Shown: in pieces, positions 1-64,000 of the stretch
Layout: each line of letters begins with the position of its first letter
Numbering within the stretch: position 1 is the stretch's first letter
DNA from: an uncultured Clostridia bacterium
Lineage (GTDB): Bacteria > Bacillota > Clostridia > TANB77 > CAG-508
Direction of reading: 5' to 3'
NCBI GenBank assembly: GCA_934120645.1
Contig: CAKOUO010000001.1
Location: 131,273-195,272, forward strand
DNA length: 64,000 bases
The notes under the pieces: model-generated
The model's input: the letters and a program-made list of their open reading frames with translations, nothing else
Told to the model about the DNA's origin: nothing
The model's database searches: none
Made by a program: the position numbers and the translations under genes

Positions 1-1
1 T

Positions 2-661
2 TGGATTAGAAATTCGCTAACTGGATTAATTAATATTGTTACATCAATTCCAAGTATAGCAATTTATTTTGTAATAACCATAATGGCATTATATTTAATA
101 TGTGTAGATAAAGTATATATATTAGACCAAATAGAACATCATTTTCCTAAAAAATGGGTATTTAGATTAGGAAAACATATAAGAGAATTAATAAAAACAT
201 TAGGAGGATATTTAAAAGCTGAAGCAACATTAATTTTAATATCATTTGTAATTTCTTTAATAGGGTTGTATATATTAAAGTTTGCAAATTTTAATATAGA
301 ATATCCACTTCTAATGGCTCTTTTTATAGGATTTGTAGATGCTCTACCAATTTTAGGTTCTGGAACAGTTATGGTTCCATGGGCTATAATTTCAGCATTA
401 AATGGAGATTTGAAATTAGGAATTGCAATTATTGTATTGTTTGCAATAATGTCTACAGTAAGACAATTTTTAGAACCAAGATTAGTTAGCAAACATATTG
501 GAACACATCCTATTTTTACTTTAATTGCAATGTATACAGGTTTTAAATTCTTAGGAATAATAGGTATGCTTGTTGGACCAATAGTATTAATTATTATAAA
601 AAATGTTTTTGCAACATTGATAGATGGGGGAGTAGTAAAAACAATTTTTGATAAAAATTAA
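2..661 (+). CDS. AI-2E/PerM-family integral membrane protein, YtvI-like; 5' end lies outside the window
   Basis: The frame is open from nt 2 to TAA at 659-661, so the listed ATG at 83 is internal. Polytopic hydrophobic protein with GFVDALPILGSGTVMVPW and RQFLEPRLVSKHIGTHP blocks typical of AI-2E/YtvI transporters. Confidence 0.7.
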   Translation, partial: WIRNSLTGLINIVTSIPSIAIYFVITIMALYLICVDKVYILDQIEHHFPKKWVFRLGKHIRELIKTLGGYLKAEATLILISFVISLIGLYILKFANFNIEYPLLMALFIGFVDALPILGSGTVMVPWAIISALNGDLKLGIAIIVLFAIMSTVRQFLEPRLVSKHIGTHPIFTLIAMYTGFKFLGIIGMLVGPIVLIIIKNVFATLIDGGVVKTIFDKN

Positions 662-667
662 AAAAAT

Positions 668-694
668 GCCCCACATAATACTTTTATGTGGGGC
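668..694. terminator. Bidirectional intrinsic terminator hairpin
   Basis: Perfect 11-bp stem gccccacataa/ttatgtggggc (668-678 / 684-694) with a 5-nt loop. A-run upstream, T-rich downstream. Lies between convergent genes. Confidence 0.6.
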
Positions 695-705
695 AATCTG
701 ATATA

Positions 706-1254
706 TTATAAAATACCAGATGTTGGAATATAACTATCATCAGGAGGATAAACATATTCATCAGATGGAGTATTAACTTTTTTTATGTCTGTAATAACAA
801 CAATAGGCATATCACCATGGTATGAACCTTTTTTAATTTCACCAGTTATCTCTACCCATGTGTTATTATCAAAATCTTTAGAATTATCATATTCACACAA
901 AAAACCAACAACAACAGACTGTGAACTAGAGTTAATAATCATATTTCTAGCTAGAACAAATTGATTATCTTGCAAATCTGATACCCTATAAATATACCCT
1001 GTAAAATTTATTTTTTTGCCAACATAAGAATCAATATCTTCATGAACAGTTTTTAGAATATTGGTATAACTTTTAGATGTGATTTTACAAATTCCAGAAC
1101 CATCAATACTATCAGAAACAGTAAAATTATTGTTGGCACCAGATATTACTCTATGAAAAACAATACCTAAAATAATAATCATTATAATTATTATGAAAAT
1201 AAAAAAAATCTTAAAAATCTTACTTCCATTTACTTTAACATTAAAAACAAACAT
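706..1254 (-). CDS. Membrane-anchored protein with DUF1980/TIGR03943-like C-terminal domain
   Basis: One N-terminal TM helix followed by a soluble domain. The GKKINFTGYIY...FVLARNMII...VVVGFLCEY pattern resembles DUF1980 (recalled from memory, not searched). Confidence 0.45.
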   Translation of the reverse strand: MFVFNVKVNGSKIFKIFFIFIIIIMIIILGIVFHRVISGANNNFTVSDSIDGSGICKITSKSYTNILKTVHEDIDSYVGKKINFTGYIYRVSDLQDNQFVLARNMIINSSSQSVVVGFLCEYDNSKDFDNNTWVEITGEIKKGSYHGDMPIVVITDIKKVNTPSDEYVYPPDDSYIPTSGIL

Positions 1255-1348
1255 ATAAAATCCTCTTTTCTAAAGTTGATTAGTAAAATGTATGTTAAAG
1301 TTAAAAAAATATTACAATAAATACCTTTAAAATATTTATCAAAACCCC

Positions 1349-1377
1349 TTGATAAAAAATATTTTTAGTGATATAGT
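1349..1377 (+). promoter_or_regulatory. Putative sigma-A promoter of secA
   Basis: TTGATA (1349-1354), 17-nt spacer, extended -10 TGaTATAGT (1369-1377). AGGAGG RBS at 1399-1404 lies ahead of the ATG at 1416. Confidence 0.45.
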
Positions 1378-1415
1378 TACAAAGTAAAATATAAACTTAG
1401 GAGGAATGTACCATT

Positions 1416-4169
1416 ATGAAACTATTCAAAACATATAGTGAGAAAGAAGTAAAAAGGGTAATGCCAATAGTAAACAAAATAAATAGTTTAGAACCAGAAA
1501 TGGAAAAATTGACAGACCATGAATTAAGAGAGAAAACAAATTATTTTAAAAAGCAATTAGCTGAAGGAAAAACACTAGATGATATATTACCAGAAGCTTT
1601 TGCAGTTGTTAGAGAGGCCTCAAAAAGATCATTAGGAATGAGACATTTTGATGTCCAATTAATAGGTGGTATTATATTACATCAAGGAAGAATTGCAGAA
1701 ATGAAAACTGGTGAAGGTAAAACATTAGTTGCAACATTACCAGTATATTTAAACGCATTAGAAGGAAAAGGCGTACATGTTATTACAGTAAATGATTACT
1801 TAGCAAAAAGAGATAGTGAATGGATGGGAAAATTATATAAATTCTTAGGACTATCAGTAGGCTTAGTAATTGCTGGAATGGAACCACAAGCAAAACAAAA
1901 AGCATATGCAGCAGATATTACATATGGTACAAACAATGAATTTGGATTTGATTATTTAAGAGATAATATGGTTATTTATAAAAACCAATTAGTACAAAGA
2001 GGATTACACTATGCAATTGTCGATGAAATTGATAGTATTTTAATAGATGAAGCAAGAACACCACTTATTATTTCTGGTAGAGCAAATGAATCATCAGATT
2101 TATATAAAAAAGCAGATAGCTTTGTTAGAAAACTTGAAGCTAAAGTTATAGTAGAAGAAGATGTTAAAGATTTTGAACAAGCAGAAGATAATGAAAAATA
2201 TGATTATATAGTAGATTTAAAAGCAAAATCAGCATCACTTACACAAAAAGGTATAAAAAAGGCAGAAGAATTCTTTGGATTAGAAAACTTTAATGACTTA
2301 GAAAACTCTACATTAGTACACCATGTAAACCAAGCATTACGTGCGCACGGAGTTATGAAAAAAGATATAGATTACATCGTAAAAGATGGAGAAGTTTTAA
2401 TTGTTGATGAATTTACTGGACGTATTATGTATGGAAGAAGATATAACAATGGATTACATCAAGCAATAGAAGCTAAAGAAAAAGTAAAAATAGCAGATGA
2501 ATCAAAAACACTTGCAACAATTACATTCCAAAACTACTTTAGAATGTATGATAAATTATCTGGTATGACAGGTACAGCCATGACAGAAGAAGCAGAATTC
2601 GAAGAAATATATAATTTAGATGTTGTAGCTATTCCAACAAACAAACCTATGGTAAGAAAAGATGAAAATGATGTAATATACAAAAATGAAAATGCTAAAT
2701 TTAGAGCTGTAATAGAAAGTGTTAAAGAAAGTCATGCAAAAGGACAACCAGTTTTAATTGGTACAATATCTATTGAAAAATCAGAAAAATTAAGCAAACT
2801 ATTAAATGAAGCTAGAATACCTCATGAAGTATTAAATGCTAAATCACACGAAAAAGAAGCTATGATAATAGCACAAGCTGGTAAATTTGGAGCAGTTACA
2901 ATAGCAACAAACATGGCAGGACGTGGTACTGATATTATGCTTGGAGGAAACAGTGAATATTTAGCTAAAGAAGAAATGAAGAAAAACAAAGTGCCAGAAT
3001 ATTTAATAGAAGAATCTAATACTTACTATGAAACAGATGACCAAGATATATTAAGAGCAAGAGAACAATTCAAAAAATTAGTTACAAAATTTGAAGAAGA
3101 CATAAAAGAAGAAAAACAAAAAGTAATTGTAGCAGGAGGATTAAAAATAATCGGTACTGCAAGACATGAATCAAGGAGAATTGACAACCAATTAAGAGGA
3201 CGTTCTGGACGTCAAGGTGATGTCGGAGAATCTAAATTCTACATTGGATTAGATGATGATTTAATGAAAATATTTGGTGGAGATGCAATTACTAAAGTAT
3301 ATAATACATTAGGTGCAGATGAAGATATGCCAATACAATCACGAATTATCTCTAGAGCAGTTGAAAATGCTCAAAAGAAAGTAGAAGGAAGAAACTTCAG
3401 TATTCGTAAAAATGTATTAAAATATGATGATGTTATGAATGCACAAAGAGAAATTATCTATAAACAAAGAAGAGAAGTTCTTGATGGAGAAGACATCCAT
3501 GGAAATATCTTAAATATGATAAAGACAATTGCTGATGAAACAGTTGATATGTTTACAGAAGGAGAAGACGGAAAATCAGTAAATGTAGAAGCTTTAAATA
3601 CAGAAATAACAAATCAATTCGGCTTAGATATGAAAGAATTCATTAAAGAAAATGAAAACAATTCAAAAGCTATAGTAGAAGAACTAGAAAAACAAGCATT
3701 AGATAAATATCAATTAAAAGAAGATGAAATAACACCTGAAAAAATGAGAGAACTTGAAAGAGTTGTAATGCTTAAAGTAGTTGATGAAAAATGGATGAAT
3801 CATATTGATAATATGGACGAATTAAAAGATGGTATTGGATTAAGAGCATATGGACAACAAGATCCTGTTGTAAAATATAGGGTTGAAGGTATGGATATGT
3901 TTGAAGAAATGGTAGCAGATATAAAGACAGATGTTGTTAAAATTCTTATGAATATTAGAAAACAAAATGGTGATGTAAAAAGACAAGAAGCTGCAAAAAT
4001 CACAGGTGCAGCATTAGAAGCTATTCAAAGTGTAGATGGTGGTAAAAAAATAAATACACCTGAACATAGTCAAACAGTAGTAAATGAAGGCCCTAAAGTT
4101 GGTAGAAATGATCCTTGCCCTTGTGGAAGTGGAAAGAAATATAAGAACTGCTGTGGCAAAAACGCGTAA
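1416..4169 (+). CDS. secA: Preprotein translocase ATPase SecA
   Basis: 917 aa. Contains [11 protein letters not shown] (Walker A), [18 protein letters not shown], the GRSGRQGD motif and the C-terminal zinc finger [14 protein letters not shown]. Confidence 0.97.
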
Positions 4170-4263
4170 ATACTGAATTACAAGAATTTTTTTAAAAACA
4201 AAAATAGCAAAATCAGTTCGTTTTGTCAACAAAAATATAAAATTGCGAATAAAAATGCTAAAA

Positions 4264-4305
4264 AAGAAATGTAGACATATGATATATGTTAACATTTCTT
4301 TTTTT
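4264..4305 (+). terminator. Intrinsic terminator downstream of secA
   Basis: Stem aagaaatgt/acatttctt (4264-4272 / 4292-4300), extended by an inner acatat/atatgt pairing, followed by a T-run to 4305. Confidence 0.6.
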
Positions 4306-4498
4306 ATGCAAAAGAGGAATCAAAAAGAGAGGCATATAATTCTTTGTAAAAGGTAATTTATCTAGATAAAATTGATGAAATAATAAGTTATAGCATAGAA
4401 AATTTGATATTGCTTGAAAAAATAGGAAAATAATGGTAAAATAATATTGAAAAGTATAAGATGATAGATAAAATAATGTAAATTTTGGAGGTAAAACA

Positions 4499-5749
4499 GT
4501 GAAAATTATATTTTTTTACTATTATTACGATGACAAGATAAAAGACAAGCAAAGAGTAGAGTTTCCACCATTAGGTATGTTATATCTGTGTTCAGCTTTA
4601 GAAAAAAATGGTTGTGATGTAGAAGTTAAGTATTTTGACGAAAATACTAAAATAGAAGATATTCCAAATGCTGATATATATGCATATTCAATTTCATCTA
4701 CAGCTTCATATCCGACATATCTAAAATTATGTGAAAAATTAAAGAAAAAAGCTAAATATCATATTGCTGGAAACACTCAAGCAACGATATTTCCTCAAAA
4801 AATTTTAAAAGAAATGAAATTGGATGTAGTCTTCACAGGAGAAGGTGAAGAAACAGTTACAAAGTGGATACAAGACGGATGTAAAGAAAAAGGAATAATA
4901 AAAGGAGAAAGAGTTAATGTTGAGAATTTACCTTTTCCAGCAAGACATTTAATTCCAGATGAAAAGATATATATGAATAATCGTGTTGGAGGAAAGAGCA
5001 AAAATTCTATTAGTATGATTTCTTCAAGGGGGTGCTTATTTAGATGTAAGTTTTGTGCAATTCAAAATAGAGGAAAAGTAAAATTTAGAAATTTAAAAGA
5101 TTTTGAAGAAGAAGTAAAATATCTCTTAAAAAGATATTATAAATGTGATGGAATTACATTACTAGATGAAACATTTACACTTAATACAAAGCATGCGATA
5201 GGAATTGCTAATATCTTTAAGAAGTATGGCTTGAAATGGGAATGTAATTCTAGAGTAGATACAGTCAATGATGAAATTATACAGGCTTTAAGAAATAGCA
5301 ATTGCCAAGAAATAAGATTAGGAATTGAAAGTGGCTCACAAAGAATGGTTGATAATATGAATAAAGATATAAATTTAAAAGAATCAAAAAAAGTAATAAA
5401 AAAACTACATGAAAATGGAATACCGGTAAAATTATATATAATGCATGGATATCCAGGAGAAAATATAGAAAGTAGTTTAGAGACAATAAAATATTTAAAT
5501 GAATTAAGGGAATATATACATAGAATTAGTTTATATAGATTTGTACCATTGCCAGGTTCTCCAGTATTTGCAGAAGGAAAACTTAATCAATTAGATTGGA
5601 CAGATTACACAATATATGATAATAATAATCATTGGTGGGGAACACAAGCAGATTTTAATAATATGAATATAGGATATAGGATGTTAGAAAAATGTGTAAA
5701 ATCAATAAATAATAAAGAATATAGAAAAGAATTTGAAGAAGAGAGGTAA
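4499..5749 (+). CDS. B12-binding-domain radical SAM protein
   Basis: GTG start 7 nt after GGAGG (4487-4491). N-terminal Rossmann-like domain of about 130 aa. CLFRCKFC = CxxxCxxC cluster motif at aa 179-186 (nt 5033-5056). Downstream GIESGS-type radical-SAM core. Confidence 0.85.
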   Translation: MKIIFFYYYYDDKIKDKQRVEFPPLGMLYLCSALEKNGCDVEVKYFDENTKIEDIPNADIYAYSISSTASYPTYLKLCEKLKKKAKYHIAGNTQATIFPQKILKEMKLDVVFTGEGEETVTKWIQDGCKEKGIIKGERVNVENLPFPARHLIPDEKIYMNNRVGGKSKNSISMISSRGCLFRCKFCAIQNRGKVKFRNLKDFEEEVKYLLKRYYKCDGITLLDETFTLNTKHAIGIANIFKKYGLKWECNSRVDTVNDEIIQALRNSNCQEIRLGIESGSQRMVDNMNKDINLKESKKVIKKLHENGIPVKLYIMHGYPGENIESSLETIKYLNELREYIHRISLYRFVPLPGSPVFAEGKLNQLDWTDYTIYDNNNHWWGTQADFNNMNIGYRMLEKCVKSINNKEYRKEFEEER

Positions 5750-5757
5750 TAATAAAA

Positions 5758-6441
5758 ATGGAATGTTCATTTTGTAGTGAAATAAATAATAAAGAAGAAA
5801 ATAATTTTTTTGATATATATCTAAAAAAAGAATTTGAAAAAGAAGGATTAAATAGTAGAATAGTAGCAACTACAAAGAAATTTGTAATAATGCCTATGGT
5901 AGGACCACTAGTTCCAGGATATTTATTAATAGTACCAAAAGATCATTACTTATCAATAGCACAATTGCCAAAAGAACAAGTTGAAGAATTAAAAATGATA
6001 AAAGAAGAATTAAAAAAAGTGTTTAAGCAATATTATGGAAAATTTGTATTTTTCGAACATGGGGCATTGTCTTGTTCAGCAAAAGGCGGATGCTGTTCTG
6101 ATCATGCACACTTACATATAGTTGCAGTTGATATAGATGTAAAAGACGAGTTTAGTAAATATGGATACAAATTAAGAAAAATAGAAGACTACAGCGAAAT
6201 AATAGATCAAAAGCAAAGAAACACACCATATTTATATTATGAAAATCAAAATGAAGAAATGTTTGTTGCTGATGCACCAGTAGTAGAATCACAATTTATA
6301 AGAAAATTAATTGCGAAAGATATTAATGCATTAGATAGAGCTTTATGGAATGAAAATATTAGGAAGGATTGGATGATAGAGATAGTAAAAACTTTAAGAC
6401 CACATTTTGAAAATTTGAAAGGAACTTCAATATGGGAATAA
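5758..6441 (+). CDS. HIT-like / GalT-like nucleotide hydrolase or transferase
   Basis: Starts 8 nt after the radical-SAM stop. N-terminal CSFC (CxxC) and a histidine-triad-like DHAHLHIV at aa 115-122 (nt 6100-6123). Confidence 0.6.
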   Translation: MECSFCSEINNKEENNFFDIYLKKEFEKEGLNSRIVATTKKFVIMPMVGPLVPGYLLIVPKDHYLSIAQLPKEQVEELKMIKEELKKVFKQYYGKFVFFEHGALSCSAKGGCCSDHAHLHIVAVDIDVKDEFSKYGYKLRKIEDYSEIIDQKQRNTPYLYYENQNEEMFVADAPVVESQFIRKLIAKDINALDRALWNENIRKDWMIEIVKTLRPHFENLKGTSIWE

Positions 6442-6519
6442 AACAATTTTTAGGAATAAAATGGATTAAAGATAATCCACAGATGCTATTTTATGATAAT
6501 TTGACGCATTCTATAGAAT

Positions 6520-7380
6520 ATGAAGATTGTAGTCGGAAATATAGAGATTAAAAAGACTATGGAGAAACATTGCAAAGGCTATTATAATTTATTAAAAAGA
6601 GAAATAGTACCATGTCAATTTTTTACTGATTTGACGGGGAGTGAATATTGCCAATGCAAAGCATGTCAGACAAAGTCTGGATTTGATTTATGTTTAGGAT
6701 GTAATGGTAGTATATGTCGAACAAATAGTGATACAGCAAGAAGATTTTGCCATGAAGAACATCATGTATACCTTGCTTATTTTGCAAATGATAAATTAAA
6801 GGTAGGAACTGCGGCTAGTTACAGAAAATATGAAAGACTATTAGAACAAGGGGCTATTTATTCTATATTTTTAGCTCAAACTCCAAATGGAAGAATTGCA
6901 AGACAATTAGAGAGTAGAATATCAAATTTAGGAATAGCATCTAGAGTGAACTCATCTTATAAAATGAATAATTTTATAATAGATAGAGACCAAGAAGAAA
7001 TAGACAAGATGCTTATGAAAGAATATGAATCTATTTTACAAAGAATAGATGATAAATGTAAAAAATATTTTATTAAGCCAGAGTATAATAATTTTACAAA
7101 TATTTCTGATAAAGTAAAACAAAATTTATTAGAAGGAAGTAGACAATTAAATCTTTTTGGTAACATGGATGAACCAGAATATAAAGAATACACAAAAGTA
7201 TACAAACCAGAATATATATCAGGAGAAATCATGGCAACTGTTGGAAACTTGATATTGTTAATGAAAGATAATAAATATTCTGTAGTTAATATGAAAAATT
7301 TGGAGGGATGGATAGTCGACTTTAAAAAGAGAGAAATAGGAGAGAAAAGTAATGATAGCATTGACAAAGGCGAAAGATAG
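6520..7380 (+). CDS. Cys/His-rich zinc-ribbon protein with DUF2797-like region (hypothetical)
   Basis: Nine Cys in the first 80 aa (CQCKAC, CLGCNGSIC, FCHEEHH). The KLKVGTAASYRKYERLLEQGA block resembles DUF2797 as I recall it. There is no convincing SD before ATG 6520; an in-frame TAG at 6514 forbids a longer N-terminus. Confidence 0.45.
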   Translation: MKIVVGNIEIKKTMEKHCKGYYNLLKREIVPCQFFTDLTGSEYCQCKACQTKSGFDLCLGCNGSICRTNSDTARRFCHEEHHVYLAYFANDKLKVGTAASYRKYERLLEQGAIYSIFLAQTPNGRIARQLESRISNLGIASRVNSSYKMNNFIIDRDQEEIDKMLMKEYESILQRIDDKCKKYFIKPEYNNFTNISDKVKQNLLEGSRQLNLFGNMDEPEYKEYTKVYKPEYISGEIMATVGNLILLMKDNKYSVVNMKNLEGWIVDFKKREIGEKSNDSIDKGER

Positions 7381-7660
7381 AAATTTAATATCTAAATATG
7401 GAAAATTAAAAGGATGGGATATTTGTAATAGTTTAGGACTGCCATCTTTTGGAGATGTATACATTTTAAGCGACTATATAGATGAAAAGGATCCGAAAAT
7501 AAAAGAAATATTTGGTATAGACAAAATTATTTATGGTAATTTTCAGATGCCAAACAAACCATTCGGAATTATGATGAATATATATGAAGATAAATTTTGT
7601 GTATTTGAAGTGTGGAATATCGAAAGATCAATTAACAAAACAATAGAACTAGATAGATAA
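7352..7660 (+). CDS. Hypothetical 102-aa protein, translationally coupled to the upstream gene
   Basis: The ATG at 7352 is preceded by GGAGAG (7339-7344) and overlaps the upstream ORF by 29 nt. No recognisable motif. Confidence 0.45.
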   Translation: MIALTKAKDRNLISKYGKLKGWDICNSLGLPSFGDVYILSDYIDEKDPKIKEIFGIDKIIYGNFQMPNKPFGIMMNIYEDKFCVFEVWNIERSINKTIELDR

Positions 7661-7681
7661 AACTACCTAGTTTTATTGTTT

Positions 7682-8107
7682 CTATAACCAATTATTGTCA
7701 TATAGAACCTGTTTTGTAATATTACTTAATTTTCCTAACTTATCTAGTTCTTTTATTTCTTCTTTAGTATAAAATTGTGCGCCTGCTAAATCAGTTGCTG
7801 AGTGAACTAAATTTTTGTCATAATCTGCTGACCAGTAGATTATAATTCGATGTTCATCTGGATTATTAATAATTTCATAAGTTTTTAATTGTTTAATATT
7901 TGTAATTTCTAACCCTGTTTCTTCCATTGTTTCTCTTTTTACAGTATCTTCCATTCTTTCAAATAATTCAACACCACCTCCAGGTGTAATTATCATTCCT
8001 TTATTTGGTTCTTTATTTCTAATTCCTAATAATAATTTATTATTTGATTTTATTAGAACAGAACAACCTACCCTTATATTATTCAAAAGATATCGCCTCC
8101 TATGCAT
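7682..8107 (-). CDS. NUDIX hydrolase
   Basis: Nudix box GGGVELFERMEDTVKRETMEETGLE (GX5EX7REUXEEXGU). Convergent with the radical-SAM operon. Confidence 0.85.
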   Translation of the reverse strand: MHRRRYLLNNIRVGCSVLIKSNNKLLLGIRNKEPNKGMIITPGGGVELFERMEDTVKRETMEETGLEITNIKQLKTYEIINNPDEHRIIIYWSADYDKNLVHSATDLAGAQFYTKEEIKELDKLGKLSNITKQVLYDNNWL

Positions 8108-8188
8108 AAAGAATATAATAAGAATTATATTTTGTCAACATATTTAAAATATAAAAAATATATGATATAATTCAAAAAAAAGAAAGAA

Positions 8189-9352
8189 GTGATAATCTTG
8201 GAAATATATTTAGATAATGCTGCAACAACAAAAATGGATAATAGAGTTTTCGAAGAAATGGTGCCATATTTGAAAGAAAAGTATGGAAATCCATCATCAG
8301 CTTATAAAATAGGAAGAGATAATAAGAAAATAATTGAAGATTCAAGAAAAAAAGTGGCTTTAAATTTAAATGCAAATCCAAGTGAAATATATTTTACAAG
8401 TGGTGGAAGTGAAGCCGATAATATGGCTTTGAAGGGGATTGCATTAGGTAATGTTGATAAAGGAAAACATATTATTACAAGTAAAATAGAACATCCAGCA
8501 GTTTTAGATACATGTAAAGAATTAGAAAGAGAAGGATTCGAAATTTCATATGTCGGAGTAGATGAAAACGGAATTATAAAATTAAGAGAACTAGAAAATA
8601 CAATAAGAAAGGATACAATTCTAATTTCAATTATGTTTGCTAATAATGAGATTGGAACGATTCAACCAATAAATGAAATAAGTCAAATTGCAAAAAAATA
8701 TAATATTTTATTTCATACAGATTGTGTACAGGCAATAGGAAATGTTAAAATAGATGTAAAAAGTATGAATATAGATTCACTTTCATTGTCTGCACATAAA
8801 TTTTATGGACCAAAAGGAATAGGCGTATTATATTTAAAAAATGGAATAAAATTTAGAAAATATTTGAATGGGGGACATCAAGAAAGAAATAGAAGAGCGG
8901 GAACAGAAAATGTTGCAGGAATTATTGGGTTAGCTAAAGCAATAAACATAGTTCATGATAACTTGGAAGAAAACAATAAAAAAACAATTGAATTAAGAGA
9001 CTATTTTATAAATGAAATTAAGAAAAATATAGAAGAAGTAAAGATTAATGGAGATTTAATAAAAAGGTTGCCGGGAAATATAAATATTACTTTTAAATTT
9101 GTAGAAGCAGACAATATATTATATGAATTAGATAAAAAAGGTATATACATATCTACAGGTAGCGCTTGTACTACTGGGAGTATAGAATCTTCGCATGTAT
9201 TAAGAGCTATAGGATTGTCAGATACTGAGGCACATAGTACTATCAGAATTAGTATAGGAAAATATAATAATAAAGAAGAAATAGATTATACTATAAAATG
9301 TTTAATTGAAGTGATTAATATGCTAAGAAAATTATCTCCATTATATTACTAA
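8189..9352 (+). CDS. nifS: Cysteine desulfurase (NifS/IscS class V aminotransferase)
   Basis: GTG start. PLP-lysine motif SAHKFYGPKG and catalytic-Cys loop STGSACTTGS. No adjacent NifU/IscU scaffold gene. Confidence 0.88.
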   Translation: MIILEIYLDNAATTKMDNRVFEEMVPYLKEKYGNPSSAYKIGRDNKKIIEDSRKKVALNLNANPSEIYFTSGGSEADNMALKGIALGNVDKGKHIITSKIEHPAVLDTCKELEREGFEISYVGVDENGIIKLRELENTIRKDTILISIMFANNEIGTIQPINEISQIAKKYNILFHTDCVQAIGNVKIDVKSMNIDSLSLSAHKFYGPKGIGVLYLKNGIKFRKYLNGGHQERNRRAGTENVAGIIGLAKAINIVHDNLEENNKKTIELRDYFINEIKKNIEEVKINGDLIKRLPGNINITFKFVEADNILYELDKKGIYISTGSACTTGSIESSHVLRAIGLSDTEAHSTIRISIGKYNNKEEIDYTIKCLIEVINMLRKLSPLYY

Positions 9353-9434
9353 TAATATTAAGTATTGAAAATTTCTAAAATTATTATTATAATTAATTTA
9401 GGAAAATAAAAAATACTATAATAAAGGGGATAAA

Positions 9435-12257
9435 ATGAATAAAAAAACCAAAAGAAAAATAATAGTAATACTAATATTAGCAATATTAACATTTGCAAAT
9501 ATAGTATCAGCTGTAGCAGTACATTCTAACACAAATACAAATACAGTTGAAAATGGAAAAGAATTAGAATTTACAATTCGATTTAATGAAAAAGTTATAA
9601 CTGCAGATTTTTCAGTTCATTTTGACTCAGATAATTTAACATATATTGGAACATCAATAGAAGATTTAAAAACCAATTATATAAAAGAAAAATCTGAAAT
9701 GATTTGTTGTTATTATGATGTTAATAAAATTGGAACAGATACAATTTCGTTTAAATTTAAAGCAAATAAAGAAACAAATAAAACAAATATAAGAGTAACA
9801 AATATTACAGTACATACAAATTCTACAGAAATGCAAATTAATGATATTATTAGCGAAAATATTAAAATAATTAAAACTAATACAGAAACAAATAATAATA
9901 TAGTTCAAAATATAGTTAATAATTCAAACATACAACAGCAATTAGATGATTTAACAAAAAATGAAAATAAAGATACTACAACGGCAATAAGAGCATTACC
10001 TAAAACAGGTTTAGAATTTGATTTAAAAGATTTTTTAACAATAGTTATAGTAGGTTTGATTTTAATAATAGTGATAAAAAATGATAAATTAAGTAAAAAA
10101 ATAAAAATAATAATTTCTATAATTATTATTTTAATGGGAACAATGATATTTCTTAGTAAATATGTTTTTGCAAAAAATGATGACAAAATTTTTATAAATA
10201 AAACTGACAAAACTATTTTAATAGTACTTTCAACTTCAAATGAAGAAAGAAGTATGAGTATACAAAACTTTAAAGAAAAAACAAAAGCTGTAAATATAGA
10301 TAATAGTATACTTTTATCAGGAGTAACAGCAACATTTAAAAATAATGAAAAATATACAATAGAAGTATTTAGAGATGAAAACAAAAATGGATATGTAAAT
10401 TCAAGTGATATTTTTGAACTTTTAAATAATGAAAATATAAATACAAAAGATATAGAAGAACTTTGTAATTTTATTATAAAGAAAGAAGAATTTAAAAAAT
10501 ATAATAATATACAAAATGGATATGAAGAATTTAATGAAAAATCTATTATAACACCAAATGTAACACCATTAGAACCTGCAACAGATAGATATACACCTGT
10601 AAAAAATATAACAGAACTTAAAAACTTAAATGCAAAAGTAGGGGAGAAGTATAAAACATTAGGATATTATGAAGAAAATGATGGTGGTGCAGGAAGATAT
10701 GATATTATAGAAAAAACTTCAAATATAAAAGTAGATAATGGCTTATATATTGAATTAAATAACGGCTTAATCGCAAAGCTTGCAATTATAAAAGATACTA
10801 TTAATGTTAAACAATTTGGAGCCAAAGGAAATAGCATAAATAATGATACAGAATATTTAAGAAAAGCTATAAATTCTGGAATTGCTAATGTTGAATTTCC
10901 AAAAGGTGAATATAAAATTACAGACATTATAAGGTTGGAAACACCATCTACAAATATAATTGGAAATAATAGTACTATTTTTACAGATAATGATTTTAAT
11001 CCAGAAAAAACAAGTGAATTTTTATTTATTATGCAATCAGATAACTGTAATATAAGTAATTTAAATATTGAAGCAAGAGAGACAAAAAACATTGAAAATT
11101 TATATAATTCTCAGGTTTATGTTGGTGCTACAAATATAAAGATTATAGGTTGCACATTTAAAATTCCAGAAACAGCAAGTAGGGAACATTCATATGGCAA
11201 TATTGATTTATATACTGGTTGGCACAATGTGTTAATAGAAAATTGCAATTTATATTTAGCAAATGATGCCAAAGAAGGTGGATGCATTTGGGTTAGAGAC
11301 TTATTTAATAGAGGGGCAAGTGACTTAACATTTATAAATAATAAATGCTATAAAAAGTGCCATGATGAAATATTAGCAGTATTTATGGGAAGTATAGAAA
11401 ATGTTAATATTTTAAACAATACATTTATAATGCCAAATAGTACTGATCCAAGTACAATGTGTTTTACTTTAGGATCTGCTTCTAGTAAAAAAGCTGAAAA
11501 TATTAGATTTGAAGGAAATACAATAGATACTAAGGCTACAATGAGCTTATTAATTTCTAGAAATGCTACTAATTTAAGCATTAAAAATAATAAAGTTAAA
11601 TTTGAACGTGTAACAACATTAACAAATACATTTTTAATATATTTTCCAGAAAATAATTTAAAAGATGTAGTAATAGAGAATAATAATTTTGAAATTAATA
11701 ATAATACAGATAAATCAATAAATGGATTTATAGCTTCAAATTCTGAAAATATAATATTTAAAGAAAATACAATAACAGTAAATAGTGAAATTTCTGAAGT
11801 GTTTACAGGTGAATATACTACTACAAATAATAATATAACTTTTAATGGCTTTGCTAAAATCTTAGCAAATAAACCAAAAGAATTTATAGGAAACCATATT
11901 ATATTTAATAAAGGATTTGGTTCAATAGCTCAATATTATAATGGTAAACTTGATTGGGATAGTAATATAAAAAATAATATTTTTGAGAATAATTATGATG
12001 AAATTAGTGCAAATGAAAAATCAATATTACTAATGTTTAATGGAGGAAGTTTAAATAACCATATTGTTGATTTTGAAGAAAATACTATAAAGTCTGATAA
12101 AGCTAATTATGGACAAAATTTAATTTATCTTTTAAATTTGTCTGATGAAGAATCTCAAACTATCAAAATTATTAATAATAAAATTAATGGATATAAACAG
12201 GGATGGAAGGACAAAAATCAAGAAAAGCATAATATTATAACAGATAATAATACATAA
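9435..12257 (+). CDS. Surface protein: signal peptide, cohesin-like domain, internal LPKTG sorting signal, second TM, dockerin-like Ca loop, right-handed beta-helix
   Basis: One uninterrupted 940-codon ORF. Signal peptide aa 1-27. LPKTG at aa 188-192. The INVKQFGAKGNSINNDTEYLRKAI start is typical of pectate-lyase-3/tailspike-like beta-helices. The repetitive N-rich parallel-helix region runs to the C-terminus. Confidence 0.7.
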   Translation: MNKKTKRKIIVILILAILTFANIVSAVAVHSNTNTNTVENGKELEFTIRFNEKVITADFSVHFDSDNLTYIGTSIEDLKTNYIKEKSEMICCYYDVNKIGTDTISFKFKANKETNKTNIRVTNITVHTNSTEMQINDIISENIKIIKTNTETNNNIVQNIVNNSNIQQQLDDLTKNENKDTTTAIRALPKTGLEFDLKDFLTIVIVGLILIIVIKNDKLSKKIKIIISIIIILMGTMIFLSKYVFAKNDDKIFINKTDKTILIVLSTSNEERSMSIQNFKEKTKAVNIDNSILLSGVTATFKNNEKYTIEVFRDENKNGYVNSSDIFELLNNENINTKDIEELCNFIIKKEEFKKYNNIQNGYEEFNEKSIITPNVTPLEPATDRYTPVKNITELKNLNAKVGEKYKTLGYYEENDGGAGRYDIIEKTSNIKVDNGLYIELNNGLIAKLAIIKDTINVKQFGAKGNSINNDTEYLRKAINSGIANVEFPKGEYKITDIIRLETPSTNIIGNNSTIFTDNDFNPEKTSEFLFIMQSDNCNISNLNIEARETKNIENLYNSQVYVGATNIKIIGCTFKIPETASREHSYGNIDLYTGWHNVLIENCNLYLANDAKEGGCIWVRDLFNRGASDLTFINNKCYKKCHDEILAVFMGSIENVNILNNTFIMPNSTDPSTMCFTLGSASSKKAENIRFEGNTIDTKATMSLLISRNATNLSIKNNKVKFERVTTLTNTFLIYFPENNLKDVVIENNNFEINNNTDKSINGFIASNSENIIFKENTITVNSEISEVFTGEYTTTNNNITFNGFAKILANKPKEFIGNHIIFNKGFGSIAQYYNGKLDWDSNIKNNIFENNYDEISANEKSILLMFNGGSLNNHIVDFEENTIKSDKANYGQNLIYLLNLSDEESQTIKIINNKINGYKQGWKDKNQEKHNIITDNNT
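9996..10076 (+). other. Sortase sorting signal (LPKTG + hydrophobic helix, followed by a basic tail) located inside the ORF
   Basis: LPKTG at 9996-10010 and FLTIVIVGLILIIVI at 10032-10076, followed by KNDKLSKKIK. A second hydrophobic helix lies at 10107-10169. Confidence 0.6.
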
Positions 12258-12346
12258 AGACATATAATAAAATATTGCATAATTCGACAAAAAATGATAG
12301 AATAAAAAAGTACATTAAATTACATATGTTGAAAGGAGATATATAT

Positions 12347-12739
12347 ATGACAAATCAATATAATGTAGACATTCGGAATCTTCCAATTGTTGTCATAAAA
12401 GCAATCCGGGATGACGAAAACATTGTAAATGTATTATTATTAACAAAAGGTGCAAGTGAATGCTTGTATGTAATTCAGAGCCATTCAGAAGAAACAGGCA
12501 AAGAAATTTTTCGTGTGGTTTCTTATGGTAAGAGTGAGATAGAATATTTTTTGAAAAATGCAGACACTTCACAGTTAGATTTTCAAAAAAAGCATGCTAT
12601 CGAAAAAATACATTTGCTAATCGAAACTTTAATTGAGGAATACTCAATCAAAGAAACGGATTGCTTATATATCGGCAAACAAAAAACAAGTATATCTTCT
12701 ATCCAAAACATTGATGATTTTATTAAATTAATGTTTTAA
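12347..12739 (+). CDS. Hypothetical protein (130 aa, orphan)
   Basis: ATG 12347 lies 9 nt after GGAG (12334-12337); the longer track ORF from 12275 lacks an RBS. Has its own terminator. CGG codons are atypical for the surrounding DNA. Confidence 0.5.
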   Translation: MTNQYNVDIRNLPIVVIKAIRDDENIVNVLLLTKGASECLYVIQSHSEETGKEIFRVVSYGKSEIEYFLKNADTSQLDFQKKHAIEKIHLLIETLIEEYSIKETDCLYIGKQKTSISSIQNIDDFIKLMF

Positions 12740-12766
12740 AAGCCCGTTAAGGGCTTTTTTATTTTT
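12739..12766 (+). terminator. Intrinsic terminator
   Basis: aaagccc-gttaa-gggcttt stem-loop followed by a T-run. Confidence 0.6.
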
Positions 12767-12844
12767 ATAATATTGAAAAATTATGGATTTTGTGTTAATA
12801 TAATAAAGACATTTTAATAATAACATTAGGAAGGAGTCTTTTAT

Positions 12845-13129
12845 ATGGTAAAAGAAAGTATAACGTTTACAGAGAACGGAAAGCGGGAAGTAACAATAAC
12901 CTTGCCTTTAAAAAGAACTATGCAAAATAAGGCAATAACAGAAAATGATTATGATGATTATCTGCAAAGAAAAACGCAGGTATTGTCATATGATGCATTT
13001 GCATATGATTTGACATTGACACTATATAAAGTGTCGTTACAGAATGCAATTGTCTTCAATTACCGCGGGTCCGAAGAAAATATTCAGAAGTTTATTTCTA
13101 AGTGGAAACCTGATATACAAGAATTTTAG
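12845..13129 (+). CDS. Hypothetical protein (94 aa, orphan)
   Basis: AAGGAG (12831-12836) lies 8 nt before the ATG. Has its own terminator. CGG/CGC/GGG codons. Confidence 0.5.
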   Translation: MVKESITFTENGKREVTITLPLKRTMQNKAITENDYDDYLQRKTQVLSYDAFAYDLTLTLYKVSLQNAIVFNYRGSEENIQKFISKWKPDIQEF

Positions 13130-13139
13130 AAGACTTCAA

Positions 13140-13175
13140 TAGGGAGACGGAAATTCATCTCCCTATATTTTTATT
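13140..13175 (+). terminator. Intrinsic terminator
   Basis: tagggaga (13140-13147) pairs with tctcccta (13158-13165) around a 10-nt loop, followed by a T-rich tail. Confidence 0.55.
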
Positions 13176-13193
13176 AAACGGGAGAGTGAAAAT

Positions 13194-14301
13194 ATGTTAG
13201 AATTAGAAGAAACAATAAAAAAACTTCAAGAATTAAAAGAAAAAATAACGAATTTAGGTGAATCTCTTTGACATATCTAATTTACAAATAGAATTAAATG
13301 AATTAGAAGAAGAAACAAATAAACAAGAATTTTGGAATAATAATGAAAATACAACTAAAGTATTATCAAGAATAAAAAAAATAAAAAATAAATGTATAAA
13401 ATATAATGAATTAAAAAAAGAAATTAATAATTTATTAGAATTATCAGAACTAGTAAAACAAGAATACGATGAAGAAATAGCAATTGATATTATAAAAAAT
13501 ACAAAAAAACAAGAAAAAAACTTTGAAAAATTAGAACTTGAAACACTACTATCTGGTAAATATGATTCAAATAATGCAATAATTACAATTCATCCAGGAG
13601 CAGGAGGAACAGAATCACAAGATTGGGCAGAAATGCTATATAGAATGTATACTAGATGGGCAACCAAAAGCGATTATGAAGTAAAAGAACTTGATTATTT
13701 AGAAGGAGAAGAAGCTGGGTTAAAAAGCGTTACATTTGAAATAATAGGACAAAACGCTTATGGATATATGAAAAGTGAAAAAGGAGTTCATAGATTAGTT
13801 AGAATTTCACCATTCGACAGTGGAGGAAGAAGACATACATCATTTGCATCTGTTGAAGTTTTACCAGAAATAACAGAAGATATAGAAATAAATATAAACC
13901 CAGATGATTTAAGAATAGATACTTATAGAGCATCCGGAGCAGGAGGACAACATATAAATAAAACATCATCAGCAGTAAGAATAACACATATACCAACAAA
14001 CATTGTAGTAGCCTGCCAATCAGAACGTTCACAAATTCAAAATAGAGAAACAGCAATGAAAATGTTAAAATCCAAATTATTAGATTTAAAAGAACAAGAA
14101 CATAAAGAAAAAATAGAAGATTTAAAAGGAGAACAAAGAGAAATCGCATGGGGAAGCCAAATACGCTCTTATGTATTTTGCCCATACACAATGGTAAAAG
14201 ACCACAGAACCAATTACGAAGTTGGAAATGTTCAAGCAGTAATGGATGGAGATTTAGATGGTTTTATGGAAAGCTATTTAAAACAAAAAAGTTGTCAATA
14301 G
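13194..14301 (+). CDS. prfB: Peptide chain release factor 2, expressed through a programmed +1 frameshift (13194-13268 joined to 13270-14301)
   Basis: ATG 13194 opens a 25-codon frame ending CTT TGA C (TGA at 13269-13271). The long ORF in the +1 frame carries the SPF motif (ISPFDSGGRRHTSF) and GGQ (SGAGGQHINK). Confidence 0.93.
13256..13272 (+). promoter_or_regulatory. RF2 autoregulatory +1 frameshift site
   Basis: SD-like AGGTG (13256-13260) lies upstream of the slippery CTT TGA C (13266-13272), the canonical prfB recoding signal. Confidence 0.85.
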
Positions 14302-14321
14302 GGACGCCCCTTTTTGACAAC
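14291..14321 (+). repeat. Hairpin repeat copy 1 (TGTCAATAGGGACGSSCCTTTTTGACA family), also the prfB terminator
   Basis: gttgtcaa-tagggacgccccttt-ttgacaac followed by a T-run. The prfB stop TAG (14299-14301) lies inside it. Near-identical copies are at 49751-49783 and 49824-49854. Confidence 0.75.
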
Positions 14322-14407
14322 TTTTTTGTTTGTATATAATATAATGTATAGAGCCATATTTTTAATAAAATAAGGCTCGATATATTTTTTTAAAGAGGGT
14401 GGTCCAA

Positions 14408-15370
14408 ATGGACACAATAGTTATGAAGTTTGGAGGAAGTTCAGTTGCTAATAATGATAGATTAAAGCTTGTAGCACAAAAAATAATTGATTTATATAAT
14501 AAAGATAATAATATTGTAGTTATACTTTCTGCACAAGGAAAAACAACAGATAAATTAATTAAAGAGGCCAATGAACTTTCTAAAAATACAAAAGATAGAG
14601 AAATGGATATGTTACTTAGTTCAGGTGAACAAATATCAATAGCAAAATTAAGTATTTTATTAAATGAATTAGGATATAATGCAATTTCGTTAACTGGCTG
14701 GCAAGCTGGCATTTTAACTAATAAAACAAATCAAAATGCGATTATAAAAAATATAGATACTACAAGGATATTAAAAGAATTAAATAAAAGAAAAATTGTA
14801 ATTATAGCAGGATTTCAGGGGTATAACGAAAATTTAGATATTACGACATTGGGGAGAGGAGGTTCAGATACATCTGCCGTTGCCATAGCAGCTGCTTTAA
14901 AAGCAAAAGAATGCTATATTTTTTCAGATGTTGATGGTGTTTATACGGCTGATCCAAATAAGTTACCAGAAGCAAAGAAGATACCTGCACTTTCTTATAA
15001 TGAAATGATAGAAATTTCTAGTGAGGGAGCAAAAGTACTTCATAACAGATGTGCTGAAATAGGAGAAAAGTTTAAAATTCCGATTATTACTAAATCTACT
15101 TTTAATAATAAGGCCGGTAGTATTATTACAGATATCATTGAAGAAAATACTATAAAAAGTGTTGTAAAAAGAGACATTTCAAGAATTTCTATTGTTGGAA
15201 ATGGTGTTATTAGAAATTATAATTTTATTAAAAAAATTTTAGATATTTTTGCTGAAAATAAGTTGGAAATGTTAGAGTTTAATGTTTCTGAATCTAAAAT
15301 TTCTATAGATTTTAAAAATGTAATTAGTGATGAAATATTAAAAAAAGTCCATTCAATCATATTAAAATAA
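14408..15370 (+). CDS. Aspartate kinase (short form, apparently a single ACT domain)
   Basis: MKFGGSSV N-terminus and the TLGRGGSDTSAVAIAAAL and DVDGVYTADP motifs. ATG 14408 lies 8 nt after AAGAGGG. About 320 aa. Confidence 0.88.
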   Translation: MDTIVMKFGGSSVANNDRLKLVAQKIIDLYNKDNNIVVILSAQGKTTDKLIKEANELSKNTKDREMDMLLSSGEQISIAKLSILLNELGYNAISLTGWQAGILTNKTNQNAIIKNIDTTRILKELNKRKIVIIAGFQGYNENLDITTLGRGGSDTSAVAIAAALKAKECYIFSDVDGVYTADPNKLPEAKKIPALSYNEMIEISSEGAKVLHNRCAEIGEKFKIPIITKSTFNNKAGSIITDIIEENTIKSVVKRDISRISIVGNGVIRNYNFIKKILDIFAENKLEMLEFNVSESKISIDFKNVISDEILKKVHSIILK

Positions 15371-15375
15371 AAGAC

Positions 15376-15404
15376 AGAGAGCCAAACAAGTAGTTTAGCT
15401 CTCT
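15376..15404. terminator. Bidirectional terminator hairpin
   Basis: agagagc/gctctct stem with a 15-nt loop, between convergent genes. Confidence 0.45.
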
Positions 15405-15416
15405 TTTAAGAAGTTA

Positions 15417-16826
15417 TTATTTTTCAACAGCTTTGTCGATACCATAAGAGTTTACCCGGTACACATAGCCCATTCCAAGAATACCTGTTTTTTTGATACC
15501 AAGTTCTTTTTGTGCTCTTGCTTCAAGTGCTTCTTTATTTTTTGGCTCGCCATGATTGAATAGAATTGACAAAGGTGCAAATTGTAGAAAAAATTCAATT
15601 ATCTGGTCTGCAGTTGCATGTGATGAAAATTCACCAGTTTGCTTTACTTCTGCATTTTTAATTACAGAGTGACCATCTTTAAATAGAATTTCTTCACCAT
15701 AGTCTGCTTCAACAATCTTTTTAGCAAGAGTACCTTCAGATGCATATCCAGGGATATACAACAAAGCATTTGAATTGGATAAGAAATGAGGAATATATGT
15801 TGCTGCTGGTCCATTACTTCCCATACCAGATGTAGAAATAAATATTGCTCTTTCCGTAGAATTCAAGAGAGCCGGTCTTGTTTTATTATCTACAAACTGA
15901 ATATTGTAAGGGAAGAAATTTTTGGCTTCTTCTCTTAAGCGCAGAATGTTACTGCGGTCAAGATATCGAAATGTATAGGCTGCTGTAGTTGTACCGTCAA
16001 CCCGTACAGGATAATCTTTAGGAATTTTTCCTTCATCCTGCAATTTTCTTATACGGTACATTAATTCCTGAGCTCGTCCTTGACCAAAAGCACAATTAAA
16101 TATTAATTGGTTTCTTGAACAAGCCTCAACAATGTCATCTTCCCAGATTTGCTGGATGTCACAAGAATTTGTAGAACCATATGTTGCTTCTGAAATGATA
16201 GTCAAATTGGGTAATGCATATACCCAATATGGAAATGGCTTAATATCCAAAAAGATGTTATTAGGCTTATAGTCTCCTGTATAAAGAAGATTAATAATTC
16301 CGCCCGGTTCATCAATTTGAACCAAAATACAAGAAGCTCCAATTAGATGCCCATTATTAAAGAATGTTACACTGATGTTGCTATGAATCTTTACAGTTTG
16401 TTCATACTTAACGGTTTCAATTTGCTTAATGGTCTGATTAATATCACTTTCTGAAAAAAGAATTGGCCGTTTTTTTAATTTAGCATCTCTTTTCATGATG
16501 TTGTAGCTGTCCAATAGACCAATATCTATAACAGCTGCTGATGCGTCAGACATGTAGATTTTCTTGTTGTAACCTTTTCTAACAAAGATAGGTAGTGCAC
16601 CATCGTGGTCCAGGTGGGTGTGAGTAAGTAATATTGCATTAATTTTTTCTGGATTGACGCTATCATTATACTCAATACCGTGATGACCTTCACCTTGATA
16701 CATACCATAGTCTACTAAAAACCGAAACTTTTCTCCATCAGAAAAATGAACGGTATTTCTAATACATGAACCTGTTACGCCTTTATGATATCCACGTATG
16801 TCGACATAAGGTTTTCCTTTTGCCAT
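15417..16826 (-). CDS. Beta-CASP metallo-beta-lactamase-fold nuclease (CPSF/TTHA0252-like)
   Basis: VTGS...DYGMYQG N-terminus and HTHLDHDG (HxHxDH, nt 16605-16622). Also NNGHLIGAS, YTGDY, SEATYG (motif A), FSSHA (motif B) and NHGE (motif C). The second ATG (16826) has correct spacing to AAAGGAG. Confidence 0.8.
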   Translation of the reverse strand: MAKGKPYVDIRGYHKGVTGSCIRNTVHFSDGEKFRFLVDYGMYQGEGHHGIEYNDSVNPEKINAILLTHTHLDHDGALPIFVRKGYNKKIYMSDASAAVIDIGLLDSYNIMKRDAKLKKRPILFSESDINQTIKQIETVKYEQTVKIHSNISVTFFNNGHLIGASCILVQIDEPGGIINLLYTGDYKPNNIFLDIKPFPYWVYALPNLTIISEATYGSTNSCDIQQIWEDDIVEACSRNQLIFNCAFGQGRAQELMYRIRKLQDEGKIPKDYPVRVDGTTTAAYTFRYLDRSNILRLREEAKNFFPYNIQFVDNKTRPALLNSTERAIFISTSGMGSNGPAATYIPHFLSNSNALLYIPGYASEGTLAKKIVEADYGEEILFKDGHSVIKNAEVKQTGEFSSHATADQIIEFFLQFAPLSILFNHGEPKNKEALEARAQKELGIKKTGILGMGYVYRVNSYGIDKAVEK

Positions 16827-16905
16827 ATTCATAACTCCTTTCTTTTCACAAAACTTTGATTTTATGCCATTTTATAAAACAGCAAGCTAAAGAGTTTCTA
16901 TACAA

Positions 16906-16934
16906 ATTTTATCATTATTACATGATTATGTCAA
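16906..16934 (-). promoter_or_regulatory. Putative sigma-A promoter of the beta-CASP gene
   Basis: On the minus strand: TTGACA (16934-16929), 17-nt spacer, TAAAAT (16911-16906). Confidence 0.5.
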
Positions 16935-16972
16935 TTAATATATACAAAATTTAAGATTTTTTGCTTCAATTG

Positions 16973-17001
16973 TTTACATTAACAAATAAAAGTGTTAAGA
17001 T
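16973..17001 (+). promoter_or_regulatory. Putative promoter of the 108-aa orphan
   Basis: TTTACA (16973-16978), 17-nt spacer, TGtTAAGAT extended -10 (16993-17001). Confidence 0.4.
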
Positions 17002-17048
17002 AATAAGTATAAAAGTGATTATTTCACTAGCAGAAAGGAGCTTCGCTT

Positions 17049-17375
17049 ATGCTAAACCGGAAGAAAAATGGCAATATAGAAGATATAGCAATTGAAGTTA
17101 ACCAATGGAGGGATGAAAAAAGGAAACAAGTAACAATAAACTTATTTCCAGGTGAGGAAGAATATCTAACAGAAAAATTAAACTGTATAGTTTTACCAAT
17201 ATTTTATGAAATTACAGACAAACATTTAGATAATATGAAAAATTGTCCTAATTTCGTAAAAGAAAACTACAGTACAAAAAGCAAAAAAGTTTTTAAGTTA
17301 AATAAACGCGAAAGACGATTGTTAGATAGTCAAGGAATTGAATATAAACCATTGGGGTATATTGTGTTTCTGTGA
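17049..17375 (+). CDS. Hypothetical protein (108 aa, orphan)
   Basis: AAAGGAG (17034-17040) lies 8 nt before the ATG. Has its own terminator. No recognisable motif. Confidence 0.5.
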   Translation: MLNRKKNGNIEDIAIEVNQWRDEKRKQVTINLFPGEEEYLTEKLNCIVLPIFYEITDKHLDNMKNCPNFVKENYSTKSKKVFKLNKRERRLLDSQGIEYKPLGYIVFL

Positions 17376-17378
17376 AAA

Positions 17379-17408
17379 AAGAGCAAGTTTTATTCTTGCT
17401 CTTTTTTT
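17379..17408 (+). terminator. Intrinsic terminator
   Basis: aagagcaag/cttgctctt 9-bp stem followed by a T-run. Confidence 0.65.
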
Positions 17409-17417
17409 GGACTTAAT

Positions 17418-17446
17418 TTGACAAAATTGTATTCCGGATGTAAAAT
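17418..17446 (+). promoter_or_regulatory. Putative sigma-A promoter of the Clp-AAA/M41 gene
   Basis: TTGACA (17418-17423), 17-nt spacer, TAAAAT (17441-17446). AAGGAGG RBS at 17477-17483. Confidence 0.5.
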
Positions 17447-17490
17447 AATTATGTTACTTATTATATAAACATTTATAAGGAGGCTTTATT

Positions 17491-19371
17491 ATGAATAATC
17501 TAAAATTAAATAGTGATGTTTTTGTTTTATTACATGCATCAAACAAGCTTTGTAAAGAATTAAAATTAAATTTTACATCTGGGCTAATTACTTTTTTCAT
17601 GCTTGCTTTGTTGAAAGAAAGTGCATTTCATCGGTACTTACTAAGTAGAAAAATTAGTGATGAAGAAATTTTACAAGTTGCACAAAAGCTATTATTAAAG
17701 TATCATAAAGATTTTTTTGATAGAGAAAGGCGTACAACTCTATATTACTTTTGTTTTAAAAATCTAAAAGAAAAAATAGCTATTAGTAATACACTTTATG
17801 ATATTATAGTAAATGCTCAGGAAATAGCCCAAAACTACTATTATACTGAAACTATAACAAATCAATATATGCTTGCAGCATGTATTGAAAAATTTCCTGA
17901 TATCTATGAAGAATTCATGAGTTCTTGCTTAGGAAAAGAAGTTTTTTTGCCTAAAGCACCAAGTTATTTGGAAAAATCAGATTTAATTACACTTCCAAAT
18001 AATTTAGCAAGTTTTTTAACGGTTATGAACAATGAATATTCTTCAGATGATACTACTTGTAAAATACTTGGAAGAGAAGAAGAAACAGAACAACTTGTAA
18101 GAATACTTGCAAAGGCAACTAAGAAGAATGCAATTTTAGTAGGACCTCCTGGGGTAGGAAAAACAGCAATAGTAGAAAAATTTGCTTGGAGTGTTGTTAC
18201 TGGAAATTGCCATGAAAAATTTAAAAAATCCAAAATAATTTCGTTGGATGTAACATCTATAATTGCGGGAACACAATACAGAGGGTCAGCAGAAGATCGG
18301 TTTAAAGACCTGGTTGAATACTTGAAAGACAATCCGGATTGTATACTGTTCATTGACGAAATACATAGCATATTAGGTGCTGGAGCTTGCAGGGACGGTG
18401 ATTTAGATTTAGAGAATTCTTTGAAACCAATTTTGGCTAGGGGAGATACACAAGTAATTGGAGCAACAACATCAGAAGAATACAGAAAATATTTTTCTCA
18501 AGATGGAGCCTTGAAACGAAGATTTGAAAAAATAGAAGTAAAGGAACCACATGTAGAAGAACTTTATGACATGATTAAAAATCAAATATCTCGTTTGGAA
18601 AAATTTCATAATGTAATTATTCCGAGAGAATTAATTGATTTTGCCATATTGAATGCATCATGTTTCAATTATGAAACTAAAAATCCAGATAGAACATTAG
18701 ATTTACTGGATCGTGCCATGGCTGGAGCAGAATTAAAAAACAAACATGTACTTGATAAGCAGGATATATTAGAGAATTTTGCTATTAGAAAAAAACAGTT
18801 TGATGAAATGCCATATAATAAAAAAATGGCAACAGCTTATCATGAGGCAGGGCACTACATTGTCCACCGTTTTTCTTCTGAGTTACAACATTATACCACC
18901 ACATTAGCAATATCAATTATTCCAGCAGAGGATTACTTAGGAGTTAATGTATATGAACAAAACGAAGGTACAACTCCTTATGAAAACAAAACATTTTACA
19001 TTCAGCTAATTGCTGAAAAATTAGGTGGTAGACTAGCAGAAAAGGCATATAGTGGAGAACTTTCTTCTGGAGCCTCTTCAGATTTAAAAAATGCAACAAA
19101 AATTGCTAAAAACATGGTAACATGTTATGGGTTGGATAAAAGGTTTACCCCAAATAGGACATACTTTATGGAAGATGAAAAGCCAATGTATTCAGAAAAT
19201 GTAATTAAAAAAATCGATGCATCAATTGATAAAATCCTTAATGAAGCTACAAGATATGCTAACAAAATTTTAAAGAAGCACAAAAAGGAGCTTAATATGT
19301 TAGTAGATGAACTTATGCAAAAAGGGATGCTGTCAAAAATCGAACTCGATTCTATTTTTAAAGAAAACTAA
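17491..19371 (+). CDS. Soluble chimera: Clp_N repeat domain + ClpA/ClpC-D1-type AAA+ module + FtsH-type M41 zinc metalloprotease
   Basis: Walker A GPPGVGKT (18142-18165) and Walker B ILFIDEIH (D289-E290 at 18355-18360). ClpA-D1 signature IGATTSEEYRKYFSQDGALKRRFEKIEVKEP. HEAGH at 18841-18855, plus FtsH-like LGGRLAEKA and SSGASSDLKNAT blocks. No TM helix. Confidence 0.85.
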   Translation: MNNLKLNSDVFVLLHASNKLCKELKLNFTSGLITFFMLALLKESAFHRYLLSRKISDEEILQVAQKLLLKYHKDFFDRERRTTLYYFCFKNLKEKIAISNTLYDIIVNAQEIAQNYYYTETITNQYMLAACIEKFPDIYEEFMSSCLGKEVFLPKAPSYLEKSDLITLPNNLASFLTVMNNEYSSDDTTCKILGREEETEQLVRILAKATKKNAILVGPPGVGKTAIVEKFAWSVVTGNCHEKFKKSKIISLDVTSIIAGTQYRGSAEDRFKDLVEYLKDNPDCILFIDEIHSILGAGACRDGDLDLENSLKPILARGDTQVIGATTSEEYRKYFSQDGALKRRFEKIEVKEPHVEELYDMIKNQISRLEKFHNVIIPRELIDFAILNASCFNYETKNPDRTLDLLDRAMAGAELKNKHVLDKQDILENFAIRKKQFDEMPYNKKMATAYHEAGHYIVHRFSSELQHYTTTLAISIIPAEDYLGVNVYEQNEGTTPYENKTFYIQLIAEKLGGRLAEKAYSGELSSGASSDLKNATKIAKNMVTCYGLDKRFTPNRTYFMEDEKPMYSENVIKKIDASIDKILNEATRYANKILKKHKKELNMLVDELMQKGMLSKIELDSIFKEN

Positions 19372-19430
19372 GTATCTATGATTATTCAAAATAATTTAGT
19401 AGAAAATATTCTACTAATCATATCTCTAAA

Positions 19431-19466
19431 AGAAGTATTGCAACTGTAATACTTCTTTCTTTTTTG
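19431..19466 (+). terminator. Intrinsic terminator
   Basis: agaagtatt/aatacttct 9-bp stem with an 8-nt loop and a T-run. Confidence 0.6.
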
Positions 19467-19534
19467 TTCTAAAAAAGACAACCCTTGAATATATATAAAT
19501 ATCAGAATAATAAAAAGTAAAGGAGAATGGTAAT

Positions 19535-19831
19535 ATGACAATTGATGAAAGAAAAAGTATAAATACAGGGGTAATACAAAATTTAATATTGGAAAATAGG
19601 GGAAAGCTAAGCATATCAGGAGTAAATGATGTATTAAGCTTTGATGACCAAGTAGTAATGGTAGAAACAGAACTTGGACTTCTAACAGTAAAAGGCGAAA
19701 ATTTAAGAATCAACAAATTAAGTATAGATACATCAGAAGTCATAGTAGAAGGAGATATCTCATATCTAGCATATAGTGATAAAGAATTAGAAAAAAATAA
19801 AGGAAGCTTTATAAGCAAAATTTTTAAATAA
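19535..19831 (+). CDS. yabP: Sporulation protein YabP
   Basis: The ISGVNDVLSFDDQVVMVETELGLLTVKGENLRI pattern and the conserved yabP-yabQ-divIC order. Confidence 0.85.
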   Translation: MTIDERKSINTGVIQNLILENRGKLSISGVNDVLSFDDQVVMVETELGLLTVKGENLRINKLSIDTSEVIVEGDISYLAYSDKELEKNKGSFISKIFK

Positions 19832-19850
19832 AACAAAGGATGGATGAATT

Positions 19851-20333
19851 ATGATTATAAATCAAGCACAATTATTTTTAATTTTTACATTAAATGGTGT
19901 TTTGATTGGCTTATTATTTGATACATTTAGAATTTTAAGAAGAAGTTTTAAAACAAAAGATTTTATAACATATATAGAAGACATTCTATTTTGGATTTTA
20001 ACAGGTTTATTATTACTATACTCTATATTTACTTTTAGTAATGGAGAAATACGATTATACATGTTTATGGGCGTTTTAATAGGATGTATTCTATATATGT
20101 TATTAATAAGTAATCATTTTATAAAAATTAATGTAAAAATTATGTTGGTTTTAAAAAAGATAATAGGAAAAATAATAGCAATATTAATTTTTCCTTTAAA
20201 AGTGATTTTTAAACCTATAAACTTTATTACTATAAATATGAAAAAATTTTCTATTAAAGAATACAAAAAGATAAAAAAATCAATTAAAACACAAAAAAAT
20301 AAATTACATACACAAAACCTACAAAAAAATTAA
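19851..20333 (+). CDS. yabQ: Spore cortex biosynthesis protein YabQ
   Basis: Small polytopic membrane protein immediately after yabP. SNGEIRLYMFMGVLIG motif. Confidence 0.7.
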   Translation: MIINQAQLFLIFTLNGVLIGLLFDTFRILRRSFKTKDFITYIEDILFWILTGLLLLYSIFTFSNGEIRLYMFMGVLIGCILYMLLISNHFIKINVKIMLVLKKIIGKIIAILIFPLKVIFKPINFITINMKKFSIKEYKKIKKSIKTQKNKLHTQNLQKN

Positions 20334-20404
20334 AAAATAAGAAGGATTTTTGCAAAAAAAGTAGAAATATATATTATATGGAATTTTAGACTGGAGAGAT
20401 ACTT

Positions 20405-20674
20405 ATGAAAAAGAAATTATATAAAAGATTATTAATATTACTATTATTAGGATATGCATTATTTACATTAATAAATCAACAAAAAGTGTTAAATCAATAT
20501 AACTCAAACAGTAAAGATTTAGCATCACAAATAGAAGAAGAAAAAACAAACAATAAAGAACTTTTAGCTGAAAAAGATAATGTAAATTCAAAAGAATTTA
20601 TAGAGCAAACAGCTAGAGAAATGTTAGATATGTATTATCCAAATGAAAAAGTTTATGTCGATAAAGGAATGTAA
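20405..20674 (+). CDS. divIC: Septum formation initiator (FtsB/DivIC family)
   Basis: 89 aa with an N-terminal TM helix and a coiled coil. Synteny after yabQ. Confidence 0.7.
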   Translation: MKKKLYKRLLILLLLGYALFTLINQQKVLNQYNSNSKDLASQIEEEKTNNKELLAEKDNVNSKEFIEQTAREMLDMYYPNEKVYVDKGM

Positions 20675-20677
20675 TAA

Positions 20678-20706
20678 AAAATCCTTATTTTAAGGATTTT
20701 TATTTT
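20678..20706 (+). terminator. Intrinsic terminator
   Basis: aaaatcctta/taaggatttt 10-bp stem with a 3-nt loop and a T-rich tail. Confidence 0.6.
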
Positions 20707-20847
20707 ATTTAAGAAAGCACTTCCTTTTTCTGGAAAAATATGTTATAATAAAAACATAAATTAATTCGAAAACAAAATCCCACAAATAAACTTTATAAAA
20801 TTATTTTATACAATGCATATTGAATATGTATTTTTTAGGAGGTATAT

Positions 20848-22152
20848 ATGATAGATTTAGAAGAAAAATCACTTTTAGAATTAAAAGAATTAGCAAAAGA
20901 AAATAATATTAAGAACATTTCAAAATTAAAAAAAGAAGAGCTATTAGAGATGCTAAAACAAGTATTAAATACAAACGAAAAAGAAGAAACATCTCAAGAA
21001 CAAGAACTTTCAGGCTATAAACTTACAACTGAAGGTGATGAAATAGTAGAAGGAATTTTAGATATATTACCAGATGGATATGGTTTTTTAAGAGGGGATA
21101 ATTATTTATCAAGTCCTAAAGATGTTTATATATCAATGGTACAAATAAGAAGATTTAAACTAGATACTGGTGATGTAATAAAAGGAATATCAAGATTTAG
21201 AGAAGGTGAAAAATTCCCATCATTAATATTTGTAGGAGAAGTTAATGGAGAGTCACCTGAAAAAGCTGCAAAAAGAAAGAGATTTGATGAACTAACACCT
21301 ATATATCCAACAGAAAGAATAAAATTAGAAACAAAATCTGATGAATATGCAATGAGAATAATAGATTTAATGTCTCCAATTGGTAAAGGGCAAAGAGGAA
21401 TGATAGTTGCTCCTCCAAAAGTTGGTAAAACAACTTTATTAAAAAAAGTAGCAAATAGCATTTCAGTTAATACACCTGAAGCAAAATTAATAGTATTATT
21501 AATTGACGAAAGACCAGAAGAAGTAACAGATATGAAAAGATCAATAAATGGAGAAGTTATATACTCAACTTTTGATGAATTACCAGAACATCATGTAAAA
21601 GTAGCAGAAATGGTATTAGAAAGAGCAAAAAGGTTAGTAGAACAAGGACAAGATGTTGTTATTTTGCTTGATAGTATTACAAGACTTGCAAGAGCATATA
21701 ACTTAACAATACCATCTTCTGGAAGAACGTTATCTGGAGGTCTTGACCCAGCTTCATTACATAAACCAAAGAAATTTTTTGGTGCAGCTAGAAATATAGA
21801 AAATGGCGGAAGTCTTACAATATTAGCAACAGCATTAATTGAAACAGGTAGTAGAATGGATGATGTTATATTTGAAGAATTTAAAGGTACTGGTAACATG
21901 GAAGTACATTTAGATAGAAAATTATCTGAAAAACGTATTTTCCCAGCAATAGATATTAATAAATCTGGTACAAGAAGGGAAGATTTATTACTTACTCCAA
22001 AAGAAAGAGAAACAGTTTTTGCTTTAAGAAAGGCTATGAACAGTATGCCTGTAGCTGATGTTACAGAACAAGTTATTTCAATGATGGTAAAAACTAAGAA
22101 TAACCAAGAATTTTTGGATGAAATTGATAACTATATAAGAAGATTTAAATAA
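20848..22152 (+). CDS. rho: Transcription termination factor Rho
   Basis: Rho_[26 protein letters not shown], the CSD-like RNA-binding domain, Walker [11 protein letters not shown] and [26 protein letters not shown]. Confidence 0.97.
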
Positions 22153-22160
22153 TTAATAAA

Positions 22161-22188
22161 AAAGAGCATTTTTTAATGTTCTTTTTTA
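22161..22188 (+). terminator. Intrinsic terminator after rho
   Basis: aaagagcatt/aatgttcttt 10-bp stem (one G-U pair) with a tttt loop and a T-run. Confidence 0.55.
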
Positions 22189-22192
22189 TTAA

Positions 22193-22221
22193 TTGACATA
22201 ATTTAAATTTTGTAGTAAACT
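22193..22221 (+). promoter_or_regulatory. Putative promoter of the second Clp-AAA/M41 gene
   Basis: TTGACA (22193-22198), 17-nt spacer, TAAACT (22216-22221). AGGAGG RBS at 22256-22261. Confidence 0.45.
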
Positions 22222-22269
22222 ATTAACATAAAAACTTGTAAATATTAATTTCAATAGGAGGAATCAACT

Positions 22270-23737
22270 ATGAAAAAAATTAAATTTCCACAAATCAAAC
22301 GGCAGCCGATTAACTATTCTACTATAAATGTAGTACCATTCAAATATTATCCATTTCTTTACGATTTGAATAATGTATATTCATTAGTAGACTCTAGCAT
22401 TATTCTTGGAAGAGATAAAGAAATTAATAGGATTTGCAACTGCTTTTTTAGAAATAAGAAAGCAAATGCAATTCTGTTAGGAGACCATGGAGTTGGGAAG
22501 ACAGCAATAGTACAAAAGCTAGTAGACAATGTAATAAAAAAGAAATGTCCTAAAGAAATGTATAATTATCATTTCTTATATCTAGACATTGGATTAATAC
22601 TAGCTAATTTAAGTTTTGATAAAAAGATGCCTAAAAAACTAGGTCAAATATTTGAATTTCTATATAGTTATACTAATATAGTAGTAGTTATAGACCAGGT
22701 GCATCTTGTTCAAGCAAGTGAGCTTTTGTCTTATTATTTTGCGGTACTTGTAAAACATCCAAATATTAAAATTTTGGGACTATCAACAGAAGAGGAATTT
22801 TATCAATTCTTTGAATTTGATAAAAAAACACGGTCAAGGCTGGAAATTATACCGATTTTTGAGCCAAAACCAAATAAAATCTATCCAATGATTAAAAATG
22901 TTATTCATAGGCTAGAGATAGCTCATGGGGTTACAATTAGTAAAGCACTCGTGAGATAACATAATTTGTGTATCCCAAGCTTTTACAAACGAAATTTGCA
23001 ATCCGGAACTCACAGTAGATATCGTAGAGAAATCTATGATTTTTGCAAAAGGAAAACATAAGGAGGAAGTTTCGAAAAAAGATGTTAATTCCAACTTCAA
23101 TTTTAATTATGAACTATACAAAAAAATGTCCAAAGAAGATAAAGAAATTACAGCTTATCATGAAGCTGGACATTTTGTAGTTTCGAAAATGTCTGAGAAT
23201 ATTAGAAACTATAAAACGACAGCCATTACTATTGTTCCAGCGGAGGACTTCTTAGGACTTACTACTTTTGAATTTGAACTTGAAAAACAAACATCTTGTG
23301 ACAAAAACTATTATATCGACAATATTGCTGTAGATCTTGCTGGAAGAGAAGCTGAAATTATTTATTACGGATCAGAAGACAAACTAACTAGTGGAGCGAG
23401 AGAAGATTTAATCAGTTCCACAAAAACAGCAAGAAGAATGGTTACTGAATATGGAATGACAGCTGAAACTGGAAAAAATATATCCTATTTGGGTATACAG
23501 GATTTTACAAATTTATCATTAATTAGTGAAAAAATAAAAGATGCTATTGATGAAGCTACAAAAAAACTTATTTCTGAAGCAGAAAAAAGGGCCAAAAACA
23601 TATTGAAAGAAAATGATGAATTATTAAGAAGAATTGCACAGGAATTAATGGAAAACGAAGTACTTGATGAATGCGATTTGAATAGGATTTGCAAGGAGGT
23701 AGAAGAAAGTAAAAAGATTGGGAAATCAGAAGATTAA
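22270..23737 (+). pseudogene. Paralogue of the Clp-AAA/M41 chimera, no Clp_N, Walker B Asp-Gln, split by a 1-nt frameshift (frame 1 to 22956, frame 2 from 22955)
   Basis: GDHGVGKT (22480-22503). VVVIDQVH, with Q at 22696-22698, replaces IDEIH. Frame 1 stops at 22957-22959. Frame 2 is open from 22955 and continues the alignment without a gap (ISKALV|DNIICVSQAF versus IPRELIDFAILNASCF in the intact copy). HEAGH at 23159-23173, LAGREAE and TSGAREDLISST. Confidence 0.75.
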
Positions 23738-23764
23738 ATAATAGTATTATCTGGAAATTTAAAA

Positions 23765-23794
23765 AGGGAAGATTTTAAATAATCTTCCCTTTTT
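23765..23794 (+). terminator. Intrinsic terminator
   Basis: agggaagatt/aatcttccct 10-bp stem with a 6-nt loop and a T-run. Confidence 0.65.
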
Positions 23795-23920
23795 AATGTA
23801 AATATATAAAACTTCAAAAGTTAATTTATTTAATGCAATGTTTTGTCAAAAAATCAAAAATATATATAATTGTTTTGTTTACATAACTGTGATATAATAA
23901 TGACCAAAGGGGGGAATAAT

Positions 23921-24199
23921 ATGTTCGAATATAGTATATTGATTAAAAATGGAAACTGTCAGCCATATATTTTACAAACTTATAATAATATTGAAAGTGC
24001 AAAAGCAGCATTGTATAATATAGTTACATTAGAAGAAGATAGAGGACGATTTTTTTATGTTGATAATGACTTTTTTTATAATAAATATCCTTTAGGAAAT
24101 GGCAAATATATTTGTATAAAAGAAAGAGAAGTTAGTAACTGGGAAAATTATTCTGAATATAAACGTAAATCTAAATCTAAGAATATATGTGTTTTATAA
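23921..24199 (+). CDS. Hypothetical protein (92 aa, orphan)
   Basis: ATG 23921 lies after AAAGGGGGG (23906-23914). TTGTCA-16 nt-TATAAT promoter at 23843-23870. No motif recognised. Confidence 0.45.
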   Translation: MFEYSILIKNGNCQPYILQTYNNIESAKAALYNIVTLEEDRGRFFYVDNDFFYNKYPLGNGKYICIKEREVSNWENYSEYKRKSKSKNICVL

Positions 24200-24252
24200 T
24201 ATGCTGTAAAGTAGATGGGTGTATGTATCTATGTTATTTTGCATATATAACA

Positions 24253-24278
24253 TTGCACAAAATCAAAGTTTTGTGCAA
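24253..24278. other. Perfect 10-bp hairpin/palindrome in the ORF-free region
   Basis: ttgcacaaaa-tcaaag-ttttgtgcaa. Confidence 0.6.
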
Positions 24279-24383
24279 AAAGAGATAGGAGCAAAATAAT
24301 AGAACCCCTTTCAGAGTCCTACCCACAAGCTCTTGTAACTACTAGCCTTAAAGGCTTTACTAGCTATTTATTAGCTATCGTTT

Positions 24384-24431
24384 GACTAACAATTATTACT
24401 TCATAATTTATTACTTGTAATAATGTTAGTC
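24384..24431. other. Long 15-bp hairpin (one bulged A) in the ORF-free region
   Basis: gactaacAattattac (24384-24399) pairs with gtaataatgttagtc (24417-24431) around a 17-nt loop. Smaller palindromes lie at 24344-24356 and 24361-24377. Confidence 0.6.
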
Positions 24432-24804
24432 TGGTCCCAGATATTTATTTCTAAAATCAATTTTAAATCAGTTTTATAATTTATCTTTATAATTTTATAT
24501 TTAAATATTTTTTCTATTTAAAATTTATTTTATTACTTAATAATTTTTATTTCATATTATATTTTATATATTTTTTTCAAAAATCTTCAAAATGCCTATT
24601 TCTCTATATTTGCAGTATTTTACCAACAACAAACTATAAGCCTAAAAAATAAAAACGGCTTAAAATCGATTCTCGTGCGTCACTTTTTTAGCCTTTTTCA
24701 AGCATTTTTAATAAATGCCTAAAAATCAGAATTTCTACTTAAATTTATATATTTTATATTATAAAGACTATCTTTTAAAATTTATACATCTGATTAAAAA
24801 ATAT

Positions 24805-24837
24805 AACTTGTTAGATAAAATATAAAAATCTCTTAAA
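24805..24837 (+). repeat. 33-nt direct repeat, copy 1
   Basis: aacttgttagataaaatataaaaatctcttaaa, identical to 26109-26141. Confidence 0.8.
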
Positions 24838-25296
24838 ATCAATTTTAGCGTGTCTAAAATATAAAATTATATTATGGATTTGTAATCTAAAATTATATAA
24901 TAGCTATACAAAAATTTTATTAAAGTATAATGAAAAATTTATTTACAAACAATTTTAACAAATGTTCGTTTTTTAAAATTTCATGTATAAAATTAACTTT
25001 ACACAAAATTTTAAATTTTTAAATTATAAATTTTACTTATAAATTTTTTTAAATTCTAAATTTAAAATTTTATTATTTATTTTTTTAAAATTTTTATTTT
25101 ATATATTTTAATAGTATAAAACTTTTTATGTGTTTATTTTTTAGTTTTAAAATTCTTTCTAAGTTTCTATTTTTGCATTTTCTTTGAAATAGCCTATTTT
25201 CCCTATTCCCCACTTATTTTGCTGCATATATGAAAAATATCTATATAACATTTAAGTTTTTGTTTAGCTAAATCTTACTAAAGTCTATATTAGGAT

Positions 25297-25339
25297 AAAA
25301 TAAAAGAGCCTCCTAGCTCTTTTATTTATTGATTTTTTG
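25297..25339 (-). terminator. Conserved AT-rich terminator module, copy 1
   Basis: aaaataaaagagcc-tccta-gctcttttatttattgattttttg. It contains the stop codon and last codons of the 207-aa gene. Related copies are at 26368-26410 and 26935-26977. Confidence 0.6.
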
Positions 25340-25945
25340 TTTGAATTTGAGTACGTATTTACTAATTTTTTCTCTTCTTTTAATTACTTTTCTAGATTTA
25401 AGGCTTTTTCTATATGCTCTTATTGCACTAATGCAATAACTATGATTCCAGAAATAATACCAGTAAAAATCTTTTATAGTAAAAAAAATTGAGTTTAGAA
25501 AAGAATTCTCTTGATTATTAATAATAAATAACTTTTTAAACCTGTTACATTTAAATTTTAAGATATACATCTTATCATATAATTTTTGTCTCTTGGGTTT
25601 ACTCCAATCAATTACAATAATATCAGGTTTTTCTAAAACAATGTTATCATATTGATTTAGTATATACCCTTTTCGCCAATAATAATTAAGAACATCTTCG
25701 AGTTCTATATCTGATAATTCTTTTAAATCAAGTTTTGCTCCGTTTAATCCATATGCTAACTTTGATGTATCATAATGAAAAATTCCACTTGTCTGCATAG
25801 AATACAATTCAAAATTAATATTGCTAATCCAAAAAGAAATAATATCTTTTGCTCGTTTATTGGCAAAATTTTCTTCTGACAATTTTCTAAGCTCTATATT
25901 GTATTCAATAAATTCTTCAATTTGATTCCGTACTTCTTTTTTCAT
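25322..25945 (-). CDS. Hypothetical protein (207 aa, orphan; basic C-terminal tail)
   Basis: GAAGGAGGAAAAAG RBS ahead of the ATG at 25945. Strong promoter upstream. No motif recognised. Confidence 0.55.
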   Translation of the reverse strand: MKKEVRNQIEEFIEYNIELRKLSEENFANKRAKDIISFWISNINFELYSMQTSGIFHYDTSKLAYGLNGAKLDLKELSDIELEDVLNYYWRKGYILNQYDNIVLEKPDIIVIDWSKPKRQKLYDKMYILKFKCNRFKKLFIINNQENSFLNSIFFTIKDFYWYYFWNHSYCISAIRAYRKSLKSRKVIKRREKISKYVLKFKQKINK

Positions 25946-26013
25946 CTTTTTCCTCCTTCAATAATTATTGAAATGTTTATATATTCTATTTTTAGATTAG
26001 TACCTCGTATATA

Positions 26014-26042
26014 ATTATACTTTTTCTATTCCGAAAAGTCAA
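26014..26042 (-). promoter_or_regulatory. Putative sigma-A promoter of the 207-aa gene
   Basis: On the minus strand: TTGACT (26042-26037), 17-nt spacer, TATAAT (26019-26014). Confidence 0.55.
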
Positions 26043-26108
26043 CTTTTTGTTTTTTTCGTAATAGAATATTGTTATTATAATCTATTATTAAATTAATATA
26101 CATTAAAA

Positions 26109-26141
26109 AACTTGTTAGATAAAATATAAAAATCTCTTAAA
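26109..26141 (+). repeat. 33-nt direct repeat, copy 2
   Basis: Identical to 24805-24837. Partial re-iteration TGTTAGAT (26191-26198) ... AATCTCTTAAAAT (26218-26230) lies downstream. Confidence 0.8.
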
Positions 26142-26367
26142 TAGTAGCTTAAATATTTGAATTTTACATATAGACATTTTAAAAAGACTCTGTTAGATTT
26201 CTGTTCTAGTAAGAATGAATCTCTTAAAATAATATCTGAATTACACAGTATGGTAAAGCCATTATCTGCACAAGTAGGTTCGTGGTCAGCTGTTGCAAGT
26301 ATTGCTAACGAGTGCATGGCAGAAATTGAAAAAACATCTTTCATAAGTAAGAAAAAGTAAGCCTATC

Positions 26368-26410
26368 AAAAATAAAAGAGCCAATGGCTCTTTTATTTAT
26401 TGGATTTTTG
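26368..26410. terminator. Conserved AT-rich terminator module, copy 2 (bidirectional)
   Basis: aaaaataaaagagcc-aat-ggctcttttatttattggatttttg. 9-bp GC-anchored stem. Lies just downstream of the Nudix gene. Confidence 0.6.
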
Positions 26411-26419
26411 ACCTTAAAT

Positions 26420-26899
26420 TTATCCTCTTTTCACAACATGTGTTAGTTCTTTAAGGTATTCTTCATTTATTAACATATCTCTAATATTAGTAGGTCTTAA
26501 GTCTATATCTTTTAGTTCTTCCGAAGTAACCCACTTAAGCTCTAATAGCATTTTTTCACCTTTATCAATTTCAATTTTTTCATAGTTTTTCATTTGCAAT
26601 TGTTGTTTAGGTTTTATTATGTAATAAAATTCTATTCCATGACATTTTTTATTATTTCTTGTCCAAAAATTTTCTTGTATTGCAAATAATTTTGTTTTTT
26701 GAACATCACAGCCAATTTCTTCTTTTATTTCGCGAACAATAGCTTGTTCTGAATCTTCTCCAATTTCAATATGACCTCCAGGTATATGATAATAAGGAGT
26801 CCTATTTACTCTCATAATTAAAAATTTCTTTTCTTGTTTAATTATTCCACAACTTCTTCCGTGAAACTCTTCTTTTTCTGCTTTTATTTTTAAATCCAT
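26420..26899 (-). CDS. NUDIX hydrolase
   Basis: Nudix box GGHIEIGEDSEQAIVREIKEEIGCD. Confidence 0.85.
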   Translation of the reverse strand: MDLKIKAEKEEFHGRSCGIIKQEKKFLIMRVNRTPYYHIPGGHIEIGEDSEQAIVREIKEEIGCDVQKTKLFAIQENFWTRNNKKCHGIEFYYIIKPKQQLQMKNYEKIEIDKGEKMLLELKWVTSEELKDIDLRPTNIRDMLINEEYLKELTHVVKRG

Positions 26900-26934
26900 A
26901 ATCTCCTACCTATTTTTTCATTATATTAAATTTT

Positions 26935-26977
26935 AAAAAATAAATAAAAGAGCAAATAAACTCTTTTATTTATTTTA
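26935..26977 (-). terminator. Conserved AT-rich terminator module, copy 3
   Basis: aaataaataaaagag-caaataaa-ctcttttatttattt, a 15-bp stem. Confidence 0.5.
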
Positions 26978-26990
26978 CACAAATTAGGAA

Positions 26991-27236
26991 TTATCCTTTC
27001 CATTTGTATAAAAGGCCTCTTCCCTTATTTTCATATGCAGTCATTAATAATCCTTTTGAGATTGATTCCCTAATTTCCTTTGCAAGGTCCTTTAAAGACA
27101 AAAAAACACTATGATTTTTAAGTATTTCTTGTAATTCTTCTTCTGACCAATATTCTTTTTGGGAAGCCATTACATTGTAAATAATAAAACTTTTTGTTTC
27201 TTCTGTCACTATAACAGGTACCAATACTTTTTCCAT
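26991..27236 (-). CDS. Hypothetical protein (81 aa, orphan)
   Basis: AGGAGGTAAATTTT RBS ahead of the ATG at 27236. No motif recognised. Confidence 0.45.
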   Translation of the reverse strand: MEKVLVPVIVTEETKSFIIYNVMASQKEYWSEEELQEILKNHSVFLSLKDLAKEIRESISKGLLMTAYENKGRGLLYKWKG

Positions 27237-27458
27237 AAAATTTACCTCCTATTATAATAATTATTGATAATAGTTTCTACGCGATTGATTACAATTTCAT
27301 TTACATTATAATATATTACTTTTCAAAAATCAATTATTAAATTTTTATTATAGTTGTTTTTAATATGTAATTAACCTATTTGAACTTATAATAAAATTAT
27401 GCTATAATTTTTATGTAACTTATAATTATATATATTATAGAAAGGATATCTGGTAACT

Positions 27459-27692
27459 ATGAAAAAAGAATACTCAAAAACACCATTAAGCAACACCAAA
27501 GTATATCCAATTGAAGGAGAGGTTTATCGGGCTATAATACCATTTGATGATGGTTCCTCTTTGAATATCATTTTTAAAGGAAAGGCAGGAAACGTTGAAC
27601 CTTGTACTTCAGCAGATAAATTTATTTATTCTTCACTTTCAAAAGATATACAGGAAAAAATAGCTTCATTATATATGAAGCACAACAAATAA
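27459..27692 (+). CDS. Hypothetical protein (77 aa, orphan)
   Basis: ORF followed by a strong terminator. Weak, distant SD (AAAGGA). CGG codon. Confidence 0.4.
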   Translation: MKKEYSKTPLSNTKVYPIEGEVYRAIIPFDDGSSLNIIFKGKAGNVEPCTSADKFIYSSLSKDIQEKIASLYMKHNK

Positions 27693-27709
27693 TTTATCTG
27701 TCAATTTAA

Positions 27710-27755
27710 AATCCTTATAGTTTTAATGATTATTTTAACTATAAGGATTTTTTTA
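27710..27755. terminator. Bidirectional intrinsic terminator
   Basis: aatccttatagtt (27710-27722) pairs with aactataaggatt (27737-27749), a 13-bp stem, followed by a T-run. Lies between convergent genes. Confidence 0.65.
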
Positions 27756-27777
27756 TAATATTTCTGTTTATTTTTAT

Positions 27778-28494
27778 TTATATATTTTTTATATATTTAG
27801 CACCATTTCCTAAATCAAATTTACCATTATTGGCGGCTATTTCAAAATGTTTTTTTGCAATTCCCAAATCAACCAAATCAAATTTAGCATTGTTAGGTAC
27901 TTTTATAGTAATAATATCTTTTTTATAGTATATTGTAGGTTTTTGAGAATTCATAGCACTTGGGGCAAGTTTTATTGCTTCTAAACCGTTTATAATCCAA
28001 CTAGGTATTTTTTCTGTATCAGTAATAATTCTTTCTTTTATATCTTTACGATTTTTACTTGATACGAGAGTCCTAACAATATTGTCCTTTAATGACTTTT
28101 GAATATTTCCTATTAATATTACACATACTAGTTCTTCATTATCAGGTATAATGAAATTGCTATTGTCATATGTTCCTCCAACCCAACAAGTTCCAAGTCC
28201 TAAGTTTGTAATTTTTAGTATTAAATCTTCGCCATAGTATCCTATTTTTTCTTTTAAATTAATATCATCTTTATTTCCTTTCATCAATAATAAAGATTTA
28301 ACATTACTGAATATTCCATAACTTTTCTTTAAACTATTAAATGCTATATTTCCGTTCTCTATAAATTTTATGTTTAAATTAGATATTTCATTATTTTCTT
28401 TTACCAAGTCTTTAATTTTATTAATATTTTCTTTACTTAAATTTTCTTTGGAAAAGTTTCTTCTTGATATTCTTTTTTCTATGGCTTTATTCAT
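27778..28494 (-). CDS. Nitroreductase-family protein
   Basis: MNKAIEKRISRRNF N-terminus typical of the family. ATG 28494 lies 6 nt after AGAGGA. Confidence 0.75.
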   Translation of the reverse strand: MNKAIEKRISRRNFSKENLSKENINKIKDLVKENNEISNLNIKFIENGNIAFNSLKKSYGIFSNVKSLLLMKGNKDDINLKEKIGYYGEDLILKITNLGLGTCWVGGTYDNSNFIIPDNEELVCVILIGNIQKSLKDNIVRTLVSSKNRKDIKERIITDTEKIPSWIINGLEAIKLAPSAMNSQKPTIYYKKDIITIKVPNNAKFDLVDLGIAKKHFEIAANNGKFDLGNGAKYIKNI

Positions 28495-28522
28495 TTTTAT
28501 TCCTCTTTTCTTCAAACTTTAA

Positions 28523-30943
28523 CTATTCCATATTATTTTGTTTTGAAGTTGAATTTACATTATTTTGAATGGTGTTTTTATTTATGTTGTTTTTGTTTGT
28601 AGTAGTAGAATTATTTATAGTGTTTGACTTGTTGGTATTTGTATTGCTAGAAGTATTATTGGTAGTATTAGAAATGTTTTGAGTTGTGTTTTGTTTAGTA
28701 GTATTTATCAAAGTACTATTATTTTTATTTGAATCTTTGTTTTCACTTGGTGTGGCTTTTATATCTAAATCTTCTTTTGTTGTCATATCAAATGAGTTTG
28801 TTACTGTGTTTGTTTTATTAGTGTTATTTTTTGTGTTGTTATTATTTTTTAATTCACTGCCCGTATGCTTTGTGCAATTATCTGGTGCTGTTCCAATTAA
28901 AAAGTATTCATCATAAGTATTTGGACAACCAGAATTAGCTTTTTTACCAGTCTCTGCACATACAGTTACTTTTAATACACTTGCTGGTTTTTCAAATTTT
29001 GCAGTTGATAAATTGCTATGTATTTTTGACATTATATTTGCCCATAGAATTCCTGCCGGATTCTTTTTACCATTATATAAAATAGTTTCGTTTTTGTCAT
29101 ATCCATACCATGTAACTCCAGTATAATAAGGTGTAAAACCACAAAGCCATCTGTCATAGTTTTCATCTGTTGTTCCTGTTTTGGCTGCTACATCTATTCC
29201 AGAAATAGAGCAGTATGTTGCTGTTCCATAGTTTCCTGTAACTGGTTCTGTTAATAATTCTTTTATAATATACGCTACTTCTTTAGAAAATATCTTTTTT
29301 GTTTTTGGTTTTGATTCTATTATAGTTTTATGGTTTGATGTTTCTGCTTTTGTATAGAAGGTTGGTTCTATATAAACTCCATCATTTGCTATAGTAGCAT
29401 ATGCACCTGCCATTTGTAATGGACTTATTCCTTTATCTAATCCTCCTAAAGCTAATGCTAAATTTTCATCTTTTGCAGTAAGAGATGTTATTCCCATATC
29501 TTTTAGATATTTCATAGATGTTTTTGGTGTTACTTTTTCCATCATTTCAACAAATGGTATATTTTGAGATGATTCTAATGCTCTACGAACAGTGATATCT
29601 CCCAAATAATTACTGTAATTTTCTGGATTATATCCATCAGCAAATTGCATTTGTTGGTCTGAGAATATTGTTGCACCTGTGAATAATTTTTTTGAAATTC
29701 CAGGGACTAATACAGCAATTGGTTTTATAGATGAACCTGTTTGCCTAATAGATTGTGTTGCACGGTTTAATCCACGTGATGTATTTTTTTTGCCTAGTCC
29801 TCCCACACATCCTATTACTTTGCCTGTTTTGTGATCTATTATTACCATTGCTGCTTGTGATGGATCTCCACCATTTTTGGATGCTATTTGGTATTTGCTT
29901 TTTTCAAATTCTTTTTCCATTTGGTTTTGAATATTTGAATTTTGTGTGCTATAAATTGTAAGTCCTGCCATATTAATATAATTTGTTGCAAATGTTTTTG
30001 TTATGTTTTTCTTTTTTGATAAATCTTCAATGACTTGTGAAAGTAAGGCATCTGTATGATAAGAATATATAGCATCATCTGTATTGATTTTTCCTTTTTT
30101 GAAATTTAATCCTTTATCTACATTTGCAATTGCATTATTATAATCGTCTTGATTTATATATTTTAATTCTAACATCTTTGATAATACTGTTTTTGTTCTA
30201 ATTTTTATTTTGTCAGAATTATTTGTATCTGCAAATGGATTATATGAATTAGGAGAATTGTTAATACCTGCTAAAAATGCACATTCTTCTAAAGTTAAAT
30301 CGCTTACAGATTTGTTAAAATAGTAATTTGCTCCTGTTTCTACTCCATAAATGTTTGGACCAACATAAATAATATTTAGGTATAGCCCTAAAATTTCATC
30401 TTTACTCATGAATGATTCTATAGAGAGTGCTTTCCCCCACTCTTTAACTTTTCTTGTAATGGTACTTGAAGAGTCTCCTGTTAGATTTTTAACAACTTGT
30501 TGAGTAATTGTACTTCCACCAAAAGAAGATGAACCTCTATGAAAAATATATGTTACAATAGCTGCAGTTGTTCTTTTGGTATCGATTCCTTTATGTTTGT
30601 AAAATCTTTCATCTTCTATTGCTACATATGCATTTTTTAAATTTTGTGGTATTTCAGAAGTTGATATTTTATTTTTTGCTTTTTCACTTCCTATTTCAGC
30701 AATTACATTTCCGTCTGTATCTTTTATAATTGAGTTTTCATTTTTAGCCATATCTTTTATTAAATTTTTCCAATTATTCATAGATATTGCTGTATAAATA
30801 CCTAAAACTAATATTGATATTATTATAATTATTAGTATAAATAATTTGAGTTTTTTTCTTCTTTTTGTTTGTTCTGGTGTTTTTTCCTTTTTTTGTATTT
30901 TTTCAGCATTTCCTTTTATATGCTTATTTTTCTTTTTAATCAA
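28523..30943 (-). CDS. Bifunctional penicillin-binding protein 1A (GT51 transglycosylase + transpeptidase) with an Asn/Thr-rich C-terminal tail
   Basis: EDERFYKHKGID and GGSTITQQ (GT51). SSIKP (SxxK) and KTGTT motifs. N-terminal TM helix. Low-complexity N/T tail encoded at about 28523-28876. Apparent TTG start. Confidence 0.92.
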   Translation of the reverse strand: MIKKKNKHIKGNAEKIQKKEKTPEQTKRRKKLKLFILIIIIISILVLGIYTAISMNNWKNLIKDMAKNENSIIKDTDGNVIAEIGSEKAKNKISTSEIPQNLKNAYVAIEDERFYKHKGIDTKRTTAAIVTYIFHRGSSSFGGSTITQQVVKNLTGDSSSTITRKVKEWGKALSIESFMSKDEILGLYLNIIYVGPNIYGVETGANYYFNKSVSDLTLEECAFLAGINNSPNSYNPFADTNNSDKIKIRTKTVLSKMLELKYINQDDYNNAIANVDKGLNFKKGKINTDDAIYSYHTDALLSQVIEDLSKKKNITKTFATNYINMAGLTIYSTQNSNIQNQMEKEFEKSKYQIASKNGGDPSQAAMVIIDHKTGKVIGCVGGLGKKNTSRGLNRATQSIRQTGSSIKPIAVLVPGISKKLFTGATIFSDQQMQFADGYNPENYSNYLGDITVRRALESSQNIPFVEMMEKVTPKTSMKYLKDMGITSLTAKDENLALALGGLDKGISPLQMAGAYATIANDGVYIEPTFYTKAETSNHKTIIESKPKTKKIFSKEVAYIIKELLTEPVTGNYGTATYCSISGIDVAAKTGTTDENYDRWLCGFTPYYTGVTWYGYDKNETILYNGKKNPAGILWANIMSKIHSNLSTAKFEKPASVLKVTVCAETGKKANSGCPNTYDEYFLIGTAPDNCTKHTGSELKNNNNTKNNTNKTNTVTNSFDMTTKEDLDIKATPSENKDSNKNNSTLINTTKQNTTQNISNTTNNTSSNTNTNKSNTINNSTTTNKNNINKNTIQNNVNSTSKQNNME

Positions 30944-31088
30944 TTTTTATTTACCTTCTTATTTTAAAATTCGAGTTAAATTATATCATATAGAAGTAGA
31001 ATCTGCAAACTTGATTTATTTACGAAAAAAGGTTTTATTTTATTATTTTTTGTTATATAATGTAAAAAAATATTGGAGTGTGAAACGT

Positions 31089-32072
31089 ATGATAAATCAT
31101 GAAGATAATCCAGATTATTTAAATTCTTTTTTGGACTATACAGTAACAATTTTAAATAAATCCCCAAATACAATTAAGGAATATAATTATGACTTGGCTA
31201 TGTTCTTAAAATTTATAAAGATTAGATTTAATATGACTAATGAAGATGATTTTTCTAAAATAATAATTAAAGATATTTCTTTGGCTACTATTAAAAAGAT
31301 AAAATTGGATGATATTCATGCTTTTTTAAGCTATTTAACTAATACATATAATAGTAAAGCTGCAACACGTGCTAGAAAGGCTTCTAGTATAAGGGTATTT
31401 TTTAATTATTTAAGTCAAAAGGCTAATTTAATAGATAATAATCCTGCACAGAACTTGGAAACACCTAAACTTGATAAAAGATTGCCTAAATATTTAAGTC
31501 TAGATGATAGTAAAAAACTTTTAAATGTAACTGCTAACGATGATAATAGAAATAATATAAGAGATTATGCTATTATTACTTTATTTTTAAACTGTGGCAT
31601 GCGTTTATCTGAATTAGTTGGCATTAATATTCAAGATATTAATTTTAGTGATTGCAAAATGAATGTTATAGGAAAAGGAAATAAAGAAAGAACAATTTAT
31701 TTGAATAAGGCTTGTATGAAAGCAATTAAAGATTATTTAGATGTTCGACCAAAAGAAGGAATAAAAACAGATAAATTAAATTCTAAAAAAGCTTTATTTT
31801 TAAGTGAAAGAAAAGAACGTATTAGTAGAAGAACTGTTCAGTATATTGTAGATAAAGAACTTACAGCTGCAGGTCTAGATACTAATAAATATTCTACTCA
31901 TAAATTAAGACATACTGCTGCAACTTTAATGTATCAATATGGAAATGTAGATATAAGAGCACTTCAAGAGGTTTTAGGACATGAAAGTATTTCTACAACT
32001 GAAATTTATACTCATGTTGCTAATATTCAAGCTCGTGATGCTATAGAAAGTAATCCTCTTGCTGATTTGTAA
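31089..32072 (+). CDS. Tyrosine site-specific recombinase, XerC/XerD family
   Basis: ATG 31089 lies after GGAG. GMRLSEL (Arg), HKLRHTAAT (HxxR), LGHESISTT and EIYTHV (Tyr). The longer track ORF from 30846 overlaps the PBP gene and is rejected. Confidence 0.88.
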   Translation: MINHEDNPDYLNSFLDYTVTILNKSPNTIKEYNYDLAMFLKFIKIRFNMTNEDDFSKIIIKDISLATIKKIKLDDIHAFLSYLTNTYNSKAATRARKASSIRVFFNYLSQKANLIDNNPAQNLETPKLDKRLPKYLSLDDSKKLLNVTANDDNRNNIRDYAIITLFLNCGMRLSELVGINIQDINFSDCKMNVIGKGNKERTIYLNKACMKAIKDYLDVRPKEGIKTDKLNSKKALFLSERKERISRRTVQYIVDKELTAAGLDTNKYSTHKLRHTAATLMYQYGNVDIRALQEVLGHESISTTEIYTHVANIQARDAIESNPLADL

Positions 32073-32078
32073 AAAAAT

Positions 32079-32105
32079 AAACCTGCTATTAATAATGGCA
32101 GGTTT
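32079..32105. terminator. Bidirectional terminator hairpin
   Basis: aaacctgc/gcaggttt stem with an 11-nt loop. Confidence 0.55.
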
Positions 32106-32133
32106 GTGCTGATATTATGGACCTACTAAAATC

Positions 32134-32511
32134 TTATTGTAAGCTTAAAAGTGTTAATAAAATGATTTGGGTTAATGCAACAATATTTCTTTTTGGAAAG
32201 GCTTCAGAATAAATTTTTCCATTTACTTCATAATAAGTAATTTGGGTTTTAGTATTTAAAACTATCTTTTCTTTTAATTTAAAGCATTTTTCCCCAGAAA
32301 CTTCCTGAATTACATATTTTGAATTTCTTAAAAAAGTTTCTCTTAGATAATTATATGCTTCAGTTATTTCTAACCCTTCATATGAAATATCTATTTTGGC
32401 ATTTTCTAATTTTCGGCCTGATACTTTGAGTATTATTGTACCTAAGCAATTTTCCCGTTTAATTTCTTCTTTATTTTCCGAAAAAGAAATTATATTAGTT
32501 GTTTTTTCCAT
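32134..32511 (-). CDS. Hypothetical protein (125 aa) with a C-terminal hydrophobic tail
   Basis: ORF with terminator. C-terminal IVALTQIILLTLLSL. No motif recognised. Confidence 0.45.
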   Translation of the reverse strand: MEKTTNIISFSENKEEIKRENCLGTIILKVSGRKLENAKIDISYEGLEITEAYNYLRETFLRNSKYVIQEVSGEKCFKLKEKIVLNTKTQITYYEVNGKIYSEAFPKRNIVALTQIILLTLLSLQ

Positions 32512-32601
32512 AATATATCTCCTTTATGATTAAACTTTTTTAGTTACTATTATTATTTTACTATAATTTTAAAGTTTTTTCAATATTATTTTATGTAAAT
32601 A

Positions 32602-32898
32602 TTAATTATATATGGGAATTATTAATTTTTGTCCTTCACTTAAATCAGAACTTTTTAAATTGTTTTGTTTTTTAATTTCATTTACAACCTCTCGTATGTC
32701 TTTATCTTCAAAATATTTATTATTGCTTAATTCATTTTTAGATATTCCCCATAATGTATCACCATGAGATACTGTTTCTTCTCTGTATTTTACTTGAACC
32801 TTTGAATATGTTTTATTTGCAAGTATTATAAATAATAATATAATTATTAATAATATACACATTGTTTTTATAAATTTTTTCTTGTTTACTATTTTCAT
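32602..32898 (-). CDS. Small membrane-anchored LysM protein, YneA-like (SOS cell-division inhibitor candidate)
   Basis: ATG 32898 lies 8 nt after GGAGG. N-terminal TM helix and C-terminal LysM (VSHGDTLWGISKN...LSEGQKLIIP). The size (about 100 aa) and architecture match B. subtilis YneA. Confidence 0.65.
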   Translation of the reverse strand: MKIVNKKKFIKTMCILLIIILLFIILANKTYSKVQVKYREETVSHGDTLWGISKNELSNNKYFEDKDIREVVNEIKKQNNLKSSDLSEGQKLIIPIYN

Positions 32899-32942
32899 TA
32901 TAATTACCTCCATATAAGAATATTTGTTTGCTTTGTGAGATA

Positions 32943-32971
32943 ATTATAAACGAACATTTATTCTTTGTCAA
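32943..32971 (-). promoter_or_regulatory. Consensus sigma-A promoter of the LysM gene
   Basis: On the minus strand: TTGACA (32971-32966), 17-nt spacer, TATAAT (32948-32943). Confidence 0.65.
32951..32964 (-). promoter_or_regulatory. LexA (Cheo) box inside the promoter spacer
   Basis: The minus strand reads AGAATAAATGTTCG, compared with the Firmicute consensus CGAAC-N4-GTTCG. It lies between the -35 and -10 elements. Confidence 0.55.
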
Positions 32972-32990
32972 TACTTTTTAAAAATATTTT

Positions 32991-33003
32991 GAAAAAATGT
33001 TCG
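32991..33003 (-). promoter_or_regulatory. Second, weaker LexA-like box upstream of the -35
   Basis: The minus strand reads CGAACATTTTTTC. A third weak box, AAACAAATATTC, is at 32918-32929. Confidence 0.35.
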
Positions 33004-33011
33004 CTTTATTT

Positions 33012-33833
33012 CTATTTATGAATTCTTATATAATAAGGCTGTATATCTTTTAAATATCCGTCAATATATACTAAATTACCATTAACATCTTGTACTTTTA
33101 TATTAGGAAATGTTCTTATCATTTTTCTATCGCCCCAATATTTATATATGAATTTAGATAATTTTTCATTATTATATATTTTATTATATTCTTCTACTAC
33201 CATTTCTTTATGTGGAACATTAATATTGTTTTGAACAATCATTCTTACTAAGAAAAATGACATTGCAAAAGCTGTAATAATACAATCTATTATTAAAATT
33301 ATAATTGTTGTTAAAGTTACTGTTTTTAATGCTTTTAAGTTACATTTACTTTTTATCCAGTTAATTAGTTTATCTACTTTTGGATTTAAAGAAGCAACTA
33401 AGTACATTGCTAGAAATCCCCAGAATATTGAGAAATATACACATATTCTTCCATTTATATTAAGTGGCATATTAGAATAATCCCACCACTTTACATGTAA
33501 AAACATTTCTCCTATATAACTTACTAAATATTCTACTACTGATCCTAGTATAAATCCTCCAAAAAATAGTATATTATATCTTTTAGAAAATTTATGTAAA
33601 AACATAATTATAATTACCGCTCCTAATCCATATATAGCACAAACTGGTCCATATAAGAAACTCTGTCTACTTTCCCATACACCTTTTGTGATAATTCCAA
33701 AGATTGTTTCTATTATATATCCACCTATGCTATATATAATAAAATAAGCAAATAATCGCCATATGCTAATTCCCATTATAGAAAAAGATTTTTTACCATT
33801 TTTTTCTGTTTTTTCTAGTGTTTCTTCTGCCAT
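33012..33833 (-). CDS. Polytopic membrane protein (putative ABC-transporter type IV / CmpB-like family)
   Basis: GGYIIETIFGIITKGVWESRQSFLYGPVCAIYG N-terminal block as in that family (recalled from memory). About 7 TM helices. Confidence 0.55.
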   Translation of the reverse strand: MAEETLEKTEKNGKKSFSIMGISIWRLFAYFIIYSIGGYIIETIFGIITKGVWESRQSFLYGPVCAIYGLGAVIIIMFLHKFSKRYNILFFGGFILGSVVEYLVSYIGEMFLHVKWWDYSNMPLNINGRICVYFSIFWGFLAMYLVASLNPKVDKLINWIKSKCNLKALKTVTLTTIIILIIDCIITAFAMSFFLVRMIVQNNINVPHKEMVVEEYNKIYNNEKLSKFIYKYWGDRKMIRTFPNIKVQDVNGNLVYIDGYLKDIQPYYIRIHK

Positions 33834-33869
33834 GTTTTCTCCTCCTAATATTATTATATCTTATGTATT

Positions 33870-35633
33870 TTAAATTATTTTTTCAAGTTCTTCCATTTTT
33901 TTATTATAAAAGTCTATTGTTGTTTTATATGTTTCTTTACTTTCTAAGTCTACATCTACCATTTTCAATAGGTCTATTGATTTTTTACTGCATCCTTGTT
34001 TTAGCATTTCTATATATTTGTCTACAAACCCTTCTTCTTTATTTAATATTTTTGTAGCTATTGCAATTGCTGCTGAAACACCTGTTGAGTATTTATATAC
34101 ATAAAAGTCTGTATAAAAATGTGGTATTCTTGCCCATTCATATTTAATTTGTTCATCAATTTCTACATCTGCTCCAAAATATTTTTGGTTTAGTTTATAG
34201 TATGTATCGTTTAAATCTTCTGAAGATAATGTTTGATTATTCTCTATTTTTTCGTGAATTATTTTTTCAAATTCAGCAAACATAGCTTGCCTAAAGAATG
34301 TAGCTCTAATCATTTCTAGCAATTCATATATTAATTCAGCTTTTTTGTGTTTATCTTTTTCTTTATTTATTTGATAATCACTTAATAGTATTTCATTAAC
34401 TGTTGATGCTACTTCTGCTACCATTATTGTATAGTTAGCATCTATTATTCCTTGTGTTTTGTTAGAATAATAAGAATGCATACTATGTCCTAATTCATGT
34501 GCAATTGTACTTACATCTCTTTTGCTATTAACAAAATTCATAAGTACAAATGGATGTACTCCATATACGCCCATACTATATGCTCCGCCTCTTTTATTAG
34601 GTTTAGCATATACATCTATCCAATTGTTATTAAAGGCTTCTTTTAATTTATTTATATATTCAGTTCCTAAAACACTTAATGCATTTAATACTTCTTCTTT
34701 TGCTTCTTCAAAAGTTATTTCGTCTTTACCTTGTTCAAATGGATTAACATATAAATCATACATATGCATTTGTGGTAATTTTAGTATTTTCTTTTTTAAT
34801 TCTAAAAATTTATAATTTGAAGTTATATTTTCGTTAACTGCATCTATTAATGAATTATAGACTTTTATACTTGCATCATCATTTATAGTTGCACATTCTA
34901 AACTAGAATTATATTTTCTTAGTTTTGCTGTTGTAGATTTTGTTTTTACATTTGATATATACATTTCTGTTATTGTATTGATAAATTCACTATATTTTTT
35001 ATACATTAAATTAAATGCTTGTTTTCTAACATTTTGGTTTTGACTTTTTAAATATAATGTATAAGTACTATCTGTTAGTTCAACTTCTTTTCCAGTTTCA
35101 TCAATTAATTTTCCAAATTTAAATTCTGCATTTGTTAAAATGTCAAATGTATTTTCTGGTGCTGAAAATATTTCTGAATAATTTGCTAATAAATTTTCTT
35201 CTTTTTTGCTTAATACATGTTTTTTCTTTTCTAATATATCTTCTATATCTCTTTTATATTTTTTAAATTTTTCATCATTTAAGTATTCATGTATTTTATT
35301 TTCGTCTGCATATGTTATTTCTGGTGTAATAAATGCTGTTGCAACACTAAATTCTGTTCCTAAATTTTCTACTTCTTTAAATATTTTTATTCCTTCTTGA
35401 TTTGACATGTCTATATGGTATTTTAACATCCCATAAGAGTATACTCTTTCAAATTTTTCTAATGCTTGTTCATATAATTTATAACAATTATATAAATTTT
35501 CTGATGTGTTGCATAATTTATTTTGATATTTTTGTATTTCTAGTAATATATTTTTTATTTCAGTTTTTGTTTGTTCAAATTCTTCTTCGTTTTTAAATAT
35601 ATCTTGTAAATTCCAATTATATTTATCTTGCAT
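33870..35633 (-). CDS. pepF: Oligoendopeptidase F (M3B)
   Basis: 587 aa. HELGHSMH zinc motif. Family-typical N-terminus (WNLQDIF). Confidence 0.92.
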   Translation of the reverse strand: MQDKYNWNLQDIFKNEEEFEQTKTEIKNILLEIQKYQNKLCNTSENLYNCYKLYEQALEKFERVYSYGMLKYHIDMSNQEGIKIFKEVENLGTEFSVATAFITPEITYADENKIHEYLNDEKFKKYKRDIEDILEKKKHVLSKKEENLLANYSEIFSAPENTFDILTNAEFKFGKLIDETGKEVELTDSTYTLYLKSQNQNVRKQAFNLMYKKYSEFINTITEMYISNVKTKSTTAKLRKYNSSLECATINDDASIKVYNSLIDAVNENITSNYKFLELKKKILKLPQMHMYDLYVNPFEQGKDEITFEEAKEEVLNALSVLGTEYINKLKEAFNNNWIDVYAKPNKRGGAYSMGVYGVHPFVLMNFVNSKRDVSTIAHELGHSMHSYYSNKTQGIIDANYTIMVAEVASTVNEILLSDYQINKEKDKHKKAELIYELLEMIRATFFRQAMFAEFEKIIHEKIENNQTLSSEDLNDTYYKLNQKYFGADVEIDEQIKYEWARIPHFYTDFYVYKYSTGVSAAIAIATKILNKEEGFVDKYIEMLKQGCSKKSIDLLKMVDVDLESKETYKTTIDFYNKKMEELEKII

Positions 35634-35760
35634 TTTTATCCCTCCTTAAAATTACTATTTGGATTTTATCATATTAATGATTTTTTTACTAGATTTATTT
35701 TTAAAAATATAAAAACAACATCTAAAATGTAATAAATTTTAAATGCTGTTTTTATAAATT

Positions 35761-36033
35761 TTAAATACTTTTTTTAAGTTTTAAGTATTTATTTCTTGTT
35801 GCAATACCACCCCGGTATGCTCTTTCTGCCTTATTTTTTTGTAAGACAACTTTTACTTGAGCGTATAAATCTAAAGATGTTAATTTTAACCGTTTAGACA
35901 TATCCACATAAACTGTACTTTTTGAAATATAAAATACTTTTGCAGTTGCACGGATAGTAGATTGATTCTTAATAATATATAGAGCTTCCTCTACTACTCT
36001 TTCCTCAATTCTTGATTGAGTCTTTTTTAGCAT
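35761..36033 (-). CDS. spoIIID: Sporulation transcriptional regulator SpoIIID
   Basis: RATAKVFYISKSTVYVDMSKRL HTH and a RGGIATRNKY tail, as in B. subtilis SpoIIID. ATG 36033 lies after GGAGG (36042-36046). Confidence 0.88.
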   Translation of the reverse strand: MLKKTQSRIEERVVEEALYIIKNQSTIRATAKVFYISKSTVYVDMSKRLKLTSLDLYAQVKVVLQKNKAERAYRGGIATRNKYLKLKKSI

Positions 36034-36177
36034 AAATATTTCCTCCTTATACATTTACTATGCATATTATATGATATAATTTTTTAATTATCAATATATT
36101 TGGTAAATTTTGTAAATTTGTTATACCTAATTTTCATATAATATATAAATGTCGAATGAAAGGAGGTATTGTAAAAT

Positions 36178-36757
36178 TTGGAACTTAAAGGTAAAAAAAT
36201 AGGTTTTGTTTTAACAGGTTCTTTTTGTACTTTTAGTAAAACAATTCCTAAAATAAAAGAATTAATTAATATGGGCTCTGAGGTTATTCCAATTATGTCT
36301 TTTAATAGTTATAATTTAGATACTAAGTTTGGAAATGCTAAAGATTTTATAAATGAAATTCAAGAAATAACTGGAAAGGAAATTATTCATACAATTCAAG
36401 ATGCTGAACCTATAGGTCCAAAACACTTGACTGATGTTATGGTGGTTGCTCCTTGCTCTGGTAACACTATGTCAAAACTTGCTACCGATATTATTGATAC
36501 TCCTGCTACTATGGCTGTTAAATCTCATTTGAGAAATAATTTTCCTGTCGTTATTGCACCTTCTACTAATAATGGTTTGAGTCGGTAATGCTCCTAGTAT
36601 TGCATTTTTACTTAATAGAAAAAACTACTATTTTGTTCCTTTTAGGCAAGATAATCCTATAACAAAGCCGCGTTCTATTGTTTTCGATTTTGATTATCTT
36701 ATAAGGACAATTGAATTTGCTTTAGATGGTAAACAAATTCAACCTATATTGCTTTGA
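36178..36757 (+). pseudogene. dpaB: Dipicolinate synthase subunit B (SpoVFB/DpaB), split by a 1-nt frameshift near 36584-36587; no dpaA partner
   Basis: Frame A (36178-36588) gives LKGKKIGFVLTGSFCTF...VAPCSGNTMSKLA...STNNGLSR*. The +2 frame from 36587 continues NAPSIAFLLNRKNYYFVPFRQDNPITKP...QIQPILL* (stop at 36755-36757), matching the SpoVFB C-terminus. Confidence 0.8.
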
Positions 36758-36801
36758 ACATAAAAGATAGTTAAGAATTTATTTTTCTTAACTATCTTAA
36801 T

Positions 36802-39087
36802 TTATTTTCTTAATAATTCACTTGTGAATGTTGTTTCATCAGTTTCAATATTTATATATAATTTGTTATTTTTTAATTTGTTTTTGTTTATATTAAAATG
36901 CATTTCAAATTCATCAACAGTAGCTGAAAAACTTGTATTATAATATTTTTTTCCATTTTCATCACTTATATAAATTGTTTCTCTTTTTATGTTATTCATA
37001 CTTTTTATAATTTTATTAATATTTCCCTTAACAAACATTCCTGAATCTGTAATTATGATACTTTTAAATTCTGCCCCAATTTCATTGTCTTTTAGATACA
37101 TTATTGCATCTTCTCTATCAAATTCATAATCATTAATTTCTATATTTTTAAATTTTAAAATTTTATTATCTCTTTCTGGTATAGAAATATTAAATGCTTT
37201 ACCTATAAGATTTGTAGTCGAACCAAATAGTAATGTAAATTCTAAATTATTAATATTTTTTAATGATATTTTATATACATTAAGTCCGCTTCTAGGCTCA
37301 TCCTTAATTGAAAATTGAATTCTATTTTCGTCACTATTTACATTTTTCTTAAACTCATTTGTAGAATAAAAATAATTCATGCCAGCATTTTTGTCCCTTA
37401 ATAATACTAAAGTTTCATCACCTATATATCCTTTTATATCATAATAAAAATTTATATTATCTTCATCTACTGTTATATTATTAATTGTTAAAGTTCCACC
37501 TAGTGTGCTTTTTGCTGTATATTCTTTTGTTCCAGCTTTTATTGGGTACCATGTTGCTTTTTTATACATGTTTGCTTCTTCGTTAGTTCGGTCATTATAT
37601 AACTTAGTTTTTGTTGGTATAACTAATAGATTTTTAATATCTTCTTGTTTGCCTAAAATAATTAAGTATTCTTCTTCAATTTTAATAATATCATTATCTT
37701 TTATATATTCATCTTTATCTACTTTTTCATATTCATTATTAGAATTTTTAATATATCTATTTATATTTGTTTCGCTACCATGATATATAGTACTTTGTAT
37801 TTTTTCTCCATCTTCTGTTGAAACTATAAAACTTCTATATCCTATGTTTTGGTTTTGGTATTCTTTCCAAGTTATGCCTTCTGTTATATATTCTCCTTTT
37901 ATGAATGTTTCAAATTTAGTATTTTCTATATCTTTTATTATTGCCTTGTTGTTACTATCTAATATTTGTTCTTTTGGCTCAAAATTTTTATTTTCTTGTC
38001 TTGATATTTTAGTGCTTATTTTTTTATCAATGTAAACTTTGTTAGAAGCTGTATTAATTGATGTACCAACATAAAAAGTGTCTAGATAAATGTCTAAGTT
38101 AATGTCTTTTTCTTCTATATTCATAACATTTATTATTTGAATATATTGATATTCAGAGTCTGAAATTTTATTAAATTTGTTTATAACACTTATATTTGCT
38201 TCATTACTGTTAATGCTAACTTTATTTACAATACCTATATTATATCCTGTATTTGTATCATATTTTATTTGTTCAAATTCTTGAATTGCTTTGTCTTTAA
38301 ATTTAATTGTATATTCAGTGATTATATAAGAATTATCTCCACCAATACTTTCTAATGTCATTGTCATGTATTCGTTTTCTATGTTTTTGTTTACTATTGT
38401 TGCATTGTCTGAATAGTTTTCATCTGCTTTTAAAAACCCTAGCTTAGAAAAATCGATTTTTCCTTTTGTTGCATATACTATTCCTGACAAAATTACTATA
38501 CTACATACTATTATAGCTAATGTTTTTGCAATTTTTTGTGCTTCTGTATATCCTTTTTTTACTAAGTTTTTCTTTAATTCTTTTTTTCCTCTATGCACAA
38601 TATTTTTTATATTTTGAATGGATTCTCCTAGAATTTTTGCGGTTTCTTTATATGTTAGACCTTCTATATTTGTTAGATATATTGTATTTTTATATTTATC
38701 TTCAAGTTGATTTATTGCTTCTATTATTTCTTTTTGCTTTTCTTTCTTTTCTATTATTTCGTATATATCTTGTTCTATTGCTTCTGTTTCTTTTGATAAG
38801 TATTTTTTGTTTATTTCATTTCTGTGATTTTCTGTGTTTATATAATTTATAGCTCTACTTTTGGCAATTAAATAAATATAATATTTGAAACTATATCCTT
38901 CTCTTTTTGGATGTTGTAATATGTATATAAATGTTTCTTGAGCTATGTCTTCGGCTTTTTCATTATCTTTTATAATATTAAAAATAAAATATTGTATTTT
39001 ATTTTTATATTTGTTATATAAGTATTCAAATGCTTCTTTATTTCCATTTATATAATCGTTATATAATTTTTCATCTAAATTTTTCAT
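36802..39087 (-). CDS. Sigma-70/ECF-type sigma factor fused to a TM helix and a ~550-aa extracytoplasmic domain
   Basis: Region 2 (EDIAQETFIYILQH) and region 4 HTH (LTYKETAKILGESIQNIKNIVHRGKKEL) lie within aa 1-175. TM helix at aa 186-206 (nt 38470-38532). The large beta-rich C-terminal part is possibly DUF4179-like at its start. Confidence 0.8.
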   Translation of the reverse strand: MKNLDEKLYNDYINGNKEAFEYLYNKYKNKIQYFIFNIIKDNEKAEDIAQETFIYILQHPKREGYSFKYYIYLIAKSRAINYINTENHRNEINKKYLSKETEAIEQDIYEIIEKKEKQKEIIEAINQLEDKYKNTIYLTNIEGLTYKETAKILGESIQNIKNIVHRGKKELKKNLVKKGYTEAQKIAKTLAIIVCSIVILSGIVYATKGKIDFSKLGFLKADENYSDNATIVNKNIENEYMTMTLESIGGDNSYIITEYTIKFKDKAIQEFEQIKYDTNTGYNIGIVNKVSINSNEANISVINKFNKISDSEYQYIQIINVMNIEEKDINLDIYLDTFYVGTSINTASNKVYIDKKISTKISRQENKNFEPKEQILDSNNKAIIKDIENTKFETFIKGEYITEGITWKEYQNQNIGYRSFIVSTEDGEKIQSTIYHGSETNINRYIKNSNNEYEKVDKDEYIKDNDIIKIEEEYLIILGKQEDIKNLLVIPTKTKLYNDRTNEEANMYKKATWYPIKAGTKEYTAKSTLGGTLTINNITVDEDNINFYYDIKGYIGDETLVLLRDKNAGMNYFYSTNEFKKNVNSDENRIQFSIKDEPRSGLNVYKISLKNINNLEFTLLFGSTTNLIGKAFNISIPERDNKILKFKNIEINDYEFDREDAIMYLKDNEIGAEFKSIIITDSGMFVKGNINKIIKSMNNIKRETIYISDENGKKYYNTSFSATVDEFEMHFNINKNKLKNNKLYINIETDETTFTSELLRK

Positions 39088-39242
39088 ATTTTACTCTCAC
39101 TTTCATTTATATATACAAGTGGAATTTAAAAAAGTTTCATTTTATATTTATTTTAGTTTATCATATTAAAAAGTTCTTTTCTAGTTTTATTAAAAAAAGT
39201 ATAAAAGTAGTAAATATTTTTTTCTACTTCTATACCTTTTTA

Positions 39243-40733
39243 TTAAAATTTATAATTGATTACTTCTTCATCTGATAATGCTGTTTCATATATTGCTAAA
39301 TTTCTATAATATCCTTGTCCATATCCCCAATTACCTCCTGCACTATATGTTCCAGAGTTGCTAATTCCTCCTATGTATAATTTTGAATGTTGTCGTGTTG
39401 AGCTTCCACTACTACCGACTTTTTTTCCATCTACAAATAATGAAAATTCACTACCATTATATTTAATAGCTAATATATTCCATTTTTGACTAGAATATAA
39501 ATTAGAATTATCATATGCTATAGTGCATGAATCACCAGATCCTGACATTGCATAAAGTTTGTTTGAATTTTGCCAATTAAGGATACCTAAAACCTTTTCA
39601 CCTACATCACTACCTCCATATCCCATTGCAACCATAAAGCCTACTCCTATATTTTTTATATCTTTTATTTCTATTAAAATTGTATAGTTTTCTCCTAAAT
39701 TAAAATTTTCTTTTGTACTTAGTATTGATTTGTTAGATAAGTATACACCTTCTTCTTTTCCTTTATATTCAGGTGTGCCTTGATATGCTTCAAAATAATT
39801 ATTCTCTACTCCCAAATTCCATGTGTGTTTTACTGCAATTAAATCTGTTTCAATGGTTTGAGATTTTTTTGAATTTCCTGCTTTATCATATGCTATAACA
39901 TATATTTTATAATTTCCAGAAAATAAATTACTTATTTCTTTAGTATCATATTTTGTATCTATTCCATTTGAATCAATAACATGATATTCATAGTAGTCTA
40001 TTCCACTTTTGGTACTTGTATCTGTTTTATCTTCATCTTCAGTATTTGCTATTATTGTAAATCCATCTGATAAATTTTTGTCAATTGTTGGTGTAAAATC
40101 TTTAGGTTCTACTGTATCAATTTTATCAATAACAATATCTTTTATTACTTCGTTATTGTTAGTATCTATTATTTTAAATGTGTATGTTCCATTTTGAGTT
40201 ACTTCATAATCAATTCCAATTTGTGTTCGTCCATCTGATAATATATTATCTTTTTTATCTGGTGTTGTTATTGCTTTTATCCCTTTTGAATTACTTATTT
40301 TTATTGATATTTTTACATTTGCTTTGTTTGTATAACCTTCTGGAATTGTTGTGTATGTAATTACTGTTCTATTTGCTTTTTCTATATAAGTTACATTAAA
40401 ATTTGAATCTACATTAAATTTATAATCATTACATATAATTTCTACTGGGAAATTTTCTATATTTCCTACATCAATTTCATCATTATTAATTTGTGGTAAA
40501 TTTTCCTTTGTTAATTCTTCCCCTTTTTCTTCTTGTTCTATTCTTAAATTTGCTATTGCTAATTCCAATTTTTCTTTTGCTTCTGATATTGAATATTTTT
40601 CTTTTGCTTGTTTTGTTTTTGAAATTAATCCATTTTCTCCCATTAGTGTTGCTATTACTATTCCTGATAGTATTAATAAAATGATTATTGTTATCACTAG
40701 TACTATGAGTGTTATTCCATTGGTTTTTTTCAT
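39243..40733 (-). CDS. Pilin-like-leader protein with Ig-like repeats and a C-terminal LamG (concanavalin-like) domain
   Basis: The N-terminus MKKTNGITLIVLVITIIILLIL resembles a prepilin class III signal but has Val instead of Glu at +5. C-terminal LamG-type motif WNILAIKYNGSEFSLFVDGKKV...LAIYETALSDEEV. Confidence 0.75.
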   Translation of the reverse strand: MKKTNGITLIVLVITIIILLILSGIVIATLMGENGLISKTKQAKEKYSISEAKEKLELAIANLRIEQEEKGEELTKENLPQINNDEIDVGNIENFPVEIICNDYKFNVDSNFNVTYIEKANRTVITYTTIPEGYTNKANVKISIKISNSKGIKAITTPDKKDNILSDGRTQIGIDYEVTQNGTYTFKIIDTNNNEVIKDIVIDKIDTVEPKDFTPTIDKNLSDGFTIIANTEDEDKTDTSTKSGIDYYEYHVIDSNGIDTKYDTKEISNLFSGNYKIYVIAYDKAGNSKKSQTIETDLIAVKHTWNLGVENNYFEAYQGTPEYKGKEEGVYLSNKSILSTKENFNLGENYTILIEIKDIKNIGVGFMVAMGYGGSDVGEKVLGILNWQNSNKLYAMSGSGDSCTIAYDNSNLYSSQKWNILAIKYNGSEFSLFVDGKKVGSSGSSTRQHSKLYIGGISNSGTYSAGGNWGYGQGYYRNLAIYETALSDEEVINYKF

Positions 40734-40761
40734 TTTTATTCTCCTTTGTATGCATTTTTAT

Positions 40762-40776
40762 TACCCATTTGGGGTA
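40762..40776. promoter_or_regulatory. Second related palindrome TACCC-ATTTG-GGGTA in the operon leader
   Basis: 5-bp arms with the same (A/C)CC...GG(T/G) core as the 40812-40825 palindrome. Confidence 0.3.
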
Positions 40777-40783
40777 CAAAAAT

Positions 40784-40812
40784 ATAATACACCGTATGGG
40801 GCAAATTGTCAA
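40784..40812 (-). promoter_or_regulatory. Putative promoter of the pilin-like/sigma operon
   Basis: On the minus strand: TTGACA (40812-40807), 17-nt spacer, TATTAT (40789-40784). Confidence 0.45.
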
Positions 40813-40825
40813 CACCAAATGGTGT
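40812..40825. promoter_or_regulatory. Palindromic operator candidate ACACCA-AA-TGGTGT between divergent promoters
   Basis: Perfect 6-bp arms. It abuts the -35 hexamers of both the XRE gene (TTGTCA, 40806-40811) and the divergent operon. Confidence 0.45.
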
Positions 40826-40856
40826 ATTTTATATAATACTATTAGGAGTGAAAAGT

Positions 40857-41078
40857 ATGTTAAGATTAAAAGATTTACGAGAAGATAATGAACTTACGCA
40901 AGAACAATGCGCTAAAATAGGATATATAGCTAAAAATTCATATATTAGGTATGAGAAAGAAGAAAGAATTATTCCTTTAGATACTCTTATTTATTATGCA
41001 AAATATTATAATACTTCTTTAGATTACATTGCAGGATTAACAGATGTATCAAAACCCTATCCTAGTAAAAAATATTAA
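40857..41078 (+). CDS. XRE-family helix-turn-helix transcriptional regulator
   Basis: ATG 40857 lies after AGGAGTG. LRLKDLREDNELTQEQCAKIGYIAKNSYIRYEKEER HTH_3 pattern. Confidence 0.85.
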   Translation: MLRLKDLREDNELTQEQCAKIGYIAKNSYIRYEKEERIIPLDTLIYYAKYYNTSLDYIAGLTDVSKPYPSKKY

Positions 41079-41113
41079 AAACTCTAATCGCTTATGGCTT
41101 TTAGAGTTTTTTT
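41078..41113. terminator. Bidirectional intrinsic terminator
   Basis: aaaactctaa/ttagagtttt 10-bp stem with a 13-nt loop and a T-run. Confidence 0.6.
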
Positions 41114-41154
41114 ATAAATCCTATTATTTTTAGACAAATTTCATCATTATAATG

Positions 41155-42900
41155 TTACAAATTAGACCTGTTCCTGTTGACATTGACATTGACAATTTCT
41201 TTCAATTCTTCGTTTCTTTTAACTTTTTTAGTTGTTGTTTTTATAAGTTCTTTGTCTGTTAAAATCATATTCATTATGTGCTTATATCTAGGTACTGTAG
41301 TATTAACTTCATTTTTTATTCTGTCCCATATAATATCTTTTATCTCATCAAAAGATATATCTCCGTATTTTTGTTTGACTTCTTCTTTATTGTAAACAAC
41401 TTTTACAGAAAGTTTAATATCATTTTTGTCATTTTCGTCTGGCATTCCAAATACCATACATTCTTCAACTAAGTCTATTCTATTAACTAATGTTTCTATT
41501 TCTTCTGGAAAGACTTTTTTTCCGTTTTTTAGTACTATCATATTTTTTTGTCTTCCTGTTATGAATATAAATCCTTCTTTGTCTATGTATCCTAAGTCTC
41601 CTGTATAAAACCATCCATTTTTTAGTACTTTGTTTGTTTCTTCTTCATTTTCGTAATAGCCTAACATTATATTTGGTCCTTTTACTCGTAGTTCTCCTAT
41701 TCCGTTTTCATCTTTGTTTGCAATTTCTAGTGTTACATTTTCCATTGGTACGCCTATTGATCCATTTTTTGATTTAAATTTGTTTTCTGCTGCTATTACT
41801 GGTGATGTTTCTGTAAGTCCATAACCTTGTACCATGTCTATTCCTAAATCTATAAAGCCTTTTTGTACTTTTGGGTCTAGTGGTGCTCCTCCTGAGATTA
41901 CAAATCTCATTTTTCCCCCTAATTGGTCTATTATTTGTTTAAATAGTTTTCTTCTTATATCTATATTGAATTTTAATAAGAAATTGCTTATTTTTATTGC
42001 TTTTTTTATTAGTTTTGTTTTGCCTTGTTTGTCTATTTCTTTTACAACTTTATTGTATATTGCTTCAACTAATAATGGTACTCCTACAAATACAGATACT
42101 TCGTATTCTTTTAAGTTTTGTGCTACATATCTTAGTCCATCTGGAAATGATGTTCTAACACCACATGCAAGCATCATTATTAAGCATGTTGAACCAAATA
42201 TATGGTGCATTGGTAAAAATGCTAGATTGGAGTCTGTACTTCTTATGTCTTCAACTCTTTGCATTGCATATACATTTGATGCTATATTTTTTTGTGATAG
42301 CATTACTGCTTTGGATTTTGATGTTGTTCCTGATGTAAATAATAGAATATTCATTGTATTTTCGTCTATTTTTGCAGAAATATATTCTTTGTTTCCTTGT
42401 TCTAATAATTTACTTCCTTGTTCTTTTAAAGTGTGTATATCATCATATCCTGCCATTTTTGACATACAAATATATTTTTTTATATTTGTAGTGTTTCTTT
42501 TCTTGATTTCTTCTATTTTTTCTATGTATTTTTCATCAAAATAAATTGCGTCTGCTTTACTTCTTATTAATGAATTTTCTAATTCATCTATTTGTAAATC
42601 TTTATCTAATGGAATACTAACAATTCCACCTAGTAAACTTGTTATATGTGCTAATGCCCATTCATATCTATTTCGTCCTAAAATGGCTATTCTTTTACTT
42701 TTTAATCCCATGTCGTATAATTTAGTGCCTAAGCTATTAATTTGTTTTAAAAATGCTTTATATGTTATATTTTCATATGTTTTATTTTTGCCATCTTGGT
42801 GTTTAGAAATAAATGCTATTTGATCTGCATATTTTTTTGCAGAATTATAAATTATTTCCTTTATATTTTTAAATTCTTTAATTTCTTCTACTTTTTTCAT
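41155..42900 (-). CDS. AMP-dependent synthetase/ligase (long-chain fatty-acid-CoA ligase-like)
   Basis: AMP-binding motif LFTSGTTSKSKAVMLSQKN, then GYGLTETS and YTGDLGYIDKEGFIFITGRQKNMI. Confidence 0.9.
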   Translation of the reverse strand: MKKVEEIKEFKNIKEIIYNSAKKYADQIAFISKHQDGKNKTYENITYKAFLKQINSLGTKLYDMGLKSKRIAILGRNRYEWALAHITSLLGGIVSIPLDKDLQIDELENSLIRSKADAIYFDEKYIEKIEEIKKRNTTNIKKYICMSKMAGYDDIHTLKEQGSKLLEQGNKEYISAKIDENTMNILLFTSGTTSKSKAVMLSQKNIASNVYAMQRVEDIRSTDSNLAFLPMHHIFGSTCLIMMLACGVRTSFPDGLRYVAQNLKEYEVSVFVGVPLLVEAIYNKVVKEIDKQGKTKLIKKAIKISNFLLKFNIDIRRKLFKQIIDQLGGKMRFVISGGAPLDPKVQKGFIDLGIDMVQGYGLTETSPVIAAENKFKSKNGSIGVPMENVTLEIANKDENGIGELRVKGPNIMLGYYENEEETNKVLKNGWFYTGDLGYIDKEGFIFITGRQKNMIVLKNGKKVFPEEIETLVNRIDLVEECMVFGMPDENDKNDIKLSVKVVYNKEEVKQKYGDISFDEIKDIIWDRIKNEVNTTVPRYKHIMNMILTDKELIKTTTKKVKRNEELKEIVNVNVNRNRSNL

Positions 42901-42980
42901 ATAAACTCTCCTATATTAAAATAAGATGATTACAGTAATAATCATCCTATTTATAATATATTATTTTTTTAAAAATGTCA

Positions 42981-45002
42981 TTAACCTATTTGGTCAGTTT
43001 CTATATGGCTTAGTTTTTTTTCTTTTATTATTTCACAAATTAGGTCTGCTGTTTTTTCTACTCCTAATGTATCACTATTTATACAGATGTCATAATTAGA
43101 AGGATTTTTCCATTCTTTTTCTGTATAATATTTATAGTGATTTGCTCTTAATTTATCTATCCTAATAATTTCTTTTTCAGCCTTTTGTTTGTCAAATCCA
43201 TAAAATTCTGTTGCTCTTTTTACTTTGTCTTTTATATCACTATAAACAAATACTTTTAGGACATTGCTTTTGTCCTGTAAAATGAAGTCTGCACATCTTC
43301 CTATTATTACACATGATTCTTTATTTGCTACTTCTTTAATTAATTCTGATTCTTTAAAGAATAATTCATCACTATTTGTTAATCCAAAATAGTATCCATT
43401 ATTTAGATTAGATAAACTATCTCTTTTTTGTTCATTACTTTCTATGTATTCTTCAGAAAGTCCTGTTTCTTGTGCTACTTTTTCAATAAATTCTTTGTCA
43501 TATAATTTTATTCCTAATTTATCTGCAATTAGTTTTCCTATATATCTTCCGCCAGATCCATATTCTCTAGATAGTGTAATAATAATGTTTTTGTCTATTT
43601 TTGTTTCAGTAATAGTATTATCACTTATAGCATCTTTTCTAACTTGTGCTTTTCCAAGATGTTTAACTTCTAATGTTAATAATATTGCTGCTATTATAAA
43701 TGCAAGACCATCTGCAAATGGTCCTGAGAATAGAACTCCTCTTATTCCCCATATGCTTCCAAAAGTTACCATAGCAGGTATTAAGAATAATATTTGTCTT
43801 GATAATGATAAGATTGCACTTTTTGAACTTTTTCCTATTGCTTGGAAGAAAATTCCTGATGGTATTTGAACACCATTGCAAATACATAACATTAAATATG
43901 TTCTGAATGCAATGCATGCAAATTCCATATAATTTTCATCTCCACTACCAAAAATTGATATTAATTTGTCTGGTATTGTTTGGAATAATATGAATGCTAT
44001 AGTACTTATTATTGTGCTTAATCCTAATACTATTTTTAAAGTTTTCTTTACTCTATCATATTTTCCTGCTCCATAATTATATCCTAATATTGGTTGTGCT
44101 CCTGCTGCAATTCCTATTATTATACTATTTAATATTTGGCTAATTTTCATTACAATTCCTAGTACTGTAATTGGTATTTCTGAACCAAATTTTGAATTTG
44201 AACCATATTTTCCAAGTAAATTGTTTTCAAATGCCATTACAACTACTATGCTCATTTGAGTTATAAAACTACTAATTCCAAGCATTGATATTTTTCTAAC
44301 AATATTTGATTTTAGTTTGAAATTGTTTTTGCTTATTTGTATTGTCTTAAATTTTTTAATGTATAGTATGTTTATTATGAATGTTAATATTTGGCTGATA
44401 ATTGTTGCAATTGCTGCTCCTTCTACTCCCATTTTTAATACAAATATAAAAATAGGATCTAATATAACATTTAATAATGCTCCTGAAACCATAGATGTCA
44501 TTGCATATTTTGGATTTCCATCTGCTCTTATAATAGAATTTAATGTTGTTCCTATCATCATAAATGGTAATCCTATTGCTATAACATATCCATATTTTAG
44601 AGCATATTCTTTTAGTGCCTCAGTACATCCAAATAGATTTAATAATTGTGGCAAAAATACTAATATACTTATACATAAGATTAAAGATACTATAACAGAT
44701 AATGCAATTCCATTTGCTACACCTTTACCTGCTTCGTCTTTTTTCTTTTCACCAAGTTTTAAACTTAAATATGCAGATGAACCATCACCAAACATCAATG
44801 CAAATGCTAAGCAAATCATTGTTAGAGGAAATACTACATTTGTTGCTCCATTTCCTAAATAACCTACTCCCCAACCTATAAATATCTGGTCTACTATATT
44901 GTATAATGAGTTTACTAGTAAAGATATTATGCATGGTATAGAGAATTTTCTAATTAATTTTCCTATTTTTTCTTTTCCTAAAATATTTTCTTCGTTTTCC
45001 AT
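42981..45002 (-). CDS. MATE-family efflux transporter fused to a C-terminal cytidylate-kinase-like (AAA_28/Cytidylate_kin2-type) domain
   Basis: aa 1-450 form 12 TM helices with MATE N-terminal blocks (LLVNSLYNIVDQIFIG). aa 472-673 (nt 42981-43589) carry IIITLSREYGSGGRYIGKLIADKLGIKLYDKEFI, typical of the cytidylate-kinase-like family. Confidence 0.8.
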   Translation of the reverse strand: MENEENILGKEKIGKLIRKFSIPCIISLLVNSLYNIVDQIFIGWGVGYLGNGATNVVFPLTMICLAFALMFGDGSSAYLSLKLGEKKKDEAGKGVANGIALSVIVSLILCISILVFLPQLLNLFGCTEALKEYALKYGYVIAIGLPFMMIGTTLNSIIRADGNPKYAMTSMVSGALLNVILDPIFIFVLKMGVEGAAIATIISQILTFIINILYIKKFKTIQISKNNFKLKSNIVRKISMLGISSFITQMSIVVVMAFENNLLGKYGSNSKFGSEIPITVLGIVMKISQILNSIIIGIAAGAQPILGYNYGAGKYDRVKKTLKIVLGLSTIISTIAFILFQTIPDKLISIFGSGDENYMEFACIAFRTYLMLCICNGVQIPSGIFFQAIGKSSKSAILSLSRQILFLIPAMVTFGSIWGIRGVLFSGPFADGLAFIIAAILLTLEVKHLGKAQVRKDAISDNTITETKIDKNIIITLSREYGSGGRYIGKLIADKLGIKLYDKEFIEKVAQETGLSEEYIESNEQKRDSLSNLNNGYYFGLTNSDELFFKESELIKEVANKESCVIIGRCADFILQDKSNVLKVFVYSDIKDKVKRATEFYGFDKQKAEKEIIRIDKLRANHYKYYTEKEWKNPSNYDICINSDTLGVEKTADLICEIIKEKKLSHIETDQIG

Positions 45003-45207
45003 TTTTCCTCCTTTTCCGCAAAAAAATACAACACCTTATTTTGTGTTGTTTGTTAACATTATAAGAATAATGTGCCACATACGATTTTGCTATATTTAGT
45101 TTTTTATCTTATAAATTTTATCACTTTAAACTTTTTTTGTCAAATGTAACTTTCGAATTTTTATCATAAATTTTGTTTTTTACTAATACTTTTTAAAAGG
45201 TGAAATT

Positions 45208-46710
45208 ATGAGAGAAAAGAGTAAGTTATTTTTTATAAATGGTGCTATTTTAACAAGTACTGCTTTAATAATGAAGTTTGCGGTACTTATTTTTAATATA
45301 TATATTTCTAATCAAATTGGTTCAGAAGCGGTTGGTGTATTCAGTCTTGTTATGGCTGTTTATATTTTTTTTATAACTGTTGCTACATCTGGTCTAAATA
45401 TTGCAGTTACTGTTATTGTTTCTGAAAAGTTTGCTATTGATAAACAAAAAATTGGAATTAAAGCTGTTAGGACATGTATTCTTTTTAGTCTTTTACTTGG
45501 AATTTTTGCAGGTTTATTGATAATTCTTTCCTCTAAATTTATAACTAATTATTGTTTACACAATATGGTTTCTTCAAAGCCTTTATTTTATATAGCAATT
45601 GGTCTTCCTTTTATAGCTATGTCTTCTTGTATTAATAGTTATTTTACTGCTGTTAGAAAAGCTTATAAAAATGCTATTACTCAAATTTTTGAGTTTATAA
45701 TAAAAATTATTGCCACTATTATTTTGTTGAAAATTAATATTTCAAATGGTGTTGAAGCTATATGTATTTCACTTATTTTTGCTGATGTCATTTCTGAAGT
45801 ATGTTCTTTTAGCTTAATTTTTATTTTATATATTTTTGATATTACTTATAAAAAATTGAATTCTGTTCGTTCTTTTGGACAAAGATTTAATGTTATAAAA
45901 ATTGCTTTTCCTGTTGCAATTACATCATATATCCGTTCTGGTCTTTCTACTTTAAAACAATTAATTATTCCGACTCGTTTAGAAAAGTCAGGTCTTTCTT
46001 GTACTAATGCTCTTTCTAAATATGGAATAATCAATGGTATGGTTATGCCAGTTCTTACATTTCCAACTGTTCTTACTGATTCTTACAGTATGCTTTTAAT
46101 ACCTGAGTTTTCTGCTTATGTAGCACAAAAAAATTATAAAGCCATACATTATATTAGTAATAAAATTTTTAAAATTACTTGTGCATTTTCTTTTTGTGTT
46201 TCTAGCATTTTTTTGTTTTTTGGTAATGAACTTGGCTTGGTTATTTATAACAATTTAGAAACTGGATATTATTTTAAAATTCTTGCTCCTTTAGTATTTT
46301 TTATGTATATGGATCATATTATAGATTGTATTTTAAAAGGGTTAAATAAACAATTTGGTGTTATGTGTTGTAATATTTTTGATTTAACTTTTACAATTGG
46401 TTTTATTTATTTTTTACTTCCTAAATGGGGAATTAATGGATATGTTGCTTCTATTTTATTTAGTGAAATATTGAATTTTAGTATTAGTTTGTTTCAATTA
46501 ATTAAATTTTTAAAAATCAAATTAAATTTTGTTAATTGGGTATTACTTCCTTGTACTTGTAGTTTAATATCATATATTATTACTTGTGTTTTACATTTTA
46601 ACTTTGTTGATTTAACTGTAAATTTAATTTTAAATATATTACTTTTTATTTTTATCTACATTATATTTTTTATATTGTTATCATTTATAATTGACAAATT
46701 AAAATCTTAG
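45208..46710 (+). CDS. spoVB: Stage V sporulation protein B / MOP-superfamily flippase
   Basis: 500 aa, about 14 TM helices. The SpoVB-like N-terminus is GAILTSTALIMKF...IGSEAVGVFSLVMAVY. Confidence 0.75.
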   Translation: MREKSKLFFINGAILTSTALIMKFAVLIFNIYISNQIGSEAVGVFSLVMAVYIFFITVATSGLNIAVTVIVSEKFAIDKQKIGIKAVRTCILFSLLLGIFAGLLIILSSKFITNYCLHNMVSSKPLFYIAIGLPFIAMSSCINSYFTAVRKAYKNAITQIFEFIIKIIATIILLKINISNGVEAICISLIFADVISEVCSFSLIFILYIFDITYKKLNSVRSFGQRFNVIKIAFPVAITSYIRSGLSTLKQLIIPTRLEKSGLSCTNALSKYGIINGMVMPVLTFPTVLTDSYSMLLIPEFSAYVAQKNYKAIHYISNKIFKITCAFSFCVSSIFLFFGNELGLVIYNNLETGYYFKILAPLVFFMYMDHIIDCILKGLNKQFGVMCCNIFDLTFTIGFIYFLLPKWGINGYVASILFSEILNFSISLFQLIKFLKIKLNFVNWVLLPCTCSLISYIITCVLHFNFVDLTVNLILNILLFIFIYIIFFILLSFIIDKLKS

Positions 46711-46779
46711 AATTATACTAACAGTATAGTATATTGTAACTTATGAAAAAGCCATTTTTGATTAAAAGGAGGCTTAAAT

Positions 46780-47178
46780 ATGGATTGTTTTCCTGAAACA
46801 TCTATAATTCTTTCAATTCCTGAAGAATTGGGATTTATAGATAATGCTTATGCACATATAACATTATCTAATGGTACTTACTTTTGTGAAAAAGCATTTA
46901 CAGATAGTAGATTTCGGTACCATTCTGATGGAAGTTCTTGGCCCAAAATTTTTAGAGAAGATTCAAAAGAACAGGTTTTAAACCTTCATGTTCCTAGTGT
47001 TGAGGATACTTCTCCAAATACAAGTGTTTTCGGTATTGTGTATCCTTTAAAGGATATGTCTTACTTGGAAGGTTATTGTGTTTTTACCTTTAGAGCAAAT
47101 AATACAGATTATTACACAGAGAGCCTTTACTTTAAGGTAGATAAGGAAGATTACTTTTTGGAATTAGACGAAAACTAG
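46780..47178 (+). CDS. Hypothetical protein (132 aa, orphan)
   Basis: AAAGGAGG RBS. The stop codon is embedded in a perfect terminator stem. No motif recognised. Confidence 0.5.
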   Translation: MDCFPETSIILSIPEELGFIDNAYAHITLSNGTYFCEKAFTDSRFRYHSDGSSWPKIFREDSKEQVLNLHVPSVEDTSPNTSVFGIVYPLKDMSYLEGYCVFTFRANNTDYYTESLYFKVDKEDYFLELDEN

Positions 47179-47205
47179 TTAGCTAAAAAGCTAACTAGTT
47201 TTTTT
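47175..47205. terminator. Bidirectional intrinsic terminator
   Basis: ctagttagct-aaaa-agctaactag, a perfect 10-bp stem, followed by T7. Confidence 0.7.
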
Positions 47206-47210
47206 GTTAT

Positions 47211-48179
47211 TTATTTTAACCATTCTGGATTTGCCAAATACCAATCTATAGTTTTAACAATCCCATCTTCAAATTTTGTTTTTGGATACCATCCAAGTTC
47301 ATTTTTTATTTTTGTTGGGTCTATTGCGTATCTATAATCATGTCCTTTTCTATCTGCAACATGTTCTATTAAATCTTCTGATTTACCTAATCTTTGTAAA
47401 ATTAATTTAACAATTTCTATATTTCTTCTTTCATTGTGTCCACCAATGTTATATCTTTCTCCGGCAACACCATTATGGAATACTAAATCAATTGCTTCAC
47501 AATGGTCTTCTACATATAACCAATCTCTAATATTTAATCCTTCTCCATAAACAGGTAATTTTTCGTCATTTAATGCTAATTTAATCATATGTGGAATTAA
47601 TTTTTCATTGTGTTGATATGGTCCATAATTATTTGAACAGTTTGTTACATTTACATTCATTTTAAATGTTTCATGATATGCAAATGCAATTAAATCTGAA
47701 CTTGCTTTTGATGCTGAATATGGGCTACTTGGTTTTATTGGAGATTTTTCTGTAAAATATCCATCTTCTTTAAGTGAACCATAAACTTCATCTGTTGAAA
47801 TATGAACAAATTTATTTGGACTTCCTTCTCCCCATACTTGTTTAGCAGCTTCTAATAAAGTGTGTGTTCCTATTACATTTGTATGTGTGAATATAAATGG
47901 ATTTTTTATACTATTGTCAACATGTGATTCTGCTGCAAAATGAATTACTCCGTTTATATCATATTTTTTAAATAAGTCTAATACGAAGTCAAAATCACAA
48001 ATATCTCCTTTTACAAATGTTATTTTATCCATTACTTTTTTTAGGTTATCTAAATTTCCTGCATATGTTAATTTATCTAATACTATTACTTTATAATCAG
48101 GATGTTTATTTACAAAATATTCAGCAAAATTTGCTCCTATAAAACCTGCTGCACCTGTTACTAATACATTTTTACTCAT
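47211..48179 (-). CDS. rfbB: dTDP-glucose 4,6-dehydratase
   Basis: VLVTGAAGFIG Rossmann motif and YSASKASSD (YxxxK). The start at 48179 follows GAAAGAGG. Confidence 0.95.
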   Translation of the reverse strand: MSKNVLVTGAAGFIGANFAEYFVNKHPDYKVIVLDKLTYAGNLDNLKKVMDKITFVKGDICDFDFVLDLFKKYDINGVIHFAAESHVDNSIKNPFIFTHTNVIGTHTLLEAAKQVWGEGSPNKFVHISTDEVYGSLKEDGYFTEKSPIKPSSPYSASKASSDLIAFAYHETFKMNVNVTNCSNNYGPYQHNEKLIPHMIKLALNDEKLPVYGEGLNIRDWLYVEDHCEAIDLVFHNGVAGERYNIGGHNERRNIEIVKLILQRLGKSEDLIEHVADRKGHDYRYAIDPTKIKNELGWYPKTKFEDGIVKTIDWYLANPEWLK

Positions 48180-48215
48180 TTTAAATACCTCTTTCTTATA
48201 TTTCATTATATAATA

Positions 48216-48794
48216 TTATAAATTACTAAATAAATTAGTCTCTTTCAACTCTTTAAGTGAAGGCCATTTTCCATCTTTTTCTGATGTTAATAGATCTTCT
48301 GGTTTTAAATCTCCCATAGGCCATTCAATTCCTATATCTGGGTCGTCCCATTTAAGACCACCTTCTGCTTCATGATTATATATATCATCACATTTATAAG
48401 CAAATTCGGCTTCATCTGACAATACTAAAAATCCGTGTGCAAATCCTTTTGGTATCATAAACATTTTTTTATTTTCTTCTGTTAATATAACACCTTCCCA
48501 TTTTCCATATGTTTTACTTCCTGGTCTTAAATCTACAGCAACATCAAATACTTCTCCTTTTATGCATCTTACTAGTTTTGCTTGTGTATTTTCTTTTTGG
48601 AAATGTAATCCTCTTAAAACACCTTTTTTTGATTTTGATTGGTTATCTTGTATAAAGTTATAATTTAAACCAATTTCTTCAAACTCAGCTTTACTATATG
48701 TTTCCATAAAATATCCTCTATTATCACCAAAAACTGTTGGCTCTACAATGCATACACCTTCAATAGATGTATCTGTTCTCTTAAATTTACCCAT
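48216..48794 (-). CDS. rfbC: dTDP-4-dehydrorhamnose 3,5-epimerase
   Basis: GDNRGYFMETY and VLRGLHFQ motifs. The start at 48794 follows GGAGA. Confidence 0.93.
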   Translation of the reverse strand: MGKFKRTDTSIEGVCIVEPTVFGDNRGYFMETYSKAEFEEIGLNYNFIQDNQSKSKKGVLRGLHFQKENTQAKLVRCIKGEVFDVAVDLRPGSKTYGKWEGVILTEENKKMFMIPKGFAHGFLVLSDEAEFAYKCDDIYNHEAEGGLKWDDPDIGIEWPMGDLKPEDLLTSEKDGKWPSLKELKETNLFSNL

Positions 48795-48846
48795 TTTAAT
48801 TATCTCCATTCTTTTTTGACATATATTGACAAATTCTTGTGACAAA

Positions 48847-49725
48847 TTAAATCTGTCCCACTAGTTCCTTTAAATATTTTCCATAATCTGTTTTCATGTA
48901 TTTATCTGCAAGCTTAGATAATTGTTCTGCTGTTATCCAATTTTTTTGGAAAGCTATTTCTTCTGGACAACATACTTGCATTCCTTGTCTTTTTTCTATT
49001 GTTTGAACAAAGCTTGCTGTTTCAAGTAATGCATCATGTGTTCCTGTATCAAACCATGTCATTCCTCTTCCAAAAGTTTCTACATATAATTTATTTCTTT
49101 TCATATACTCTTCGTTTACAGTTGTTATTTCTAACTCTCCTCTTGCTGAAGGTTTTACATTTTTAGCAATTTCTATAACATCATTTGTATAGAAATATAA
49201 TCCTGGTACTGCATAATTTGACTTTGGATTTTCTGGCTTTTCTTCTATTGATATAGCTTTACCATTTTCGTCAATTTCAACAACTCCATATGCTCTTGGA
49301 TCTTTTACTTGATATCCAAATATAGTTGACTCATCTTCTCTTTCATTTGCTTTTCTTAACATTTCAGATAAATGTGATCCATAAAACATATTATCTCCTA
49401 ATATCATAGCAACATTATCATCACCTATAAAATCCTCTCCAATTATAAAAGCCTCAGCTAGACCATTTGGTTTATCTTGAACTTTATATTCAAATTTCAT
49501 ACCCCATTGTGAACCATCACCTAATAAAGCCTTAAATGTTTCTGAATCTCTTGGAGTTGATATTATTAAAACATCTCTAATTCCTGCTTCCATTAAAACT
49601 GACAATGGATAATATATCATTGGTTTATCATATACTGGCATAATTTGTTTTGATATTGCAAGTGTTAATGGATATAATCTTGTTCCACTTCCCCCTGCTA
49701 AAATAATTCCTTTTCTGTTTTTCAT
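48847..49725 (-). CDS. rfbA: Glucose-1-phosphate thymidylyltransferase
   Basis: [17 protein letters not shown]-terminus. Confidence 0.95.
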
Positions 49726-49750
49726 TTTTAACTTCAACCTCTCTTCTTAA

Positions 49751-49783
49751 TTCTGTCAATAGGGACGGGCCTTTTTGACAGAA
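49751..49783 (+). repeat. Hairpin repeat copy 2 (same family as 14291-14321)
   Basis: ttctgtcaa-tagggacgggccttt-ttgacagaa. Confidence 0.75.
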
Positions 49784-49823
49784 TTTTTTATTTTTTATTT
49801 AATATTAATTAATAATTTTTATT

Positions 49824-49854
49824 TTCTGTCAAAAAGGCCCGTCCCTATTGACAG
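49824..49854 (-). repeat. Hairpin repeat copy 3, inverted; supplies the rfbD stop codon and terminator
   Basis: The plus strand reads ttctgtcaaaaaggcccgtccctattgacag. On the minus strand, ctgtcaaTAG ends rfbD (stop at 49845-49847). Confidence 0.75.
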
Positions 49855-50711
49855 TTTGCTTCTTCAAGATATCTTTTTAGCCCGTCTTTCCAATCTGGTA
49901 CAATAATTCCACATGCTTCAAGTTTTTCTTTTGACATTTGAGAATTGAATGGTCTTTTGGCTTGTGTTACTTTCATCATTTCTATATATTCTTCTGTTGT
50001 TACTGGATTTACTTTGCATTCAATTCCTTGTTCTTTTAGAATTTCTTTTGTGAAATCATACCATGTTGTATATCCTTGATTTGTTGCATTATATACTCCA
50101 TAAGGTATTTTCTTTTCAATTGCTTGGTATATTATTTCTGTTAAGTCTTTTGCATATGTTGGACTTCCGTGTTGGTCTGATACTACATTAATTTCGTCTC
50201 TTGTTGTTCCTAATTTTGTCATTGTTTTTACAAAATTATTTCCTCCTATTCCATATAGCCATGCTGTTCTAAATATGTAATATTCGTCCATGTTTTTTTC
50301 TATTCCTTCTTCTCCATGAAGTTTTGTTATTCCATAAACTGTTACTGGTTCTTTTTTGTCATCTTCTTTATAATCTTTAGATATATCTAAATCTCCTCCA
50401 AAAACATAGTCTGTTGAGATATGTACTAGTTTTGCTCCTACAGATTTTGCTGCTTTTGCAAGGTTTGTTGGTCCTTCTCCATTTATTTTATCGGCTAATT
50501 CGTAGCATTCTTCTGCTTTATCAACTGCTGTAAATGCTGCACAATTTATAATATAGTCTGGTTTTATTTTATTAACAAATTCCATAACTGATTTTTCGTC
50601 TGTTATATCTAGTTCTGAGACATCTGTTGCAATTATTTCATTTCCTTTTGCAAATTTTTCTCTTACTTCTTTAGCAAGCATTCCATTTGCACCTGTAATC
50701 AATATTTTCAT
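49845..50711 (-). CDS. rfbD: dTDP-4-dehydrorhamnose reductase
   Basis: MKILITGANGMLAKE N-terminus and RmlD-typical length. Lies in the rfb cluster. Confidence 0.93.
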   Translation of the reverse strand: MKILITGANGMLAKEVREKFAKGNEIIATDVSELDITDEKSVMEFVNKIKPDYIINCAAFTAVDKAEECYELADKINGEGPTNLAKAAKSVGAKLVHISTDYVFGGDLDISKDYKEDDKKEPVTVYGITKLHGEEGIEKNMDEYYIFRTAWLYGIGGNNFVKTMTKLGTTRDEINVVSDQHGSPTYAKDLTEIIYQAIEKKIPYGVYNATNQGYTTWYDFTKEILKEQGIECKVNPVTTEEYIEMMKVTQAKRPFNSQMSKEKLEACGIIVPDWKDGLKRYLEEANCQ

Positions 50712-50761
50712 TTTTTTGCCTTCTTTCTTTTATTTTTCCTTAATATAATATCATTAAAACT

Positions 50762-50795
50762 AAAAAAGTGCAAGAAATTTTGAGTTTCTTGCACT
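50762..50795 (-). terminator. Intrinsic terminator after the GT2 gene
   Basis: agtgcaagaaa/tttcttgcact 11-bp stem with a T-run on the minus strand. Confidence 0.6.
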
Positions 50796-50816
50796 AAAAC
50801 TTTAATTATTTTTAAA

Positions 50817-51758
50817 TTATTTTATATTTATCTTTTTATCTACTATATATTGTGGTCTTTGTTTAGTTTCGTCATATATTCTACCTACATATTCTGCAAT
50901 AATCCATATTGACATTAATTGAATTCCTGAGAAAAATGTAATTGCTACCATTATAGATGCCCATCCAGCAGATAAATTTGCAGAATGACATGCGTAAGAA
51001 ACTAATACGTATATCAATAATATAATTGATATAACTATTGATAACATTCCTAAAATCCCTACTAATTTTAAAGGTTTTGTAGAAAAACTTATGATACCAT
51101 CAGATGCCAATTTTAACATCTTTTTTAATGGATATTTTGTTTCTCCTGCAAATCTTTCTTTTCTTTCATATTCAAATGGTGCTTGTTTATATCCAACCCA
51201 ACTAAATAATCCTCTTAAAAATTTATTGTGTTCAGGCAATTGGTTTATTGTATCTACAACTTTTCTATCAACTAATCTAAAATCACCTGTATCTTTAGGA
51301 ATCTCTACATCTGAAAGTGCGTTTAATGTTTTATAAAACATTTTTGCTGTGAATAATTTAAATGCACTTTCACCTTCTCTAGATTTTCTCTTTCCGTATA
51401 TTACTTCATTTCCTTGTTCCCATAATTTTAACATATCTGGTATTAATTCTGGTGGATCTTGAAGATCAGCGTCCATTATAACAATAGCATCTCCTGTTAC
51501 ATATTGAAGTCCTGCTGTAACAGCTGCTTGGTGTCCAAAGTTTCTTGAAAAAGATATTACTTTAACATTTTCATCTTTTTCTGCAATATTTTCTAGTATT
51601 TCTAAAGTTTTATCTTTACTTCCGTCATTTACAAAGATTATTTCATGATTATAATTTTCTAATTTTTCTAAATTTTCTTTTACTCTTTTGTAGCACTCTT
51701 CTGCAACTTTTTCTTCATAGTACATAGGTATTACTAATGTTACTTTTTTCTTTTCCAT
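50817..51758 (-). CDS. GT2 polyprenyl-phosphate glycosyltransferase (GtrB/CsbB-like, two C-terminal TM helices)
   Basis: VIPMYYEE and DADLQDPPE motifs, with C-terminal TM helices. ATG 51758 follows GGAGAG. Confidence 0.88.
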   Translation of the reverse strand: MEKKKVTLVIPMYYEEKVAEECYKRVKENLEKLENYNHEIIFVNDGSKDKTLEILENIAEKDENVKVISFSRNFGHQAAVTAGLQYVTGDAIVIMDADLQDPPELIPDMLKLWEQGNEVIYGKRKSREGESAFKLFTAKMFYKTLNALSDVEIPKDTGDFRLVDRKVVDTINQLPEHNKFLRGLFSWVGYKQAPFEYERKERFAGETKYPLKKMLKLASDGIISFSTKPLKLVGILGMLSIVISIILLIYVLVSYACHSANLSAGWASIMVAITFFSGIQLMSIWIIAEYVGRIYDETKQRPQYIVDKKINIK

Positions 51759-51759
51759 T

Positions 51760-52188
51760 TTATTTTTTCTCTCCTTTTTTAAATACAAATAATTTACTAA
51801 AAATATAGTTAGATATAATTATTACTATTTGTGATACTAATTTAGTTATTTTATCATTAAAATGTAATACTGTTACTCCCAACCACATAATTACCATATC
51901 CATTACAAGTGTTGTAACTCTTGCTAAAACAAATTTGCTTGCTTCTTTTACTTTGTTTTTTTCTTGACTTTCAAATACAAATTTTCTGTTTGTAAAATAT
52001 GCAAATGTAACTCCAGCTATCCATGAAAGAATATTTGCAATTTGTAATTGAACTGCATTATCTGGATTTAAAAATGTAAAAACAGATGCATAATATACTA
52101 CTAAAGAAACAACTGTTGTTAATACACCAAATATTAGGTAATTTATTATTTCTTTATATTTCTTATATAGTTCTTTTATTTTTTCCAT
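51760..52188 (-). CDS. GtrA-family membrane protein
   Basis: 142 aa, 4 TM helices. Its stop lies 1 nt before the GtrB-like start. Confidence 0.85.
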   Translation of the reverse strand: MEKIKELYKKYKEIINYLIFGVLTTVVSLVVYYASVFTFLNPDNAVQLQIANILSWIAGVTFAYFTNRKFVFESQEKNKVKEASKFVLARVTTLVMDMVIMWLGVTVLHFNDKITKLVSQIVIIISNYIFSKLFVFKKGEKK

Positions 52189-52205
52189 TTTGTATTCCTC
52201 TCAAT

Positions 52206-54413
52206 TTAATATTTTTTATAACAAATATTTAAATCAGCATATCCTAAAATTCCATCTACAATTCCTTTACTTGTATGTTGCCATATTGCATATCTTCCAT
52301 TATAACTAGGACCTGAACTAATATTTTCTTTATAACTTGCAATCCATGTATCATATTCAGATAAACCTGACATATTTAATTTGTTATAAGCCCAATCTAC
52401 ATTTGTATATATCATTGGTGTATATCCTGCGTTTTGAATTGTTTGACAGAATAATTTTGCTAAATATGTACGTGTGTTTTTGTCTAGATTTTGTGTTCTA
52501 GGTATATCAGTTGGTTTTTCTAATCCTGGAGCTTCTATGTCTATTGCAATAGGATATTCTAATTTATATCCTTTTATTTTATCTAGTACCCAGTTTGCCT
52601 CTTCTATTGCTTCAGCTGGTGTAATAGCTTGTGTTATAAAATATACACCTACTGGGATACCTGCTTGTTTCGCAGCTTGTATATTTGCTCTAAATGTTGC
52701 ATCTTCTCTAAAATTACCGGCTTGTCCATATCCTCTGTATCCTACTCTTATCATTGCAAAATCTTTTCCGCTTCTTTTTACAAATCCCCAATTTACACTT
52801 CCATTATATTGGCTAACATCAATTCCATTATATTGATGTTTATACTTTGGCACAATTCTAATTCTTATAGCTTCTATTCTCTTTCCTTGTCCTACTGTTC
52901 CTGCTGTTTCTCCATCTATATACCATCCTGTCCAACCTATATTTTGCACATGTACTTGATATTCAATTGTATATTTATCCATATTTTCTAATTTTATTTG
53001 TAGAGCTTCTATTCTTAATCCAGCTCCAACTGTTCCTGCTGTCAAACCATCTTGTACCCAATTTTGCCAACCAATACTTTGGACATGTGTTCTATATACT
53101 ATTTTTGCTCCAGCAGGGGCTCCATATAATTTTATATTTAACGCTTCTAGCCTTAATCCTCTTCCAGATGTTCCTGCTAATCCACCGTCATAAATTTTTT
53201 CTTGCCAGCCTACACTTTGCACATGTGTTTTATAACCAACATGTAATCCTCTATCTATATTAACATTTACTGCGTATCCTTGTATCTTTTCCCCTTTTGA
53301 AGAAATTATGAATACTTTTATTGTATGATTTCCTGACGAAATACTTGATGTATTTAAATTTATTTCAAATCCTGGTGTTGGATTTTCTGCACTACTACCA
53401 TATCCAGATATTGCTTTTATTACATCATCTCTTTTTTTATAAACTATAGAACTTTCAGATATTGGTGTTGTGTTATTATCTATGTAAACACTTATTTTAT
53501 TATTAGAAACATTTGCCATTTTCCATCCAGATATTTGTATACTTGTTGGGCTATAAAATTTAGTTCCACTTTTAGGGGTATCTATATGTATTAATCCCTT
53601 TTTAGTTTTTGGTACTATTTTTATTTCAATTGCTTCTAATCTTAATCCTCTTCCAGATGTTCCTGCCATTTCTCCATCTGTTTTCCAACTTTGCCATCCT
53701 ACATTTTGTACGTGTACTCTATACATAACAGAATAATCATCTGATGTTTCTAATTGAATTTTTATAGCTTCTAGCCTTAATCCTCTTCCAGATGTTCCTG
53801 CTAATTCTCCATTTTGTTTCCAACCTTGCCATCCCACATTTTGTACGTGTACTTGGTATTTCACTTTAACTTTTGAAGCAATATCTCCTACTAATTGAAT
53901 ATTTATAGCTTCTAGTCTCAACCCTTTTCCAGATGTTCCTGCTGTTTCTCCATTTTGTTTCCAATTTTGCCATCCTACATTTTGTACGTGTGTTTTATAT
54001 TGAATACTATTACTTACTGTTGCTTTAAATGTTTTTGCTTCAAATGGCTCTGCTTCTAATGCTTCTACCTGTGCTGGATTATTATTTTCATTCTTTTTAG
54101 TTGTGTTATTAGTTGTATTATTAGTTGTATTATCAACTGTATTATTGCCTATAGTATTACTTATTGTATTGTTTGTAGTATTATTTGCTATATCATTTTT
54201 TGTTGTATTATTTTTGGCTACATCATTTTCTGTAGTATTGTTTGCCTTTGAGTTATTTTCTTTTAAAGTATTGTTGATTGTATTTACCTGATTTTCTATT
54301 TCATTTGCATTATTATTAGATTCATTATATGCAAATATAATACTTGAAAACATATTAATTAATAAAGAAAATAACAATATCGTTGCTAAAATTTTACATT
54401 TAATTTTTTTCAT
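52206..54413 (-). CDS. Secreted cell-wall hydrolase: six ChW repeats + Ig-like domain + C-terminal GH25 muramidase
   Basis: Signal peptide and an N/T-rich linker. Two triplets of Y(K/Q/R)xHVQNVGWQxW...AGTSGxGLRLEAI repeats. C-terminal GIDVSQYNGSVNW...MIRVGYRG (GH25). ATG 54413 follows GGAGGG. Confidence 0.88.
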   Translation of the reverse strand: MKKIKCKILATILLFSLLINMFSSIIFAYNESNNNANEIENQVNTINNTLKENNSKANNTTENDVAKNNTTKNDIANNTTNNTISNTIGNNTVDNTTNNTTNNTTKKNENNNPAQVEALEAEPFEAKTFKATVSNSIQYKTHVQNVGWQNWKQNGETAGTSGKGLRLEAINIQLVGDIASKVKVKYQVHVQNVGWQGWKQNGELAGTSGRGLRLEAIKIQLETSDDYSVMYRVHVQNVGWQSWKTDGEMAGTSGRGLRLEAIEIKIVPKTKKGLIHIDTPKSGTKFYSPTSIQISGWKMANVSNNKISVYIDNNTTPISESSIVYKKRDDVIKAISGYGSSAENPTPGFEINLNTSSISSGNHTIKVFIISSKGEKIQGYAVNVNIDRGLHVGYKTHVQSVGWQEKIYDGGLAGTSGRGLRLEALNIKLYGAPAGAKIVYRTHVQSIGWQNWVQDGLTAGTVGAGLRIEALQIKLENMDKYTIEYQVHVQNIGWTGWYIDGETAGTVGQGKRIEAIRIRIVPKYKHQYNGIDVSQYNGSVNWGFVKRSGKDFAMIRVGYRGYGQAGNFREDATFRANIQAAKQAGIPVGVYFITQAITPAEAIEEANWVLDKIKGYKLEYPIAIDIEAPGLEKPTDIPRTQNLDKNTRTYLAKLFCQTIQNAGYTPMIYTNVDWAYNKLNMSGLSEYDTWIASYKENISSGPSYNGRYAIWQHTSKGIVDGILGYADLNICYKKY

Positions 54414-54478
54414 TTTTACCCTCCTATTATCCATCTATATTTATTTTAATTTATTTTCTTATTAAAATCAATAACTTT

Positions 54479-55711
54479 TTATTGCATATTTTTTCTATTT
54501 TTTTCTTTATTTAATTCATATGCAAAGAAAATTGTTAATAATATAAATAAAGTAATAGTTGTAATCATATTAGATAATATAGCACCATTCATTTGCCACT
54601 TATTTACACATATATTTGAAACAATTAGTGCCAATATAGATGTTATAATATATGCTAAAGTTGTCAATTTCTGTTTTCTTATTGTACTTAATGCATATAA
54701 CATAACTGTTGCTGATGCATAAAAAAATCCAGATACAACAAGTAATATCATTTCCATTTTATATGGTGTTAGTTCTATTCCATATATAAATGATAATACT
54801 GGTACTCCAAACAAAGCACATGCAATATCAATACAAATAGTAGCTCCTGCCAAAATTAATACTATATATATAATTGATTTTATAAATTTAGAATATTCTC
54901 TGCTATTCCATAAATCGCCAAATGGTTTTAAAAATGGTTTTATTACAAATGCACTAACTAGATTTATAACAAATGTTGGCATATATATTACATTAAAATA
55001 TGTTTGCATTGTATAATCTCCAAAATTATCTATTGCATATTTAGTTGCATTTATAATATATAAGCTTAGGCAAGTTGATATTGCAAGCGGAAAACAGTCA
55101 ATTAAAATTTCTTTTATATGCAATTTATCAAATTTTATTTCTATCTTTTGAAAGTTTGATAAAATTCTTACATCCCATAATAAAAATAGTACTAAATTAG
55201 TAATAACAAGTGTTATACAAGAGATTATTACATTTTTAGTTATCAAGTCTGCTATAAAGAACATTATTAAAGAACTTGATACTCTTATTACCATTGATTT
55301 TCCACCTAAATCTAGCCTATTTCTTAATTGAAATTCGCCTTGATAAGTTTCACTTAAATTGTCTATTACTTTAAAAGCAATTAATGAAATACATATCCAT
55401 AGTTTTTCTGTTGTATAACCACTTAAATTTATAAATATAATTCCTATTATTACCATACTTATAACAACAACAATTCTTGCTAATAAGTAATCTCCAAATT
55501 TATATTTTCTGTTTGTGTCTGTTACTTGATAAATTCTTATTCCAAAATCTCCTATTGCATTTAAAATAGTAGCTGTTGCAAAGCTTATTGAAAACATTCC
55601 TGCTATTTCTGTTCCATTTAATCTTGTGCAAAACATTAATAATACTGCACTTAATAATGATTCAACAAAGCTTCCTAGTGTATTCCATATTATTTCTGAC
55701 TTTTTTACCAT
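54479..55711 (-). CDS. Wzx-type oligosaccharide flippase (MOP superfamily)
   Basis: 410 aa, about 12 TM helices, polysaccharide-biosynthesis-protein-like N-terminus. Confidence 0.78.
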   Translation of the reverse strand: MVKKSEIIWNTLGSFVESLLSAVLLMFCTRLNGTEIAGMFSISFATATILNAIGDFGIRIYQVTDTNRKYKFGDYLLARIVVVISMVIIGIIFINLSGYTTEKLWICISLIAFKVIDNLSETYQGEFQLRNRLDLGGKSMVIRVSSSLIMFFIADLITKNVIISCITLVITNLVLFLLWDVRILSNFQKIEIKFDKLHIKEILIDCFPLAISTCLSLYIINATKYAIDNFGDYTMQTYFNVIYMPTFVINLVSAFVIKPFLKPFGDLWNSREYSKFIKSIIYIVLILAGATICIDIACALFGVPVLSFIYGIELTPYKMEMILLVVSGFFYASATVMLYALSTIRKQKLTTLAYIITSILALIVSNICVNKWQMNGAILSNMITTITLFILLTIFFAYELNKEKNRKNMQ

Positions 55712-55726
55712 TTTTTCTCCTCTGTT

Positions 55727-56863
55727 TTATTGATTTTTATACTTTATAGTTTCGGCTATTTTTTTAGCTGTAACATCCCATGAAAATTCATCTTTTACTT
55801 TTTGTTTTATATTTGTACTTAGTTTTTTAATTTCTTCTGTATTATCTATTAATTTTTCAATTTTTTCTAATATTTCATCTGTTTCAAAACCACATATATA
55901 ACCTATGTCATCACTTGAAATAATTTCTGTTGTTCCTCCCATTGGTGTTGCTACAACTGCACAGTTCATAATTCCTGCTTCTAATATTGATGTTGGTAAT
56001 CCTTCAGAAAATGCTGATGGGTTAACAAATATTGTTGTTTTTCCAAGTAATTTTAAAACTTCTTCATGTGATATTTTTCCTAAAATATGTATGTTTTTTT
56101 CTTCTTTGTTTTCTATTACTATTTTTTCAAGTATTGGTCCTGCACCGGCTAAATCTAATTCTAAATTGTTATATTTTTTTTCTAATTTTTTAAATGCTTC
56201 TATTAATTTTAAAACACCTTTTTCTTCTATCATTCTTCCAACATATGTTATAACAATTTTATCTTGATTTTCTTCTATATATTTTTGATATTTTTCTACT
56301 TCTTCTATATCTATAGAATTATAAAATACCCCTTTTGCATTTATGTTAAAATGTTTTAACCATTCGGTACATTTTTTAGAAACACCATAAAAATCTTTTA
56401 CATTTTTCTTTATTCTATCTGTTAATTTATGTTCATATATTTCTCCGAATTTATCTAATATTTTATTATTTACTGTAAAATGTGTGCTTCCATGTTCTAT
56501 TAAACAGGCAGGTATATTATTTTTTGCTATAAATTTAGATGCAAAATATGATGTTGTCCAAAATCTAGTTTGAATAATAGCAGAATCTATATTTTCACTT
56601 TCTAACATTTTAAATATTTCTTTAAATCTCTTATTTTGCTTATTTATTGGGTATCTTTCTGCAAAAATTTTATATGTTGGTAATCTATATATTTTTGCAT
56701 ATTCTGTTTCTTCTATTTCTTTTAAATCTTTACTATATCTTGAAGTAACAATTATTACGCGATATCCCATTTTATTTAATTTTTTAGCTAAATTATATGT
56801 ATATCTTTCTACTCCCCCTAAATGAGGTAAATAATATCCTGAAAAAATTGCTATTGTTTTCAT
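55727..56863 (-). CDS. GT4 (GT-B fold) glycosyltransferase
   Basis: N-terminal GGVERY motif and the C-terminal EGLPTSILEAG EX7E region. Confidence 0.88.
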   Translation of the reverse strand: MKTIAIFSGYYLPHLGGVERYTYNLAKKLNKMGYRVIIVTSRYSKDLKEIEETEYAKIYRLPTYKIFAERYPINKQNKRFKEIFKMLESENIDSAIIQTRFWTTSYFASKFIAKNNIPACLIEHGSTHFTVNNKILDKFGEIYEHKLTDRIKKNVKDFYGVSKKCTEWLKHFNINAKGVFYNSIDIEEVEKYQKYIEENQDKIVITYVGRMIEEKGVLKLIEAFKKLEKKYNNLELDLAGAGPILEKIVIENKEEKNIHILGKISHEEVLKLLGKTTIFVNPSAFSEGLPTSILEAGIMNCAVVATPMGGTTEIISSDDIGYICGFETDEILEKIEKLIDNTEEIKKLSTNIKQKVKDEFSWDVTAKKIAETIKYKNQ

Positions 56864-56878
56864 TTGATTTTCTCCTAA

Positions 56879-57799
56879 TTATAATCTTCCAAATAAGAAT
56901 AATATTCTACACATTATTTCATCTATAACATTTTGTCTAAACATTTTTGGATAAAATAATTTTTTTATAGATTTTATGAAATTATATTTTAAAGAAAATA
57001 AATTAATTATTTTCTTGTTATTTTCCTTTAATTCCGTATAAAATTGATTTTTATATTTATTTATTTGTTCTCTTATATTTTTAAAATATTTTCCAAATAT
57101 AAATTTTTTAATTCTATAAATTTGTAATGTAATTCCAGCTTTTCCACTAGGACTTACATTACTTCCTGTTCTTCTATATTCTACTGTAGCTTCATTATCA
57201 TAAACTACTTCTCCTAGTCCAGCTGCTATCATATATGCCCACCAATCATGGAAGCAAATATTATCTGTTCCTGATTTTAGTATTTTTTCTGCTAATTTTT
57301 TATTAAAGACTTCTACTATTCCAAAAGAAATACATTCTACTATTGAATTTTCAAAGCTTGTTCCCTTTTTATTTAAATTAGATTTGTTTACAAAATTTAA
57401 ATTTTCGTCACAATAGTTAAATTCAGAAAAATATAGTAATGGTATCTCTTGGCTTTTTTCACTTAATTTTGTTATTGCTTTTTCTATTTTATCAGTATGC
57501 CATTTATCATCTTGATCACAATAAGCAAAATATTCTGCATTGCTATACGCTTCTTTTAGGCATTCATAAAAACTGCCTACGACACCTACATTTTTTCCTT
57601 TTATAAAGTGTATTTTATTTTGTTTTTGATAGTCTTCTAATATATTTATTGTATTATCTTTTGAACCATCATCTCTAACATATATTTCGATATTTTTATA
57701 TGTTTGGTTTAATAGACTTTCTAATTGTTCTTTGACATATTTTTCTCCATTATATGTAGACATACATATAATTACTTTTGGATTATTTTGTTCTTCCAT
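56879..57799 (-). CDS. GT2 glycosyltransferase (rhamnosyltransferase-like)
   Basis: ICMSTYNGEKYVKEQLESLLNQTY, with DDGSKD and DQDD motifs. Confidence 0.85.
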   Translation of the reverse strand: MEEQNNPKVIICMSTYNGEKYVKEQLESLLNQTYKNIEIYVRDDGSKDNTINILEDYQKQNKIHFIKGKNVGVVGSFYECLKEAYSNAEYFAYCDQDDKWHTDKIEKAITKLSEKSQEIPLLYFSEFNYCDENLNFVNKSNLNKKGTSFENSIVECISFGIVEVFNKKLAEKILKSGTDNICFHDWWAYMIAAGLGEVVYDNEATVEYRRTGSNVSPSGKAGITLQIYRIKKFIFGKYFKNIREQINKYKNQFYTELKENNKKIINLFSLKYNFIKSIKKLFYPKMFRQNVIDEIMCRILFLFGRL

Positions 57800-57826
57800 T
57801 TTTATTAGTTCCCTTCACATATGTAA

Positions 57827-58168
57827 CTATTTGTTATTTTCTTTGTGTTCTTTTAATGCTATATAATGGTCTAAATCTTTTATCTTTTCATTTAACTCTG
57901 TTATATGTATATTATCAATAAATGTTTGCATTAATAAAAAAGCTATCATTATTAAAAATACAAAATTTACTGGAGCTACAAATCCTAATTTTTCTGATAA
58001 CCATGCAACTGCATTTGAAAATATACTCATCAATATTAAAATTATACTTCCAAGCATCCATGTTACAGAATTTGCAACTTTTAGCTTTGACTGTTTTATT
58101 TTTTTTACACATAAGAAAAATGATATAAATGAACTTATTATTAATATAATTCTTAATGTTATTGACAT
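57827..58168 (-). CDS. Small membrane protein, DUF2304-like
   Basis: 113 aa, 3 TM helices and a coiled C-terminus. Classic position downstream of a GT2 gene. Confidence 0.55.
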   Translation of the reverse strand: MSITLRIILIISSFISFFLCVKKIKQSKLKVANSVTWMLGSIILILMSIFSNAVAWLSEKLGFVAPVNFVFLIMIAFLLMQTFIDNIHITELNEKIKDLDHYIALKEHKENNK

Positions 58169-58184
58169 ATTTTTTCACCTCTAA

Positions 58185-58874
58185 CTATTTATTTTTTCTT
58201 GTTATTGATCTTATAAATAATATTGAAAATATCATATTTATCATATATTTTGCAGATCTAATAGGATTTAAGTAGCTTTCTCCAAATTCTCTATCTTTCA
58301 TTTCTACTTGAACTTCTTTTACATTTAATCCCTTTTTCATCATATATACTAGTGTATCTGGTTCTGGTGTTAAACTTGCATTTCTATTAAATTCCCATAT
58401 AGCCTTTTTATTATAAGCTCTCATACCAGATGTCGGATCTGCTATTTTTTTACCTGTTGTTAATTTTATATTTAAAGAAATTAATCTACTACCTAACATT
58501 CTTGCTGTAAAAGGCTTTTTAACTGTTACAAATCTAGATCCTACTGCTACATCAACTTTATTTTCCTCTATTTCTTTAACAAGTTCTTTTAAATATTTTG
58601 CCTCATGTTGACCATCTCCATCAAATTGTATTGCAATGTCATAACCATTTTGATATGCATATTTCATTCCAAGTTGAATTCCACTTGTTAATCCATAGTT
58701 AATTGGTAGTGATAACATATTAAAATTATTTTTTTCACATTCTTCTTTTGTGTTATCTTTTGAACAGTCATTAATAACTATATAATCATAGTCAGTATTT
58801 TCTGTAACATCTTTTACTGTTTTTTCAATGTTTTGTGCTTCATTATAAGCTGGTATCATTATTAAAACTTTCAT
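58185..58874 (-). CDS. GT2 glycosyltransferase
   Basis: IPAYNEAQNI, NDCSKDNT and FDGDGQH motifs. Confidence 0.88.
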   Translation of the reverse strand: MKVLIMIPAYNEAQNIEKTVKDVTENTDYDYIVINDCSKDNTKEECEKNNFNMLSLPINYGLTSGIQLGMKYAYQNGYDIAIQFDGDGQHEAKYLKELVKEIEENKVDVAVGSRFVTVKKPFTARMLGSRLISLNIKLTTGKKIADPTSGMRAYNKKAIWEFNRNASLTPEPDTLVYMMKKGLNVKEVQVEMKDREFGESYLNPIRSAKYMINMIFSILFIRSITRKNK

Positions 58875-58910
58875 ATTTTTTTACATATTTTAATTAATAT
58901 GTTTCCTCCT

Positions 58911-60452
58911 TTATACATAATTTCTAAATACTGTTAGTAGTGTTGCTATATTTAAAATCATTGATATTGCCATCATTTTTTGATTTACATTTTTTATTTC
59001 CCAATTATTATCTTTTTTAACAAGACATAATAAAGCTAAAATTAAAATTGGTGTATAATATCTACCTTGAACTCCACAAATTCTTTCTAATCCGACAGGT
59101 GTAAAATAAATATACATACTTATTTTTAACAAAGCTGATATTGTTAATAAAATTGCTATAATCCATATTTTAGATTTAGTACTAAATTGATATTTGCTTT
59201 TTTCTGATATGGCAGATAAAATTAGTATAATTATATATGAAGTTATTATTCCCATATCAACTTTTACATTAAGCCATCCTAAGTCTGATCCTACTGCACC
59301 AAAAATATAATCTTGTCCATATATTACATATTCTCTGATAAATGTTTTTATAAATTTGGCTGGATTTTCCTTTATATAACTTATTTGTCTTCCTTGGTCT
59401 ACATTTGCAATTCTATTATATTCTAAAGTAACATCTGGAGATGATTTATATCTTGAAACAAAAGCAAACCAACCTATTGCAAAAATACTTCCAATTAAAA
59501 TCATTGTTATTACTGTTTTTAATTTTTCTTTTCTTGTTTCTTTTTTATTAAATATTGTTATAAATAAAATTCCTGCAACTAATATATATACATATTTGAA
59601 CATTGCGATTAATGCTGTGAAAATATATAATATTATCTTGTCTTTTTTTGTAATTTCTGTTTCTTTAAATGTCATATAAATTAAGTGTGTTATATAATAA
59701 ATTAATGTTGCATTTAAAATTGTATCTGCTGAGCATGATGCGGCTTGGTGTAACATCATTGGCATACATAAGTATATAGCCATAGCTAATTTTCCAAATG
59801 GTAATTTTTTTATAGTAAAATAACCAAATATTAAAAAAATTATTATATTGATTAACCTTGCTAAATAAATTGCAAGAACAATGTTTATATTAAATAATTT
59901 TCCTATACTTAATCCTAATACTGTTCCTAGATACAAAACTGGTGAATTTCCTTGTGCTGCACAAACTGTTTTTATTTGTTCATCATAATTAGTTTCTTGT
60001 CCAATTTCATCTATTACATTTTGATAGTTTTGGAAACGTGAATGTGAATAGTTTTCTAATGCTTTTAGTGATATACAAGATGAGTTACCTTCTTTATCAA
60101 TTTGTGTAAATATGTTTCCAATTGATATATCATAAGCTTTCATTATATGTGTTCCTTCATCTGGAACATTTAATGGTAATACAAATATTGCATATCCTAT
60201 ACTTAATGGTATTGCAAATGCTACAAATATTTTTTCTATTACTTTTTTGCTATTTTTGCATACATATATAATTATTCCTAATACTAATATTCCTAGTATA
60301 CATGTATAGATAATTTTATTTAATGGATAATATCCTTTATATGCTTTTGTAGTTAGTACATCAATTACTTGTGTTACTAATAATATTGATATTATAAACT
60401 CTATTATATATATTAATTTATTAAATATATTCTTAATTTTTTCTTTCATCAA
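58911..60452 (-). CDS. Large polytopic membrane protein, DUF2142-like (putative lipid-linked glycosyltransferase or polymerase)
   Basis: 513 aa with more than 10 TM helices. A PDEGTHIMKAYDIS loop follows TM1-3, as in DUF2142 (recalled from memory). Confidence 0.55.
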   Translation of the reverse strand: MMKEKIKNIFNKLIYIIEFIISILLVTQVIDVLTTKAYKGYYPLNKIIYTCILGILVLGIIIYVCKNSKKVIEKIFVAFAIPLSIGYAIFVLPLNVPDEGTHIMKAYDISIGNIFTQIDKEGNSSCISLKALENYSHSRFQNYQNVIDEIGQETNYDEQIKTVCAAQGNSPVLYLGTVLGLSIGKLFNINIVLAIYLARLINIIIFLIFGYFTIKKLPFGKLAMAIYLCMPMMLHQAASCSADTILNATLIYYITHLIYMTFKETEITKKDKIILYIFTALIAMFKYVYILVAGILFITIFNKKETRKEKLKTVITMILIGSIFAIGWFAFVSRYKSSPDVTLEYNRIANVDQGRQISYIKENPAKFIKTFIREYVIYGQDYIFGAVGSDLGWLNVKVDMGIITSYIIILILSAISEKSKYQFSTKSKIWIIAILLTISALLKISMYIYFTPVGLERICGVQGRYYTPILILALLCLVKKDNNWEIKNVNQKMMAISMILNIATLLTVFRNYV

Positions 60453-60465
60453 TTACCTTCCCTAT

Positions 60466-61500
60466 CTATTTTACTTTTTCAAGTGATTCTGTTTTTTGTT
60501 CCTTTTTAAAAAAGTTTTGAATACTTTTGTTTATCATATATAAGATTTTTGCACATATACCAATAACTACCCAACAAGTTATATATAGGCATATTGTTTC
60601 AATTATTCTTAAAGAAGAATTTTGGAATGTGCTTTCTATTTTCATTATAATGTAATGGTGTACTAAAAATATTGCATATGAATATTTACCTATTGTACTA
60701 AATATTTTTTGTATTGTAATATTTTCTATTTTTTCACCTATATAGCCTAATACTATAAATAGGTTATATCCAATAAAATTAGCTATTAAAACTTTTATAT
60801 TTGCATCATTGGCAGGTATTAAATATGCTACTATTGATAAAATTAATGCTATTATAAATTGCCATAATTTAAATTGTTTAATATATTTAATTATATACAT
60901 TCCTAATACAAAACTATATGTGCATATTATTAAATTTTTATTTATTGGCATAATTCCATTTTTATAAAAAATTAATAGTGCAAAATTTATAATTGTATAT
61001 ACTGATATAAATGTTTTTGGGTATTTATTAACTAATTTTCTTAACATTGGGAATAGAACATATATTAATACTATACAGCCTAAAAACCATTCTCCTATTA
61101 AATAAAATGTTTTTGTATATGGACTTAAATATCCATCCATTGCTAATAATGATATTCCTAATTTATAAGTTGGTAAATCCCATATTATTTTTTTGCATCC
61201 ATAAAAAATGTAAATAAATACAAGTGTATATGCTATCCAAAACATTGGGTATATTCCTAAAAATCTTTTTTTAGCATATTTTTTTATGTCTATATTTTCT
61301 CCATAGTTATACATTAATGAAGCTCCAGAAATCATAAAAAATAATGTTACACCTATCATTCCCCATTTTCCATTAGAAAATATTTTTATTCCTGTTATAT
61401 TATTTTCTGCAAAATGCACATAGAAATGATATGTTACTATCATTAACATTGATATTACTCTTATAAAATCTAAATAAAATATCTTTTTCTTTTTTTCCAT
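60466..61500 (-). CDS. Acyltransferase family 3 (O-acetyltransferase)
   Basis: FYLDFIRVISMLMIVTYHF N-terminus. 10 TM helices. Confidence 0.85.
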   Translation of the reverse strand: MEKKKKIFYLDFIRVISMLMIVTYHFYVHFAENNITGIKIFSNGKWGMIGVTLFFMISGASLMYNYGENIDIKKYAKKRFLGIYPMFWIAYTLVFIYIFYGCKKIIWDLPTYKLGISLLAMDGYLSPYTKTFYLIGEWFLGCIVLIYVLFPMLRKLVNKYPKTFISVYTIINFALLIFYKNGIMPINKNLIICTYSFVLGMYIIKYIKQFKLWQFIIALILSIVAYLIPANDANIKVLIANFIGYNLFIVLGYIGEKIENITIQKIFSTIGKYSYAIFLVHHYIIMKIESTFQNSSLRIIETICLYITCWVVIGICAKILYMINKSIQNFFKKEQKTESLEKVK

Positions 61501-61501
61501 T

Positions 61502-63736
61502 TTAATTTCCTTTTATCTTTCTTTTTATTTTTTTTGCTATTTTCCAAATTTTTGTATTTCTCATTTTTTCATATCTATATATAACATGTCCATATAAAGC
61601 TTGATATTGTTGAAAATCAACTTCTAGAGTTTTTGTTCTATATTCCATAAATTGATATATATTTGCAATTTTATTAATATTTTCTATTTCTATACTTTTG
61701 TATAATTCCTCATAATATTCTTGCATTTTTTCTAATGTTTTAAATTCATACTTGTCAAAATTTGCTTTTTTTGTTTTATATTCTACATTATTATTACTTA
61801 TTTCATTTATTTTTTCAAGTATTTTTGATGATTTAGTATTAAATTCTATTGTCCATCCTAAGCCATCTTTTTTTACTCTATCTCCTACTGCTCCTATATC
61901 AAATGTAAGTACTGGTACATGTGCCATATAACATTCTGTTAATGTATATGAATATGTTTCTGGCCATGTTGCAAAAATACAAACTAAATCTATATTATTG
62001 TCTATTAGTAATTGTGGTAATTCTCCTCTTTTATATGGTCCATGATTAATATAATTTTTTCTGTTTTTTGTTAATTCTGGTAGTTCTGATTTACCAAATA
62101 AGTGTATTTTTATATTTGAATTATTGTTTGTTTTTATTAAATCTTTTAATATATTTCCTCCTTTATGTATTGCCATTGCTCCTACGAATGCAACATTAAA
62201 AGATTTTATTTCTTCTTTTTGTTGTTTGTTTTTTACTTCTATTACTTTAACACCATGTTCTACAACTTCAAATTTTAAGTTTTTATATACTTTTTCAAAA
62301 ATACTTTTTGTGTTTTCTGATGGAACTATTATTTTATCAAATTTTTCTAAAACTTTTTTACATGTTTCTTGCCAATTTTCTATTATATTACTGTTTACTC
62401 CATATCTAATATGTAGGCATTTGCTACAATCTTTTTCTTTATCGTACTCACAATAAATATTTTTATATATCATATTTATTGATGGACATATCATATATAA
62501 ATCATGTAACGTAATTACTGAGTATATATTTCTTTGCTTTGCAATATCTATTGCATCAAATGTTTGAAATAAGAAATGATGAACATGTAAAATATCTATT
62601 TTAAAACTATCAAATATATTTTCTAGCATTTCTTTGTATCTGTTGTTTGTATATGTTATTTGTCCATATTGATTTATGTCTGTTTTAAAGTTTGCTATTT
62701 CTCTTCCATATTTGTCTGTATATAAATATAATTTGAATCTTGATAAGTCATTTTTGTCTGGTGCTAATACAAAACTTGCTATATTATTTTTATTATTAGC
62801 CATTATTATATCTTTTATATGTAGTGATGTTCCTCCTGTCATTTCCATATTGGCTTCCCATTCATTAACAAGATATAGTATTCTTTTTTTGCCATATAAT
62901 TGTAAATTTAAGCTTACATTTTCTTGTATATCTCTAATTGGATTATTTGCTATAAAATTATCTGTTTTTTGAACATATATTGGGTGTTTTTTTCTTAATA
63001 GGTTCATATGTTCTTCTATTAATGCTGCTCTAGAAGCGGTTAAATTTTCTTTTTTAAAGCTTTGTGTTCCTTTGTGATATATAAATGTATTATCACATAA
63101 AACATTAGTATATCCATGATCTAATGCTCTATAGCAAAAATCGTTTTCTTCTCCATATCCTTTTCCAAATGTTTCATCATCAAATAATCCTAATTCATTT
63201 ATTACATTTCTTTTTATATACATACAGAATCCATTTCCTGTTGTTAATTCTGGATATCTATTTTTTGATATTTCTTCTATCATTTTAGCATATTCTTCAA
63301 GTGTCATATTTTCTGGCAACTCATTATCAACTCCAAAATTTGGCACTGATGCTATTGTCCCATTGTTTGTAAGTGGTGTAACTGTGGCAATATATTCATT
63401 TGAATATGCACATTTTTGTATTTTTTCTATCCAATTACTTGTTACTTCTGTATCACTATTTAATAAAATTACATCATTTTCAGAATATTTCATACCTTTA
63501 TTTACTGTTTTAACAAATCCCATATTTTGTTCATTATCTAATACAACTATTTTTTTATCTGAATTTTCTTTTTTGTATTTTAGTAGCATTGGTAATATTT
63601 TTTCATCTGGGCTTTTATCATTTATTAAAACTAATGTATGTGCTGTTAAATCCGTGTTTTTTATTACACTTTTTATACATTCTTCTGTAAATTCATAAGC
63701 ATTATAAACTGGTACTATAATATCTATTTGTTTCAT
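61502..63736 (-). CDS. Bifunctional glycosyltransferase (N-terminal GT2 + C-terminal GT4-like)
   Basis: ATG 63736 lies 5 nt after GAGGA. IIVPVYNAYEF, NDKSPD and DTE (GT2) motifs. The C-terminal half resembles a GT-B fold. Confidence 0.82.
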   Translation of the reverse strand: MKQIDIIVPVYNAYEFTEECIKSVIKNTDLTAHTLVLINDKSPDEKILPMLLKYKKENSDKKIVVLDNEQNMGFVKTVNKGMKYSENDVILLNSDTEVTSNWIEKIQKCAYSNEYIATVTPLTNNGTIASVPNFGVDNELPENMTLEEYAKMIEEISKNRYPELTTGNGFCMYIKRNVINELGLFDDETFGKGYGEENDFCYRALDHGYTNVLCDNTFIYHKGTQSFKKENLTASRAALIEEHMNLLRKKHPIYVQKTDNFIANNPIRDIQENVSLNLQLYGKKRILYLVNEWEANMEMTGGTSLHIKDIIMANNKNNIASFVLAPDKNDLSRFKLYLYTDKYGREIANFKTDINQYGQITYTNNRYKEMLENIFDSFKIDILHVHHFLFQTFDAIDIAKQRNIYSVITLHDLYMICPSINMIYKNIYCEYDKEKDCSKCLHIRYGVNSNIIENWQETCKKVLEKFDKIIVPSENTKSIFEKVYKNLKFEVVEHGVKVIEVKNKQQKEEIKSFNVAFVGAMAIHKGGNILKDLIKTNNNSNIKIHLFGKSELPELTKNRKNYINHGPYKRGELPQLLIDNNIDLVCIFATWPETYSYTLTECYMAHVPVLTFDIGAVGDRVKKDGLGWTIEFNTKSSKILEKINEISNNNVEYKTKKANFDKYEFKTLEKMQEYYEELYKSIEIENINKIANIYQFMEYRTKTLEVDFQQYQALYGHVIYRYEKMRNTKIWKIAKKIKRKIKGN

Positions 63737-63773
63737 AATTTCCTCACTTTTAATACTATTATTTTTATTAATG

Positions 63774-64000
63774 TTAAACATTCAAACTCAATCCTGTATT
63801 TGTTTTACTTAAATTTGGGCTAAAATAAATATCTCCCTTTTCATACATATTTTGCCATTTCTTTTGTATTTTAGTTTCTTCTGATGGTATTTTTTCTGTT
63901 TGCCATATATTTTTTACTTCAAATGAAATTATTGGATTTATTACAACTTGCTTTCCAGAAGCTAATATTTTTAAACATGTATCAATGCTTTGTGCTAATC
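63774..64000 (-). CDS. 3' end of a further glycosyltransferase gene (5' part outside the window)
   Basis: The minus-strand frame is open from 64000 to TAA at 63776-63774. It encodes ...KKWQNMYEKGDIYFSPNLSKTNTGLSLNV*, a typical GT2 C-terminal tail. Not in the ORF track because it is truncated. Confidence 0.5.
   Translation of the reverse strand, partial: LAQSIDTCLKILASGKQVVINPIISFEVKNIWQTEKIPSEETKIQKKWQNMYEKGDIYFSPNLSKTNTGLSLNV

Follow-up and report, generated by a model that had tools for sequence, protein, structure and literature searches.

A real, rare and previously undescribed set of four enzymes, common to distant bacteria and an archaeon, is represented, by a copy that lacks most of one gene, in the 64,000-nucleotide stretch of Clostridial DNA analysed here (the window). 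It comprises a B12-binding radical SAM enzyme, a HIT-like enzyme, a DUF2797 protein and an ATP-grasp enzyme, and this cassette probably makes or handles a modified nucleotide. In the window, four co-directional reading frames on the forward strand are followed by a convergent Nudix reading frame on the reverse strand, and every reading frame and motif was found where the first-pass annotation had placed it. Eight nucleotides separate genes 1 and 2, genes 3 and 4 overlap by 29 nt and 21 nt lie between the convergent stops. The features are as follows.

4414..4474, forward: two promoter-like sites 5' of the operon (TTGAAA-17-TAAAAT with TG, and TTGAAA-16-TAAAAT), from a consensus scan
4499, forward: GTG start of the radical SAM gene, after a GGAGG ribosome-binding site, read from the sequence
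4499..5749, forward: B12-binding (class B) radical SAM enzyme, 416 aa, by Pfam HMM, with CxxxCxxC at residues 179-186
5758..6441, forward: HIT-like enzyme, 227 aa, with an N-terminal CxxC, an EHG motif, HxHxH at residues 116-120 and a C-terminal extension
6432..6551, forward: putative 0-frame upstream start of the DUF2797 gene (MGIKQFLGIKW...EDCS-R-KYRD, then a stop), from comparative sequence
6520..7380, forward: main frame of the DUF2797 gene (286 aa as called, starting at an internal ATG), by Pfam DUF2797
7352..7660, forward: remnant of the ATP-grasp gene, 102 aa, from BLASTP against locus L001, DNA alignment and junction mapping against L012
7647..7672, reverse: terminator-like hairpin between the convergent gene ends, from a consensus scan only
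7682..8107, reverse: small MutT-like Nudix hydrolase with a complete Nudix box (Pfam NUDIX 50.3 bits, cut-off 21.1; 3.2e-13)
8189..9352, forward: NifS-type cysteine desulfurase (NCBIfam FeS_nifS 544 bits, cut-off 530.75)

The proteins of the window were assigned to families by Pfam HMMs against their cut-offs, NCBIfam HMMs also being used. The radical SAM/B12, HIT-like, DUF2797 and Nudix families that had been proposed from the letters alone each scored above the Pfam cut-off. The spacer 5' of the operon shares only its last ~120 nt with relatives that carry integrase fragments there.

The core of the cassette recurs in Clostridia, Treponema, Gracilibacteria, Methanosarcina and an uncultured-bacterium MAG (L008/L024). 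Chance adjacency does not account for the gene set, which was found at about 45 loci, some of them in other phyla and in an archaeon, and the co-occurrence on which the first-pass annotation had staked its reading extends well beyond this genome. The HIT-like, DUF2797 and ATP-grasp genes stand together at every informative locus, and the same gene order is kept across phyla and in the archaeon. Few genomes carry the set (14 of 185,579 species genomes; 160 clusters at 50% identity), and its distribution over phyla and both prokaryotic domains is patchy; no homologues were found in phage records, plasmid records or IMG/VR. The first-pass annotation knew of no characterised pathway with this gene set, and none was matched in PADLOC, NCBIfam or the literature searched, where no paper describing the combination was found. 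Among PADLOC models, the cassette components matched none apart from a generic, partial similarity of the radical SAM enzyme to PDC-M51A (E=6.6e-18); the Nudix protein was similar to PDC-S07.

In the Clostridial clade, which includes a Clostridia MAG with a small genome of 1.57 Mb, the cassette stays at a single place on the chromosome and its proteins approach SecA in conservation, the genes other than the broken ones showing 75-90% identity between lineages. Identities of the cassette proteins are incongruent with those of SecA, and sequence comparison indicates that cassette alleles have been exchanged between lineages, though the chromosomal site was held. The secA-prfB interval, described at first as a variable slot, is better seen as a long-held location in this clade through which alleles have passed. 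Close relatives carry integrase fragments between secA and the cassette, one variant having Schlafen/AlbA-like and GHKL-ATPase genes as well. Elsewhere, the neighbours include AbiQ (E=2e-40), a serine recombinase and a lysin-like amidase (L008), a transposase (L031), and glycosyltransferase and GtrA genes downstream (L004). Defence-type neighbours occur in only a few contexts.

The radical SAM gene of the window appears intact. Its product carries the CLFRCKFC motif at 5033-5056, scores 89.9 bits for Radical_SAM (cut-off 29.5; 2.7e-25) and 40.4 bits for the B12-binding domain (cut-off 32.1; 3e-10), and is 86-87% identical to its orthologues in L013 and L001. No NCBIfam family was reached and all scores fell far under the cut-offs, the best being that of the PhpK family (112.6 against 600 bits); the best of these weak similarities are to P- and C-methyltransferases of natural-product pathways (PhpK, Sden_1168, HpnJ, Mmp10-like). 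Among solved structures, 9ccb and AprD4 (6fd2) come nearest. In distant loci, a second radical SAM enzyme is added, which belongs to variant_rSAM (243 and 222 bits; cut-off 125).

The HIT-like protein, with its HAHLHIV motif at 6103-6123, lies above all Pfam cut-offs concerned: DcpS_C (37.2 bits, cut-off 24), CwfJ_C_1 (32.8, cut-off 21) and HIT (30.3, cut-off 21.5). Residues 49-218 match human CWF19L1 (8ro2; E=2.5e-5), and the C-terminal extension aligns with the C-terminal region of CwfJ. From Clostridia to Methanosarcina and Treponema, C3, C6, H63, E100, H101, H116, H118 and H120 are invariant, and the triad and the CxxC are kept without change in all groups that carry the core, Gracilibacteria and the L008/L024 MAG among them. 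The protein, which also matches phrog_23000 (E=1e-19), is classed on its sequence as a CwfJ/DcpS-like enzyme with a predicted intact catalytic histidine triad.

The fourth gene had been taken for a 102-aa small protein. It is instead the remnant of a 284-aa ATP-grasp gene, residues 1-55 being fused in frame to residues ~238-284 by an in-frame deletion of 546 nt (182 codons), which removes the conserved CRxDxP, PRYK and VGxGFDxGD-x2-RGK-x2-H motifs. Seven contigs, the longest of 313 kb, carry exactly this 102-aa product, which forms a cluster of its own. Because 182 codons of this gene are deleted, the cassette of this genome is probably inactive. No Pfam family, PPDK_N included, recognised the full-length 284-aa protein; its model (pLDDT 88.6) has an ATP-grasp fold, and the top Foldseek matches are the ATP domain of rifampin phosphotransferase (5fbs, 5hv1; E=5e-5, probability 1.0), D-Ala-D-Ala ligase and PurK. 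From the model, the family appears to be a previously unclassified ATP-grasp enzyme of the PPDK_N/rifampin phosphotransferase type. The swivel domain with the phospho-histidine, on which PPDK-type kinases normally depend, is missing from the family except in one member (P0154), to which a PPDK_N C-terminal segment and a PEP-utilizers mobile domain are fused.

The DUF2797 gene (67.6 bits against a cut-off of 25; 1.9e-18) encodes a Cys-rich zinc-ribbon region, with 9 Cys within the first 80 residues of the 286-aa protein, a conserved VYLAYF-x5-KVGTA-x8-R-x3-RLLEQG core and a C-terminal beta-rich domain. The AlphaFold2 model of an intact homologue has a pLDDT of 83. Neither a fold search of PDB and BFVD, which gave no significant match, nor a profile search of PDB, which gave none, placed it. 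A weak HMM match to T5orf172 was obtained (E=0.003); as this match is sub-threshold and the fold matches are non-significant, a GIY-YIG/T5orf172 assignment is weak.

The 286-aa protein starting at 6520 also needs revision. Inspection of the sequence revealed no Shine-Dalgarno-like element at the internal ATG, and the gene is predicted to begin 88 nt upstream, at 6432, in a different frame, with an ATG that overlaps the stop of the HIT-like gene. The proposed site of a +1 frameshift is the single CGG codon of the upstream reading frame, at 6534-6536. When the C at 6534 is skipped, a 315-aa product is obtained that is colinear with intact homologues of 314 aa; against the intact gene of L029, the upstream piece is 74% and the downstream part 67% identical. 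All 16 split genes checked have exactly one CGG in the upstream reading frame, at the frame change, and these sites fall at two independent positions. CGG accounts for 14 of 911 codons in the upstream pieces, against 0 of 26,133 other cassette codons. The C at the frame change is retained though adjacent codons vary; the codon before CGG may be AGT, AAA, GAA, AAT, GAT, AGC or ACT, without a conserved slippery P-site codon, and neither a stimulatory structure nor a Shine-Dalgarno-like element was found. Full-length DUF2797 appears, by this comparison, to need programmed +1 ribosomal frameshifting at CGG. The prfB (RF2) frameshift offers a parallel: the full-length protein is made only when the ribosome shifts by +1 at a codon that is read slowly, and the prfB of this genome has the canonical CTT-TGA-C site at 13266; the slow codon in DUF2797 would differ in being a rare sense codon rather than a stop, and the shift there is deduced from comparative sequence only.

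The Nudix hydrolase, whose PDB matches are generic MutT-like proteins, had been counted as part of the system. It adjoins the cassette in several genomic contexts of the Clostridial lineage and was not found at loci L008/L024, L025, L026 and L027, which include those of Methanosarcina, Treponema and Gracilibacteria; it is an accessory limited to the Clostridial lineage and lies outside the core. NifS, which had been omitted, comes after the Nudix gene at each occurrence of the Clostridial cassette and travels with the cassette in secA-prfB, SpoIIID, Suf and transposase-flanked contexts. NifS is probably a cassette-associated supplier of Fe-S clusters or sulfur. The core at L003 has two further companions, a canonical HIT hydrolase (E=3e-25) and a weak PRA-PH/MazG-like match that is below cut-off (E=0.009).

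Several known systems resemble parts of the cassette. In fosfomycin biosynthesis, the cytidylyltransferase Fom1 provides a CMP-linked substrate for the B12-radical SAM methyltransferase Fom3, and FomD is a hydrolase. The proposed likeness is that of a B12-radical SAM enzyme acting on a nucleotide-linked substrate made by a nucleotidyltransferase, with later release by a phosphoanhydride hydrolase; the cassette differs in having no PEP mutase or other phosphonate gene, a HIT-type rather than a cytidylyltransferase fold, a Nudix enzyme rather than FomD (DUF402), and ATP-grasp and DUF2797 proteins without counterpart there. OxsB/OxsA of oxetanocin A and the prokaryotic viperins (pVips) use a radical SAM enzyme to rewrite a nucleotide into an antiviral analogue, OxsB being paired with the HD phosphohydrolase OxsA. 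The viperin analogy drawn at first did not hold at family level, as the cassette enzyme, unlike viperin, has a B12 domain and belongs to class B, and no viperin model of PADLOC was matched. Its PDB matches at E<=0.01 include no OxsB chain, an HD-domain partner is missing, and two more conserved proteins have no equivalent in either system. Rifampin phosphotransferase, PEP synthase and the Campylobacter glutamine kinase Cj1418 share the ATP-grasp fold of the 284-aa model, a likeness to which the P0154 fusion adds, whereas the stand-alone cassette family lacks the swivelling phospho-histidine and substrate-binding domains and is always encoded beside the HIT-like enzyme and DUF2797. CwfJ/CWF19L1 (Drn1) and DcpS share a HIT core with a C-terminal extension; in contrast, the cassette protein is prokaryotic, stand-alone at 227 aa, has a fully conserved HxHxH and an N-terminal CxxC, and lies in an operon with radical SAM and ATP-grasp genes, with no link to splicing or mRNA decapping.

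The reading preferred here, which is put forward tentatively, is that of a mobile, nucleotide-modifying accessory module, probably serving conflict and inactive in this genome. The ATP-grasp enzyme would activate a substrate at the expense of ATP, by phosphorylation or in some other way. The HIT-like enzyme, through a covalent nucleotidyl-histidine intermediate, would transfer a nucleotide to the activated substrate or remove it, and the B12-radical SAM enzyme would perform a chemically hard step, most likely methylation, on the nucleotide-linked intermediate. Clearing of the product or by-products could fall to Nudix or, at L003, to the canonical HIT hydrolase and a possible MazG-like enzyme. 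DUF2797, with its zinc ribbon and possibly GIY-YIG/T5orf172-like core, may be a nucleic-acid-binding partner or effector, kept at a low and possibly conditional level by the +1 shift at the rare CGG. The earlier nucleotide-centred idea gains from the invariant HIT triad, the ATP-grasp component, the Nudix pairing in Clostridia and the enzymes at L003. The swivel domain missing from the ATP-grasp family, the weak GIY-YIG/T5orf172 assignment of DUF2797, the near-absence of PADLOC matches and the lack of homologues in the phage, plasmid and IMG/VR records speak against the preferred module.

The same enzymes could serve small-molecule or cell-surface biosynthesis, a rather doubtful alternative in which a nucleotide-activated, radical-methylated metabolite without a role in immunity is made. 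An ATP-grasp kinase, a HIT nucleotidyltransferase, a radical SAM tailoring enzyme and a releasing Nudix hydrolase would yield a phosphoramidate-, phosphonate- or sugar-phosphate-type group as antibiotic, cofactor or glycan decoration. The NCBIfam similarities of the radical SAM enzyme point this way, as do the stable siting and strong conservation of the cassette in a clade to which the 1.57 Mb MAG belongs, the co-travelling NifS expected of a cluster-demanding pathway, the glycosyltransferase and GtrA genes at L004, and the precedents of Fom1/Fom3/FomD and of Campylobacter MeOPN, whose pathway begins with a PPDK-like kinase. Transporter, glycosyltransferase, PEP mutase and scaffold genes are, however, not consistently linked, DUF2797 has no obvious role, and the integrase/AbiQ association, sporadic spread across domains and a frameshift-limited component would be unusual for such a pathway. 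An RNA/DNA end-modification, repair or base-modification system is unlikely: there, DUF2797 would bind nucleic acid, 5'/3' ends or caps would be the substrates of the ATP-grasp and HIT-like enzymes, much as for aprataxin or DcpS, and the B12-radical SAM enzyme would methylate the nucleic acid. The RNA caps and lariats on which the DcpS_C and CwfJ_C_1 families act, the zinc ribbon with its weak signal for the DNA-binding T5orf172 of the GIY-YIG clan, and the RNA-decapping enzymes known among Nudix proteins are in keeping with it, but the ligase, kinase-phosphatase, helicase or methyltransferase partners typical of known RNA-repair systems are missing, and the ATP-grasp enzyme resembles small-molecule/protein kinases such as rifampin phosphotransferase, unlike nucleic-acid ligases.

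That the cassette is decaying to pseudogenes in these gut Clostridia, with no programmed frameshift and no current function in the clade, is decidedly unlikely, despite the clear inactivating deletion in the window. Other loci are also damaged: L004-L007 have no radical SAM gene and a fragmented NifS, the radical SAM gene is truncated in L019, L044 and L045, the last with an additional break in DUF2797, and the ATP-grasp gene of L028 is fragmented. Decay would not explain frame changes that always fall on a codon otherwise absent from the cassette, at two positions and with the C retained, nor an upstream piece conserved like the rest of the gene and other genes near the SecA level. It is scarcely credible that these are unrelated neighbours or a known system (viperin, oxetanocin, fosfomycin, PDC-M51); the PDC-M51A and PDC-S07 similarities would speak for it, while the recurring gene order, equivalog scores far below the NCBIfam cut-offs, and the lack of a PADLOC match for the other proteins or of a paper on the combination in the searched literature argue against it.

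For the nucleotide-modifying module preferred here, conflict or defence is judged the most likely use from the genomic contexts; the single chromosomal site and near-SecA conservation mean that a physiological, housekeeping-like role fits at least as well. The locus would be one of the copies of an accessory cassette that is conserved and passed on horizontally, to which Nudix and NifS have been attached in the Clostridial lineage.

The first-pass annotation had described four closely spaced genes on one strand with a Nudix gene converging on their end. This description was confirmed, and the five ORFs were found exactly at the coordinates assigned to them:

4499-5749, forward strand: B12-binding radical SAM (rSAM) enzyme
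5758-6441, forward strand: HIT-like protein
6520-7380, forward strand: DUF2797 protein
7352-7660, forward strand: 102-aa ORF, remnant of a predicted ATP-grasp gene
7682-8107, reverse strand: Nudix protein

Translation bore out the motifs CLFRCKFC (5033-5056) and HAHLHIV (6103-6123) and the nine Cys within the first 80 residues of the third protein. The tight spacing also held, with an 8-nt gap between the first two genes, a 29-nt overlap of the third and fourth, and 21 nt separating the convergent stops. All the families named for these genes scored above their curated Pfam cut-offs (Radical_SAM with B12-binding, DcpS_C/CwfJ_C_1/HIT, DUF2797 and NUDIX). The GTG start is preceded by GGAGG, and promoter-like sites lie at 4414-4474, as fits an independent operon; no Rfam family or riboswitch was found in 3900-9500. 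While the observation stood, the overall interpretation as a nucleotide-centred operon was supported in part only: the enzyme families were retained, and the viperin analogy at family level and the proposed small protein were not.

The rSAM protein is a member of the class B (B12-binding) radical SAM enzymes. It scored 40.4 bits against Pfam B12-binding (cut-off 32.1) over residues 21-120 and 89.9 bits against Radical_SAM over residues 173-333, and its cluster motif CxxxCxxC is formed by C179-x3-C183-x2-C186. It belongs to no characterised equivalog (PhpK, HpnJ, Mmp10, BchE, AprD4, BzaD and others), the NCBIfam scores lying far under the cut-offs (for example, 112.6 against 600 and 108.7 against 251), and is thus a divergent class-B enzyme without an equivalog match; the nearest solved relatives are 9ccb and AprD4. 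The likeness to viperin failed on two counts: no viperin model was matched in PADLOC, where PDC-M51A alone was returned, and viperin and pVip are single-domain rSAM enzymes without a B12 domain, whereas the cassette enzyme carries one.

The second protein is a member of the HIT superfamily (Pfam HIT 30.3 bits, cut-off 21.5; DcpS_C 37.2, cut-off 24; CwfJ_C_1 32.8, cut-off 21), in which HAHLHIV corresponds to residues 116-122. H116, H118 and H120 were unchanged across seven diverse members, and the CxxC, EHG and HxHxH motifs were invariant from Clostridia to Methanosarcina and Treponema, which makes it very likely that the protein is a catalytically active nucleotidyl-histidine enzyme. Human CWF19L1 aligned with it over the HIT core and the C-terminal extension; equivalogs of the GalT/Ap4A phosphorylase branch, the nucleotidyltransferases of the superfamily, were not reached (ATP adenylyltransferase 24 bits against 290; galT 19.8 against 102). 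Along its whole length the protein also matches phrog_23000 (E=1e-19), a phage family with no assigned function in PHROGs. A tblastn search of 50,697 GenBank phage records, however, turned up no homologue, and a scan of IMG/VR gave one weak locus (L035). The convergent gene encodes a generic MutT-like enzyme (Pfam NUDIX 50.3 bits against 21.1) with an intact Nudix box (G-x5-E-x7-REUxEExGU), GGVELFERMEDTVKRETMEETG from residue 44, and no substrate-specific NCBIfam equivalog was reached.

The 102-aa ORF had been taken for a small protein of its own. It was found instead to correspond to two parts, residues 1-60 and residues 238-284, of a 284-aa protein that is conserved and whose gene comes after DUF2797 in every relative. 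DNA alignment revealed a 546-nt in-frame deletion in the window, with a junction microhomology of just ~2 nt. The exact 102-aa product occurs on seven contigs of up to 313 kb and forms a cluster of one; hence the deletion is a real lineage-specific lesion and not an assembly error. The truncated product is without residues ~56-237, including the invariant R62, D64, R117, D144, K152 and H155, and does not retain an intact ATP-grasp catalytic core. Because of this deletion, the window's copy of the cassette is probably non-functional.

As no sequence match for the 284-aa family was found in Pfam, NCBIfam, PADLOC or PDB, its fold was revealed by structure prediction alone. The AlphaFold2 model of a full-length orthologue, built with 15 homologues, reached a pLDDT of 88.6 and a pTM of 0.85. 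In Foldseek its top matches were the ATP-binding domain of rifampin phosphotransferase (5fbs/5hv1; E=5e-5 to 7e-5, probability 1.0), followed by D-Ala-D-Ala ligase (Ddl), PurK and biotin carboxylase. The model identifies the full-length protein as a predicted ATP-grasp fold of PPDK_N-like type; the swivelling phospho-histidine (PEP-utilizers) domain is absent from it, as is any Pfam domain. An exhaustive profile search recovered 160 family clusters at 50% identity among 1.84 billion. A third word-index search for homologues yielded almost no additional distant members. In the longer members P0157 and P0165 the ATP-grasp domain is duplicated in tandem, and another longer form begins with a hydrophobic extension, judged by eye to look like a membrane anchor. 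In the 647-aa member P0154 the protein is joined to a PPDK_N C-terminal segment and to a PEP-utilizers swivel/mobile domain; through this sole such fusion the family is linked to phosphotransfer enzymes of the PPDK type. Gly positions in P0154 are read as Trp, so it probably comes from an organism in which UGA encodes Gly. No member of the family was found in IMG/VR, GenBank phages or PLSDB plasmids.

The DUF2797 protein scored 67.6 bits against its Pfam model (cut-off 25), covering profile positions 28-227 of 227, and the literature lists this family just as uncharacterised. Its predicted structure (pLDDT 83) comprises a beta-rich N-terminal region, a Cys-rich zinc-ribbon region, an alpha/beta core and a beta-rich C-terminal domain; Foldseek gave no significant match for the whole model in PDB or BFVD. 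The core pattern VYLAYF...KVG...R...E may resemble that of T5orf172/GIY-YIG. One of five core sequences matched T5orf172 over the full model length (E=0.003; 18.5 bits, cut-off 20), GIY-YIG/T5orf172 proteins appeared at BFVD ranks 9, 15, 21, 22, 37 and 50 with non-significant E values (0.28-1.5), and a core-only profile against PDB returned nothing but the tag artefact ENLYFQGA. A GIY-YIG/T5orf172 identity of the core is thus a weakly supported lead.

Intact DUF2797 homologues have 314 aa and begin with MGVKQFLGIKW. In the window, this N-terminus is encoded from an ATG at 6432, overlapping the HIT stop, in another frame that ends at 6551, and the gene carries a 1-nt insertion relative to the intact loci L029 and L024. 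No SD-like sequence was found for the internal ATG at 6520. The same arrangement was seen in a number of homologous loci, and the frame change lies at one of two places:

Codon 35/36: window (TGT AGT CGG AAA), L012, L016-L020, L031, L039, L040, L043
Codon 69, AGC CGG TAG: L001, L015, L036
Codon 69, ACT CGG AAC: L004, L023

In all 16 split loci checked, the upstream ORF contains one CGG only, and it is located at the frame change; the preceding codon is variable and the C of the CGG is fixed. Dropping that C gives a protein of 302-316 aa colinear with the intact homologues. The upstream piece is 47-74% identical to L029 and the downstream body 53-76%, a roughly equal degree of conservation. Here CGG is the rarest Arg codon, at 0.38 per 1000 codons in the window and none in 4,798 codons of L016. 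In the Clostridial loci, the genes for rSAM, HIT, the DUF2797 body, ATP-grasp and Nudix have no CGG among their 26,133 codons; the 911 codons of upstream DUF2797 pieces include it 14 times, each time at the shift site. The loci named for the CGG frame change were window 6432-6551 (CGG 6534-6536), L001, L004, L012, L015-L023, L031, L036 and L039-L047.

Once the CGG codons had been analysed, independent decay was no longer favoured as the main cause of the split genes, and selenocysteine read-through was ruled out because the two parts lie in different frames. On the comparative sequence evidence, the split is best explained by a predicted +1 shift of the ribosome at CGG as a slowly decoded codon; comparison of the sequences revealed what is expected of a frameshift gene, namely a conserved site at a slow codon with both frames constrained. 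This pattern suggests programmed +1 frameshifting that uses a rare sense codon and that evolved twice in the same gene. RNA structure beyond that of shuffled controls and an SD-like stimulator were both sought at the shift site and not found, and the 64-kb window contains no tRNA gene. Elsewhere in the window, prfB (RF2; 13258-14301) has the canonical CTT-TGA-C +1 frameshift site at 13266, where a short upstream ORF (MLELEE...GESL*) carries on in the +1 frame.

The order rSAM, HIT-like, DUF2797, ATP-grasp is repeated in many gut and digester Clostridia contigs, and was also found in a distant uncultured-bacterium lineage (L008/L024; 47% identity) and in L034. Several of the related contigs come from human-gut, chicken or anaerobic-digester metagenomes, and the source Clostridia are uncultured and low in GC. 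MAGs of Treponema, Gracilibacteria and Methanosarcina have the set with a larger B12-rSAM and a second radical SAM (variant_rSAM, above cut-off). In the locus L003, DUF2797, HIT-like and a divergent ATP-grasp occur without rSAM, and their neighbours are a canonical HIT hydrolase and a protein that weakly matches PRA-PH/MazG. From these loci, the invariant core is HIT-like, DUF2797 and ATP-grasp, usually with a B12-rSAM; the cassette is ~3.7 kb long in all. The ATP-grasp marker was detected in 14 of 185,579 species genomes by a pattern-based scan with a narrower alignment, the broad one of 59 sequences being too diverse. Nudix and NifS accompany the cassette in the Clostridial lineage only, where their contexts are secA-prfB, SpoIIID, Suf or transposase-flanked.

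Conservation of the cassette proteins comes close to that of SecA, yet is incongruent with it: SecA places the window closest to L001 (93%), whereas HIT, DUF2797, Nudix and NifS place it nearer to L013 than to L001. Hence, it was concluded that the cassette has been exchanged between lineages under strong purifying selection. In close relatives, integrase fragments separate secA from the rSAM gene, a segment that the window has lost. One secA-side variant (L014, 1-3808) has integrase, Schlafen/AlbA_2-HATPase_c_4 and GHKL HATPase_c_3 genes upstream of the cassette; the Schlafen/AlbA_2-HATPase_c_4 protein weakly matched pAgo-associated and CARF-type PADLOC models, and with the GHKL HATPase_c_3 gene it may form a separate defence-type pair. 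Upstream of the cassette in L008 lie a lysin-like amidase, a serine recombinase and AbiQ (PADLOC E=2e-40); the AbiQ/ToxN-type toxin gene and an adjoining 102-aa ORF (3011-3982, reverse strand) sit between the recombinase and the cassette. In the Methanosarcina locus (L025), an upstream gene encodes an 883-aa protein that matches DUF4062 weakly, and a stretch of ~1 kb between DUF2797 and ATP-grasp (8790-9863), free of ORFs of at least 70 aa, may hold a degraded gene or an RNA. By eye and from translation only, a RhuM-like/Fic-DOC-type frame follows DUF2797 in the Gracilibacteria locus (L026, ~12800-13664), and two upstream genes also look Fic/RhuM-like.

Downstream in the window, between NifS and prfB (9435-12257), a 940-aa ORF has the look of a surface protein by eye, with a hydrophobic stretch at its N-terminus and repeats rich in Asn. 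An insertion in the window's lineage is suggested by the close relatives L012 and L013, which have no large gene at that site but just two small ORFs (104 and 107 aa). A 471-aa ORF (15417-16832, reverse strand) has a local GC of 0.354 against ~0.27, and its stop-to-stop frame holds four of the window's few in-frame CGG codons; being GC-richer and CGG-bearing, it may have been acquired horizontally.

The HIT-like and DUF2797 proteins, the ATP-grasp protein in its window and full-length versions, and the distant rSAMs had no match in PADLOC-DB v2, the sole matches, rSAM to PDC-M51A and Nudix to PDC-S07, being generic. The gene set was found described nowhere in the literature searched, and membership tests against known systems placed the proteins at superfamily level alone. 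It was therefore classified as an undescribed system of known enzyme superfamilies with one unclassified ATP-grasp family. Its logic is similar to that of Fom1/Fom3/FomD, OxsB/OxsA and the viperins, and its ATP-grasp resembles PPDK-type kinases. We infer that the ATP-grasp enzyme would activate a substrate using ATP, the HIT enzyme would pass on or take off a nucleotidyl group via His118, and the B12-rSAM would carry out a radical step, probably methylation, on the nucleotide-linked intermediate. Nudix would remove the product or by-products, a role that the canonical HIT hydrolase, and possibly a MazG-like enzyme, could take over in L003. DUF2797 would act as a low-abundance nucleic-acid-binding partner or effector.

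A role in conflict or defence is the most likely use of these enzymes, though held tentatively; the evidence for it is one of context, from neighbouring AbiQ, integrase, recombinase and Schlafen/GHKL ATPase genes. A more specific form of it, rather doubtful, is a new kind of mobile immune or conflict system common to Bacteria and Archaea in which rSAM, HIT and ATP-grasp would make a modified nucleotide and DUF2797 would be produced only through the CGG +1 frameshift; DUF2797 would then be an effector or sensor with a 'hungry' CGG codon, and a recoding switch that evolved twice could make activation depend on the state of the tRNA pool or of the machinery of translation, as during phage infection. 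A biosynthetic cassette ranks second and is somewhat unlikely, and nucleic-acid modification or repair, in third place, is quite improbable. Damaged copies were found in the window, L004-L007, L019, L028 and L045; pure decay is true of the window's copy and unlikely as a general explanation.

If the reading of an undescribed multi-enzyme system is right, it would bring a new ATP-grasp family without a Pfam or NCBIfam model, the first functional context for DUF2797, and, among prokaryotes, an apparently catalysis-competent HIT protein related to CwfJ/CWF19 of eukaryotes, the biochemistry of which is, to our knowledge, poorly understood. Antivirals and antibiotics (oxetanocin, fosfomycin) are made with B12-dependent radical SAM enzymes that work on substrates linked to a nucleotide, and the cassette product could therefore be a new bioactive nucleotide. 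With a cassette in both prokaryotic domains, a new ATP-grasp family and probable sense-codon +1 recoding, the finding is more interesting than first described; the CGG-linked frame change at two independent sites would be a rare case of bacterial sense-codon +1 recoding outside prfB.

Follow-up and report, generated by a model that had tools for sequence, protein, structure and literature searches.

A putative CPSF73-like nuclease, a small conserved protein and a Clp-M41 hybrid protease in a variable slot between aspK and yabP of gut Clostridia

The beta-CASP ribonucleases TTHA0252, CPSF73, aCPSF1 and IntS11 share a core of MBL, beta-CASP and RMMBL domains that carries motifs 1-4 together with motifs A, B and C, the last of them a histidine; aCPSF1 has KH domains in addition, and Cas14, from type VII CRISPR-Cas, has a related catalytic core followed by a C-terminal third of its own. 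Among AAA+ proteins, FtsH fuses a classic-clade ATPase module directly to a C-terminal M41 protease with a HEAGH site and an Asp ligand, and possesses transmembrane helices and a periplasmic domain. ClpA and ClpC combine an N-domain and a D1 ring, marked by Walker A/B motifs, a KYRG-type pore loop and Arg fingers, with a D2 module bearing the ClpP-docking loop. The locus described here, from an uncultured, very AT-rich gut Clostridium, encodes a minimal member of the first group and a hybrid of the last two.

According to ORF calls in the 64-kb stretch of DNA that was analysed, hereafter the window, three genes fill about 4 kb (15417-19466) between aspartate kinase and yabP, and the flanks of this slot are core genes. 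The genes are as follows:

14399-15370: aspartate kinase (aspK), left flank of the slot
15417-16832, minus strand: beta-CASP nuclease gene, 471 aa as first called
17049-17375, plus strand: orf108, 108 aa, divergent from the nuclease gene
17491-19371, plus strand: hybrid AAA+ protease gene, 626 aa
19535-19831: yabP, right flank of the slot
22270..23737, plus strand: degenerate AAA-M41 protease paralogue, downstream of rho

The nuclease matches the Pfam families Lactamase_B_6, Beta-Casp (62.4 bits, cutoff 27.7) and RMMBL (E 7e-10), and the 471-aa protein contains MBL motifs 1-4 as well as A, B and C. These seven motifs (D41, H71-x-H73-x-D75-H76, H162, D187, E215, H405 and H427) are invariant among 14 family members of 34-81% identity, so that the enzyme looks active, as the preliminary description had proposed from its complete set of catalytic motifs. 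The predicted architecture is the minimal TTHA0252/CPSF73 type, MBL plus beta-CASP plus RMMBL, without KH or C-terminal domains. A GGAG ribosome-binding site lies 8 nt from the ATG at 16826 and only 2 nt from that at 16832; this spacing indicates that translation probably starts at 16826 and yields 469 aa, the length and start called in other assemblies. The family is narrow, with about 90 clusters, all from gut Clostridia metagenomes.

Sequence matches in the PDB include aCPSF1 (2xr1, 1.9e-36), IntS11, TTHA0252 (residues 34-434, aligned with 22-407), CPSF73 and Cas14, and the top relatives are all RNases. Several specific identities were considered and rejected. Assignment to aCPSF1/FttA fails at 192.6 bits against a cutoff of 580, with only model positions 197-618 covered, and the protein begins at the MBL domain, lacking both N-terminal KH domains. 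RNase J (TIGR00649) matches residues 60-190 alone, with 32.9 bits where 400 are required. Cas14 is the top NCBIfam model (3.4e-63, 214 bits over the catalytic core), but its cutoff is 800, its C-terminal third is missing from the nuclease, and neither Cas domains among the annotated neighbouring ORFs nor an Rfam CRISPR family was found.

The substrate is most likely RNA, in processing or decay, which the enzyme would cut as an endonuclease, a 5'-3' exonuclease or both, with two zinc ions, like the CPSF73/TTHA0252 class. Family members adjoin recJ, recN, uvrA/uvrB and polC in other genomes, a neighbourhood that would suit a nuclease working on DNA in repair; nevertheless, we regard this role as very unlikely, because motif C is a histidine (H427), the RMMBL match is to an RNA-specificity domain, every top PDB relative is an RNase, and the model for ligase-associated DNA exonucleases scores 27 bits against a cutoff of 325. 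Histidine at motif C is reportedly typical of RNA-acting beta-CASP enzymes, and valine of the DNA-acting SNM1/Artemis type.

The second gene, orf108, encodes a real, conserved small alpha/beta protein, with 35 homologues at 56-99% identity and 23 invariant residues. A search of 1.84 billion representatives gave nine matches, about five of them full length, and no match was obtained in Pfam, NCBIfam or PADLOC. Its AF2 model (pLDDT 80.7) has no fold match in the PDB or among viral folds. The gene usually travels with the clade-I nuclease.

The third gene was previously described as an unfoldase-protease chimera, and domain matches, motifs and an AF2 model all agree that it joins a Clp unfoldase to an M41 protease. 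Pfam identifies AAA, AAA_lid_9 and Peptidase_M41 (115 bits, cutoff 29.9), and the NCBIfam models for ClpA D1 (E 1.9e-71) and the FtsH C-terminus (E 3.8e-37) match residues 166-421 and 434-617, respectively. Three parts are recognised:

aa 1 to ~150: helical, Clp N-domain-like
aa ~166-430: ClpA-type D1 plus lid
aa 443-621: M41 peptidase

The protein contains Walker A (GPPGVGKT, G218-T225), Walker B (ILFIDEIH, D289-E290), the pore loop Y263-R264-G265 and R343-R344, followed by the M41 site H451-E452-x-x-H455 (HEAGH) with the third ligand D531; these residues vary little or not at all among 55 homologues. To judge by its motifs (Walker A/B, aromatic pore loop, Arg finger), the ATPase is predicted to belong with active AAA+ unfoldases. 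Neither a D2 module nor a predicted membrane helix or anchor was found. ClpC N+D1 and FtsH/AFG3L2 both superpose on the AF2 model (pLDDT 84.7), in which the N-terminal 150 residues form a soluble bundle of helices that aligns with the ClpC N-domain. The same Clp N-D1-M41 architecture is conserved in at least 72 species of gut Clostridia, and we found no published description of it in the literature.

Compared with FtsH, the hybrid has the same kind of C-terminal M41 domain fused directly to an AAA+ module, and its predicted fold superposes on FtsH, AFG3L2 and YME1, yet it possesses a Clp N-domain instead of transmembrane helices and a periplasmic domain, and its ATPase is of the Clp/Hsp100 D1 type (AAA_lid_9) rather than classic-clade. 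It is not an FtsH orthologue: the M41 domain is present, but the whole-protein equivalog scores only 128 bits against a cutoff of 600. In its N-domain, D1 ring and ATPase motifs it resembles ClpA and ClpC, and the modelled D1 superposes on ClpA/ClpC1 at 2.3-3.4 Å rmsd; unlike them it carries its protease in cis and, having no D2 module, lacks the ClpP-docking loop. Membership of the ClpA/ClpB/ClpC class I Hsp100 proteins was likewise rejected, as D1 alone is present, M41 stands in the place of D2, and ClpA scores 241 bits against 993. These features suggest a soluble, self-compartmentalising AAA+ protease that would assemble as a hexamer and be proteolytically competent. The Clp-type N-domain would select substrates or adaptors, the ClpA-like D1 ring would unfold and thread them, and the fused M41 ring, through HEAGH and Asp, would degrade them, without a second ATPase ring, ClpP or a membrane anchor.

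The paralogue downstream of rho has a Walker B of D-Q and lacks the pore-loop Tyr, while its HEAGH site is intact. In the window it is split by a single extra A at 22958; in L091, a 99.7%-identical contig, it is intact (488 aa). The position after rho is likewise occupied in L021, L047, L079 and L101.

The three slot genes are autonomous, separate transcription units, and the earlier claim that each has its own promoter and terminator agrees with sigma-70-type matches upstream of, and hairpins after, all three. The signals, together with the protease cassette that two of them delimit, are:

15376..15404, minus strand: nuclease terminator-like hairpin, 12-pair stem with 5 G-C pairs and a T-run
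16906..16934, minus strand: nuclease promoter, sigma-70-type, TTGACA-17-TAAAAT with TG, 11/12 positions
16973..17001, plus strand: orf108 promoter, sigma-70-type, TTTACA-17-TAAGAT preceded by TG (extended -10)
17373..17409, plus strand: orf108 terminator, its T-tract forming the left boundary of the cassette
17410..19462, plus strand: protease cassette (promoter, gene and terminator), from alignment of both junctions with L092
17418..17446, plus strand: protease promoter, sigma-70-type, TTGACA-17-TAAAAT, 11/12 positions
19429..19458, plus strand: protease terminator, right boundary of the cassette

Across the 6 kb scanned, promoter-like sites are not above chance overall (37 vs 34.8), but the nuclease and protease genes are immediately preceded by the two best sigma-70-type matches, and the nuclease and orf108 hexamers are conserved in six other species. 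Terminator-like hairpins are in excess (7 vs 2.0 expected). The hairpin at 15376..15404 lies 6 nt after the aspartate kinase stop, and may therefore serve both convergent genes. Neither CtsR nor CIRCE boxes were found. In short, every ORF, domain, motif, promoter, terminator and compositional excess of the preliminary description was recovered where it had been placed.

Around the slot, the block prfB-aspK-[slot]-yabP-yabQ-divIC-rho is syntenic in relatives, and its full form, prfB-aspK-nuclease-(orf108)-protease-yabP-yabQ-divIC-rho, is seen in L001/L096, L019, L047, L094 and L021. The slot itself varies between its conserved flanks. It may contain nuclease, orf108 and protease; nuclease and orf108 without protease (L092, L093, L098-L108); nuclease and protease; PhoH in the nuclease's place with orf108 and protease (L018, L037); two nucleases; a single nuclease; or no gene at all. 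Close relatives provide examples of each gene without the others, and 66 of 73 protease-anchored loci have no nuclease. The earlier question of whether homologues of the chimera keep the other two genes as neighbours thus has a divided answer, since the trio recurs in another species (L001/L096) but most protease loci stand apart from any nuclease, and the slot is not syntenic in all relatives. The protease cassette is cleanly absent from L092, whose nuclease is 89% identical, and both of its boundaries fall in T-runs after the two terminators. Identity to relatives is 34-89% for the nuclease and 50-72% for the protease, against 79-95% for prfB, aspK, yabP and rho, a faster divergence that is partly due to ancient paralogy.

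The composition of the region does stand out, as had been claimed, and the four earlier counts of G+C per 60 bases (23, 21, 9 and 18) are exact. Its G+C of 0.312 is the maximum of all 4050-bp windows (mean 0.260, sd 0.021), and the nuclease gene, at 0.352, is the richest gene in the window (mean 0.264, sd 0.033), with a GC3 of 0.244 against 0.146±0.047. However, orthologues of the nuclease and protease genes show the excess as well, for the nuclease in 10 of 10 other species tested, and a bias common to ten species is a property of the genes rather than a mark of recent transfer. Neither tRNA genes nor Rfam matches were found in the window, no mobile-element marks were seen at the slot boundaries, and the nearest integrase lies 11 kb off, at 30846. 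A recently acquired genomic island was consequently rejected on equally atypical composition in ten species, syntenic gene order, the lack of a tRNA gene and variability restricted to the protease cassette, whose boundaries are terminator T-tracts; the proposal of an acquired islet is not supported, given this shared excess, synteny and boundaries free of mobile-element marks.

The same observations bear on the suggestion of an anti-phage or conflict module gained by horizontal transfer, in which a nuclease effector would act with an ATP-driven protease. Its genes are G+C-richer, fast-evolving and lineage-restricted and occupy a variable slot; Cas14 (214 bits) heads the NCBIfam matches of the nuclease; and some gut phage contigs contain distant beta-CASP homologues (22-28% identity). 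Yet a search of the PADLOC-DB v2 library, dated 2023, gave no credible match, only LmuA (E 0.0048, 14 bits) and generic P-loop similarity to IetA (1.5e-08 over the P-loop only) with no IetS partner gene, and a known anti-phage system of that library was rejected for want of a significant component match with partner genes nearby. Cas14 falls far short of its cutoff and no cas gene was seen among the annotated ORFs, no phage record carries the chimera, the composition bias is common to orthologues, core genes form both the flanks and the wider family contexts, the three genes are separable, and tRNA genes and boundary mobile-element marks are lacking. The defence module proposed earlier is therefore highly improbable.

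The explanation we favour, with somewhat better than even confidence, is that three independent monocistronic genes, for an RNase, orf108 and an AAA+ protease, are vertically inherited in a reshuffled slot, where they are old residents and not a newly acquired defence island. Their promoters are of vegetative type, and the genes are confined to a single lineage of uncultured AT-rich gut Clostridia. Duplication, loss and replacement would have reshuffled the slot. The role is probably housekeeping rather than conflict: clade-III nucleases lie in lysS-nuclease-recJ-relA, beside recN, or between DUF1980_C and secA, contexts that give the wider family a housekeeping flavour. This comes close to the RNA-decay and proteolysis module offered earlier as an alternative. 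Three observations count against the favoured explanation. Presence or absence of the protease cassette between close relatives is accessory-gene behaviour, the nuclease and protease diverge much faster than the flanking genes, and of 27 dereplicated, evaluable contexts of family nuclease genes, 13 include an adjoining Clp-type AAA+ gene, more than independent housekeeping genes predict.

This adjacency makes a functional link plausible but unproven, and it is conceivable, though rather doubtful, that nuclease and Clp-type unfoldase or protease form a pair whose neighbourhood persists because both cooperate, for example in RNA-protein quality control at stalled ribosomes or polymerases, or with the protease setting the nuclease level. 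Adjacency is found in clade I (window, L001, L094), clade II (L019, L047) and clade III (L021, L024, L060, L081, L152). The AAA+ neighbours are of three architectures (ClpD1-M41, degenerate AAA-M41 and a zinc-finger-less ClpX-like protein), and the pairs occur in divergent and tandem orientations, in both gene orders (L083 vs L085) and within unrelated flanks (uvrB/smpB/polC in L081; a site upstream of secA in L060). Against cooperation, an AAA+ neighbour is missing from 13 of the 27 dereplicated nuclease contexts, about 90% of protease loci are without a nuclease nearby, and the genes in the window have separate promoters and terminators. Furthermore, the cases are not independent of one another, as a large share of them belongs to a single inherited neighbourhood (AI-2E/DUF1980_C/secA/prfB/aspK/yabP), and seven positive loci came from the protease-anchored search, which inflates the rate.

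On a more speculative reading, a CPSF73-like RNase and a Clp-family AAA+ machine, be it the ClpD1-M41 hybrid, the ATPase-dead paralogue or the zinc-finger-less ClpX-like protein, might constitute a previously unrecognised RNA-plus-protein surveillance system in these gut Clostridia, which would, for example, clear stalled ribosome or polymerase complexes by RNA cutting and protein degradation. If this tentative view is true, the hybrid would join Lon and FtsH as a third natural design of fused AAA+ protease.

The window has a G+C content of 25.9%. Its left third opens with genes for an AI-2E transporter, a DUF1980_C protein and SecA, continues through about 9 kb of lineage-specific genes, and then carries prfB, the aspartate kinase gene, the three genes considered here, yabP, yabQ, divIC and rho. 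Functions encoded in the remainder include cell-wall polysaccharide synthesis, a PBP and peptidases. The preliminary description had placed the three open reading frames exactly, and its four 60-base G+C counts were reproduced on recount. The relevant features are as follows.

15417-16832, minus strand: beta-CASP nuclease gene
17049-17375, plus strand: orf108, 108 aa
17491-19371, plus strand: hybrid Clp-D1/M41 protease gene, 626 aa
22270-23737, plus strand, downstream of rho: second, shorter AAA-M41 paralogue

The 4050-bp region containing the first three genes has a G+C fraction of 0.312, the maximum among segments of that size (mean 0.260, sd 0.021), and the nuclease gene ranks highest among the 56 genes counted. 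In a promoter scan of 6 kb that overall performed no better than chance, the best two matches (11/12 positions) lie immediately 5' of the nuclease and protease genes. An extended -10 promoter precedes orf108, and a hairpin with a T-run is present 3' of each of the three genes. The divergent nuclease/orf108 promoter hexamers are kept in six other species. A search of the whole window for CtsR and CIRCE operators was negative, and heat-shock control of the locus was rejected accordingly.

Several other features of the window deserve mention. The ~9 kb at 4499-13129 separate secA from prfB, genes that are less than 1 kb apart in the relative L079. They encode a B12/radical-SAM protein, a HIT protein, DUF2797, NUDIX and aminotransferase proteins and a family-less putative surface protein of 940 aa (G+C 0.22), together with two family-less ORFs (12275-12739 and 12845-13129) that have the top GC3 values in the window (0.25 and 0.32). 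An AT-rich stretch of ~1.1 kb (24200-25320), devoid of any ORF of at least 40 aa, coincides exactly with the plus-to-minus switch of gene orientation and GC skew, the cumulative skew peaking near 23-24 kb; it resembles a replication terminus or inversion boundary, and no B. subtilis-type dif site was found there. The gene for a 408-aa (as listed) tyrosine recombinase of the phage-integrase family (30846-32072, plus strand) and the divergent PBP gene (28523-30943) share ~100 nt at their starts if the listed TTG is taken as the recombinase start; the enzyme is possibly of the Xer type, or else a mobile-element remnant. Finally, a 761-aa protein (36802-39087, minus strand) carries sigma-70 regions 2 and 4 within residues 1-175, followed by a long C-terminal extension with no family match.

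Two designs of fused, self-contained ATP-dependent protease are known in bacteria, Lon and FtsH. In the 626-aa protein, NCBIfam places a ClpA D1 match at residues 166-421 (E 1.9e-71) and a match to the protease portion of FtsH at 434-617 (E 3.8e-37; Peptidase_M41, 115 bits). Across an alignment of 55 sequences, Walker A (GxPGVGKT), the pore loop (YRG), Walker B (D289-E290), the RR pair (343-344), HEAGH (451-455) and D531 are invariant or nearly so. In the AlphaFold model (pLDDT 84.7), the N-domain and D1 ring align with ClpC, the D1 ring superposes on ClpA and ClpC1 at 2.3-3.4 Å, and the portion comprising AAA+M41 has its counterparts in FtsH, AFG3L2 and YME1. The D2 ring is absent, and no membrane helix is predicted. 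The protein would act as a soluble hexamer, its Clp-type ring passing substrates to an FtsH-type chamber.

Homologues are numerous: each of the best 120 clusters spans the full length, with 49-100% identity and an identical Pfam set. A one-genome-per-species scan yielded 72 loci, all in gut MAGs assigned to uncultured 'Clostridia' or 'Clostridium sp.' (human, mouse, rabbit, ruminant and chicken hosts), with the match beginning within the first 50 residues in 40 of them. A full-text literature search returned no published description of a Clp-D1/M41 hybrid, which is absence of evidence only. The family is apparently uncharacterised; within its uncultured gut lineage it is widely conserved, and a degenerate paralogue accompanies it.

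In that paralogue (22270-23737), Walker B reads D-Q (D-N or D-G in relatives) and the pore loop is lost or degenerate, so that it appears to be a naturally occurring ATPase-dead form whose HEAGH protease site is intact. In the window its reading frame is interrupted by one additional A at 22958 (GAGATAACAT versus GAGAT-ACAT). A contig of 99.7% identity, derived from a different sample, holds an intact 488-aa gene, so the frameshift reflects either decay specific to this strain or a mistake in assembly. An ATPase-dead paralogue near an active protease recalls, by analogy only, the mixed rings of FtsH/FtsHi.

The nuclease, 471 aa, combines beta-CASP metallo-beta-lactamase and RMMBL domains (Pfam, NCBIfam). 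Judging from ribosome-binding-site spacing, a start at 16826 and a length of 469 aa seem more likely, and 469 aa is the length called in other assemblies. The seven beta-CASP/MBL motifs (D41, HxHxDH 71-76, H162, D187, E215, H405 and H427) are invariant in an alignment of 14 homologues with 34-81% identity. Motif C is His, which Callebaut et al. in 2002 reportedly described as the state of RNA-acting beta-CASP members. The closest solved relatives are all RNases: archaeal aCPSF1 (1.9e-36), Integrator-11, TTHA0252, CPSF73, FttA and Cas14. The alignment with TTHA0252 runs end to end. Since none of the curated NCBIfam cutoffs for aCPSF1, RNase J and Cas14 was reached, and neither the aCPSF1 KH domains nor the C-terminal portion of Cas14 is present, the protein is a minimal TTHA0252-like enzyme. 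Its family is narrow, comprising ~90 clusters with 34-99% identity, every one metagenomic, beyond which identity falls to 27% or less.

Nucleases in the same slot are as little as 34% identical, compared with 86-90% for rho and prfB. A distance tree resolves three clades, the window's enzyme belonging to clade I, and in L079/L080 (5495-8437) genes of clades II and I, 37% identical, stand in tandem. On these grounds, differential loss of old tandem paralogues explains most of the divergence, and hypervariability as an arms-race signal was rejected. Clade III is broad and located among core genes, in settings such as lysS-nuclease-recJ-relA, adjoining recN, and between DUF1980_C and secA.

Between the two larger genes, orf108 has no family match in Pfam or NCBIfam; its 35 homologues (56-99% identity, 23 invariant residues) indicate that it is a genuine gene. 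It is usually divergent to a clade-I nuclease; L018 and L037 each have a more distantly related gene upstream of the protease. Its size and position upstream of a ClpA-like gene had raised the idea of a ClpS- or MecA-like adaptor. This idea was rejected because the AF2 model (pLDDT 80.7) gave PDB matches no better than E 0.16 and viral-model matches no better than 0.076, and because orf108 is retained where the protease cassette is absent.

Gene content between the aspartate kinase gene (or prfB) and yabP in the window and in homologous loci of relatives (L handles; L091 is the 99.7%-identical contig)
Nuclease, orf108 and protease: window, L091, L001/L096
Nuclease and orf108 only: L092, L093, L098-L108
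Nuclease and protease: L094, L019, L047, L021, L024
PhoH-like ATPase, orf108-like gene and protease: L018, L037
Two tandem nucleases and an unrelated 136-aa ORF: L079
One nuclease: L088
Empty, with nuclease and ClpX-like gene upstream of prfB: L117-L131

Comparison with L092 (89% nuclease identity) shows that promoter, protease gene and terminator together (~17410-19462) form a clean presence/absence cassette, both junctions falling in the T-runs that follow the two terminators. Since the protease occupies this slot in more distant relatives, its deletion from the L092 lineage would be more economical than an insertion in the window lineage, which is the less likely alternative. In two related species, represented by L018 (7792-9312, minus strand) and L037 (7776-9284, minus strand), the PhoH-like ATPase (502-506 aa, with an N-terminal extension of ~230 aa) takes the position and orientation of the nuclease, followed by the orf108-like and hybrid protease genes. 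In L037 the protease gene (9869-11888) is broken into a 317-aa ORF and an overlapping ORF for the remainder, a further frameshift or assembly error within this gene family. In L138-L142, L165 and L168, a PhoH gene lies immediately downstream of a beta-CASP gene.

The preliminary description had taken the three genes for an acquired islet and suggested a conflict or defence module, or else one for stress proteolysis or RNA decay. Acquisition is not supported. The order prfB-aspK-nuclease-(orf108)-protease-yabP-yabQ-divIC-rho also occurs in the species-level genomes L001/L096, L019, L047, L094 and L021. In ten other species the nuclease gene exceeds its neighbours by 3-8 points in G+C (0.30-0.365 versus 0.255-0.305), with adjacent protease genes also raised; as the bias recurs there, it is a property of the genes and not of recent transfer into this genome. 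No tRNA genes or structured RNAs were found within the window, and the nearest integrase is 11 kb distant. Nor was positive evidence seen for defence. PADLOC, the check proposed in that description, was run on the three proteins and the paralogue (2023 library) and gave nothing credible, only a 14-bit LmuA match and P-loop-only IetA matches, and a defence system was rejected on this basis. In a tblastn search of 50,697 phage records, none covered at least 80% of the chimera and beta-CASP matches reached only 22-28% identity; a phage origin was thus also rejected. Locally G+C-richer DNA and an unusual domain fusion, therefore, need not mean an acquired defence island.

A different question is whether the nuclease and the protease work together. 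Nuclease contexts were dereplicated at 90% identity and required to have at least 2.5 kb of flank on each side, which left 27 evaluable.

Neighbour of the nuclease gene in the 27 evaluable contexts
Full ClpD1-M41: 7
Degenerate AAA-M41: 3
Zinc-finger-less ClpX-like gene (214-225 bits versus a ClpX cutoff of 359): 3
PhoH: 1
None of these: 13

The ClpX-like proteins have 349-384 aa; their genes (L083 5660-6814, L085 8636-9694, L090 8649-9698, and L116-L135) are found near secA or prfB, directly before or after a clade-III beta-CASP gene. Nuclease-AAA+ adjacency spans all three nuclease clades, divergent and tandem arrangements and both gene orders, and extends to unrelated flanks in L081 (uvrB, smpB, polC) and L060 (upstream of secA). 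This pattern is suggestive, and it is what speaks for a functional link. We nevertheless consider such a link rather improbable: many of the cases represent one inherited neighbourhood, seven of the positive loci came through a protease-anchored search, and the window's two genes have separate promoters and terminators. As a conserved neighbour of the chimera, the lineage-specific CPSF73-like RNase is recurrent but not obligatory, being absent nearby in ~90% of protease loci.

The hybrid shows natural recombination between two great bacterial unfoldase-protease families. It would be an FtsH protease ring driven by a Clp/Hsp100-type D1 ring with a Clp N-domain, soluble and without need of ClpP, and this design has been kept by gut Clostridia, abundant but uncultured, of at least 72 species. 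Many of them also encode an ATPase-dead paralogue, with which mixed rings could form. Its repeated neighbourhood with a CPSF73-like RNase suggests, as a lead open to testing, that RNA decay and proteolysis may be connected in these organisms, and the hybrid itself constitutes a natural test for the coupling of a Clp-type motor to a different protease chamber.
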